Shown here piece by piece: positions 1-64,000 of a DNA stretch of 64,000 bases; the stretch's first letter is position 1, and each line of letters starts with the position of its first letter. Both the position numbers and the translations under genes were made by a program. A model generated the notes under the pieces. The model did not search any database. It saw only the letters and a list, made by a program, of their open reading frames with translations, and had not been told where the DNA came from. Source of the stretch: Raillietiella orientalis (lineage: Eukaryota); assembly GCA_036172245.1 (NCBI GenBank), contig JAYWIR010000001.1, positions 6,200,001 to 6,264,000 of the forward strand. Direction: 5' to 3'.

Positions 1-1067
1 CACCTGACCCCGCTGCCTGCCAGGAAATGCTCTTTGCGAGCATTTTCCTGTGCTCTGCCACAGCAAAAGCTCGCCAAGAGACGATTCGGGGAACGCTGGT
101 TTCAAGACTGGACGGTGACCGGGTTGCTGCCATGCCGGGCCTTCCTAGGGAAGTCCGTTGTTCGCCCCGTCCGTGACGGAACCTCAAATCGTCCATTCAA
201 CTCTCCGAAGAAGTGAGGCAGCTGTTTTTGTTGGCATTCGACGGTTGCGCGGTTTCTCGGGCTGCAGTCACTCCTTTCGGGAGATGTTAGTGGCAGCTAC
301 TGAGGCCCAGCTACGTGAGATGTGAGAGATCACACATCGACTTCGCTCACTCAAGGGTAATAACGTTCCGACGTTCTTTCCTTGGGTGCTGATCTCCGGA
401 GAGCGCTTGCCGAGAACCTGATTTCACCTCCTCTCTATTCCGCCGAGTCGTCGGCAGATCACACTTCCAAAAAGCGACCGATGCACTCAAGACGCCGCCG
501 GTGTCTCTTTCCGTGATGGGGAGTCAGCAAGACCCTCGTATGAACACCTTCCGACTCGAGGAAGAAAGCGACGCACACGTTTCGACATGAATTTCACCCA
601 CGCAGCATCCGCAGAGCTGATGTACTGGAAATAGGCTGCGGGGTTTTGTCGGCCAACATCGATGTCACTTCGGCCGTGGCCTTTGACTTCAGAGAGTGCT
701 TGCTCGATCGCTGATTCCTGTAACATAGGAATCCTTTCCGCTGTCTTGTTGTGCTCACCCGAGCCTGCTTGGGGCCGTACTGGAAAGCATCCCGCCCTAC
801 TCGATCGACAATTCCAGAAAGGATGTCAGTTTGATTTATGCTTTCCTTGAACTCGGTTCCGGAATTCGGAAGGGAGTGACAGAGTCGGGGCAGCGGCAGG
901 TCCCCGTTGCTCTCTCCAGAAATTGCGCGTGTTAAAAATTCACGCGACCCGATCACGAATTTCGCACTTGCGCCACAGCACGTGCGCAGACTTTGCCTTC
1001 ACACAAGCAGACGTAACCAACGCAAAGTGGGAGAGCAGGTGCACCACCACATCCATTCATTTCTTAC

Positions 1068-4000
1068 CAGTTTAGAAAACTCTTCAGGTCTTCGGGGAAA
1101 GAAGAAGGTATTGCCGCTGAAATGCAATAGTCTGTGGACTCGAACAAAGACAGCATGACTAAACCAAATCGATAGATATCGTGCTTTTTGGCACTCTTGC
1201 CCAGGGCTGAATTATGGACAATATTCTTGTCTTCTCTTGCCGTATGATACACTTCGGAAAGGCGTTTCCCGATGCAGTAGTCAGCCACTTTTACGATACC
1301 TGAAAATGACATCCACACCGTAATGACCCAGCAAATGCTCTCGCACCGTCAGGGCGATCGTCTCGCTCAGCAACAAGTGACAAACAGCGCACCGCTACAA
1401 AGGGTCTCCACTTTTTGGAAATCTCTGATCTGAGTTGGGTGCCAAGTAAATTTTGGCGTTTCGGAATCGACCCTCTGATGCATGGAGAGACCGAACCAAA
1501 GACGCAACAAACAAGGGCGGGTATGGAAATGAAAGGGACTCGGTACACACGAGCACGTCTGGCGCATCCGCCTGTTTGGTGGCAGCTGTGCTATTCTCGC
1601 ACGGAAACCGTTCCCGGTAACAACAACCCAACTTTTTTCAAAACCACATGGATTGGAAGCCACCGCCGATCGCACTAGCCTTCCCGTTTCCCTAGTGCTC
1701 CACTTAGCCCATCAGAAAGTACAGATATTTCTGGGCAAGAAGAATGCAGCAGGCCGTGCAGTACGAACCGATGTTTCAGCTTTTCGCTCAAGATCAGATT
1801 CATCACCCATACCCACCACCATGCAGTCTCATCACGTGCAACTGACAAAGACTTCGGTGTGAGCATTTCAAACGAGTTTGGAACGCATGAATTTTTAAAT
1901 GCAAACGAAATTCAAATCTCGTTCCCCCGCACTGCAGAAAGACCAGTCATCACAGGTCGTTTGCAAACAGCATTCAACAGCCTAGTAGGAATGAGGGAGT
2001 ATCGGTTTTGGAAATTTGCGTTTCCGTAATCAGCGCAGAAGTCAAGCAGCAAACGAAGAGGACACAGCAACATTCCATGGTATCGCACGGAATCGCGGAG
2101 AAGACTGCTGTTACAGAACGAAAGCGAGTCACCAATAGACTTCAAAGGTTAATCCGATAATAAGCACATTTGGTCGAAAAGGCCGTTGGTCACTGCCGTA
2201 CGTTTCAGCATGGAAAATTTCATTTTCCTGTCGAGAGTCGGAGCATTTTTTTTTTTTCTCGTCTCGGGACACTGCTCGAGCCAGATCGACGGGGAAGGGT
2301 GCTCCGATTAGGAAACGAGAGTCCATTTCTGTGAACCAGAGCAGTACATCACAACACTGCTGCTGCGATTTGAACATCGCTGTCCGCGTCTGTGGTCTTA
2401 ATGACAGTGCGAAACACACTGAGGTTAGCAGACAAGGCAAAGTGAACGAAAAGAACACTTTCCACCTTCCGACAACCGTATGGGGCGACTCAAGAAGCAA
2501 ACATTCGCGTGCCCAAAGGAAAAAATCTCTGCAGATACTTTCCGCTTTCGCTATCTCTCAGAAAGAAGAGGCTCTGAACTCCTGCAGTGCAGAGATTCAA
2601 ATGAACGGTTCATACGATTCTGGTTCCGCAAGAATGGACTCAACAGCAGATGGAAAGGTGCTCACAACATGAGGCTTAGTGTCGAAAACACCACCGAAAG
2701 AGTTTTCTAATCAGTAGGATAGTTCTTGTTCTCACAGAGCGTTAGAGATTACTGAGCAACGTGCTCTAGTTACCCGGAAGCTGAATTTCCTTCTATTCCG
2801 AGCATTTCATTCGGACATTTGGAAAACAAAACTCACACGAGCATGCCTAAGCATGTACGACCGATTCAAATTCTAATGGCTATGCCACACTAAGGAGCAC
2901 TGTGCGAGCACTTGTTATGGAAACTGTTGGCAACGGTCATCTAAAATGGCGATCCGACTTCACGTTTCATTTTCAGGGTGCTTATAGGCAACTGGAAAAA
3001 ATTGGAAGAGCTTATGGAGCATTTGGAAGCTGGATAAGAAGGAATATCAAGATACTGACAAAATCACCTCACCAGCAACTAGAAATTACTTGCATCTACC
3101 ATTAGCATCGCTAATTATCCGACGGCTTTGCGGCCAGTTCTAGATATTTCCGGGGGAAAACAACTGACATTATTTGACACTTGGAAACCGTCTCATGAAA
3201 ATATTGTAGTCTGCATGTTGCTGCTTGTGCCTCAAAAAGACTCTAGACATAGTTTTGTACGTTATTGCAAACACAAACGTTCACAACGCCTATGGCACTT
3301 GCAAGCCGTAGTGTAACACAGTAGTAAACAAGATATCATGAGAAACGCACAGGATTACGTTGAAGTTAAAAGGCGACCAAATGAGTGCTTACAGAAATAT
3401 GCCTTCTGCTTACTTGTAGGTACCAAACATAAAAATAAGTCTCAGTTGAGACGCAAACTAAACTTCGTTAGAATAAACTTAACAGAGAGGACACCAGGAA
3501 AGCAAATATACTCTGATCATTCAGAATGGATTGTGTGTTGGTAAGCAGTGCACCACGACTTTTATCTGAAGTCGATTATGTTTTGTCAGCGTGTTTATGC
3601 TCGACGTAAAATTGCTCGCACCGTAAACCAAATTCTTATATTTCATTTCTCATCTGTTTAAGAGCGTGCTCAAAACATCGCTCAGTTTCTCCATTTTTCT
3701 AACTGTGCAATTTTTCAACGTTGGCATGAGCCTCAATTCCGGTCAACACTCAAAATATTTTCAATCTTTCAAATACAAGCATTTGCTTGGCTACAAGTAT
3801 GCTTTCAGACACATTCTACATGTAGATGCCCTCGGAATTGCGGTTCCGGCAGGAATTTCATTTTAGTTTAGAAATATTTCGGAGCGAAAATAAACTAAAA
3901 ACACGTTCATTACTTTACCTTCTTTATTTATAAATACGTTTGAGCAATGAAGATTTCTATGAACGATATCATGGTTATGCAAATATGTCAAGCCTTTTAA

Positions 4001-7000
4001 GATCCCTCTTGCATAATACTGCAACTCATTTAAGGAGGCAGGTACTTTGAGGTCCACGTGCCAGGATAACGATATTCCAAAAACATGTTCCTAGTAGAAG
4101 AAAAAAAACTGATGACTGAACAAGGCACAAGTGCAAGATGAGATCCGGAAGAAAAACGAAAAATATGAGAGATGAAGTGCAAAAAGTGCTCACAAAGTAA
4201 TCACTAAAGGGGTATGATTAACACATCAATAACATGCATTTAATTTTCATACATTTCCCCATGTGTACTGAATACATGTTTCCGAAAATTCATCCAGGAC
4301 ATAGTTTTAAAATTCTGTTCATAAAGAAACTGAATAGAAAACACAATTTCCACACCATGGTGGTTAAGGAAACATCATAGCAAAACTATAAAAGCAATTC
4401 TAGATGCTGGTGCAGCAATTAAGTTTCCAAGTAGAGAGAGAAGCATGATCAAAATCAAAAGTCTCAGCAAATTCACACGAACGTTTAAAATTTAATGAAA
4501 ATGGGCTCCGTTCGAATTAAAAATCTGGCAAGATGGTATTTGCATAAACTACGAGGTGGAAAACACATCATTGTAATAGGAGCAAAATAGATGATTTCCT
4601 TTTCAATACCTCTATTTAAGTGAACTATACAGCACAATCAAATTCTGCAAATCTGCAATTACCTGAATCTATTTTGTAATACTCCCAAGCATTCCGAAAT
4701 CTTAATCTATTAAAATGCAATGTATTTTAGAAACAGATGCACAAACAATTCTTGTAGCTTTAGGTTATAAGCTTTCAGAATTAACTTGGAGCCCATCATC
4801 TGCACCTCTGTATTCCAGGAGCATTCACTGATGCTCATGCATTTCGGCTGTCTGATCCAGGTGATCCATTATGCCCATTATCTATACAGTTTTGTATGGA
4901 AACCCAAAATTGCTTTCTATTCCCTAAAACTTTCATTGCCTGCATGTCTATTTCACTACAGTTCTCTGCCACACTGTTTATTGCCTACGTAAGTAGGTTC
5001 CCAACATCAATATTTTACAAGGAGAATAACTGTCAGATGTTAGAATACTTTCATATTGCACTGTTTGATTTTGCATTCAGGCAGAAATAATGAACTTGAA
5101 GAAAGCAACGTCTAGAAACATAACTACCATACCTTAACAATTACATTCTGTTTCTGTGTATTTTAAAATATAAATACAAAGCACAGTTGCCATGAAGAAT
5201 GAAGAATTTATGATTTCTTAATAAATACGTTTTCGCATTGAAAAATAATTCCGCCAAAACTATCAAGTTCATGCTAACATGAGAGAAGAAAAGATTTTTT
5301 TGCAAACTTTTGATTGATCTCTTGGGGTATTTTTCCTAGAGATCCTCTCACCAAGTCACTAGCTTGCACCAGTATTCAACAAGCACCTCAAATATCACCA
5401 GAAAAACAAACAGCAGAATAACTTTGTATATTTTAAAATGTATGATCCCAACACACGCATATTTTTATGCACAAATAGCAACGCTTCTCCTCCAAAAATA
5501 TTAACGCAAAAACTCTAAAACAAACAAACAAACAAAAACAGCACTAAAGTGTTTTCTAGCTCTATAAAAAAAACCTTGACTCTTTGCTTATGATGAATAT
5601 TTTGGAGAATACAATTACGAGTGCAGATAAACAAAATAACAAATTAAGCCTAGGATGCTTGCATTATAAAGTGTTAATTAAAAATTAAATAAACATTCCA
5701 AAGGCGAAATGCTAGTGAACATAATTCTGTTTGGCACAAATATAAGCCACATTGTTTTCTCCAAATTTGCCAATTCCAAAAATCGAGACAACGCTTATTC
5801 ACATATCTCTAGAAAAATTCGTCTACTTCTAGTGCCTATAGGTTAGACTGAAAAAACTTCTTGTTTTAATGCCTACACTACGTGGCATAAACTGAACTTA
5901 ATATTCAAATCAGATATCCAACACTTTAATTGAAAAAAAGCAAAACAAAACAAAAACTGAGCAACTTATTTTAATGAAAATGAATCAAGATTCAAAATTG
6001 AAGGCTGATATTCGATGGTACTATTGATTCATCTACCAAAGTGGCCATACACTGGGGTCAAGAATATCTGCTGGAAGCTACCATCAGATTATAGTGAAAC
6101 TATTTCACATACCTATGTTGCATTGATGGAAATCTGTTAAAAACAGTATCTGTTAAAAACAACTGCCTTTGCAATTGGATTGCAATTCTGTTTGACAGAT
6201 GCGGACTGCACATCAATCTCTATTGGTATTCACAACAATACTACCAGAAACAAGAAACAAGAAAAAAACTGATGAAATGGCATTATAGATGTTTCTGATG
6301 AGCATTTATTAGAGATTATTCTGATGAAAAGCCTGACACCACAAAATTGTGAATCACTGGAATGCTAACTGTGGTAATCCATGTCCTGAAATTGAGAAGC
6401 ACAATACCTAACGACAATCTGTCAAAGGGTCTTACTATATCAGGAAAAAGGTTGCAAGTAGACTTAGCTGTCTTTAGGTAATTACTGTACACAATCATAG
6501 TAGAATCGTGCTCTTTTGAACAAAAGGGAGATACTTTTCAATAACGTACTCCAGAAATCCAACAAGGTAAAATCAAAGAATGGTAACCTAGTGGTCATGT
6601 CTAAGTAGTTGACAGCGAACAGTCAATAAGTATTTTAAGGACAATCTTCAGAAGCATTATTCAGAATTATCCAGATCCAAACCCAATAACAGATGGAAAA
6701 TTAAACAGCTTTTATGTGGCTAGCTTTGCCAGTAGATTCAGAACTCTTTTACAAGAGACATCCACAAAATTCTTAATTAAAGAGTACTCAGAAAGTAATT
6801 AGTAAAGAAAGTAAAGATGGGTGAAAAGAGCACTGAGGACACAGATACTTGTAGAAATGATTACACACCAGAATGAAATTTTCTTATTCTTTTACACTCT
6901 AATGTATCTATGTAAGCAGCATATTAAAAAGTGATAAAGATTTTTATGCATAAATTTATTTTTTCTTATCTAAAGATCGAACTTGTTGGTTTACATTTGG

Positions 7001-10000
7001 GCACAATTGGATTAGATTCACTCCAATACAGGGCTTATTTTATGGGCTACTAATTGCAACTTGCTTAATGAGCCACTATATCCATTTATTACAATTGTGG
7101 TAGCTGGATAAGTGACAAAAAAAATTCCAAATTCAAAACATAGGAAACAAAAATTCCGATTTTAAAAATATTTAAGCATCAGAATGGTGGTACCTAATTC
7201 ATTAAGTAATAAACAAACATCATACATCTGCATATACAGGATACAATAACAAAATGTGCTTAAACTTATACTTACCTGTAAAACAAGAACTCTGAAATCC
7301 ATTTCACTGACCAAATGCCTAATTCCATAATAACATACCAAATTGGAATGATGAAGTTTTAATAATGCCTGCAATTCTCTTTCCACAATGGAAATCTACA
7401 TGGAACAATACTGTTAGTTTCTGATTTAAAAGGAAAATTGTACATCTTCCTTATGCTCCGTACCTGCTTTGAATAATATTTGATTTTCTCAGTATTACAG
7501 GAAGATGTCGTTTCTCTCAATGATGAGCTTAATGGTAATTCCCATTCGGAAATTACAAACATCTTTCCATTATGAAGGTTTACACCAGTACGTATGTTAG
7601 CTCCATCTTTACTATGAGCTAAAAAATGAGGTTTATTTGAAACCATTTTCCAATTTACAATATCAAATATCCCACATCTTCTCTACACAATGTGCAACAA
7701 GATCTCCTCGAATGAACCTTAAGTTCAGCAAAAAGAAGGAGCAACAATCAGACAAATTTATTGATGGATTATCTTTTTGAGAATAAACGAATATCAATGA
7801 CGAATATCACATATTTGCTCGATAGGTAATAGGAAAATAATAATAAATACAGTAAAATAATAACCAATCACGAATAAGACAAAAATCTTTAAGAAAAACG
7901 GCTATGACGCCAATTTAATTTGCAAGAACCAATGAAGGAAAGCAGCAAAATATAAAATGATTTGTTCCATCTAAATGTATTATTTTAAGGGGCAACCCTA
8001 ATAACAGAAATTAAATAAAGGACTTGAAGAGAACAAAGATATGAAAATCTAAATAATTCAGAATTTGATACGAAATTAATAGAATTGACTTTCAAGACAT
8101 CAAGATATGGAGTACAAGACAGTTTATTTCAAAGAAATCAAGGCATTCAAATTCAAGAGTAACATTCAATCAATTCATAGTCCAAGAATTACAGCAATGT
8201 CACTTGAAATTCTAGCAAGTTAAGTTTACCAATTAATTTATGTACTTAATAATTTCCGATGAAAAATTAAAAACAAAAACAAGGAAGACTGCATGCTTCC
8301 AAATCCTAAAAATACTCACCCATGCAAGGACCAACTTGTATTGCTTCTGATACTTTGTTCACAAATTCAACAGTGTAACACCTGTGACTGCATTTGAATT
8401 CTTTCTGCACCTCTTCTGATCTAAAAACGATCTTCCATGTTTACATATGAAGGGTATTGATCAAAGATAAATTTTTGCTATTCATGCTGTTTCTACAATC
8501 ATGATTTAATTTCTTCACCCTCTTTCACATAAGAAAAATTGAAATACATATACATGCATTCCGAGCATCTAGCAAGTTGATAAAAAAACAGAAAACAAAT
8601 ACATAAAATGGCAAAATAAATGAGAGTATGTTTATTTTTATATCCATATTTACATAGTTCATTATCCCTATTCTGTAATGCTGCTGAAAAAAAATAATAA
8701 CCCCTTAAAACTTCTTTTTAAGTAGGATACTGTTATCTACCTCGAATACATGTCTAGTAGTATGTTTTTCATATCAGAAAAAAATATACAAAAGCAAAAA
8801 AAACGGCAAAAAACAAAAAAATGAAATGCAAGTAGAACAATGGAATACTGACTCTCAACTCCCATAAAATGCAGCAAGTCTTCATCTTTTGAACTTACTG
8901 ATACTGATAAAGCAAATGAGTTTCTAAGCATCTCTATAGGAAAGAAACTAAGTGAATGGAAGCTAGACTAAACAGCTCAGTGTAACAAATAAGCTCCATC
9001 AAATCAGTAGTTTAGTATTAGCTACATGAATTTTGTATACTCATTCTTCCAAATACATAGGAACTCCAAAAGGAAAAAAGCTGATGGCCTTAAATCGCAT
9101 TTTTACTACTTTAACCCCAGAATGGATCTAGATTATTTTTCCCATCATACTCTTCACAAGCAGTTTTATACATTATAAACATACCGATTAAATCACTAAA
9201 CCATTGATCAAATATAAACGAAAACTTTCTATTCAAGCAACAATAAAAGTTCTGTATCAGAAACAGTTTTGTATTTAATGTACGGATAAGAAAAAGACGT
9301 AATTTTCAAGCTTTGAGGAACGAAAAACAAATTTCTGCTCAATGAACTACAGTATACTACAGTACATGCTAAAAGCAACAAAGTTAGCAAACACACACAC
9401 AAAATGAACTTTATGTGCATAATAAGTATTCTTACAGATATGCCATACAAGTATAAAGATCTACTTTACATGCTTTATGCTTTACATGTTACACTTGAGA
9501 TGGAAACAAAATTTCGTACCAAGAAGCGAGCTATTTTCTGCAAATCTAAAAGTTCGGAAAAGAACTTCCCAAATACGGAGATGATTTAGATTTTATGAAT
9601 GCTCTATTGATTTCATTATAAATCATAAACTGTTTATCAACAACTGATGGTGTAAAATAAATGTATTTCCTTGAAAGAACATTGCCAATTTTTTGAAAAA
9701 CGATTTTCTAAAGCAAAAATTCCGAAGAACTTACAGTAGCCATTGAACACACAATATGAATGAATGGACCAAACAAATAAAAAAATAATAATATATCTGT
9801 CTTACACTTACTGGACTAATTGTACTTCAGTTGGTTGTGCATCAGTTACACTGATTAAGCTCTTCTGTTCCAAAGACATATATTCATTCTCACATTTTGA
9901 CATTTGTCTCAAGGTTTGATGTTTTTTCTGAAGTTCTTCTTTAATTGTTAATCTCTGAGAGAAGGAAATTATTAACAAACAACAATTATGTGATAATCAA

Positions 10001-13000
10001 GTTATTGTATGAACAACAATTTATTAAAAACTTTAAAAATTAGCTAACTGAGCTAAGATCCATCAAGAAGTGAGCTAAGATCCACCTTTCTTTCCTCAAG
10101 AAGTTTCTCCTTCTGCTGAATTTCTTGGATTTCTTTGAAACGCTGCTCTTCATCATGTTGTTGATGTTTTATCATTTCATCATAAAATGATTTTCGAGGT
10201 GGCTTATTATGCTGATGTAGAAACTTCTGAAAGAGTTGATTACCCAACTAAGATCTGAGTGAGATTTCATTCATATTTTGAAACTTACAAAAACAGAATT
10301 TGAGTTTACAAACTACAAAATGAACAACCTACATGCCTCGTTATAACTCTGTTATCCACTATAACTCATATAGCGATTTTTTTGTCAAGAGGTTTAGAAT
10401 TCTCAAATAGAACTTTAAACTGTATAATCAATGTAATATAATATTCAACTTTATTTAGACTTTTGCATTTTAGATCGTATTTTATTTGGTAATCATTATT
10501 TATTCCTGCTATTTGACAATGAAGATGAATCTAGATGAACTACAAAAAAAAGCTATTATAGTTGTAACATTAATAACTTATCCATTCAAACATATAATAA
10601 AAAAATAATGTGGAATTATTTATTATTTAACTGAGAATAACAGGAATATGAGCTACCGTGTTTGTGCTCGTACCATTCAAAATATGTAACATTTTAAAAC
10701 GCGCATTTCAAGTGTATTTGCAGGGCTCTTGGCATGTGCAATAATCTATTTAATAGCTTGCAATTAGTATATGTGAAGAAACACAGTTTACAGATAGGAA
10801 TCACCATGTATCTATAAAGCCAAAGAGAAAATATACAAAAAGCTCAATAGAAAAGACAAGTACAATCTCAAAGAGCAAAGAGAGCAAAGAAAGAAAGTTT
10901 AGCCAATAGTACATTAATTGCTGAATACACTAGTTGTGTAACAAACAACTTCTGAAAACTGTCTACAGTTTAACACTGTTAGAAAAAACGTTGTATCAGT
11001 GACCTGATACAGTGTTCTCTGGATAACAATAATTTTTACATGTTTCTTTATAATAAATGATATAACTGATAACTAATGATAGGCTAACTTTCCAAAACAT
11101 CTTCAACAAAGCTGGAGATGCAACGAGTTTTGACAATGGTTCTAGGAGACCTGTAACTAATGTAGTTCTTGTTTGCAGCACAAATGTTTTATATGTAAAA
11201 ATGCAGATAATAACCTGTTGATCTATTGATTTATATATTACCTCTGCCATAAATAAAATAAAGATATTAGTTATTTTATTCATTGCAATATTCAACATCT
11301 TAAAAATAATTAGCAACTGTACTATTCAGTAATATTAATTAGTACTGTCATTTAAAACGCAGGCATAAGTGCTAACATAAACTGAAATGCTGACTTCCTG
11401 AAACCAAATGAATATGAAGATTAAAATTGCAAAATTTACCCTAGATATTATTAGGTGTAGCATTACAGATGATAATATTTAACGCAATAATGTAACCAAA
11501 TGAAAAATTAATTTACTGAAAACTGCACAGCATTAAACCATGATAAAAATCTTGCCAAAGATCAAAAAGCAATCAAATGATTAGAAATTCTAGAAGTTTC
11601 CTCAATACTATGTCTTAAAGGCAAAACTGCTTGAACATTAATCTTCTGAGATGTGGTTTATATTATTTTTTTTCACTTGACCCTCAATTTGTGGTTTAGA
11701 TTTAACATATTAAGATTTTAAAATTAGAACTGAAATATTCAAAAGTTGGCCATCAAAAAACCTGCCAAGTAAATAGTTTCACTAACATCAATACCCATCA
11801 GTACCTTTAAGTGTTGATATAATGAAGATAATACACTAAAAGAAAAAATATATCTTTAGTAAAAGTTTGAACCTGAACATGAAAAGCCAAGTCCAGTATC
11901 ATGACTTCATTTTTCTTTTCAAGTAGTTTGCTCAAATTTTCTAGTTCTCCAGAAAGACTACTTAGGAGATCACTTGACAAGTTTTTTGGATTCAAGATCT
12001 GGATTTTTGGTGCTCTGAAACACAAAATACAATTCCTCTATTTACTGTATTAAAGCTTAGTTTCTTCCATGCAAAAAACTGAATCCTGTTTTCAAACTCT
12101 TTGTATTTACGAATGAATTTTTGCATTTGTCAATTCTAATCAATTCGGATCAACAATTCTGATCACTTCCCTCACTTGAATTTATTTCATTTCCCTGTTT
12201 GGTCACATATTAATGGTCAAACACATGCTATCAACCAAATAAAAACAAAGTTTCGTCCATAATCTGAATTCGGGTCACAAGCAACAATAACTGAATAAAC
12301 CAATAACTTACAAACCTACGTATACATTCGTTGGAAACCAGTTAATATGAATAAAGTTCTGAAAATTCTGAAAGAGGTTCTTGTATAAAAGATGCAAAAC
12401 GGTTGTTGTAGCACGAAACTATCAAAGATTGGTGCTAATGCACTGTCTCAACAAGCTATTCATATTAGGCCATGATTTCTTGAATCATTTTCTTAACAAG
12501 CAATACACTGGCAATTATGGAGTGAGATAACCAAAACAGTAACTTCGGTTATCCCATTAAGAACAGATCTTTCTCGCGCATTTCTACAATACTCAGAATT
12601 GACTTCTTAATTTACTTCCGAGTCCAGTCAAACCCGCACGTACTTTGTTGCTTTTTTTAAGTTTTTCTTTCTTTTCTTTTTATATACTTGACAAGAAATT
12701 TGTCCGAGAAAAACAGCAACAGTCGTTAAGCAAAATTTCCTCATGAATGAGAACACAATCTCATAAAAATCCCCAAGCACCAGTAACAAGTGAAACAAAA
12801 TAGAAACTTTCGAATTCAGGCTTCCAATCAGTAAGTGACAAGAATGGAAATGGCTTGTCAACCACACTGTGAACCACTGAAGATAAAATCTTTCGATAAA
12901 CTTGCAAATATCTAAATTCTTACACTGATGAGAAAGTTTAAATATATTTCGATATTCTCCAGTTCTATTTGTGAAGCACGCACACATTTACAAACAGACT

Positions 13001-15219
13001 TTTCGCTGTGATTTTCAATGAATTTAATCCAATCAGCGCTTGCTTTTTAATATTTAGATCAAGAAATCTACAGTGTTTCACTATAATCATTCTGTACTTT
13101 TGTGGCGAGACTTGTATAAAGGACAAATAAATAGCTCTTGTCACAGAATGAAAACCAAAAATGAATAAAAATACATATCATGCTTTTATTGAGCATCCAA
13201 TCCAGTTACAAGGCACAGGAATTTTTAAGAATTCCATTCTGATTTATTGACACCACCTTGCATGATGATTTGAAAGCTGTTGGAATCACACTTCTCTCAA
13301 GAACTGCTGCTGTAAGCAACACTTGATACTTTGCCTTCTTGGCCACTAACATTAATAATCCAAACATTCCTTGATTGCAGAAATTCTTGAATGCAGACTA
13401 ATACAAATACCTTGCAATTACCCCACAGAATTTGCAAAAACTGTTAACCACTAAACAGCAGAGCCAAATATGAAGTATACTAAACAAGTGCATACACAAG
13501 CAAAAAAAATGGTTTGGAGAGTAAAAAAAAGAAAAAAAATCAGGAGGCAGAATTGCAGATTTAAAAAGCGATCTACCAAGACTCGTGAAATGATTAAACT
13601 TTTTTTTTCTACACCATATAAGGTTATTTTATTAATTGGAATCTGCCTTCCCAGAATGAGCTCCACTGATGAAGTTGAGGAGATAGGAGTTGGGATATCA
13701 TAAGGTGGGAAGTGATCATAAGTTTCTGGCAGGTTTCTTTTTTGGAAACAATTTTCATCATATATGGAACACTAAAACTAGTAATCTATCATTGTGCTTG
13801 AAAAAATAGAGCACAGGAAAAAATGGAACCTTCACATGAGCGATACCATAGGATTCAGTGGAACTTCTATGCATACATCCAAAATAACCAATACAGGACT
13901 GCTAAATCACTGCAACAGGAAATTGACATTTTGTGTGAGCTGATCAAAAAAAAAGTTATAAAACATTATCTAATACTGAAATTGACCAAGAAAGTGAATG
14001 TAAGAGTTTAATAATCACCTAAACATAAAAGAGGTACAAGGTTTTGCCAGGAAGAAACTGCAAGTGTATGTAAAACTGCAGGTTCTTTTTATAAAGCTTG
14101 GAGAAAAAAGAGGATCAGGAAATGTCATATAAAAAAAAAACAAATATGCAAAGCAAATAAACAGCAGGAATAAAATACTCCTCATCATTTACACGGTGAA
14201 GCTTAATATTATCAGAGCAAAAAAGGTTTTTATGGTGAATAACATCCATAACACTAAGGTGACCAAGGATAAGCTAAAAGCAAGAGCTAGGAAATATGGG
14301 AAATAAGCATTATTTCCATAAACTGATGGGGAAAATGAGATCAAGATGCCTCAAAAAACAGCAATGAAAGATAAATAAATCAAACGACTAAAATAAAAAC
14401 TCATTTTGAACAATAAATATGCATCTCACCAAATGAAGAATCTATGAAAGAATAGTAAATGATGCAAACAATGCTGTCCAGGATTGCCATACAAATGGAA
14501 GTAGCCATTTTAATTTAAAGTTTATATATCTTTAATCTTATAGTCATTATTGCTTACTATCAGTGTGTATCAGCAGAAGCAGCAGTAGATATTATGAAAA
14601 TTTCATTAATTACAGTATTATAAACATGAAAATAATAAAGGAGCATCAAGATGTTTTTCTCTCTTATAATTTTATGTTTATTTGGCATTCAAACCAGGCA
14701 AATGCAAAATAGATGATCACAAGCTCAAGTTCAAAAAATTCCATTTCAGATTCATACAAATGTTTAAGATTAAGATTGCATCAGGATTAAGATGATGTGA
14801 TATTGTATAACTATCTTAGCTTGTATATAATGAAACAAATGTAAGATCTTGTGTAGATTACGTAACCTCACTCCAATTAAAGTTTTTACCTATGAATTAA
14901 ACAAATTCAAAATTGTCTCACGTAGAACTGTGAATAACAGGAAACTGTTAATTTCCTTAAATAAGAGTTCAATAAAACTAATAATAGCAACTGATAGAAA
15001 CATAGTAATTCAAGTACAATTCAGAACTTTCACAACTTATTCTACTTACCGCAAAGGATAATGTTCTGAACACTCAACATATAAATCTAGCCATACAAAA
15101 ACTTCTTGATCATCATTACTGGTTTGTGGTTTGAGAGTGATTAGTAACTTGGAGGGCTGCCATATCAAATTCAAAGAATCTTTTTCTCTAAGATCCTTGA
15201 GGTCATCACAAAAAATGGC
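1068..15219 (-). CDS. EIF2AK4: eIF2-alpha kinase GCN2, 5' portion (RWD domain, charged linker, pseudokinase domain); partial, continues beyond window start; first coding exon not located
   Basis: GT-AG exons that splice in frame: 15219-15050 (AIFCDDLKDLRE...VWLDLYVECSEHYPL), 12014-11873 (APKIQILNPKNLS...EVMILDLAFHVQ), 10226-10086 (KFLHQHNKPPRKSFYDEM), 9954-9812, 8420-8320, 7618-7464, 7395-7276 (ERELQALLKLHHSNLVCYYG), 4090-3919 (LTYLHNHDIVHRNLHCSNVFI), 1299-1068 (VKVADYCIGKRL...DIYRFGLVMLSL). The RWD then degenerate kinase order and the 'HVQ.FL..HNKPP.KSF..EM' motif match GCN2. Confidence 0.92.
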
Positions 15220-17299
15220 CTGGAACAAAACAGGCTAGTTTTATCCCAAAGCAGCAATGTCTCTACTTTTAATCTTAATAAAAATGAATGAGCAAATAGA
15301 AATGAAAAAAAGCTGAAACTCAGCTTATACATCATAATGCATGTTAATATTTTAAAAAAAAAACCATCAATCTAAAAAACTCAATGATAATCTTGTCAAC
15401 CAATCCAATAATAAAGCAATTTATTACACCAAATAATTTTCAAATCTCAAGCTCATCGTTGCAACAAGACTGGAAACAATTTGCATCAACACTTCGAATA
15501 AGATTTGGGAATGGAAATAATTAGCATCAACACTTCATTTTTGATATGAATAATGCATATCATTATTCACATCAAAAATTCCAATGTCCATCAATAATAA
15601 AAAAGAGAAAAGAAAATCTTTGTTTGGTTTTCACCTCTTTGATCTAAAAGCTCAACAAATACCATTAAATGTTCCCAGTAATGAAAAACTCACTTTCACA
15701 CCAACTCTCAAATGAACCTTACTGCTGAAATCTCTGAATTTTACAAAAATAGATCATTAAAATGTAAAGCATCTTCTGGAATATTCCTTGAGATAAAAAT
15801 AGTTTTCCACACTAAACAACCCAAAACTCAGAAATGGAATTCTTTGAAACTTGTCCTCTCCATATTTCTGAGATATTGATCAATGATGTTCACATGCAAA
15901 CTTTTAGAGATCTAAAACACTGAATATGAACATCATTGCCTGCTAAACATTAACTTTGATCATTAATGAAAACTAAATCCTTTGACACACGATTTAATAA
16001 GAAACCTAAAATAAACATTGATACAATGTTTGGGGAAAAACATAAACATTTGCATTATTTGTGTGCTTCGGTACTGGATAACTGGATAAATCCTGATACA
16101 GTTTATCACCTTAAATTTCATTTCTGCACATTAAGTCTTCTGTAAACTAAGGATCCAAAAGGTTTGTTTTGGAGATGAGCACTTCCTAATTACGGCGGCA
16201 TTGTGTTGGGAAGCTGCTCAAAATTTGAAATATTGCTAAATAACACAGCGGAATTATTATTACTACTAAAACATGCATATGTCACAAACAGTTGCATGTT
16301 TTTTAAGTGATATAACAAAGCAAATAGGATTTTTTTATTTTATTTAGGATATGCCCCAAATTGCCTCAATTACTGCAATTAGTCAACTGAATAAAGTGAA
16401 CAAATTTGAAAGCTTTCACAAGAATTATCTTTATTGGGAAAGCAAATTCAAAACACTGCATCTATTACTGCTTGAGTAACTATCCCTGCCATTCATATAA
16501 TGAAATCAGGCACCCTTTTTTTTATTTTTTTTATTGTTTCTTTTATTTTTGGAAACTATGCAAAACAAAAAAATGTGGTAATACTTTCAGAACGTCTACT
16601 TCATTTTCCTGTCTTATACGGAAGTTTTGTGGGTAGTCCTCATCTTCCTGTTCTATTTCCACGGATGTTTGTAATTCGGCAATTTGCATTTCCACTCACT
16701 CATCATCAACTTTGCTATAGATTAACGGTTCTACCACCTACACATTAACCCAGCATGCTTTCGAACTCCTGAGGTGCACATGAGAAACAGTGCTCCACAT
16801 CGATCCATGATTAATTTCAGTTCCTGTGAATTCACATTGGTTTGAATGTCAGGTACGTTATCAACGTTCCGTATTCATTAAGGTTTCTTATTCAGGTGGT
16901 ACAGAAGTCATGGCAAGGAAACACATCTTCACCTAATTTTCATCTTACAGGGAAATTAGGCATAATGAATCCGAGTAAAGAATAAGATGTCTTATGCAAA
17001 AATAAGAAATGAAAGAAAATGCCAAATTTCAAAACGAATCGAATTCAAAAGCAATCGCAATTTACTAAGGGTAAGAAAAATTCACAAATAAAATAGCTCT
17101 GAATAAATACATTAGACATACATTCCATTTCGTCTGCATTAAGTTATTAATCGGGTCAATGTATAGTGTGACTATTTTATATATGAGCTATTTAAAGAAA
17201 AGAAGGAATCAATAAATGACAAAAAGTATATAAGTATCATCATGTTTATTATAAAAGTACTTTCTTGAATCTTATAATTTTTCTGAAATTTGCAGATAT

Positions 17300-17760
17300 A
17301 GTACTCAAGTTTCACATTACTAACAGCAAGATTCTTCATATTTATTATGTGCTCCCTCAAAAATATTTTTCCAGCATTTTGGAATGATATTAAGCAATAA
17401 TCAGAGTTCTAAGTGGGACAAGATGCCATTTTTACTCTGAACCAAAACATAATTATTATTTTCAAATTAATTAACTTCATTACATGCTCATGAAACTAGG
17501 AGGACAATCCTTCGGACTCTGTCATCTAGGCTTTAAATAAGATGAATTTGTCGAAGTTTTTGTAGATGAAATTTTACCAGTTATTTTTGATATCATTCAC
17601 CAAAATAATGCCGACTTCCGATGCTTGAGAAAAGTTCCCATTGCCCATACTGATTGAATTTTCTATTCTTCCTTTTAAAATCCGGCGGACAATTGCTTTC
17701 CCATTTCTGTCTGGAAATTTTTCATTTTCAATTTTATTTCAGCTAATCTTGAAAATATGT
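17300..17760 (-). mobile_element. Possible highly decayed Tc1/mariner-like transposase remnant
   Basis: Frameshifted minus-strand pieces 'IVRRILKG', 'QWELFSSIG' and 'MASCP' fall in the order of Tc1 motifs VRR.., VWG.FS..G, D.A.CH. No ORF or terminal inverted repeats seen. Confidence 0.25.
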
Positions 17761-20700
17761 GTTTAGTGCAGCTTATAAAGGTGAGATCTTTAAGTACATT
17801 ATAAAGGATATATGAACTGTAACTTTCAAAAGATTTCCACTCTTAGTTCAATACAAATTTGAATAAATTTTCATCAACTTTTTCATTCACTGAGTATTTA
17901 CTGAGTATGTCGCCAAACAAGCTATAAAGAATGGATAGCTTATGAACAAAGATTTTGACCATTTAATAAAATTTCATTATTTGCATTTTTGTTCATGAAC
18001 TACTCAGTGTTATTGTGTCATTAAATACTTAATGTCTGATTTAACTCAATTCAAATTGTGATAGAAGCTCAGCTGACTTTGTATTTTTGATCGTGTATTG
18101 GAAATAAATGAATGTCACCAGTTATAACTTAGTTTTCTAAAAATGATCATTATGGACTGTGTGTACCTTCACATTCTGATATATCATTGGTCTTTCTCAT
18201 TGAAAGAACAAAGAAGAAGAAAAAAACATGGAATACGTGCTTTGATTTGACCTTTTGCCTCATTTGTTCGATGAAATAGGACTCTAAAGTCATTACCAAA
18301 GATCGTTCGGCAAGACATGACACACCACGAGACACATCGCAGAAAGGATAAAATGAAAACATGAGTTCCAGACAGCTTCTACTAGTCATAATACTTAGAC
18401 ACTTTAGAGAAAAGAGGATAGATACCGATGTGCTCGAATCAAGATTGAATTGTGGTGTCTAAGGCAAAAAACCAACTGAGAACTATTTCAGTGAACGAAT
18501 TCCATAAGCACCAATTCTTGTCCTTAATATGACCTGTGGAACTCATTCTTTTACTTCTCACAGAGTATTGTATCTTTCTCCAAGAGAACTTTTCTCTCGC
18601 TAAGAACCGATGAGGAAAATGAGGAAGCAGTTGTGATCACTTGCCCTCTGAATTCATAAACCAGATAGATACTTGCATTCAGGATATTTATTTGCTGCAA
18701 AAAGGCAATGGTCCCTTAAACGATGCGAAGATTTCAAATGAATTCAAATGACTGTAATTACAGCTTCGATCTAGATTCTCAAAAGTAAAAAAACCATGTT
18801 GAAGGAATTTATGAGATCAAAGGTAGATGTACTTGTACTTATTGGTAGATTACTCACTTTGTAATCTATTCTTCTATTTATTATGTTTCTCTTAGCATGA
18901 GGATGCACAAAGAATTTTGTCTAAAATTGTCTTAATTCAAACGTTAACAAAAAGCAGTTTTGTCACTGGATGAACACACGTGTAAAGAACCCTTCCTATT
19001 CTTACACGTGAAATGTTTGTACACTTGGAAGCAAATGTGTGCATGCTGAATTACCAGCACGCATTTGTGATTCCTGAAGCTAAGCTGATAAATTTCTACT
19101 ATTGCCGATGTAATTGAAAACAAAACAGGAATCGAACTTCTCGAATAGAATTTTCGTTTCAGCGGAATTCGAACTGTGGTTATCACCTCCTGGTACCACA
19201 GTCGCGGATTCCTTTTTCAACGTATTTCCCACCAAATATGACTAAATCGAAATTCTGTAGAATCACAAAGCTGTTTTATAAATACATGAGTCTAATAGAA
19301 AGCTTCAATGAAAATCATGGACATGACAGCGTGGAGTTGATCTTTCGCGACAAGAAAACACCCCGTGTACCTGAAGAAATATGGATTTCCACTATGAACT
19401 GTACATCGCGATTAAGCCGAGAGTAAACACGGGAACTTCGAAAATGTGGCTTTTCATCGCAAGATTGTTCTGAATTAGGAAAGAATAAGGAATCTTTTGT
19501 GCCATAAAACGATTGTCCTTCGTGCTTAAGTCTGTGAAAATATTCATCGTACTTAATTCGCTACTAAGTCGGAAAAAATGAAAACAAAAGGATTCGAGAT
19601 TTGAAATGCCTTCTACGCAACATTTCGTAGAATTAAATGGCACTCGTTTTCGAACATGAATGCACGCAATTTCGATCTTCTCATGGGCCTTCTGTACTAC
19701 ATAACAATTCAAACGAACGGATGCTCCGTCTTCTGAATGCTTCTTGAGAACGGAAGACTTTCCATAGCAGCACAGCGGCTAGATTAACTTTGTAGCGAAG
19801 ACAGCAACGCAGTGCGATGAAATGGAACGTTGGACTGGTCAATGGTGAGGGCTGCTCATTCGGTCACGACTGGTTTTTTTCGCATCCTTTCTTTGCCTCC
19901 AGCTCTGGCTTTTGTTTGCTATGTGATTTCTTCGTTGCCTCAGATCTTGTTCTCTGTGTTATCAGCCTTTGGAAATGCTGTGGAAGAAGCAATGTCATCA
20001 AGCATTTTCAGATTTTTAAGGGGATGTAAGAAGTCGATACGAGAATGGCAAAATCCCGTTGCGCATTTGCAGAATTTTGGATCTTTAGCATTCGACTAAT
20101 GAAATAATTTCGAAAACAAAGAACCTGGGAGTATGCAAAAGTCTTTTACACCAGTGCTCTCAACAACATAATCACTGCAGAAGTCTTTACAAGAACCGAG
20201 AGGGGTTTTCGAAACGTGTCAACCACTGTGAGACTCACAAGATTGCAAAGAGCACAGAATTGACGGAATGTACGTTGATAATTATGCATTCATACATCGT
20301 ATTGTAGCCTGATCTTCTATAAGGGGGATAGAAAATGTTGATGTGTAAATATTCTTTTTAGGTACACGCACGAAATGACTCGGGAATCCCACTTACCAGA
20401 TATCAATAGAGGACCAATGTCGAGATTGATTCTGGAACAGATGTAGCATGCGCAAGTCAGAAAGATTGAAAATATTGTGCAACCGAGGGAGAGCCACAAC
20501 TACATATGGTTACATGCTTTAAAGTAATCTATGCACACACAACCCGACGAAGCATACAGGCTTGGCCAAACGATATGACTTCGGTGTATATGCAATAGTG
20601 TCATTATGTATGCAATAGTTTCAAGACGAAAAAGAAAACGCCCGAGGGAGATTGCAGAGTCTAGAACAAATCTCGGCTACGGACGTCCTCATAAAAGAAA

Positions 20701-21479
20701 TAGAGGCGATGCTCAATCCTATAGTTTGCAAGCTGATCTGCCCATCATCTCAACGAAAGCATCACAGTTTTATGAGTCTCCACGTTGGGCAAGGCAAAGA
20801 ATCAGAAAGAACACATAAGGAAAATTATACAATCATTTAGCCGCTCAGAGAATCTTGAAAATAATGTGCCTGCAGCTGATGACCTAGGTCACCATTCGAG
20901 TGCTCTTCACATGTAAAGTCAAACTGGACTCAAAAAGCTACAAACCACATTCCCAACCGGAGGATCATCACCGATAGATTGGAACTCGGACAGTGATGCT
21001 AAGCAATGTCTTGACATTGATATAATGGCAAAGTTGTTTTGTGGCGAGAGTGGAACTCAAAGTCACTCAAGACTTATTCAAAAGAAATCAGTGAACTGAT
21101 ATGTGTATTCTCAAAACAGCCGAATATGGAGATGATGCAAGGTCATTTTAAGCAGGCGGTAGAACAGAGAAAGTGTAGAGCTACTCTGCATGGTAGCAAG
21201 GTGCAAGATGAAGCGATTGGTGCCAATGTGAAAGAAGAGAAGCTGATTTGGTAACAGCATCCTCTAAAACTTTGGAGGGAGATCCATTCTTATCAGAGTT
21301 TAGGTATGCAAGAGACAGAACTAGTCTCACAAGTGGCAGACGAAACCACGTGTCCCAAAGGTTCAAAAGCGTGCAGGCTTTGCAGCTTGCATCTATTGGC
21401 TGTCTGACCCCTCGTACATAGTAGTAATGCAATAGGGAATTTCCAATCCCCTTCATAGCCTGTTTTGTTAAAAAACCCG

Positions 21480-22505
21480 CTGTTTAATCAAGATGATGAA
21501 TCATGTATTTTTGCCAGTGGTTCAGATAGCAAACAAGAAATCTTAAAGATGTTTCCCACGCTCCCCAAGATTTCTTGTTTGGACATATCATTAGACAAGC
21601 TGGGATCCCAGGCATCACAGAAACTTGTCTAATGCCTTCTTTTGAAACGGAGCATATAAGCTGGGCTTTCGGTCCAGATGCTCGCCTACGTTTCAAATCT
21701 GCACCAGCTGGCACTCCCCGACATGCTGTGGGATTGCAAGCATTCAAACGTATGGTCGACTCCTCATATGTTCGTCACTGTCCTCGGGTGACTGAAATGA
21801 CGGCTTTAAAACCTGCATACGTCACCATCATGGCAGATCCTGCTCGTTACCATATAGGATCACGTTATCCCACAGGTCAACCTAGAGCAGAATTTCTTGA
21901 TACGGATGCAGACCAGTATATGAGTCGTCTTGGATCTTATTTACGCCACTTATACCCAAAGTCGACTTCGAACAATTCGCCCCATTTTTCAACAACTGCC
22001 ATAGAATCCAAATAGGATTATGATCCCACTTGAGATACATTCTGCAAAAACATGACACGAGAGAAAATCAATCTTCCAGCCCCAGAAGAACTAGAGACTC
22101 TAACCGAAGCAGAATTAGCTCGCATGAGGGCAGACTTGGAAGACTCGAAGTTCCAGGTCCACAGCATGTTCCCCTTCCCCGAATTAGAGAGGCAAGAAAA
22201 CTAGTAGGCCTGGGGCAACCCATAGAAGTGCATCACGTTCTTCATGTGGAAGACAAGGCCCTAGTAGTTATACCAGAGCCAATGGAACTCATCACGAAGA
22301 AGTAGAAGATATTGGTGAAGAACAAATTGAAGCACAACTGGTTGAAGAGCCAGGGGTTAAGGAAGACCAACCAGGACAGGAAGAATCAGATGATCAACTA
22401 CCTACTCAACCTACACCAGGCCCGTCACATGAGGATACTGAAGGCACCAGTGGAGTTGTATTCAGGCGCAGTAAAAGACCAAGACAAAAGCGTCTTTCTT
22501 GATAA
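21480..22505 (+). pseudogene. Endogenous viral element: decayed nucleoprotein-like gene of a negative-sense RNA virus (Qinviridae/Muvirales-like)
   Basis: ORF 21575-22015 has RFKSAPAGTPR, IMADPARYHIGSRYPTG, YMSRLGSYLRHLYPKST..SPHF. The same frame continues through stops (ESK*DYDPT*DTFC), and an acidic tail in another frame ends TGA TAA at ~22500-22505. Intronless. Family assignment is from recalled motifs. Confidence 0.65.
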
Positions 22506-22618
22506 CTTGTTGCCTCATTCAGAGTGATAATGTTCAATATGTGATTTTTGTTGACGATCTATATATTTTAAATGTTGATCCCAAAATTTAAAAATGTACT
22601 GAATTTTGTATTCAATGA

Positions 22619-22656
22619 AATAAATACATACATTTTAAAGAAAAGAAAAAAAGAAA
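22619..22656 (+). other. AATAAA followed by A-rich tract: putative retroposed poly(A) remnant of the viral-like gene
   Basis: AATAAA at 22619-22624 and AAAGAAAAGAAAAAAAGAAA at 22637-22656, about 115-150 nt after the terminal stop codons, following an AT-rich 3'UTR-like stretch. Confidence 0.5.
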
Positions 22657-23637
22657 TCTTGGGAATCTCGAAAGGTTCCTGGAGAGTAGCTCTACAAGTA
22701 CTTTATTTCTGAGATGAGGCTATGCCAATCCAAGAAAACAAATTCCTTTTATAAATTCCATTTTCTTTACAATGTCACTGGACATCCACGCAAGTCAGAC
22801 GACTTTCATTCCAACGTATCTGAAAACACTACTGCTTCACCACACAGTAAGAACAGAGAATGCCATAAGCATTTCAAGTCTAAGTACGAGGAATGCCATG
22901 AGCCCTTGCAAAATCTCCTACATTCCTAGGATCTACTCTGAAGCACTGAAAACAGCAGGAAAAAAAATGTTTCACCCTTCATCAATCCTGGGAGGAGGTT
23001 TGGCCAGAACAAAAAACGATCTTCACACGCTTGTTTCATGCCTCGCTTCACAAGTCAGAGATCACTCATGCCTTCCAACTCATGCTACTCAAGTTCCAGT
23101 TGCCACAGATGAGCCTCACGAACAACATAATCATTCTCTGTGAATAGACAGAGCTTCTCTTTCCTCTCTCCTCATGAAGACATCCACATTACACCAAACC
23201 AAGGTTGAAGAAGCACCAACAACAAAGCAAATCAATGACATTACTCCCCATTCATACTGATCTATTCGATTCCTTTTACTTTTCTCACAATACTGTGTAA
23301 TCGGCAACTCATCATCATATGGAACGCTACACACAGGGCTACAGATTAGTGCGCAGCCTCAGGACCACTTTCGGAAACAAAGAGAGAGAGAGAAAAATTA
23401 GTGATGAGAGATACTAGGAATACAGAAAACTGCTTTCTTTTCGGATGGCACTACACACCAACCCAAGATTACAGAGCGACTCCTTCGTAAATACAAAATT
23501 TCCTTTTACTCCACCCAGAAATCAGACCTATAGGCTAAATTTGTCAACAGATTTCCATTCGAAAATCCGCTTCGGCCCATAATGAGACGGAAGCAGCGCC
23601 CAAGCGTCGTTTCCTTAGTTTCGTTTTCTGTCTTTAG

Positions 23638-26013
23638 CGCCCAAGCAGCGTACCCGCAAGAGTCGGAACGCATCTGCATGCAGAAGAAGCGGCTGGAGGA
23701 ACTCTGGGAGAACCTGAAGGTAAAGAGCGACGCGCGGCAGAGAGGCTCAATTTGCATATGCTTTCCCTTTTCCGCAGAACCAGGCTCTGGAAAGAAAGCA
23801 CAGACTGGAAGAAGCCGTAGGCCAGCAAATCTTCCTGAACAGCTACGACATGTTGGTAAGCGTCCGCCGCGTACGGGAGGAGGAGGGAGGCCGTTTGTTT
23901 GTTTGACTTCGCCAGCTGTCCTGGGTCGCATCCAAGAAGGAAAGGATGAGGGGCGACCGGAACGGCAGAGACATCGAAGCGGTCGAGGATTCGCTCAAGC
24001 AACACGCCGACCTGGGAGAGGAGATCCAGGCGCGCCAGGACGAGTACTATGGCGTGTTGCGCTGGGAGCGAGCGCCGCTAACGGGGGAACCAGCTTCTCC
24101 GATCTGATCGCGCTAGGCAACAAGCTGCTGCGACAGGCGCCGCCCGACGCGCAAGAGATCAGCAGCCGCGTGTCGACTCTCGAAGACGAACGGCTCATCG
24201 TGTGGCAAACGTGGAGGGACAAGAAGGTGTGGCTGCAGCATTGGAAGCAGCTGCAGCTGTTCACCAAGGAGGCCGACAAGCTGGACGCCGCCTTGGCGGC
24301 CCACGAAACGTTTCTGGACGCGCAGGAGCTGGGCGTACGTAGCGGTGGCGCTTCCGGGGGCTGTGAGCGCTCGAGGGGACGGGATGGAAGCGGGGAAGAG
24401 GAGGAGCGGGCCTCACGCTCACTGGCCGCCGCCTTCGCTCAGGAGACGTACGACGACACGGAAAGTTTGTCGAAACGACAGGAAGACTTCGAAAACAGGA
24501 TGTACATCCTGGAGGACAAGACGAGGCTGTACAACGATCTGGCGGACAGACTGCTAGCGGATAGGCACTACGCCAGCCAGCAGTGGGTATCGCCGCGTGC
24601 GGACGCCTCACGTCCGCTGTCTTTCCCTGCGTGCGTTGCAGCATCGACTGCAGGAGGAACGCCACTCTGTCGCGACTGCAGACGATCAAAGAGAAGAACG
24701 CTTTCAGGAAGTCGCAGCTTCTCCTCATGAAAGAATTTCACGAGTTCGTGACCAACATCGACGAGCTGCAGGAATGGATCTCCATCAAGAGGAAGCTCAT
24801 CGCGGACCGGTCGCACAAAGGCGTGAACAACGTGAAGAGGGAACTGCAGAAGCACCAAGCGTGCGAAAGCGAACTGCGCGCCAACGAGAACCGGATCCGC
24901 GACGTGAACAAGGTCGGTAGTGGTCGGCCGGGCGCCGGAAGCACCCCGGTCCGATGCAGGCCAGCCAAAGCTTGAAGAAGAGGTGCTCTTCCAAGGAGGA
25001 AACGATCGCTTCGCTCGCTTCCAGTCTTCAGCAGCAGTGGGACGAGCTGTGCGAGTTGGCCAGGAGTCGGAGTAAAAAACTGAGGCAGGCTGCGTCGCAA
25101 AGCGAATACAACAAGTAACGTTCTGTCGGCCGTGTTTACGCGCCACGAAAGTGTTCGCGCGCCGCTTTCAGATTAGCCGACGAAATCGCACTCAAGCTGA
25201 AGAGTATCGAGGGGTCGCTGTCATCGAGCGACTTGGGTGAAGATTCGAGGCACTGCAGGCGGTTGATCAACGACCTGCAGGTTTTTGGCTTTCTTTTTTT
25301 TGTGTGCGTGTGTGTGTTTTCTTCTTCTTGTTGTTTTTTTCGCTTTTCGCTTTTGCTTTCGTATCGGGCAAGCATTGTCCTTCCACGCAATCAGAAACTG
25401 AAGAAGGAAGCAGATCTGTGCGAACTGCACATCCTCAACTTGGTGAACATCGGAGAAGCCATGATACACGACGACCACTTCGATTCGGCCAACATCGCCT
25501 CCGCGAACAAGGAACTGCTAAGGAGGTGCTGTTTTTTCTTGTGCCCCCGCGAAAGCAAAAGCGCGACTTGCCGAGCAGATACCATGCGCTGAAAGGCCCT
25601 TTCAACGAGCGCCTCCGATGCCTGGAGGAATCGCTAAAGTTCCACGAGTTCCTTCGCGAGATCGACGCGACGAAGCAGTGGATCAAAGAGCACGAGATGG
25701 CCATATCGAACACGGTGCTGGGCCACACGTTGCACGAGGCGGAATCGATTACCAAAAAGCACGGGAAGATGAGGTCGGAGGTGCAGTGTCACCGCTCCAC
25801 CATCGGCAAGCTGACGAACAAAGGAGACGACCTGGTGCAGCGTGGGCATCCCGAATCGAGCAAAGTAGGCGTAGGTGGATTCTGGCAGTCCGCCCACGCG
25901 CAGGTTTCCTTCCGTTGCAGATAAACGCCGCTTGCCATCAGCTACGAGCCAACTGGGAAGAGCTGTTGGCGAAGTTGAACAATCTCGGCAAGCAGTTGGA
26001 AAGACCACAGTAG
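23638..26013 (+). pseudogene. sma-1: Internal fragment of beta-heavy spectrin (sma-1/karst/SPTBN5-like), about 11 exons, truncated at both ends
   Basis: Short GT-AG introns join spectrin repeats in frame: AAYPQESERI...LEEAVGQQIFLNS..LLSWV...LKQHADLGEEIQAR..F..LI.LG.KL...KKVWLQ...LQLFTKEADKLDA..AAHETFL; exons start 23638, 23778, 23916, 24094, 24443 ... 25921. The last exon runs into a stop at 26011-26013 mid-repeat; no upstream exon seen. Confidence 0.85.
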
Positions 26014-28519
26014 AGGAGAAGTTATCGAAAGTGCAAGTTTAGACTTGCATTCCTAGAAGGAACCCTTTGACACTCGAAACTGATATGGATCCCTAGAATT
26101 TGCACGTTATCACTATTCGAAAGAATATTTTTTGTATTCATTGCAGATAGCGTCAGAACTGAAGTATTTTATGCTTCAAATGCTCGACTGATTGCTTGTT
26201 CAGCTGATCCTCATTTTACGCACTGGACATTTCGGAAAAAGTGGGGATTTAGCGAGTTTTAAACTAGCAATAATTTCATTTCGTTTTCTACCCTCGATTA
26301 GGATACTTCCCATGCACAAAATGAAAAAAAAGTTATATTTATTCAGGGAAATTACATTCCTTTTTTTTTTTTTTAGATCTGACTAAAGGGATTAGAAAGA
26401 CAGTTGTAGTGCCTATCCACTATTTACCTGAGTAAATTTTTCAAACTATCTGTGTTTTACGATATTCTGAGGATGGTTTGCTACGGATTCGAAGACTGAG
26501 CTATGGAAGAAAAAAAGAAGTGTGACTGAGGAAAAGGTTTTGCAATAAATCAAGAAATATGAATAGCTCTGCAGAACTCCCCATCAAGGTCCTCAGTATG
26601 AAAAACATTGAAGGAATGAAGTTGAGGTTTCAGGGACTCCCGTGTGAGCCAACATTCCTCAGAACAGTATGCTAATGCGATGTGGTTACTTTGGTGAATT
26701 CCGTTTGGCTCGGGGAATTCTGACTTGAAGATGACAATAGTGTTTTGTTCTGGCTTTAAGTGACATAGGACACTACGATGAGTGAAGACCGTGCAATAAA
26801 ATTATAAGCATGAAGTGCCATACAATTCGTCTATCCTTGGGATACTTCGGTATCATTGCATCATTCTACTAAACATGAGGACCATGACGGATATCTGTGT
26901 TGTGACATACCATGAAGACAATGATTTAGCTTCCTTTCCTTCTCTGTTGCCTTGATGTCATATCATATGAATTTTTTACTCCCTAGTCTAAACAAGGTAA
27001 CCATGGCGAGCGGTTTTTTCTCTTCTTATGTATAGAGAACGAAGTCCCAGCTGCCGCACAGATTCGAACAAATCATGTGAAACATAAAAGTGACATCTTA
27101 GATTTGAATGGAAGGATACTTTGAAGGAAAACACCATCGGAGAGCAGTAACATGGATTAGAACTCGTCAGGAAGTGCTGCTGTGTAATCGGAGCACGAAT
27201 ACTCTAGTTAATCTCTGTGCCTAAGCCATAAATAATGGGATTCAAGTGTACAATATTTAACAAGGATCGGCAGGCCATATTCAATCAATTTCAGTGCTTA
27301 AACAATCTGTGATGAGAAACTTCTAATTTATATCAACCAATAAGACATTTTGATTATAGATACAATGACCAGGACACACCGTCTAGATATTGGTATGTAC
27401 TCATACGAGAGATAGTAAATATCGAATAAATTATGTATCTGTTATCTGGACTCCAGAAACGAATACACAGGTTAGCTTGAAAAACTAGATTTGCAAAATG
27501 ACTCGTGTATCCGTAAAAGTCACTGATTTCTCTTAATAGCATACAGTTTTTTGATCCGGTGGAAAGTTGACGATCAATCAACTATGCCTAAAAAATTTTG
27601 TTCCTCTTTGCCACGGCATGCAGTGTCAGCTCGAAATGGCAATCTTCGCCATTACTTGTTCCCAGGTGGGATGCGTATTGGGATTTGATTTTGAAAAGGT
27701 TTGCCGAAATGCAGCACCGTGTGTTCGAACTTTTGAAAGAATGTTTACAGATGAAACGGTGTCCTTCGAAGCCGTGTGGAAAGCTTCAGTAAAGAAAAGA
27801 GAGAACCAATAAGAGAACTGATCAAAGACCAAAACACCTTACAATTTATTCGGCAAACATCAAAAGACCTTCTCTGCATCCTATAGCATTTGGATCATAA
27901 CTATTAGCCAATAAGGGTTAAAGTAAGTCGTTTCATATTCAGTTGGTACAAAAAAAAAAAAATCACAGATACCAACAAATGGCACTCAACATTTTCTCAT
28001 AATGTGTTGTAATAAAAAAACATGTGCTACACAACATTCTCAATAATTGCAGAAAATAAACCAACTTCAAGTGTTACACATTGGCGCCCGAAAGTTTCTG
28101 TCTAAGCATTTTGCATTTCGAAAATAATGGACACTTTGGAAAGCAAAAAACTTGAGGTTTAGCAACACTTCCACAAAGTAAACATTCTCTCAGAAACATC
28201 GAGTTTACTGCCTTGTTGTTAAATAAAAAAGGATTCTTTCCGATTTGAGACAGAAATTAGAAACATTCCTTGGAAACAACAAATTCGGGCACAACTAAGA
28301 ATTGCAGGTTTTGGGTTTCAATCTTGTAATTTGCTCTCTCATACACAATTTATAGAGCAGTACAACAAACGGATCGCTTTTTACAAGCTTTTGAGTCAAA
28401 AAAGCAGATTCTTTATGGACGCATTTCTAAACCTCTGCTCAAAATAATTGATTGGTAGGCTTACAGATTCTCTCGTTACTGTATTAATGAATTCATGAGG
28501 AGTCATCAGCCTTCGTGTT

Positions 28520-30215
28520 CCTTAATTTAACAAAGATGTGAGGAGACACAAAGGTGGATGCACTGTGCCGACGGTAGCCTCTCGGCGCGCCAACGGTCTG
28601 CCCCCGGATGGACACCAACGGAGGGTCGCAACGCACGCGCGACTCGCCCCGATGCGCCCTACGCGCGACGGAGCCGCCACCAACGACCGCAACGCCGATT
28701 CTTGCATTCGGCTGCTTCCCCGAAACGGCAAGGCAAGTCGACACTCGTCTTTGCGTTCCGCCCCGCACCGGGAGACTCCTTGTCCAGCCGCGACCGCCGA
28801 CGAACCCACGCCTACGGAACAGTTCCGACGCGCGGCGGACACCCTCCCCCTCCCCCCGATGCCCGCGAGCAAAGCGCGTCCCGCGGGCGCTCGCAGCGAA
28901 AGTGGCGAGAAACCCGGTGCTGGCGGACGCCCGCTCTGCCCGGAGGGGCCGCTGCTGCAGCCGCTACCGACAAGCGGTGCTCTTTCTCCTGCGCTCCCGA
29001 GGGACGCGGTCGGACGCGGGGTCACTCCCATCTCCGGAACCACCTCCGCCGCCGTCCCGCTCTTCGGAGGCGCCCCGTGACGCCCTCCAACCGCACGTGC
29101 GTGTGCCGCACGCAAGGAAAGAGACGCAACTCTTCCGGAAGTCGACCTGCAAACGACCGGGGTCGCACCACTCCTGGGCAGCGGGAGCGGCGTCAACCCG
29201 AACAACGAAAGAACCGGCGAAGAAACGGAGCAGCCAAAGAGGCGAATGGGCGAGCGGAAGGGCGCCTCCGAAAGCGGAGGGACTGCCGCCGCCCGGCAAC
29301 GCGTGACGAGGAGCAGCGCCAGGGGGGTCCGCAGACCTTTCCGCGACCCGCGACCGCCGCCCCGGCTTGCCGGAGAGCGACAGCACCGACGGCGACGCGT
29401 GCCGACGCGGGTGCGCGGATTCCTTCGCCGGGAATGCGCGCGGGGACGGCTCGCGGTCCAACGCTTTTTCCAAAATTCGAAAGTGCTTGCTTACTTATCT
29501 TTATCCCAAGTTCGCAGGCGCACGAACCCACTCTCGGATTCCTTCAGAACAACCAGGTGCGACACTCCCGCCTCGCGGCACTTGTTCTGGACGTCTTCCA
29601 GACTCTGAAACCGGCTCGAACGACGCGGCCAGCTCCACGTTCCTACCTGAACCGGGCTGTACAGCAGCTGCGAACGTATCCCGGAACTCCACAGGCTGCC
29701 GGCCAACTGCGCCTTTTCCCTGAGCAGCAGTCCCCGGCCGACGGAACAGACGACCGCTTCCAGCGGACAGATCTCGGGAATGGCCGGAACGGCGTCCTTA
29801 CGCCGCAGCACGTGCAGGATCTTGTCCGCGAAGACGCTGATGCCCACGGCCGACGGTACCGGGTCCGCCGGACCCATGAATTTCTGCCTGAAACCACACG
29901 GCTGGGAGGGACAACGCCACCGACAGCGCCCTACCGCCGCCAGCCGTCCGTCCCAGCAGCGGGACGGGCAAAGCAGCAGCAGGGTGCGTGAGCACGGATC
30001 GTCCGGGAGCGCCGGGCGGGATGGGATGCTGCGCGGCCGGGAGCTCGCGGGGACGGAGGGGGCGCCCGCCTACCTGAACTGGGCGATCAAGCAATCGTAA
30101 CGCCCTCCCGAGGCGAGGATGTTCAGGTGGTCCACTTTGTTCCTCTTCCCTTTCATCACGTACTCGAAGGTGATGCCTCGATACTTCTGAGGGTCCAGCA
30201 CGAGGATAGGCAAGA
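28520..30215 (-). pseudogene. EIF2AK4: GC-rich fragment encoding the GCN2 C-terminal HisRS-like/anticodon-binding region
   Basis: Exons ~30215-30074 (KYRGITFEYV...ILASGGRYDCLIAQFR), 29887-29647 (PSAVGISVFADKI...LAGSLWSSGIRSQLLY), 29604-29495 (SLEDVQNKCREAGVSHLVVLKE...VRLRTWDKD) and one starting 29146 (VDFRKSCVSFLA). These match GCN2 'ILAAGGRYD.LI.QFR / AIGVSIA.DKI / LW.AGI.A' motifs. Exons below ~29100 and the lower boundary are unresolved. Confidence 0.82.
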
Positions 30216-30759
30216 TGGTTGAGGATCGTTTGTGGCAAGTGGAAAGAAAAGCCGGATGGGAAATCGAAAAGTGTACAACACAGAGAAAACCCTTGCAAGG
30301 TCAGCAAAAAAAAAGAACCACTCCATGGTTGGAATGTCGTTGGAATTGGGAACCATTTCGAAAGTAGCTGGGTAGTCTCGGAATCGCTCAGTGTCGGTTT
30401 ATGGTTTCACCTTATCTTTTCACATCGTTTTCGACGATACGTTTGCTTGGTCACATAACACAGTAACAGTGTCCTTATTATGATTTTCATTTCATTTCTG
30501 GAACACAGTTCTTAGTTTCTACTTACGCTTGTTTGCTTTTCTGCCAAAGTTCGAGCGTATGATGGAGAATGCCCTTTACATGTTGAAAAATTTCCTTTAA
30601 ACTTCATTTTGGAAAGTTTTGTTTATTTCTAGTTTGTTCATTTCCTATTAGTAAGCAGCTTCCCGTTCATGAAAGCATCTTGTTCTTATTCCTCGGTTGC
30701 TTTTTGAGAGGAAGGAAAACACAAATGTAATCGAAATTGCATTTTTCGAGGATGTTTCA

Positions 30760-31330
30760 TAAGCAACTGTGGGAGCCAAAATTAGTTACCTTCGTTCGTT
30801 CCGTTTTTTTGTAAACACAATCCCTGAGAACCCAAGGAGCACTATTTCTTGGTGGTTGTACTTTCGTTCGGGATTTCACCTTCTGATTGCGCGGTTGTCT
30901 CATTCCACGAGTGCTTGCGACTTTCCAGCTGCCGTTCTTCCAGATGGATGGCAGCCGCCTCAAAATGGCTGACAGGAGAGCATTGTCATAGGATGTTCCC
31001 CTTGCAACAATGCTCTCCTTCCTCGGAGGATGCTTCCCACGGATGTGCCGAGAGCGGACTTTGGATCCCACTTTCAAAATACGCGCCCAAACGACCCGTG
31101 TTTCGAGCCCTTGCGATTCTTCCACTCACCGTGTTTCGCAGACAACCTGTCGACTTTTGACCGGATTTCGCTGGTCTTCTTCACCTGTGGGTGACCGGTT
31201 CAGATCTTACGAAGTCAACTTTGCTGCAGAGTAGAGTGAAGGCATTCTACCATTCAGATTTCAGTGTTGCCAATTTAAGCTGCTTATTCTGTTTGTTATC
31301 TAGGGGCGGCCTTTCTACCGGAGCCTGGAA
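30760..31330 (-). mobile_element. Decayed non-LTR reverse transcriptase fragment
   Basis: Minus-strand 'EW*NAFTLLCSK' followed by 'KNGSWKVASTRGMRQ' resemble RT motifs W..A...LIPK and NG......GVRQG; stops and frameshifts present. Confidence 0.4.
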
Positions 31331-31933
31331 TGCTAAGTCCAGCATCACGAAACGGGTTGAAAACCAGGAATACATGGAAATCGCGTGCCACGGCTGCGTT
31401 CTTTTGGATACGGATTCGGTTGGAAAACGCGGGCATTTGTTCTAGCGTGTGAATTTCATTCTTTCTGCGTATTGCTACATCCTTGCCCCGTGCTTTGAAA
31501 ATCGAAATACGAATACGAGTCGAAATTGGTCTCAGGAACAGCTGCTTAAGGTTCCATAGTTCGCCTTCCTAATTGCTCGCGTGGATGATGCAAACTATGT
31601 CTCCTCCTCCTCCTTTTTGATCAAGGCCGCACAAATAAAACTCATTGAAACATTTCCAACATGAAGCATCCACCACCACCTTGACTCTCAAACGAGACGA
31701 AGGCTGAATTCAGCTGACTCTAGAGAAATGTTGGAGGTTTGTTACAACCCAACAAGCAAACAGCTCTTCTTTTTTCTAATCAGCAGCCCAAAACTTGAAG
31801 TGATGCAATAACCGAACTTGGCTAGATTCGAATTTCTCATGAAATAGCATTCTCTTTGTAAGTGTTTTTTAATATTCTGAGATAATCGAACCGAACAGTC
31901 ATTCTTTATCTCACATATCTAAAAAGAAATGAC

Positions 31934-32320
31934 TTAAGGTAGCTATTATAAGGTTTTTATACTAGGTTAATGTCAATTTTTAGAGTATTACATAAATGAA
32001 ATGTAATTAATAATAATTTATATGAAATCATGTTTTAATTAGTAAAACGTCAGGTAAAATTGAGTTGTAAAGTAAGAATATTATGAGGAATTCGGCAAAA
32101 ATTTTTTAAATTGTTTCTCGCAAGAGCTGCGGTATATGGACTGTGCTAAGGTAGCGTAATAATTAGCTATTTAATTGGTAGCCTGATATAAAAACCTTAT
32201 AATAGCTACCTTAAAGCCCATAATTTACAACTATTATTACATTAAAAAATAACAAGCTTATCCCTAATTTATTGTTTATTAATAATTAGAAATATTAATT
32301 TGTCAGCATATCACCTCCAA
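31934..32320. rRNA. rrnL: Nuclear mitochondrial insertion (NUMT): rearranged fragments of mitochondrial large-subunit rRNA (rrnL)
   Basis: AT-rich island with conserved mitochondrial 16S motifs GAGGAATTCGGCAAAA, GCTGCGGTAT and ACTGTGCTAAGGTAGCGTAATAATTAGC on +, followed by a reversed piece containing TTAGGGATAAGCTT on -. Confidence 0.85.
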
Positions 32321-33518
32321 ATGGGGCGGTAACCCATTTGACTCATTTAAAGAAACTGGCGTAAAAATTCGAAACATTGTACTGATTGGAATGATAGATT
32401 TTGTCATCAGGATTTTGTTGGTATGCTTTCAATATAAAATAACCAAATCAAAAAATTCGTAACCTCACTTCAAAAAACTAGGTTTGTATCAACCCTAGAT
32501 CAAACCAGTTTCCACTCATTGTGATCCTTGACTTTCAACTCGTAAAAATCAGAACTTTGGAACATTTTTAAAACAGTAATTTTATTACTGTTTCGAAAAT
32601 AAACCCAGAATAACCACGTTTCGTGTGGAAATAAAAAAAATTGTGAGCATTATTTCCAGATTTAATAAACATCGACCGAGAAATGAAAAATTGAATTTAT
32701 CTTCGAGAAGAAAGCACTCCTTTGACATTCTCTTAACATGTAACCTTTTACTATGATTGATTTCTTGATTCTACACTACATCATTGCTGCCTTGCTTCTT
32801 GAAATTTCACAAATTAATTCATAAACAGATGAAGAACTTGTGTACTTATGGACCATTTCAAAAGTTTGAATCCTATGAAAGCCTTAATATGTAATCTCAG
32901 CCATGATTGATTGATTGTTCTCAGAGTATTCGAAACTTCGAGTTGCAATCGGCTGCAGGAAAACTCACAATCTGCAACTAAATAGAAGAACACATTGCAG
33001 CCATAGAAATCAAATGCCATACGCCTTGGGCATTTCCAATCTCCTTAAATAGTACTGTCAATTAATGGTTACAACTGAATGTCTCGCTTTACTCGTCCTT
33101 TAGGAATTCCAGAAATTTCCGTTCAAACAAGAAACATTCGTATTTGCATTGTGCCTCATCCCTCATGCTACTGAGTGGGTTTTGGAGGGCACTCCAGTCT
33201 GCTTTCTCAGTTACCCATTTCCCATTTCGGTATAATCATCTTGTGACTTGGATTTCTAAGCACGCGGAAATCGGAATGCTTGAGTAATGCACTCGACCGG
33301 AATTTCGCTAGGAAGACACTCCGATGATTCGTCAAATTAAGCTCATATCTTTCTTTCTTTCACCGAAGGGCGCTCGGCTCTTCGGAAACGGCTGCTGGAA
33401 GGTCGCCGTCGATCGATGGCACAACCGCGGTACGGTCGCCGAAGAGCGCGTTGGCGGCGGTCGGTGCATTACCCTCACCGTTAATTTATGCAGATGATCG
33501 GTAGTGATAAACATTAAG

Positions 33519-36500
33519 ATGGACGGAGACAAACTTTGGGAGGATCGTGAAATTCGATTTGACATCTCTCCAAAGTAAGTTGGATTCGTATGTTTTCTGC
33601 ACAATTAGGCCGTCTCAGCAAACCGAATCTCTGGCATCGAGTTCCACTGAGGAACGCAGCGTAAAGTACATTTATCAGCTTAATAGAGTAGTTTAAGCAC
33701 ATCACTCTGAATGTTTTGACTTGACAAAGCTCCTTGTTCTATTCATCTTTCATTTCTGAAAGGAGCAAGTGGTCAGATCTAGCAGTAACTTCCTTTATTA
33801 AATAAGCATGTTTATTCGTTCATTGCATATCATTTCATCAAAGAGAATTGAAATTGACAACTGGGGAAAAGCTCGTCTCGTTACTTCCTTTGATTGAAGA
33901 CTGCAAAGGAAACAGTGGTGATAAAGGCAAGCTTGTCGTTACAAACCTGAGAATAATTTGGCAATCTTCAAAATTCTTAAAGATCAATTTATGTGAGTAG
34001 ATTCCTTGACTTCACAGAAGTTAATGCATCAATAGCAATAGGTTACAAGTGCGTCACTCACTTGACAAAGAAGGTCCTTAAAAATGTAAGTCCCGTAGGC
34101 GTACTGAAATTGCAAGTGAACGATCTCACGATAAATAGACAAGAAGGACTTCCAACGCCTTAGTTGTGTTGTCAAAGCAAAACAACATACAGTATGAGTT
34201 CATCTTTCGTAAGATGACAGCTGGAAACTCTGACTGTTTCGAAGAAGTCAGCAAGTGTTACGGGTATGTACTTCCCCTGTTACTCATTCATAAGATCGTT
34301 GTTAGAGCATATATGCATTCAACAAAATATAGAGAGCTCAGACTCAGGACAAGCTGCATCGACAACCAGCAGCTCAACGTTTTGCCCAATGAGCAAATTG
34401 TTAATAACATCGATGGAGTTTGGAATCTTGCAAGCGACCAAGTATGCATATGGATCTTGGTGGTAGTTGTTCTGCCTAGATTAAAAGTTATTCATTGCAG
34501 GGTACTCTTGGATGCTTTATCCTTACTAATGTACGTTTAGTGTGGTACAGTGTTATGAACGAGTTGTTCAACATTTCTCTTCCTTTTCTTCAAATTGCAT
34601 CGGTAAGTTAAAATGGCTTTTACTACGTAGAATTTCATCACCCATGACATGAATCGAGAAAGCATTCTAGGGGAAAAGGAAATCTTGACAAGCGTCGATG
34701 TCGTAATGGGATCACTACTTTATTCGAATATCCATTGCAATGAAACGAAAGATTTCGTAGTTGCAAGCTTTTAGCTATTTTTACTGATGAGAGTCGATGA
34801 GGATTATAAGCAGGCTCCATATTTTAAAGAATGAATGCAGATGATCAAGTGAAGGAGGAAATCTCAACTGTGACACGTAAATTCAGTACATAATAGGGAA
34901 CAATATGATTCGGAGGACCTCAACGTTAGGAAGCACATCTCGAAGATGAGTGAAATTTAATTTGTTTTTTTTTTTTTTTCGAGAAACAATAATACATAAG
35001 GAGTGACCGCGACATTCGCTTGTGCTGATGCAATGAAGTTGCATGAGCACAAGTTGCATGAGATTTTCAAAAGATCGAAGTTTACTGGAAGTACTTTGCT
35101 TTTGAGTTTGAGAAATGGGTCGGCAAACACACCGAAACGGAGACGGTATTTTGACGCAGAGAATGTCTCTGAAGCATTTTCCTAAACTTGCACGTTGCAA
35201 TCGAGATTTTCAGCTTCACTTGATTAGCGCGTTTTTACTTTATTCATTCCTTTTCACCAGACCTACAATTTCTGATCCCGTATGCCTTCTTGCGTTATCT
35301 CTTTTGGTTTCTTTGTGCCAAATTTCATGAGCCAAACGTCGAAATTCCTGCCGCTTCAATGACGAAAGAGTTTCAGAAACTTCACTTTATGGATGTATTA
35401 GAGTTATTGATAATATGAATTATTTTTTTCAAGACTCTGCCAACTTTTGTAACCTTCTTGAGACAGTTGTGGAGCTCGTTGCTTTCTCGAACAACCAGAA
35501 CAAGAAGGGGCTTGGTTTCCCGCACACGGTCGAACCTTCATATACGTGAATCGAACTACGTTTTCTTACCGTCGAAAAAAAGGATTTTTTTTTTTTTTCT
35601 TAACTTTTCCAAAACTTAATTTCCGTGAGTTCACGGAACTCATTGTCCCTTCATGCTTTTTCGATGCTTTTGAAGTTCAGGATGTGAACTCAAGAACGAA
35701 CTCAAGTTTTAATGCAAGAGCATTAAAACTTCGAATCGCAATGTATAGACGTTGAATATTACTATACACTCCTACAAAACTCCGGATTCGGACTGTACAT
35801 AACACGCAGCATTTTGGTAATTGCATTCTGCTGGTGACGTCATCTCGTGGTCAGCGCCGACCGAAAGCGGTAGGCGCTGTGCCAAAGAACGGCTGAGTGG
35901 TACGTAAGGTGGGCCGTTGTGGTGTACAATCGACAAATACATGGAAACCTTGGACCTCGCTTAGTGCTTTCAAAGCCATCAACATATGGAAAACGCAAAT
36001 TTTCCACTTTGGCATCAGAAACATTTTTAGGTCCCTTGCAAATTAAAAATCGCCCTCGGTTTGCCTCGATTTTTCGGATAACCCTTCAACCGTCTCGTAC
36101 AGTTTCATTTTATGTACACGAAGGAGGCGATATTGCATGCAAGTGTGAAGTTGAGACTGATGCGTTATGACAAGATTTTTTCGACCCAACGTGAATGAAA
36201 CCGTTTCTAGGTTTTTTGTTTGGCTCATTTAAACAACTTTTTTTCTTTGAGACACCCTTTCTTTTTTAAAAAAGTAAAAATAAAATAAAGACCGCTAAAG
36301 TAAGAATCACATCCAATTTTTTTTCAAGAACCTTATTTCTGTTATTTTGTCTTCTTGCAAGAGTAAATATATTCTGCAACTTGTTTGCTCAAGTGTTTCA
36401 GCTCCTCATTTATTGAAGATTCTTATTTTGTTTTCAGATTCTGATTTTTGTTTGTTTGATTTTGATGCTTTATGAATTCAAACATAAGTCTGAGATGAAA

Positions 36501-38480
36501 ATGGAAAAATTTTCTGTTTTTCTCTTGAGTGTTCTGAGTTGTTCTGAAATTAAATTTGAAGGTTTCCAACAGGGCATCGTACACTTTGAAAAACTATGCA
36601 TTCCTTCATGGTGGACATGATGGTTCTTTTTGCCAAAATCAAACCTAGCTTTTGGGCTGAGTTAATTTCAAACGCATAGCAACTGACTTATCTTGCAAGC
36701 GTTCTCCCCATTAAACAAGACCCAAAATCTCCCCATAAAGAATAATATTTATATGGAAATTATTTTTATTAAAAATGCTAGTCCTTTTGTCTGAAGGTTC
36801 TTTGCACAGTGTTCATCCATTTCCTTGAACGAAATGCATCTTGATGTGCAGACAAATCATCTAAATATCACTGACTAAAATGAAAATGTCATGCAAAGTT
36901 ATCACATCTCATAATGTTAATATGATTTTTATTGCCGTGTAATTTCCTTTTTTAATGTGTTTCTAGATTATGGGTTGGTGCTCTTGTGCATTGTGTTCCA
37001 GTAGTACTCTTATTTTTGTATAGTTTCATTCCACACTAGATCGCAGATTTCGTGCCCATGTTTTTTTAGGAAGAATTTCATATATGGCCCTATCAAAAAG
37101 CATAGAAAGCATTATTAGAGAAATGCAAAATAACCCAGGGAGATATTTCAGAATTCCAGTATTATATGTGCACAGGTTGCAAATGAAAAAAAAACGGAAA
37201 GCATGAACTTCATCACAAAAGCGTAGTTGGTTTTGATTTTCATAGCATTCACAGATTTTTCTGATTTCAACCTTATTTGTTAACTTGAAAAGCCTGCCTT
37301 CCAGACAGACACATTCACAATCAAAAATTTTATATTAGTTGCCAGAACTTGTCCTTTCGATTCTAAACTCAAGATGAGGCTTTGCAATGTAGGAGTTTTT
37401 TCGTTTATGCTGCCTAACAGTCATATCTTTTTGCAAATTTTTTGTGAACTTATTATTGAATGGATTGTATTTCATAAGGGTACTGACGTATAAATAACTT
37501 AATTTCCGGTAATCAGTCTAGAGCATGATGGTATTTGTTCACTTAGTGTCTGTTGATACCCTCAGTATCTCTTGATTTCTATGGCTAATTCTTAATTGAC
37601 AGTTAAAATCTGAATTTGTTTGTGTGTTTAAAAACTTGCTTGAATGTGTTTATGATTGAAAAAAAAAAGACTTGGGGAATTTAATCTGGAGGGAACTAAT
37701 ATTTTACATAATCAATGCAGAACGGAAGAACTGGATGTATCACTTTCAGATAGGGTCTAGTAAAACTGCAACTACGATTTCTGAGCCATTTGTTACATAT
37801 TTGTGAATGCTGATCCATTTCTGTTGCCATGAAAAAACAAAAACAAAAGTAACACTTTACACTCCTAAGCATATGCATGAAACATTGAACTATGAAAGAG
37901 CACATGCATATTGTTTTGTGTGTCGAAGTTAAAGTATTTACATAATCTTGTGCATATTCACATGCCTGAATCTGGATATAGAGCTCCTTCACTCTTCTAA
38001 AATTTATGGTTCACTGAATTTAGATTGAAATAAAGAACTCGAAGTTTGGAAATATACTGGTAATTGAAACAACTCAAATAAGTGGAGGATACATAGTAGG
38101 ATTCAAAGTTGATGTTTTACACAAGTTTAAGGAAATCCACAGAGAACTTTGTTTGCTTAAGAATACCTATGCTCTGCATCCTATCTATGGGACAGAGATA
38201 AACATACAAACTCATCAGGTATGTCACATTTAAACTTCCAAAATCCTCTTCTTAGCTTTCTTAGAACCAAATAAAAAATGAAACAATTTTCAATTCTCTT
38301 GATACTCATTCTAATGATTCTGAATCTACGATGCTGGAGAATACACACAAAAAGTTCTCTTACTGTGATGATGGAATTATCGATAAACCTCTAACATTTT
38401 CTTCTGTATTTGGACTGGCTTTTGAAGGAACCATAGATGAATGCATTCTTCAAAAATTATGGAAAATAAAGGCATCCTAA
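33519..38480 (+). CDS. BBS5: Bardet-Biedl syndrome 5 protein (BBSome subunit)
   Basis: Eight in-frame exons: 33519-33574 (MDGDKLWEDREIRFDISP), 33844-33992 (IEDCKGNSGDKGKLVVTNLRIIW), 34036-34085, 34139-34263 (YEFIF), 34306-34441 (GVWNLASDQ), 34501-34602 (GTLGCFILTNVRLVW), 38024-38218 (SKFG..LVIETTQISGGYIVGFKVD), 38265-38480 (FGLAFE...LQKLWKIKAS*). Confidence 0.93.
35794..35928. other. Short GC-rich hairpin-forming element in BBS5 intron 6, bounded by TGTACA at both ends
   Basis: TGTACA at 35794 and 35923; internal stems CAGCA/TGCTG, CAGCGCC..ACC-GAAA-GCGGT..GGCGCTG and AACGGC/GCCGTT. Confidence 0.45.
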
Positions 38481-39352
38481 AGGATTTAATGGGGAGGGGG
38501 ATGGTAACCCAGGAAACAATTACTGTACTTAGTTTCCACTACATGATTCTTTCTTTAATGGATACTGAAGTTGGAGAAGTTTTAAGTGCTTCCAGAGTAA
38601 TCGATAAGTTTTACAGTAAATTTTTGAATGAAAAAAAAAGACATCCCAAAGATAACTCTATTTTTTTGGATGTGCTGCATGATGGGGAAATAATGGAAGT
38701 GGCAGGCATTGCTGCTGGCCATTTAATTATCAGGACCAAATCATCATTTCAACCAAAACTATCGAAAACATCATCCGTGCAAAAACAAGAAATTTGTAGA
38801 ATCTGTCTGCAGGAAGCTGAGGAAGCAAACCCATTACTACACCCTTGCAAATGCAAAGGATCCATTGGCTTTGTGCATGAAAACTGTATTAAGATTTGGG
38901 TGCTGGACTTCAACCACCAATACTGTGAGATGTGCTGTCATCGATACAGTCTAGATTATGCTGTGTGTTCCCACATTCGTGTACGACCGTATTGTCCAAG
39001 CCTAATCCAGCCACCTCACAAAACACATCCATCACCATCTATTCCCTGTTGGTTGTACAACTGTGTGAGAGTTCACGCAACCCTGTGTTTAAAATCCATT
39101 TCTCTAAAACTGAAAAGTGTCGATCAATGGATTGATCCCCTCTGGATTACCATCTTTGTGCTGTCCCAAATATGGCAGAACAAACATCACCTCACTATGG
39201 TATATTTAGCAATTTTGCTATTATTATGTCGTGCCCTAATGAATTCCATGATATTAGTTTTTCAATTTTTCAAAACCTTGACTATGATGTGCAATTGTTT
39301 TCTTCAATTTATGGGAAAAAGTTTACGATACATATCAGATGAAGTACAATGA
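38441..39352 (+). CDS. Intronless RING-CH (RINGv) MARCH-like membrane E3 ubiquitin ligase; true start uncertain
   Basis: 303-aa ORF with C4HC3 finger CRIC...LLHPCKCKGSIGFVHENCIKIW...CEMC, followed by two hydrophobic segments (WITIFVLSQIW; MVYLAILLLLCRALMNSMILVFQFF). Confidence 0.85.
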   Translation: MHSSKIMENKGILKDLMGRGMVTQETITVLSFHYMILSLMDTEVGEVLSASRVIDKFYSKFLNEKKRHPKDNSIFLDVLHDGEIMEVAGIAAGHLIIRTKSSFQPKLSKTSSVQKQEICRICLQEAEEANPLLHPCKCKGSIGFVHENCIKIWVLDFNHQYCEMCCHRYSLDYAVCSHIRVRPYCPSLIQPPHKTHPSPSIPCWLYNCVRVHATLCLKSISLKLKSVDQWIDPLWITIFVLSQIWQNKHHLTMVYLAILLLLCRALMNSMILVFQFFKTLTMMCNCFLQFMGKSLRYISDEVQ

Positions 39353-39412
39353 ATAAGAGTGCAGTTAGTGCAGCTACACTCCCAAGATGACCATTAGGTC
39401 ATATTTTGATAT

Positions 39413-41447
39413 TTAATTGGAAATAAATTCTTGATTAGATGGATAACAGTGGTAAACTTTTGTAAACAAGTGCTTTTCTATGTCATCTAATAAACTGCTG
39501 GCACCTAAACGGAACAGACTGGAACACAACCATTCTGAACCAAGTTCCTGTTTCAAGAGAACCAACCAATCCAATGCCTGTCTGACAGTACGAATCCCTC
39601 CTGCAGGTTTGAATCCAACCTAAAAGCACCAAACCCTTTACTACAAACTGTTTAAATAATGACCAAAGAAAGCACTCCTGGTAATTATTATCTACCTTAT
39701 ATCCTGTATGAGCATAGTATTGCCTTATAGCTCGCAACATAACCAATCCAACTATAGATGTTGCATTCACTGTTTCCTTTCCAGTGGATGTTTTAATAAA
39801 ATCTGATCCTGAAAGTAATTGCAAGTACAAGAAGTCAAAAAGAGAAAAAAATTACAGTAACACCTGCCATCATAGCTACAAGACTAGCTTTATGCACTGT
39901 TGATAAGGATCCAAGCTCTCCAGTTGCTAAGATAGTTTTCATAGTTGCATTTCCACAAGCAGTTCTCATTTGGCATAATTCATCATACAATGCTTCAAAT
40001 CACCTCGATCTCAATTGATATACTATTTCAGTCTTACATTGCCAATTTCCTGAGAGTGCCTTTTCTCTATCAATAACAATGTCAATCTCTGTTGCTCCAT
40101 CCTGAACACACAGCTCAATTTCCTTTAAGCGGGTTTTAAGATGGTACTGTCCACTTGGAAAACCTGCAGCGACTACAAGAAACATGCCTTTAGGATATGA
40201 AAAATATTATTACATATTTTTGCATCTTGAGTTCTACACTGAAATTTTCAAGAGCTCAATAGTTTCAAATAAAGCCAATGTGTGAGAAGAGCAAAGCAGT
40301 TTGAACATTTTACTTCACATTACAAAATATCTAACAAATTTAATATACGTATAAAACTGCACAGAAACATTACTTAGTGCAACATCTAAGGCAAGTTAAA
40401 TAAGGACATATAATAAATAAAGATATAAATATATAAATCGCAAATCTTGTTCCAAATAGTTTTTGATATGAAAAATTCCTATCAAAAACACAAAAGAAAA
40501 CGAAAATGATGACTTTAGATTTACAATAATTTCCTTTTGTTATGCCCAAAGCTTAAGGTGGATTTGTTTTATTTTGATAACATTGCAATTTGAGTTGCAG
40601 GTACAGGGATTCTCAATCAATGCCTAGTTATAATGGATTTTAAATTATATTTGTAATGACCTGAAGCAATCTGTATTTTTTCATTTCCTAAAATCTTCAA
40701 AGAAGAGCATACATTTGAAACACGTGCTGGATAAACACATATGGCAGCACAATGGAAATCAGATGGTGGTACTTTCCAATGTTTTAAGATATCTGGTCGT
40801 ACAGGATTGCAAGCTTTGATGCAAAGGCGTTGTATGTTTGCCACAGTATCATCACCTTGTATTTTTCACAACTGTTGAGTTCTACTTTATAATCACATGT
40901 ACCTGACAAACTAGTCAAATCAATTAAAGATATGCCATGTAGCAACCATGCTGCTTCATCTTTTACTTTAACATAACTCTGTATGTAATTGATTCTAGCA
41001 ATCACTGCTGGAAGATTAATATTTACATTCTGAAGTAAATCCTTATCTGAAATCAAATTTTTTTCAAGTTGCACAGGTTTTAACATGACATTCAAAACCT
41101 GATGTATTAAAAGAAACAATTTTTTCGTTTATCCAATTATATCCTCCAAAATCAATACAAAAAATTCAAACCAATTCTAATGTTACTGGACTATGTTTAT
41201 GGATGTGAACACAATAGATTAGCTATACTAATAGCCATACACTATCAGTTAGTTAAACCAAAAATCAATTAGAATTACTTGATCCAAAAAACACACTTTT
41301 TTGAATAGTCTAAAACATGCATGTAAATAATTTTTGCTTTTTTTCTTCACTAACAATTAATGCAATGATTAATTTCAATTCTAACATTCTACCTGAAAGT
41401 TTAAAAGAATACTTACCAAATGCAATTCCTTTATTTTTATTGCACAT
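39413..41447 (-). CDS. DERA: Deoxyribose-phosphate aldolase
   Basis: ATG at 41447 (MCNKNKGIAF); exons encode IDLTSLSGDDT, AAICVYPARV, VAAGFPSGQY, GATEIDIVI, MKTILATGELG, GSDFIKTSTGKETVNAT, VGFKPAGGIRT, FRLGASSLL; stop at 39415-39413; canonical introns. Confidence 0.95.
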
Positions 41448-44154
41448 TTTAGATGATATGTTGATCTAAGGAAGGGGCTAAATATGTGCAAAAACTAAAT
41501 TCACTGAAATATACAATAAGAGTAGAATTGTTTAGGTGTCTCATTTCATTAAAAACTTTTTTGAACAAATGTTAATAAATTAATACTTCCAACAGGTTAA
41601 ATTTTGGGTCCTTGTGCATCATAACATTACAAGAAACACCATGAGAACTAGAGAACAAATTTTCAGAAATTTAATGTCAATAATAATAATAAAATGAGCC
41701 ACTTAAGAATACAGTGTATACTACTGTCACTTAAAAGCAGACAAACAAACAAAAATACAATCCTTCAGTTGGCACTGATTCCTCCCAAAAATTATGAAGT
41801 ATATTATTAATGAAATATTCTGCCTAATAAAACTGTATTCACCAGAACCATACTTAAGAGCAAAGTATGCCAATGGATACTGAAAAACTTAAGACATAAC
41901 AGCAAAATGTCAAATAGTGAGAGAGTTTTCTTAGGTTTACATTTGAACCCTTTTATGGTTCTTGGACTGGTAAGATTAAAGTGAGAATCAAGTTTCTGTG
42001 ATCAATAAAACCATTAACCTTCAAATATGCTATGATAGAAAGCTTTCTTTTCTCAACATCTAAATGAGATTAACTGTGGCAGCTTATGACAGTCAGAATT
42101 TCTGGAATTTTTACGGAAATAAAATCAAACTGTTCATTTTTCTCAAGTGACTTAATTTTTCCTTTAACTCGAACTGCCTTCCTCAAATTTGTTAAGATGC
42201 AACCCACAAATGAGGTAAACATATTATTACTGAACTGATAAATGCATGGGACTACCTAAATTCCAAGATATATGAATTTTAATTTAAGATCTATTATTAC
42301 TGACAAGTTTTTTCAAAAAAATGTGACTGTTTTATTTCACTTTTCCAAACTGTTTTCATTACACTTCAATTCCCATCTTAGATCTTTTTGCTATCACACT
42401 ACAAAAAGCATGATGACATGAAAATTTCATATCCTTGACTGTCTTATCTTACTTGTGCTCCAATTACTGATGAATGAATTTAAGAATGGCTTACTCTTAA
42501 CTCTTTATTTATTCCATCTTGATTAATCCAAGGAGGGTAATCTCCAATTATTTCTCAATGTAATTGGAAAATAATTTGCCAGCTTCTCATCTCAAAAATA
42601 CATCTGTTAAATTGTACCAAATTTAAAATAACTCTTTTTGACCCACTCTCAATATTCAACAATGTTAAATTAAAAAATTACTAGTTTTCTTTGCAATTCA
42701 TGTTTTTAACCTTTAACCAAAAATCATAGTGTGTGCAATGCAATAAGAAAGCAAAATATATAATGTTAACATGTTAGAATGTCTCACTGATAAAATAACT
42801 GCACATTCCTTGCCTTTATGCATTTTCTGATTCATGCCTACTTCAAGACTTTAATTACCTATTTTGGACAACTAATAATATGTAGAATCAGTTCCATTAC
42901 TTTAAAATACCATTTAATTAAACTCAATTTCAGCACAAGAGTAAAATCATCAGTTACATCCAAACTATCTTGCTCTTTTTGTGAACTGTATTATCAGTGG
43001 AACTGCATGTAACCCATAATTAGGAATACTTTAAAAATTTGAACCATGATATACAAATAAAAGGCCAATTCCCAGATACCAATTGCTACACAAACTCTTT
43101 TAATGAACATCATTTATTAAGTTTTTGCACATCATGCTTATCAGCTGCAAAATAAAGGGATGCGATTCATTTTATGACTAGAGTTTATCTTCCACTGTAT
43201 CCATAATAACTAAATTTACCATGTAAGTGAATCAAGCATCTATTTTCATTATGCTTACCGGCTACGAATAATCACCCAAGCTGGCGGGTTAAAATTGCTT
43301 CTGAATGCCATCAAAATGAAAATATGTCCCTGATTGACGTAAAAATTAAATGTGAAAACGATCCCCCCAATTTTAACTGTGGCTAATATTTAATAGTTCA
43401 TGGAAAACAAACAAGCAAACCCATAAGCAATGACGATATAACAAATTTCTGCTCGTATATTCAACATGAAAACTCATCAAAAGAAAACGGTGTTGTAATT
43501 ATTATATTATCACTCACACTATTATCACATAACATCACCCATACTTCACAAAAACCTGTGGATGATAACACCATACTTTACAAAGGTTAATTTACAGCAC
43601 AATCATTAAATTCACTCTTCAAGACCCACCCGTCGTACATTCTCTTCTTCCCTAAGCACAGATAAAATTCCCGTGAAAACAACGTTTGCAAAACCATTAT
43701 AAACTAAATTTGCATTTTAAAAATAGCATTTACATAAGCAAATAATAGACTATTGTTTTCTAGACTTATTATAGGTCACAAATGATAGATCTAATGAATA
43801 GAAGCATTTTCTCCATCGTAGGCATCGCCTCGTGGATGGTATGATCAATGGAATCGGTTTTCAAGAAATGACACCTACAGCTTAGATGTAGTGGCTTTAA
43901 ACGGAATCAGTAAGATATTTCGAATAAATTTGAAAAATATAATCCCACAAGGTAATTAACTGATGACCTTCCAGTTGTAAGTTTAGTTCATACAGAATAG
44001 AATGTTACATTGGAATTGAAAAAATATCAGGAATATAATTTCTGTTGTGATTTACGTTTGTTTTCTACATAGGAATCGGAATTTTCAAATAACTGGTTAA
44101 ACAATGAAATATTAATAAATGGGCGTAACGAACTGGGAACAATATTCTTTAATA

Positions 44155-44660
44155 TCACGATGCTAAATACACAATAAAAAAGCAATGCTCATAAACTTCA
44201 TTTGGACAATCTGTGAATTTTAGTACAGCTCTAAATCTTGAAAATTCATTCCGAAGGGTAAAATGTTTGCCCCGAAAGGTATAATCATATGAATAATACT
44301 GAATTTTTTTTCCAAATTTTGACAACTCGAAATTTTTCAGTTGTTTATTAGTTCCACCATTGGTTTCATACAAAGGAAAGTATACGAACTTTTCAGATTG
44401 CATATCTGTCCACAGAATAATAAAATACAAAATATTAATAGATTTGGAGGTAGAAGAGCATTTATTGTTATAAAAGTCTTCAAGCATGCAGTGTGTTTTT
44501 GAGTAATGCCTTAATAAACAAAATGAGTTCAATAAAATCATTTATATTTGCACATAATCTCTCATTTTTATTACTTGTTTGATTTACAGCTATTATTAGT
44601 CATAAAATCAAGAAGAATGGTTGCAAATCGATAATTCGCCAGTCGATAACATTCAACAAC
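44155..44660 (-). mobile_element. Possible decayed retroviral-type (rve) integrase relic
   Basis: Minus-strand 'DWRIIDLQP', 'NSFCLLRHYSK' and 'ILWTDMQSEKF' appear in the order of integrase motifs WQ.DL.D, SKF..LRPL..K, L.TD.G.EF; broken reading frame. Confidence 0.35.
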
Positions 44661-46058
44661 TACTAATGTCTTCAAGTTAGCTACTTGCAATAACATTTTA
44701 CAAAACTTTCCTTCCCGTATCGACGTAAATAGGGGTAATTATATGAAGTATACGATAGAATTATATCAGACGCAAATTTTGAACGAATAAGAAGCGTCCG
44801 TTCTAACTAGGATATAAAAGAGTGCATTGAACGAGTTTCAAACACATACTTTGATTTTAAATGGATGCTAATTGGATGGTTCCAACTGGATTTATCATTC
44901 TAAATTACAAATCCCGTTAATAATTTGACACTGCTCAGAAGAGTTAATGTATTATGTAATTCACTTTATTTCACATTTTATGGAGATTTTAGAGAAATTT
45001 TTAACTATAACTTAAGCATGTACAGTCGATCCTATTATGACCTTGGGAATCATAATTTTACACGTTCAGTAAAATGTGAAGTACTTAAAAAACTAGTTTT
45101 TCTATATTAAAAAATCTGGTATAGATCAAATCAAGAAATTACGTGTCATCAAGTGGGTGAGAAAATAGATTTGGAAGATAACATTTTCATTTTTGAAAAT
45201 CTTTTCAATTCTCACTCATGTCTCTTCCTCTCTGAGCTTTGGCAGATGCTTAATTAATTCATTTAGGTATTATATGCTTATTTGATTTCGACATTTTGGT
45301 TTCATTTAAAATTAATGTTTCAAGCCATTGTGTTTATTCAGTTGGAAGCATTCCTTGAGATAAATTAGTTGCTTTCGTTTTCTTGAAGGTAATCCCAAAT
45401 GTATATGCTGGCATTTCTGATAATTAAAGTTGTAATAACTTTTCTGAAATAACATCTTGCTATTAGTAATATGAAGCATCCGTTTATTCCGTTTTCCACT
45501 GTTTTTGTTTTTGTTTTTTAATCTTGAACGGCGTGCCACCTAATATCGTTATTTGTCGTTCTTCTTTCAATTGCCAAAAAGTTCCTGGCATACTATGCGT
45601 ACAATTGCCTGAAACAACATGAAGGTTTCCACCAGTGAGTGTATCGAGTGAAAATTCTTCGTAGTTAAGGACATTTTTTTATTGAAGCTTGCAACTGAAT
45701 TATTGAATACTAAATCGGTATTTGACTGTTAAAACTTCTAAATTATTTAACCAATTGATTGATCGAGGGAACTGTATTGTGACAAAAATTTGAAGGCAAA
45801 TGTTTTCAGAATAAGATCATATTGTCGTTGATTGAGGTATGAGTGTATTACATCCATGACTTAATAGTTAACCTTAATCAACAAGAGTATTCCTAAGAAT
45901 CCGTACTAACGTGTATATCTGGGAGTAGATACTTTGTGATTGTTAAAATATAGGTATTAATCAGACTTTGATAGGTAATTCTCTCTTTATCTGATGGAAG
46001 TTTAATATTTGAATATCAAGTATATTGATTAAGATCTTAATTATATTGATTCGGAGTC

Positions 46059-47022
46059 ATGAAAATGAATCAGTGGCCAATAAAGCCATATTCCAACTCT
46101 GGAGAAGACTTCCTCCAAAATAAAAATAGCCATCTTAAAGTGAGGTGTATTCAAAATGATTATGAAAAGCCAAGTTTAAGTAGCAGAACTCTGTAAGTTT
46201 ATTAAGGGTGTTCATATTGCAAACATAAATTGTAGGACCCCTACTTGTACTGGAACTTCAGTACTGGGAGTTTGTTTTGATAGAGGAGTCTGTATTGCTG
46301 CGGATACTTTATGTTCATATGGCTCATTAGCTAGGTTTCCAGCATGCTCACGAATAATGAAAGTTAATGAATTAACTGTTCTTGGGATGAGTGGAGATTA
46401 TGCAGATTATCAATATGTGAAAGCTGTCATTGAACAGAAAGTGTAAATATTCTTGGAATCTAACATGGAAACAAGAGTAATGTGAATAATGGTTTTAGCA
46501 TAGATGATTATTGCATGGATGATGGCTTTTATATGAAACCATTGTCTTTACTTTGTTGGCTTACTCGTGTCCTCTACAAGAGAAGATCCAAATTTAATCC
46601 CTTATGGAATCAGTTTGTGGTTGGTGGTTTGCAAGACGGACAACCGTAAATGATTTTGAAATAATGTCTCTTTCTTATTTGTGTGTCAGATGCTTAGGAT
46701 TTGTAGACAAACTTGGAACAGCATATCAAGATACACATATTGCTACTGGATATGGAGCATATCTTGCCTTGCCTATGATGCGGTCTGCATGTGAAGCACA
46801 AGTATTAGATGAATTCCAAGCAAAACAGTTACTACATGACTGTTTAAAAGTGTTGTATTATCGAGATGCTCGTGCTTATCCTAAGGTTTGTTGAAATTAT
46901 ATCAATTACGTATTAAAAAATTGTGTTGTCTCTTGAAGTATGAAGTGGCCACAGTAACAAGTGAAGGAGTCAAAATTGAAGGAATGTTCAAAGTTGAAGC
47001 CAACATGAATGTTACACTCTGA
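46059..47022 (+). CDS. PSMB4: Proteasome subunit beta type-4 (beta-7)
   Basis: Five exons: propeptide then [102 protein letters not shown] at 47020-47022. Confidence 0.95.
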
Positions 47023-47799
47023 GATATCTGATAAGCAAAGTGAGAAATAAATGCATGGCAATTTATGATTTGATTTTGGAAGTACCATGAGGAAGGAAAT
47101 GGATTACCATGAAGAATCTTTCAAACGAGCAGTTTTAGCTTTTTGTATTTGGAAGCATTCATTTGATAATGAAAATCCTAAAACTGAACTGATGAGATAA
47201 AAATCGTTTCAGTAACTGTCGTTTTAAGTTCTTTGTAGACTTCTTTGATTAGTCCATCCTGTTTTAAATACCCAGCGGTATTTTTTTGTGACATCTAACG
47301 ATTGCATAATCATTTCAATATTCAATGTGGATAAAAAAACGTCGCCGCTGTTTCTGTTTCGATAATTTCCTGTAATGTAGAGTTGATCACTGAAAATCGC
47401 CAGCAACCACATCTGTAAACAGTCCATGGAATTCAAATGCATTCTGATGTGATCCGACTAAGTAAAAGTTTTCGATTTACTTTGGCACATGAAAACAGTT
47501 TCGAAGTGCGTCCACACGCATGTTAGGTGTGAGCTTTGTTTCTGATATGCCGGTTCAGGGAGAGGAAGGTGCCACACGTGTAAACTCAATCATCAAGTGG
47601 TTTCCCTTGATAGTACTGTGGGTTCGTGGTTCCGGAAGCAACGAGACATACACAGGCCTTACTTGCGAGTACAATCCGCCTGAGAAAACAGACGGCAGCA
47701 TCATCAACGGATAATGACGAAAATCTCCCAAAACTATGTGGCAGTGCCCATAGTGTATGCGGTGGTCTATTCGGTTCGACTTCGTTATTACTGAAACAG

Positions 47800-48360
47800 T
47801 ACCGAAACAGAAGTTGACGCAAAGAGAGGGAATCCCTATGTAGAATGTCTTCCGCTGCAATGTGGCGCTTTACCTGAGGAATTAAATAGCAGCCGGGTGG
47901 CCCGATAAGCGCCATTCCTAAAAAGGGCAAAATTGCCTTTTTTTAGGAAGTCTTGGAGTAGGCGTTCGGTAACAACCGCGGAAGTCTGGCGCTCCAGGGT
48001 GGCTCTGGCATTTCCCAAACCGGCAGACCTGACTGCGGTGGATGGTCGGTTCGTTGACGGCGTGCCACAGATTTGATGCTTCCGTCCAAGAAAATGAGCG
48101 CTTTGCTTGAACTGAAAGCAATTGGCTACTACCGACTTGTAACATCGAGTAATGATGAGTTCGTAAATCGGAATTCTGAAATTCGTCAACCCAGACCGAG
48201 AAGCTCAAAGGAATCAACTTTCTAGGTTCCAACTCTGCAGTGCCCTCATGTACTAATCGAAGCAAACAACATTCTACCGGTATAGAAAGAGTTTGCGATA
48301 GCAACCCAAAACTCCACACTCTACCTCAAAGCTCTTCCTTGCTAACTATGCAGTAAACTT
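47800..48360 (+). mobile_element. Possible decayed 3' end (zinc knuckle/restriction-like endonuclease) of a non-LTR element
   Basis: + frame with stops reads 'SLCRM' ... 'RRATDLMLPSKKMSALLELKA', resembling CR.C and RPDL.....I.D/E motifs. Confidence 0.3.
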
Positions 48361-50508
48361 CCTTCACACAATATTCACCAAGAAAGGAGAGAACGCTCCT
48401 TGAATGGCAAAAACAATTTGATTCGAGTGTTGCTTCTCAAGTACCTTTATTCGTCAGTAATTATTCGCAATTCAGTCACTGATGCTTACTACTTCTCTGG
48501 CGTTTCATTAAGACACATGAAATTCGTGAATACGCTGGAAATTCAACTCGAGTCCATTCTGAAACCATTTCTCATTCTTTGCAAATGCTTTGGTTCCGTA
48601 ACCGTTTGCTTCTAGCATGCAAAAGAGTACGTGAAAAGGGTTTATAAGCAGGTGGATTTCATTCTGGTGATTAAAAGGTTGAAAAGTTTCCGAGGTTGCT
48701 GTTTAAATAGCACGAACATTTGCCACTTTCCGATTCACGTGCATTCACGCATCATTCTGATGAAACGTCTGAAAGACAAAATAGAAATGAAATAAGAAAT
48801 GGAATTGTGTTGTGCGGAAAAGTAGTACGGTCAGCGGGAAAAAATGCCTCAGGAACTCTTCTGTGAGTGAAAAATTCAATTTACTTTGCGAAACCATCGA
48901 CAAGTAGCAAAAAGGCCTTTGAATCTCCTGAATCTGGCAGCCCTGAATACTGAAGGCAATGGGAAAAAATTTCTTCCGCCAAACTTCCGAAGTAAATGCT
49001 CCAAGTGATCCGCTAGCCGGGTACGGCACCCAAAGCTCGCAAATGCAGCATCAAAAACCACCTAATCACATCCGATGAAACAGGTGGTTTTGAGTTCACC
49101 ACGAGAATGGGAAGAGAACAAGGAAGTCCGCGGACTCCGCAATCGTGATCCAGAAGGGAAACTCTCCCTGAGGTGCTTACGACATCGCGGCAAGCAGAGG
49201 AAGCGAAGCACGTGTCAAAGTTCGGGTGGTCACAGCAGACTGTGTGCACCTTTACCAAATCGCGGAGACGAGTTTGTCCGGTGTTGCTTGGTCCAGGGCG
49301 TTGCTCCTCGTTGATGTATTCACACGCGGTGTATTAATGGTGGGTTGCTGCGCTCCCATAAACAGGGCACCGTGCATCATTTAAATAACCTGAACGCAGG
49401 GTGGTAACTAGCAGGCTGTGCCATCACCGGAAGGAAAAGCAGAAGAGAAAAAGTGAAGCGGAGGATGCAGTCGTGCGAGGAGGGGAAAAAATTTTTTCCT
49501 CCTCGCACGATCACCGATCTTACAGGAGATTGGGAATGGAACCCCCAAACCAGTCGAAAATCCAGTACTGAAGTCGGGATGCTTTCTCTTCCAGCAGCGA
49601 GGCGCATCGTTGCATCAGTGAGCAGCTCTGCGGTTGCGTTTTTATAGGAAGAAGCCCTACTTCTTGGGGCTTGAGGAGAAGCAACTGCGTGAAACACACA
49701 CGAAAAGCAGACATTCACGATGAAAATCGGGACAGATTGCAAAAATGCGAAAGCAAAGTGGGGTTTCGAAACATTCCTTGCAAAGAAACGGAAGCGCAAA
49801 CTCCTCCAAGGAAGACTGGAACGGCTGGGCAGCGGCGTGAGAAGAATATGAAATATTTTATCATCTTTTACGATCGTGGGTCAAGTTTGATTCGCCAAGC
49901 ATGCAGCTTAGGGCTTTAAAAAAAGTTTTCCAGCAAAAATTCAAAGATCATGTCCTCTGATTTTTCGAAGGATACACAGACAGCCTTTACAAGCTCGAGT
50001 TGTGGATATAAATCAATTCCAAATGGCGTTTTCTTCTGTGACCTCTCCTGGGGTTCTTCGACATTTTCTCTTCTGCTTCGCGCCTATGCGTCGGGTGCGC
50101 CTTTAGTTCTTTTTCTCCTGGTTTCTAATCTTGCAAAGCAATTCAGGAGGCTGACTTTTTAGTCCCTCGGATGATGGTTGAAAAGCGAACTGCTACCCGG
50201 AGGCACAAAGACAGAATGATCTTACGCTGCCTCTTTTTTATCAGGACGCTTAGGAAATTCATGAATCCCATTCCTGTTCTCATTCTTCTCGAACATGCCT
50301 CAAAAGGTGCACCTCGGAGTACCTGAAGCGCTCGCTCTAAAAAGCTGATGCTGACTGTTAACCACCACGGTGGACATGAAAGCAACGCCTATGGAAGGAA
50401 AGAGGGACGAAGAATGGCAACGAAAATGGAGAGAGCTGAAACAGTCAGGGAAGGGGGATGGATGGCAGTGGCAGCTGCAGTCTCCGGGTCCCAGAGAAAA
50501 AGAGCAGC

Positions 50509-50556
50509 CAATCATCCCAAATCAGGACATCCCGATGTCCTGATTTGGGATGATTG
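50509..50556. repeat. Perfect 23-bp inverted repeat with 2-nt spacer
   Basis: CAATCATCCCAAATCAGGACATC (50509-50531), CC, GATGTCCTGATTTGGGATGATTG (50534-50556). Confidence 0.95.
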
Positions 50557-51199
50557 AGTCCACCATCAAGTGCCTGACATCACGAGGGAAAGAGTGATGT
50601 CCACATGTACGCGTAGGGTTCCATGCCGCAGCAGGACCAACTGCACAACGAACGATGCCGCTCGTGGGGCGTTCTGGAACCCTATCGGTGGCCGCGCGGG
50701 AAGAAAGCTGGTTCTTGATTCAAGTCAAGAGGGTGGGTAATGGTCAAATTCCGATAGGAGGCGCTGAATTCAGTAGCAAGGCCTGGAGAAATGCGTCACA
50801 TTCCACAAATATTGTGAGGGTCTTTCGGTTGTAGAGCAATAAAAAGTAATGAGACTGCATGAACCGGGGGAGGTTTTCTCTAATCGTCCAGGTTCATTAA
50901 CACGCTTGGCTCCATCGTCCGGGCACATTCAGCATCTCAGAAGAGCGCATAGTAACTGCAGTAATCCGCCGCTTTTCGTCTTAGGAAGGGTTAAAGATCA
51001 ATTTCGACAAGTACGTTGCAAAAACATCAAATTCGATGCCTCTGCCGTGTCTCCTTTTCTTGGTCTAAAACAATGTTCGATCCTCATGAGTCAAAAGAGA
51101 GGCTCTTCCTCTTCTGCCATTACTCCTTGTTGCAATTAAAGGCATCATGTGGTGGACATCCTAGGCGGTGCGTCCGATAGATATCTCTACTGTGCTGGA

Positions 51200-52400
51200 T
51201 ACATCAAGTGCCTCACTGTACCCGCATAACGCTTCGGGATGCCCAACTCACGAATGACTCCATCGTTCCGAGAGTCCCACAATCCGAGTGCACCTACAAG
51301 AAATGCACGTACTGAAGACCTTTTCTCGCAAACATCAAGGCGATTTCCTGGTACTTCCTTCTTTTCTCCTATCTTGTGAGACTGAATACCTCTTCCTTAT
51401 TTTTGAAGGGACAGGAGACTTCGAGGATAAATATCCCATTAGCCTTCTGCAACACCAGATTGGAATCGGACCCAGCACAGTCTTGTTGGACGACACCAAC
51501 TTCCATCCTGCGACATCCTTCGCCGCTGCTGATATCCTTTCGACTATGGCGTCACGCCTACCTGTGTATAGGAAAGAATGCCTCATGAAGTGGTCCAATC
51601 AGTGAGGCAGGGTCTCATCCCAAGCTACACAGAGCCGGCATGACCTTCCTGCTAGGGGGCTGGGCACACCCCGAATTGCAAACAGGTTCAATATTGAGGC
51701 AAGCCTCGAAATCAAGAAGAGATCCTGGTGGGGAACTCCATCAGAAATAGAGGACTTCTTGCGAATGGAGATGCAGGGCCCTTTTTGTCGAGGCGGCGAA
51801 AACAATGCGAATAACCAATGCTGTCTGTAGAGGTGGTGTTTGTGTCCCCTTTAGCATCCGCTGAAGCATGAGTTCACAGCAACCCAGTTCTCACTTCCAA
51901 TGGCTTCCGTTCAGGAACGGTGGCACGAAGAATGTAAAGGTACAGGAAAACCTAAAGAACTTTTCAATAACCCTGTTTCTACCAAAGCATAACCGAAGAA
52001 TGAGCGGATGAGTTCATCTCCATCAAGGCATGCTGACATTTCCCTCTTTACAAGTCCCAGGGCTACAACAGACAAAAACCCAAATTCACGAACACGCAGA
52101 CCCAAAGACGGATCATGGAGAAGAATGCAAAATATGTGCACACAATACGACTTGTTCCAGTGATTGGTAATCCATGGATGGAAAACACGTAGTTTGCAGC
52201 TGATTGGGCAATAAAACAGGGAGAGAGCAAAATAGAGAAACACGTTTTCTTTAATGAATTCGGTCTGGTACCTTTAAGAGAAGAAATGCAACGGAAAGTG
52301 GTCAACCATTCTAAAAAGTACATGTTCAGGATAACATTGTTCAGGACTTTGATATGTATGACAGAGTTTGGAATCAACCAAATTGGGAACATCTACACGG
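51200..52400 (-). mobile_element. Decayed 3' coding end of a restriction-like-endonuclease non-LTR retrotransposon (R2/NeSL/Utopia-type)
   Basis: RSCRLCVAWDETLPH (CCHC knuckle), RRDAIVERI (RH..IV motif), then after a frameshift DLVLQKANGIFILEVSCPFEN...EKRRKY (PD..D/E..K..KY endonuclease motif). Confidence 0.8.
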
Positions 52401-52472
52401 GATGTGAAAGAAATCTTTTCTTCGGGTCACCAAAGCACTGCAAGACGCTGTTGTTATGTGGCTTTCAGAAGG

Positions 52473-53190
52473 TTTTTTTTTTTTTTTCCAATGGCTGGCC
52501 AACTGTGCACCTTTGGTTTGCCAAATGCTGAAGAACCGTTCACCTGAGGCCAGGGCTCACGAGACTCTTAACACCGCGCCACCCGAGGGTGCGTGTTAAC
52601 TTTTCATGCTAGAGGGTACCCCATGAATCCAGAACGACTCTGGAAGAAGGAGTCCGTTTTTCTCACGCTTGGGAGGAAACCCCGAGAAAGGGGGATAATC
52701 CCCTCTATCCTCCCCGGAGGGATTCCACAGAGGGAGCCACTCCTCGTTTCTTCTCCGGAGGGAACCCGGAAGGGATCCGCTCCGTTTCCTCCTCTGAAGA
52801 GAACCTCGAAGGAAGCAGCGCGCTTCTGACACTCTGGAGGCAACCCCCAAAAAGAATATCAACCGGTTTTATGCCATGCGAATGAAAAGACCCATTTTCA
52901 CAGCCGAAGGGGAACCACGAAGGGCTGTCTGGAAGGTCCCGGAGGGTTTCGCTTCCAATCCCAGCCAGTCAACGGGTTATCCGCTATCAGTGCCGCACTC
53001 TAATAGAGACTAATCAGCATCATCTTGCTGGGGGGACTACGAAATTCACGACGCACCCTCCCCCCTATTCCTCGCCGTCGATCCTCCTCCCGGGCGGGAT
53101 TCGAACCAGAGACGCTTGGATGCTACCCGCGGGGACCGCTTCCGAGTAACCGCCAATGAAGGCCGTGTGGCTAGGCTATTGGGCACCTCT
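52473..53190 (-). mobile_element. Putative tRNA-headed SINE-like element with hairpin-rich body and A15 tail
   Basis: On -: A-box-like TAGCCTAGCC (53178-53169), exact B box GGTTCGAATCCC (53107-53096), about 500 nt of stacked short stems, then A15 (T-run 52473-52487 on +). Confidence 0.5.
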
Positions 53191-54349
53191 TCTCTCACGT
53201 GGCATTTTGCCTGTGGTGCGAGTTGCCACGGCGTCCCCCTGCCCTCCCCCCAAAAACTCAGCTCGACCCGGACTTTCACTGGGACAGCCCGAGAGTAGTC
53301 GCTCGTCGCCTGGTGGGAAGCGGCTTCTCAGTTGTAACCCGGGAAACTGGGAGGCAGCTTCCCGAACGGCAGCACCGCGAAAACGGAGGTAGGGAAAGTG
53401 AGCGGGAAGCGAAACGAGGAACAGATCCAGACTCCGTGGATTCAGACTTGGGCGAGCCCGGTGCACGCCATCCCATCACCTGCAACATGGGAATAGCAGT
53501 TGGGCGAGCCCGGGACGACGGGAGAGGGGGAATCAAGTGCCCCATACACAAAAGCAGAACAGCAGTGGGGGCTGCCCCGCCTTCCACAGCGGATGTCTCA
53601 GATAAATTCGAGCAAACAAAGCTGGGACTCGGTGCTCAGGCAGCGGTCACTGCTTGGGAGTGTGACGCCGACTTGCGTGCTCTGAAGAGGAAGGCCTGGT
53701 CGCGCAGCGGCGCCGGTAACGAAAAAAGGGGGGATTCGCTCCTTCTCTGCTGCAGCATCCGAAAAACGAGGAGATCGTGGGAGCGGGAAGATGCGAGCGG
53801 ATACGCACTTCGGGTCCGCTGTCTGGAACGCTGCGGCGTCGCGGAACGGCGCTCGGTGCGTGACGCTTGCCAAGGGAGTGTCGACGGGTCACGTGAGAGC
53901 ACCTGGGGGCTCCGCGGCACAATTTCGTTCCAGCCGGAAGTCCCGCCGTATACCTGTCAAGGTGATCGCCAGCTCCCCCCGCCTACTGATAAACCGACAC
54001 GACGCGAGCGAGGCCCGAGCTCACTCGAGCAGAGAGCGGCTGAAAGGAATCGCAAAGACTTCTTCGCGGCGGGCAGGCGGTGCCGCTTTGCCGAACGTCC
54101 GCGAAGGTCACTTCCGAGCAGCGCCGCTGCCGGGGACTGGCGCAGCGAAAGGAAACTCAGGAAGCCCTAGGAATGCAGGCAATGTGAACGTTCTTTTGGT
54201 TGGAAGAAAACGTGCATGCAGTCGGGATGGGTGAACGAAGAAAACAATGCGGCGGCAAGAAGAAAAAAAAAAACACTTTCCAAAATTCCTTTTCGGTCGC
54301 TGAATTATTCACGAAGATTCCTTGGCTCCGGTGCTCCTACGTGGCGTGC

Positions 54350-57300
54350 TTCTAAAATCGAGGTTGAATTCGCCAACGAATCATTCCGACTGACTGAACC
54401 GATCCACTGCTCAACTCTTCCGAAGCTTCCGTGTGCTTGATGACCGCAATTCGTAGGACGGTGCAAGAAACTACAGGTCTGAAGCAGGAGGTTTTAGGAA
54501 CGCCGAAAACTCTGCTTCCCAACGCGGCAGTCTTCAAGCCTTCACAAATGTGGCAACAGAACTTATGCTGTTGACGAGAACCTTGTAGGTGCTTGAAAAG
54601 GTTTTTCCCGGGAGCACGTGGAACCGACAACGCAACTACCAATCTGCAAAGTTTAGGATCAGTTTGAATCGCAAGGCTCATGGCGCTTTTTTCCATAAAA
54701 GGAGAAAAGAACTTGCTGCAATGCCTTGAACTCGAGAGCCTCACCTTCAAGAACGCAGGTGTTCAATTGTCTCGTCAATCCCTCCTTGTTTCACTTAATG
54801 TATTGAGTGATTTCCTATTCTTCCCATAAATTGAAGTGTCCTCCACACCAGTTAGCCCTCCGACAAAGTAAATGCGTGCACGTGATCCCCTGGTGTCCTT
54901 ATGGAGCCTGCGGGGAATCCTAGCAACTCTTCACGTAGCGGCTCCTTAGTGTACACGGAAGAATCATAACAAGCGCGAGTCAGCTTCGGAAACGTTGCTG
55001 CTGCTTCAAGATACATTACGGGATCAGCTTTCCCGATGCTTGAGGCTATCTGGAAGCAACCATCCCTGGTGATTCCAATCGAGGGAAACTTGGGAGGAAG
55101 AGCAAGTTCAAACAGCAAAACGGTGCTTCCGTAGGATCGGTAATTTGTAAGTGCCTAAGAGAGCTCCCCCCTCGTGCTTTTCTCACGGAAAAATCATATG
55201 GCGGCGGCGAATCTGACGAAAGCCGCGAACATGTCGGAATTTTCTTCCTGCAAGCATCGCACCCGAATTTTTTTTTTTTTTTTTTCTTTTTTGCATCACG
55301 TAATCTCGTTGGAGCGGGACGAAAACCTTTCGAAGATGAAGAAGAAGAAGAAGGAACCGTCAGAAGCGTTCTACATAGTCGACCGACAGCTGAAGAGCGG
55401 GAACCCCATACCAGAACAAGTTATCTTCGTTAATTGCTAAGTAATTGGTTGGATTGGATCCTCGAGACATGAAAGTCACGCACTTGGAAGGATTAGACGG
55501 TACCAAAAAGATTTGATTTGCATTTTTTTTTTTTCCTCCCACTGCAAAATCGAAGAGCGTGCGGTATTACGAAAATGTTACAAAAGACGTGTTAAAGAAG
55601 AACGTTAAGAACAGACAGCAAAATGAAGGTCATCACGTTCTGGATTCTATTTATTTCATATCTAATTTAACGTTCAAGAGTGAAATTAGATTGTGATTCC
55701 AAATTCGGGCATAAAATGCAATCGGAAGCTTAAACTGTTCGGCTCCTCTGGGTTTTTTTTTTTTTTTTTTTTCCGTGAATCCATCTTTGAAAAGCATATC
55801 GGGAAATTTCCATTGCTGATGAGTTCGTTCCTAGGAACTCGAGTTCGGAAACTGACCGTTTTTTGGCTCAGATGCACTTTGGATTTTCGATAATTTTCGA
55901 AAGAGTTCTTTTCTTCCCTAGTTGGAGAGTTCCATAATATGCAACCCATCTACATCTAAGCATAATGTTATTTGATTTTTTTTTTTAAATATAAGTTTGT
56001 GGATACATAGCAAAAAGTTTTCTCATTCATTTCCATGCAAGCCACCTTCTAGGAACAATGGTAACACTGACCGATCGTTTTATATTCCAGTTTTATGAGT
56101 CCACGCATGAGCTTTATAAGCCAATAACTCATCCACTAGGAAGATGACAACCAAATTATCATTAAAAGCGGAGGAACAGACGTGGTAAACAAACGGTGGG
56201 TTGAAAATCAAAACAAAAAAAAGATACAGAAAATGCATGCAGGAACAGACTGCCATAAAATCCGAATCGGATACTTCAAAAGTACCCAAAATTCAAGCTG
56301 CCTAAAAATAAGCAAAAGGTGTACTACGCGTATACAAAAGTTTCGCGTTTACGTGTGGTCACCCGAATAAAGCAACCACGTGCAGAATCCCACTCTCGAA
56401 TTCCAGCGAGCAATCCCAGAGAACGATACAAAGTTCACATCGCACGTAAGAACAAACTTCGATTTCTGCATTTCCGCATTCAGATTTATGAGGGAAACCG
56501 AAACGGGGAGCAGAAATCTTCAGCAATAAACACCGAACGGAAATCTTTCCGTTTCTTTTCCTGTTTTTCTTGAACTTCCACGAGCTGACGACCTAAACAA
56601 AAGACCATCTCTCAAAAACGCAGCACACAGATTCTTGCTGGTCAGAAATTCGTCAAGAAAAAGAAACAGACAGATGCAGTGGATTCGGATCAAAATCTTA
56701 CCGAGCTGTGAACGGGAAGCTTAAGTGTGGTCACAGAGACGTGGATCCAATCAATGTTTGTGCTGTGGTCCACGAGCCACGAACGCACCTCCTCGTCATC
56801 ATCTGTCAGTGCCATCACCTCTTTGGCAGAGGGACACTTGGAAATGTTTCGAACCGTTTTCAACTTGGAATCGATTTGCATTTCCATGGTGCAGCCATGG
56901 TCTCCCTCCACTCGGCTAAGCCTCGTGGACTTGCGAGACCATGCTGCTGGTGAATGTTCTTCACCAGTTTGTGATTGCTTCCTCCGACCAGGGGATTGGA
57001 TAGCTACGAAAAGGAGGGGGTCTGTGACAGCTGTAGGAAGTCTCCCGTCAACGGGAGAAGAAGAAACTTAGTCGGAAGTTTAGCGCTGTTGCTTCTGTTG
57101 CCCTCTCAGAGCTTCAGCTCGGAGAACCCGGGTGCCCCCTTCTGTGGGCAACGCTGAATGGAAGGATTCTTGCCAGTGTTCACGAACCGAAGAATAGGGA
57201 AGGAAGCACGAATGCTTGAAGAACCTCCGAGGCGAGGCATCCAAGCTCAAAGCAGAAAGCTGTGGATGACTGTGGTGGATTTTCACGCTTCGAGGGAACT

Positions 57301-60300
57301 CTCGAAACGTTTCTCTTTGCATCACGAGCCAAAGTGAAGGGCTGATCCACCAGAAAAATTCCCTGCCTGTTGGGGGGAATACGTCTGAGCACCGAAACCC
57401 TTCTTTGTGTCAAAACGGAAGAGATCATTCGATGACTCATGTCACAAAGAATACGACTGTTACAAGAGGAAAAGCCTGCTTCAGAGACTGGAGATTTTTT
57501 TCTTTTCTTGAAGGTAGGGGAGTAGCAGGAGATTCAAGGTCTTGGTGGAAAATCAACAAGCAGAGACATCGGGGATCGTGAGAACGTCTGCATGTCATCC
57601 CAATTCCGAATAGAAAGAGCTTTGGTAACTTTAACCGTTGTACGGCAAGGACCTTGCATGGAATCACGTTGCTTCACACCTTCCCTCCCCAAGAAACCAT
57701 CGACTTTCGCCTCTGTCTTCAGCCTCAACTTTCCTCGGATGACTGGATCGGCCTTCATGGGTTGTAAGACGATGTGACAGCCATTTCCCCAACACCACGC
57801 GGCTTCATGGCATCGCAGTCCATGGTTCCGTGTCGCGCCTCCTGTCAGACGAACAGGACGCCGGAAACAGCCAGGCAAATTTCGCACGGCTGAATACCCT
57901 CAAATCCACGTCTTGAGATCTTTGATGAAGCTGGGGCGAAGAAGTTAAGGCGACGGCCGCCGATAGTCAGCAGCGAAAAGCGCTCCAGTGATGTCAGATT
58001 CCGTCCGGTGAGTTCCGGGCATGGTCGCCAGCTGAACAGAGGAAGTTGGTTGCGAAGAGAAGAGAAGTTGGTTCCGATGTGGCGGAAGTTTTCACCGAGA
58101 AGAACCGCCAGATGAAGGTTGACTGCCACCTGCAAAAAGGAACCAGTGAAGAAGAAAAGCAAGTCCCCGCAATAAGGCCTTCTCGTATGTTAACGGCAGA
58201 ATAGCTGCGAACTGCCAAAGAATTTTTAACCTACTGAGGAGGCGATAGAAGTGCCTTTGCCAAGCATAAACCGAACAAAGAATGCAGTTATAAACTTGAT
58301 AGGGAAACCGATGATGACTCAGGGAGACTTGACCGAAAGCGAAAAAGAGCTGTAATGCCGTCTTTGGATCAATTTTCAAAAAAAAAAAGAAAAAAAAAAG
58401 AGAGAGAGAGAGAAACCAAAAGACAGATTGGAAGTTGCCCCAATTTGTTTCCCAGCTCGGTCCTTGTAGGCATGTATCGTGCGTCCAACTCAATTCATAA
58501 CGCCTCTCCTTTTTCATGGAAGAAGATTCCAGAGAAGTAAGCTCCTATTTACGCTTTAATCCTCATTCCGAAAAAGCACTTACCTCGTCGGGAGAGTAGC
58601 ATTCGCTCATCTCTCAAGTAACCTAAAAAGTATGCCTCACGCGTGAGCGCCGTCTGAAGAGCAACGGAACAGTCCAAAAGCATCTGAAAAGCGGCCGATT
58701 TCTGCTGTTAGAATACACCGCGGCCTGAATACTCAAGGGGCTCTGTTCCCCTGCTGGCGTCGCAGAACTGCATTCCTTGGATGCTTTGCGAGCATTCGTT
58801 GCCTCCGCGTAACTTTCCTTCTTATCCTCAAACTCGGGGTGCCACAGGGTTCTTTCACATTTTCATGCCCAGCGCGAGTCCTCAGCTGAGGCAAGAAGAA
58901 CAAATCAGATGATCAGAACCAGAACTGCTAACAAAGCGAGGCGATGGGACCTCAAGCCGAAGTTAAGGCTATCCCGCATGGACTTGCTGAAGTCTTGCAA
59001 GCACCAAAATGTCGGCATCCTCGCAGAGCAATCTCCAAATGAGCGCCCGAAGAAGAAGGCTGAAACAGGCTCTTTACGCTATCATTATCCGCAGGTATTC
59101 CTGGAGCGCTCTTGGCAATGTGCGTGCACTCATCAAACTTCAATGATCTTTCGCCCTGCATAATGACTCGTGGTCCATAAGAAAATTTCGAAGAGGAAAG
59201 AACTTTGTTCGGGAGAGCGAATCACGCGACCAGGTCGGGATGCTCATCCTGCTTTGGAAACTATCCGGAAAGACGTGTGGCAGCAGTATTTTGAGACTTT
59301 CGCATAACGGTCGGATCAGAAGATTGAGATAATGAGCTCTCATCCTACAAATCAAACCAATCGGGGACAGAGGCGCGACCATGTAGCAGGAAGCGCCATG
59401 CCACTCGAAAAAAGGATTCCAACTCTTTCTTTCAAACTTATGTATCGCACGTGGCGGCTCTGGAGTTCCACAAGAAAAAAAGAAAAAACACACACACAAT
59501 GAAATTCTGCATGCCCTCGTGGACCGATTCATAAGTCGAGAAGAAGCGAGGAAAAAATCCAGAAATCTTCCGGCTGTTGAAAACAGAAGAAGAAAAAAAA
59601 AAGAACGGGCAGCGGGAACGCGAAAAGTGCAGAGCTGGTCCTGGTCCGAAGCTGGTCCATCCCGGAAGTATTGATGTGGCAATTCGGAGCAGAACGCACA
59701 GGGTCCGAAGTAGAGGGCACCAAGCAGTCTGTGAAAACACCTCTTCATCGGAGTTCCGCTTGGAGTCCCATGCTGCGTCCTAGAGATGACATGAAAATGG
59801 ATCCGCAACACTGCAACCGGACGGACAAAGGGCATCCCCATAGTATTTAAGAAATACGCCGGCATTTGCGGCGATGCGCAGTGACGGATCAGTTAAGAGG
59901 ATCCAGCCAACCCGAGTGATGGCTGCACTTGAAACGGGGCGTCTGCAATACCATTGCATAATCACTGAGAGTTTGAAACCACTAAAGGCGATTCCTCAAG
60001 AGAAATGGCGCACCGTCAGCGGCCGCGAAAAACTTGCAGCTGCTGTACTGAGCTGCAGTACGTCGATGCCGCTGAAATCGTAGGTCACGAGCCTGGAGTG
60101 ACCGACCCTCTTGGAGGAACCTCGCGGAGCCGACTACTGGAAATTACGTCTCATGCAAGCCTTTAAAAATTCCTGCATCCACGAAATGCTGAGCGATAAG
60201 AAGACTGTTAGAGACAATTTCGTCTCGGTAATCAGTGGGTAAGGATGAGTTTGAACGGGCCAAACCAGCTTTCAGGCGGACGGAGGACCTCCCTCTTTGC
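54350..60300 (-). mobile_element. Decayed and interrupted reverse transcriptase and upstream region, probably of the same non-LTR element as 51200-52400
   Basis: SWRP (~58030), ISRRGF.G..PC, and GVKQRDSM (~57670) in RT domain order on -, upstream of the endonuclease relic on the same strand; interrupted by non-coding sequence at ~55120-56680. Outer limits approximate. Confidence 0.6.
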
Positions 60301-60439
60301 CTTCTTCCCACAAGAATGGCCCGAGGACATCCTCACTTTGTGGTGACCCTAGGCCATTAGGTAGATGAGCTCTTCGTTTCTAGTTTTTCTGCATTCAACG
60401 GTCTCGGTCAAGGGTTTGGTTGAAAATCCCGAAAGATCA

Positions 60440-61210
60440 TGAAAACAATAAATGTATACGCTTATTACATATATCAGTATACATATTTCTGCATAAAGTA
60501 ACATTCAAATTTAGTTTCACACATATTTACTAACATATACATCATTAATGGAATCAAAAACATGCATTACTATATTAATATATATTAATGATCATGAAAA
60601 TGCACACGTTTATTATCCATATTAATATACACATTCCTATATAGATTAACGTGCAAATTTATTTTAGCACATTTACTTATATTTATCAACATGCATATTA
60701 TCAATATTATCAAAAACATGCATCAATATATTATTAGTATATTGATGGATTTTAGAAAAAAAATTAAAATATATGAAATGAATACATAAAGATCGAATTT
60801 CAAAAAAAAAACAATTGTGACAATTAAAAATAAGGGCAAAAAATAAAAAGGCAAACAAATAGGAAAAAGAAACGTTTTATTTTTTTTTCCTGTCGTTTCC
60901 AACACAACAAATGGAACTTTCTCAGGAAATGACGAAGTTTCAGGAGTTTGATCGTTTGATAACTGTATACACTTATAACCCCATATTTATGTATTCATTA
61001 TATATATACATATATATATGAAATTATAAATATGTATATATATATGATGAACACAGGTATTGTTGATAATCTTTATGACATGTATTAATATTATATGCTA
61101 ATGTATATTAGTAATTATATTAAAACATGCATGTTGAATTGAATTTGTATATTAATCTCTATGTGAATATATATTAATATATCCAGCAAACATATATATA
61201 TTTATTTTTT
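60440..61210. repeat. Very AT-rich low-complexity tract with (TA)n-like runs
   Basis: Repeated ATATAT/TATATA runs with sharp boundaries against GC-richer retroelement-derived flanks. Confidence 0.7.
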
Positions 61211-62699
61211 ATGCTCTTTCGGGATTCTGACAGGCGCCGCCTCGATAGGAAGAGCACTAGCACGGATACCCAGGCAGCTCCCCCCCCCCCCACTCTGGAA
61301 GGTTTGCCCATGACCTTCTGATTGCAGTACCGCCGGAACCCAAAATGAAAACGTCTGCCTCTAATGGCCCATTTCGGGAACATTAGTGGAGAGAACCAAC
61401 CGCGGTCCGATTACGTCGCCATTTCCAAAATTCGCAACTTCCTAGAGGACGGAAGCGGCGGTCCATTCCTTGATCCGCAACGAAAATAAAATGGCAGAAA
61501 TCGCACAAGTCCGTGGATGCATTTGGCCACGCGTACCGTCCACTTGGATCGCCACCAAAGATGCAAGCTTCTGCTGATGCTTCCGGTGGAAAGGAAATCC
61601 CAACGAGGCTTCCTGGTTTTTCACTCGGTTTTGCCGGGGCACTTTGGGGCTTTGTGGTAAGATTACCCATACGTGCCTCTTATGCAAGCCGGGCTTTGTT
61701 TGAGGTGTCAGGGATACCAAGATGCTCTCCGTCTGTCATGTACAAATTAAAAACCCCAAGTCACAGTCACAATAATAATTGCTATATAATTGATTCCCAA
61801 GAATATATGTTTACAGCTCGCACTATATCATATATTTATCGACATTCTATGCGTTTATAATATTCATAATGAAATGATATCTGAATTCTTTTGCCTGTAT
61901 GTAATACATAACGCATAGACTGTGATGTAAGTACATGCAGGATTCATATATATGACTGTTTAAAAGCAAAGTATGAACCAATTTGAACATGTGAGCATTT
62001 GAACTGTTAAAGAATTCATTAACTGCATGAGGTATTCCTAGCACTCTGCTCCAAAGCAAGGTCCTAAGCCATGCAAACCCATTATGCCACAAGACCTCCG
62101 AATCGAAGAGATGCAAAAAGAAAACTCCAGAATCCTCATTGCCGTCAACACTGCCGGAGAACTAATCAAAGGGGTGTACGTGTAACCCATGACGAGACCT
62201 ATAGAAAGGACAGGAGTATTTCACGAAGGTTGCTCTGCACAACATCGCATGGCGAGTTTGCAGATACAGAATGTGGCCGAGTCTTATTATTCCTCTGTGA
62301 TCGAAGAACAATAAGGCAGTCCAAATGGTCTCAAATGTGATGAGAGGGGATGGAATACAGCAAAAAATGAATACAGTGAGAAATTCTTCCCAGGGACCGA
62401 ACGTGAAAATTGAAGCGTCATTCCAGAATGGTGCCACTGTGACCCACATCATGCTGTCGATGTTAACTTTAGCAGCGTGGTCATGTGTTTGTGAAATTGA
62501 ACGTCTTCCTTGCTTTCCAAACGTTTCCTTGCTCTCTCCACGGGCATTTCTCGGTTCCTCACCCAGGCAGGTGGAACAATTTTTCCGTCTCACTCTTATT
62601 TACATTGACGCTTGAATAAATTAAAATCATGGAAATTAGGGACAGCAAAAAAAATCCCCAGGAACCTCGCCATCTAACGTTTACTCAAGCACTTTTCTT

Positions 62700-64000
62700 T
62701 CTCGGTGTGGACAGGTAGTGCACGCACGCAATACGGAATTCGCCTCCTCCTTGACTCCCTTGGAGAGGTCGCATCACTGCTCACCTTCTGCTGTCGAATG
62801 GTATGCTGACTGACCCTCCGTGGAAAGGTTTAGAGTCTCCGCCTTGAAAAGGGATTGCGGTGTGTAGCTTTAACACAGGGCGAAGCCCGGAGGCAAAGGA
62901 GCTTTCTCCTCCAGGAGATCAAGGAGTCATCCAGAGATGATGTACAATACATGGTCTTCAGTTTCACGTCATTTCCCAGCAATCAGATCATTCTGGTCTT
63001 CATTTGTTCCAGAGACGCCAGGTGTTTTAGTCTGACGCTGCTGGCACGTCCTTTGCTGCATGTTCTTCTTGGCTTGATTACTGTGGAACGTTTTCGTGCT
63101 AAGGAGAATGGACCAACTTGTGCCACAACTTGAGATGGAAGCTCCATCCTCTAAGACTAAATAACGTAGCGCAAACACGGATTCATTTCGAGCTATTTTC
63201 AAGCTTTTGAAGTTCAACCGATACCGGACGTTTCCGCAGGGCTACCAGAGCGCTTCTTTTCGTACACAGCTGCGCAGTGGATGCGACGGTGTGACTTTTC
63301 AGTTTACTTGTACAAATGCTACTCTCGGTTGCGTTAGAGGACTCAGTTCGTGCGTGCGTTTTTCCTCTCTCTTTTCAAGAACCACGCATCATTAGGCATG
63401 GAGCTGCAATTCTTTCAGCTCGCTTCAGATTATCTCCGGACCCCTCCGCTTTTTTCCCTTTCAACACCTTGACGATTCCTTCCTTTTATCCTTCGTCGCT
63501 TCCTGATCAACTCCCGCCTCCGTTGGCTTGGCGTCAAATTGTGTCTACTGGAAATCTAATGCGACTTTGATTTGAAGGAATCCAGAAATCGCTGTTGCGC
63601 GGGTCGCCATTCCTTTTCCAAGAACTCTAAAAATTTGGCTTTACCCTGAAATTAGAAGCGACCTCCCTCCCTGCCATCTATCATCGCTGCCATACTCTGC
63701 AGTCTATAACGTAACTAATGAAAGCAAACTCCGACATATGATTTGAATTGACCGTTGTACGATCCGACCCCCAACTCATTCTGGACTCTTCACTCATTTT
63801 GCTGACAGTTTCCTCTTCCCGCATCCGGCCATGATTCCTCTGGTATCCTGGATCTGCAACGGAACAGGATGCAAGGCTGCGAGAAGCCCACGCGTCACAG
63901 GTGCCGTCTTTGTCTCAAAAGATGACACAGTCGGCTTTCCGTTTCCTTTGTTTTGACTTCTGCTTCCGGCCGAGAATGCGAATGCGGAGTAGCGCGTAAG
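62700..64000 (-). mobile_element. Decayed non-LTR reverse transcriptase fragment
   Basis: Minus-strand 'KTAPVTRGL', 'RWQGGRSLLI', 'KEWRP' and 'SSLDDSLI' follow the order K.APG.DG, W..G...LI.K, NWRP, Y.DD; frameshifted. Confidence 0.4.

Follow-up and report, generated by a model that had tools for sequence, protein, structure and literature searches.

The block at about 28545-30216 of the 64-kb window (the whole stretch of DNA that was analysed) is probably a partial duplicate of this lineage's own GCN2 gene, copied at the DNA level and unprocessed; we put the probability of this reading at roughly 0.55. About 1.7 kb would have been copied, introns included, from a GC-rich 3′ part of GCN2: the last 48 codons of the HisRS-like catalytic-like domain, the anticodon-binding-like domain in full and, after it, about 950 nt of non-coding DNA. 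The copy would have landed between GCN2 and BBS5, some 13 kb upstream of the GCN2 gene and in the same orientation, and would have left a young or slowly decaying gene relic, most likely without a function. Three points of this reading are inferred: the neighbouring gene as the source, a high GC content of the source region, and the silence of the copy. The coordinates of all features are collected in Table 1.

Table 1. Features of the GCN2 block, the main GCN2 gene and their surroundings, in window coordinates.
Feature	Position	Strand	Details
Possible first main-gene exon	16629-16582	-	weak profile match
Main GCN2 gene, 5′ third (RWD and pseudokinase exons)	1070-16629	-	profile 5-511, tblastn; AT-rich
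Main-gene exon, RWD	15228-15055	-	hmmsearch, E 3.5e-13
Main-gene exon	12013-11867	-	hmmsearch
Main-gene exon	10238-10086	-	hmmsearch
Main-gene exon	7634-7404	-	hmmsearch
Main-gene exon	7392-7216	-	hmmsearch
Main-gene exon	4090-3911	-	hmmsearch
Main-gene exon	1321-1070	-	hmmsearch
GC-rich alpha-spectrin block	24101-26013	+	about four spectrin-like repeats; Pfam Spectrin, E 3e-9 and 2e-12
GC-rich tail	28545-29494	-	69% GC; without recognisable coding content
Fragment exon C	29495-29604	-	110 nt; end of anticodon-binding-like domain
Fragment intron 2	29605-29646	-	42 nt, GT..AG, in frame, stop-free
Fragment exon B	29647-29887	-	241 nt; first two-thirds of anticodon-binding-like domain
Fragment intron 1	29888-30073	-	186 nt, GT..AG, about 75% GC
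Fragment exon A	30074-30216	-	143 nt; end of HisRS-like catalytic-like domain, with GGRYD motif
Open in-frame stretch 5′ of exon A	30217-30300	-	candidate acceptor; about 45% GC
BBS5	33806-34540	+	E 1e-21

The GCN2 identity of the block was established with a profile built from nine full-length GCN2 proteins and run on all 3204 six-frame ORFs of at least 12 aa in the window. Exon A matched profile positions 1327-1375 (hmmsearch, E 4e-7, match at 30216-30073 on the minus strand), and exons B and C together matched positions 1386-1493 (E 7e-26, match at 29865-29494 on the minus strand). The fragment thus covers about 165 of the roughly 1668 profile positions (1327-1493). Exon B was also found by tblastn with all nine full-length references, and exon A gave a Pfam tRNA-synt_His match that fell below the family cut-off (E 0.01). 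When the read-through of exons B and C (131 aa) was searched with HMMER against 1.84 billion cluster representatives, 47 proteins were recovered at E <= 1e-3; five of these had E <= 1e-10, and no match reached 1e-30. The long matches were 32-45% identical to the query, and a few short ones (49-75 residues) reached 47-56%. Of the ten matches that were looked up, eight carry names, and these are GCN2 or kinases without a specific name from bilaterian invertebrates (amphioxus, a stick insect, a nemertean, a damselfly, a beetle, a bivalve, Ciona and a sea urchin). A word-index protein search returned 694 candidates for the fragment and 34 for the main-gene exon at 1321-1070, none of them with E <= 0.001 in either case. 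The databases hold no close relative of the fragment or of the main gene, and the lineage is poorly sampled.

Structural comparisons gave the same assignment. The best PDB sequence match of the fragment was human GCN2 (8t7t, residues 1360-1471, E 6.5e-6), with cytoplasmic HisRS behind it at E ~1e-3. An AlphaFold model of the fragment (mean pLDDT 75.8) had the beta-alpha-beta pattern of a class-II anticodon-binding domain, the residues encoded by intron 2 falling in a low-confidence loop (pLDDT ~46). The best fold match of the model was again human GCN2 8t7t, followed by HisRS anticodon-binding domains. The HisRS-like region of the block is closer to GCN2 than to authentic HisRS. Passages of PMC11363354 on the layout of Gcn2 place a catalytic-like domain first, then the anticodon-binding domain (ABD) and then a C-terminal domain. 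On that layout exon A represents the last 48 codons of the catalytic-like domain, and exons B and C the whole ABD. Over these two parts the block is alike in sequence and predicted fold to full-length GCN2/EIF2AK4, as represented by human 8t7t and by the C. thermophilum Gcn2 of the same passages. Unlike full-length GCN2, the block lacks the RWD, the pseudokinase and the kinase, as well as the N-terminal part of HisRS and the C-terminal domain. The GCN2 domains are not joined in one reading unit, as the RWD and pseudokinase exons lie downstream of the block.

The introns and frames of the fragment are intact, in agreement with what had been claimed for them earlier. Both introns have GT..AG borders, and translation of exons A, B and C showed three open frames with neither a stop nor a frameshift. 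Exon A ends in an AG|GT donor (30074|30073). Exon C runs into a GTAAGC donor at 29494-29489, where the read-through reaches a TAA immediately. The short segment between exons B and C can be taken as an intron because its 14 codons coincide exactly with a gap in at least six full-length reference alignments, as well as in the nine-reference profile alignment. Short introns are native here rather than foreign: the main gene itself has one of 68 nt at 7463-7396. At the 3′ edge of the fragment there was no poly(A), as no A-run was present at 28520-28560. With two GT..AG introns retained and no poly(A), the fragment would be a copy made at the DNA level. Truncation was its only disablement.

The original prediction had the C-terminal GCN2 exons reaching down to 28520, and this part did not hold. 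No GCN2 match was found at 28545-29494 with the nine-reference profile against six-frame ORFs, and the C-terminal-domain motifs of the references were absent from all three minus frames (by eye, and with the profile over 28450-29500). Pfam recognised no family on six ORFs of this tail, two on the minus strand and four on the plus strand. The coding part is therefore restricted to 29495-30216, and the fragment has no C-terminal domain. The tail is presumably copied intron or 3′ sequence. It carries long ORFs in several frames, including one of 486 aa on the plus strand, none of which has a family; these fit its stop-poor composition.

At the 5′ end, homology to GCN2 begins at 30216, with the profile envelope extending to 30246. 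The earlier claim that exon A begins without an acceptor AG at about 30215-30220 was correct for the start of homology. However, an AG at 30293/30292, which follows a T9 run and GCTGAC and lies 75 nt upstream of the homology start, opens a frame that runs from 30291 into exon A in phase and free of stops (75 nt, 25 codons), and there is no further AG on the minus strand between 30291 and 30216. This AG may be a usable acceptor, and the block possibly extends to about 30300. In the stretch at 30217-30300 no significant GCN2 homology was detected. The LHELE motif, which was present in seven of the nine references (the beetle has LQELK and the bivalve a gap at that site), was absent from it, with only a weak 'ISH' match. 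The better reading of the 5′ end is a truncation inside a stretch that is continuous and coding in the references.

The HisRS-like exons lie on the same (minus) strand as the main gene and 13.3-14.3 kb upstream of its RWD exon, which is the arrangement originally described. The seven main-gene exons span profile positions 17-511, or 5-511 with the weak first exon, and a Pfam Pkinase match falls on 3863-4090. The gene starts at about 16.6 kb and exits the left edge of the window after the pseudokinase exons and before the HisRS part. Profile positions 511-1327 and 1493-1668 were unmatched anywhere in the window (3204 ORFs), the other rows being at chance level (E 0.6-8.6). Since 511-1327 is unmatched, the window contains neither a kinase domain nor the HisRS N-terminal part, and the earlier observation that no kinase exons precede the fragment stands. 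There was no second copy of the GCN2 block within the window, nor of the alpha-spectrin block described below.

The block occupies the intergenic region between GCN2 and BBS5. A reverse-transcriptase relic and a NUMT had been placed here together with BBS5, and only BBS5 was recovered. Pfam found no reverse-transcriptase or transposase family in 74 ORFs of at least 55 aa at 16.7-33.8 kb outside the two GC-rich blocks; the only matches were two weak ones, to RCS1 (E 1.3e-4) and Pox_A14 (E 3.4e-3). None was found either in 48 individually scanned ORFs; 34 of these (10 + 10 + 10 + 4), including 14 in the GCN2 block, matched no Pfam family at all. In total the element search covered 88 ORFs at 16.7-33.8 kb and 14 ORFs at 47.5-59.9 kb, leaving out ORFs below 55 aa and most of 34-47 kb. 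No NUMT was recognised at 30.2-48 kb in the invertebrate mitochondrial code, an inspection by eye that does not amount to a test. Rfam and tRNA searches returned no matches. The ORF at 21530-22015 reached a best score of 0.84 against the protein Atlas and gave no lead.

The window is a mosaic of 40% GC without N, and the block stands out from it. Its GC content was 66% overall (64-72%), compared with 33-46% in the flanks. At its lower end, near 28545, the GC fraction climbs abruptly from 0.38 to 0.70 over some 40 nt; the upper limit is diffuse, as exon A has no more than 0.47-0.57 GC of its own. The fragment was also described as far richer in GC than the 5′ exons of the gene, and the third codon positions confirm it: GC3 was 0.68-0.81 in the fragment exons (0.81 in A and B) versus 0.27-0.50 in the seven main-gene exons. 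The introns and the tail of the fragment have 0.69-0.75 GC. The CpG observed/expected ratio (o/e) was 1.18 in the block versus 0.41-0.44 in the AT-rich gene bodies at 5-19 kb and 36-47 kb. Taken alone, the composition of the block looks foreign. The main gene changes character at about 3 kb: positions 1-1700 have 0.52-0.55 GC and a CpG o/e of about 1.0, compared with 0.31 GC and 0.41 upstream, and the exon at 1321-1070 has a GC3 of 0.50. The main gene itself becomes GC-richer toward the left edge, which makes a source of high GC content plausible. The 3′ two-thirds of the gene may lie in GC-rich DNA that is not depleted of CpG, and the fragment would then simply carry the composition of its source.

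The kinship of the fragment was addressed with maximum likelihood trees (IQ-TREE, nine references), split into an insect side and a side of deuterostomes plus spiralians. The main-gene exons (373 columns) fell on the insect side with a UFboot support of 99 and the fragment (150 columns) on the same side with 88. Their branches were similarly long (1.01 for the main gene and 0.88 for the fragment). Among the nine references, percent identity was highest with the stick insect and the damselfly for fragment and main gene alike; it was lowest with Ciona for the main gene, and for the fragment the bivalve came last, with Ciona next to last. The two identity profiles were correlated (Pearson r 0.74, n = 9), which is weak evidence as the references differ in evolutionary rate. 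Together these indirect tests point to fragment and main gene coming from the same lineage.

Conserved positions have been kept to a similar degree in both. The fragment retains 14 of 16 invariant columns and the main gene 15 of 18, and of the columns conserved in at least seven of the nine references, 31 of 47 are kept in the fragment and 73 of 98 in the main gene (Fisher p 0.33). When each reference was left out in turn, the references kept about 67-94% of the fragment columns and about 81-94% of the main-gene columns, except for one partial reference at 46%. By these counts, the decay of the fragment would appear no greater than the divergence of its host gene.

Of the explanations put forward in the original prediction, a partial duplication at the DNA level fits best: the introns were kept, no poly(A) is present, the piece is truncated, it is near the cognate gene and it has the same position in the tree. 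It is very unlikely that foreign DNA would have been placed by chance beside its cognate gene. In being a DNA-level copy with introns, truncated at both ends, without a promoter or start codon, and near its cognate gene in the same orientation, the block resembles unprocessed pseudogenes and partial duplicates that arise from small segmental or templated insertions. It differs from them in three respects, namely the absence of any disabling mutation, the extreme compositional contrast with the visible part of the parent, and a parent segment that lies beyond the window. These same features count against a duplicate. The jump in composition is extreme (GC3 0.8 versus about 0.3, CpG o/e 1.18 versus 0.41), the 3′ end of the parent is beyond the window so that the second copy and its GC content are out of sight, and exons without disabling mutations would also fit a functional piece. 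As the fragment has no start, no kinase and no C-terminal domain, it most likely does nothing.

Two other kinds of duplicate were considered. The retained introns, the missing poly(A) and the lack of flanking direct repeats do not fit a processed pseudogene or retrocopy. A remnant of a tandem duplication of the whole gene was rejected, because the block is bounded by novel junctions at both ends and because the space that the rest of an upstream copy would take up is filled by intact genes (BBS5, RINGv, aldolase-like and proteasome). Partial gene duplicates with introns are already known, and this GCN2 fragment is a new example. Among the papers listed by a literature search, none was seen to report such a GCN2 fragment, and we make no wider claim.

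A second GC-rich block, on the plus strand, lies 2.5 kb from the GCN2 block and is convergent with it, both falling within 6.6 kb. At about 23.6-26.0 kb it has 0.55-0.65 GC, a CpG o/e of 1.1-1.2 and introns of about 100 nt, and the best PDB matches of all three exons tested were alpha-spectrin chains. No further spectrin exons flank it, as judged from inspection of the ORFs and from the lack of a Spectrin family in the 74 ORFs at 16.7-33.8 kb. Because 2.4 kb cannot hold a spectrin gene and there are no flanking exons, this block is another internal gene fragment. A word-index search with a spectrin exon returned 39 candidates and no match, in an index limited to proteins of up to 2000 residues, and spectrins are longer. 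With an alpha-spectrin fragment so close by, the mechanism behind the GCN2 block would not be specific to the neighbouring gene, and a mobile element that captured the pieces, or a mosaic of duplicated or foreign ones, could be involved.

The presence of two compositionally alien blocks within such a short distance, together with the very sharp lower edge of the GCN2 block, would be expected if they had been misplaced during assembly by a mis-join, a gap-closing patch or chimeric reads, the exons really belonging to the normal 3′ part of GCN2. We consider this unlikely. The window is free of N runs, and the AT-rich, host-like DNA on both sides would imply two false joins per block and four for the two. 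Moreover, the block begins inside a continuous coding stretch and holds only three exons, unlike a misplaced contig end.

The blocks could instead derive from capture by a mobile element (Helitron or Pack-type), from filler DNA in break repair or from a GC-rich, arthropod-like foreign genome, the proximity to GCN2 then being a coincidence. Helitron and Pack-type captures place intron-bearing fragments of unrelated genes close together, in either orientation, in intergenic DNA. The window offers a similar picture, with two unrelated, intron-bearing internal fragments (alpha-spectrin on the plus strand and GCN2 on the minus strand) lying in one intergenic region, both GC-rich and not depleted of CpG. 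Moreover, no long protein match exceeded 45% identity among the 1.84 billion representatives, and the word index gave none. Against such captures, the window contained no inverted repeats of at least 40 nt and only one direct repeat, which is unrelated, so that terminal inverted repeats and LTR-like repeats of this length are absent; Helitron ends are too short and degenerate for this search to exclude. No hairpin was found, no target-site duplication or flanking direct repeat was seen around the block, no element protein was found in the 74 and 48 ORFs scanned, and neither fragment has further copies in the window. The location of the fragment within 14 kb of its cognate gene, its shared tree position and its similarly long branch also speak against a coincidence. 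Taking both sides together, capture or a foreign origin is quite improbable. The pair of compositionally alien gene pieces nevertheless remains an oddity under a duplication of GCN2. The sharper puzzle is that two blocks of 60-70% GC, neither of them CpG-depleted, carry gene pieces with short introns within a CpG-depleted neighbourhood of 30-35% GC. A genome-wide view would show whether strongly contrasting compositional compartments exist and how DNA moves between them.

There is a small chance that something less ordinary is at work, either an expressed stand-alone ABD-like module that tunes GCN2 in trans or an unrecognised mechanism in this lineage by which parts of housekeeping genes (GCN2, alpha-spectrin), GC-rich and with their introns, are spread through AT-rich intergenic DNA. 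Taken by itself, a functional piece has only a slim chance of being correct; it would be a putative transcribed, stand-alone anticodon-binding-like module, or else exons that join GCN2 transcripts. Such a module could conceivably, if with little likelihood, run from a Met in exon A to the TAA after exon C. Its supposed mode of action, competition at the ABD-CD dimer interface or for tRNA by which it would modulate GCN2, is just as doubtful. About 165 codons free of stops and frameshifts, canonical splice sites, conserved columns retained to much the same degree as in the main gene and a complete beta-alpha-beta fold in the model (mean pLDDT as above) would all fit a functional module. [quoted passage not shown] However, the sequence upstream of the homology lacks a start codon, the piece includes an orphan end of 48 residues from the catalytic-like domain, and the alpha-spectrin neighbour of the same style suggests passive junk. 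Intact exons are equally expected of a young copy.

It had also been proposed that these are the sole copies of the exons, in a permuted gene whose parts trans-splicing or DNA rearrangement would bring together. Despite the intact exons, the shared strand and the strong donor after exon C, this is barely credible. Of the roughly 1150 profile positions missing from the window, the block contributes only about 165 (1327-1493); the kinase, the N-terminal part of HisRS and the C-terminal domain are missing as well, so the piece would need splicing at both of its ends to enter the interior of a transcript. The one candidate acceptor, in turn, is followed by 75 nt in which GCN2 homology is absent. 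The 'scrambled' exon order should not be taken as a sign of trans-splicing, as it can be explained without exotic mechanisms. If the block is a dead duplicate, it is mainly an annotation issue: gene predictors could attach its exons to GCN2 by mistake or annotate a small gene that does not exist.

The window (1-64000) was a mosaic in both composition and CpG. AT-rich gene bodies at 5-19 kb and 36-47 kb had a GC content of 0.31-0.32 and an observed/expected CpG ratio (CpG o/e) of 0.41-0.44. The DNA was GC-richer at 1-3 kb, 19-33 kb and 47-64 kb, where CpG o/e was 0.7-1.2 and the ORFs scanned were nearly devoid of recognisable coding content. The composition of the main GCN2 gene, the AT-rich minus-strand gene that carries the RWD and pseudokinase exons, shifted at about 3 kb. 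GC at third codon positions rose from 0.27-0.35 upstream to 0.50 in exon 1321-1070 (-). Intronic sequence at 1-1700 had a GC content of 0.52-0.55 and CpG o/e of about 1.0. The following exon, expected to start with the remainder of a Cys codon and then L..DER, was not detected in 1-1070. Within the pseudokinase region, what was at first taken for a frameshift separating two ORFs was rejected as such, being a short intron (see table).

Features located in the window
Feature	Position	Strand	Remarks
Intron of main GCN2 gene	7396-7463	-	68 nt, AT-rich; CAG/GTACGG ... CTAAC ... TGTAG/
Alpha-spectrin-like repeats, about four	23600-26013	+	GC-rich block, introns of ~100 nt
Stop-free ORF, 486 aa	28531-29991	+	Antisense to GCN2 fragment
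RCS1 (regulator of chromosome segregation 1)	33335-33604	-	Weak Pfam match, E 1.3e-4; sub-threshold (22.3 bits vs cut-off 25)
RING-variant (RINGv/MARCH-type) domain	38441-39352	+	Single 303-aa ORF, E 5e-15
Aldolase-like gene	39.5-40.2 kb	-	Position is that of weak DeoC matches
Proteasome subunit exons	46180-46894	+	Pfam Proteasome, E 4e-11 and 2e-4

The alpha-spectrin block had a GC content of 0.55-0.65 and CpG o/e of 1.1-1.2. It is an internal gene fragment, the remaining gene being absent around it, and it lies 2.5 kb from, and convergent with, the GCN2 fragment, a GC-rich block of three exons from the HisRS-like/anticodon-binding-like region. Long ORFs were present in most frames of the latter block. 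The 486-aa antisense ORF was Arg-rich, of low complexity and without a Pfam family, and is most likely a by-product of stop-poor composition.

A word-index protein search detected no relative for the GCN2 fragment, the GCN2 pseudokinase exon or the spectrin exon. The closest GCN2 relatives, recovered with HMMER, were only 32-45% identical across long matches. The organism appears to be a member of a fast-evolving, poorly sampled lineage whose GCN2 falls on the arthropod side of the tree.

Among the neighbouring features, the RCS1 match was situated immediately upstream of BBS5, and the RINGv ORF was placed between BBS5 and the aldolase-like gene.
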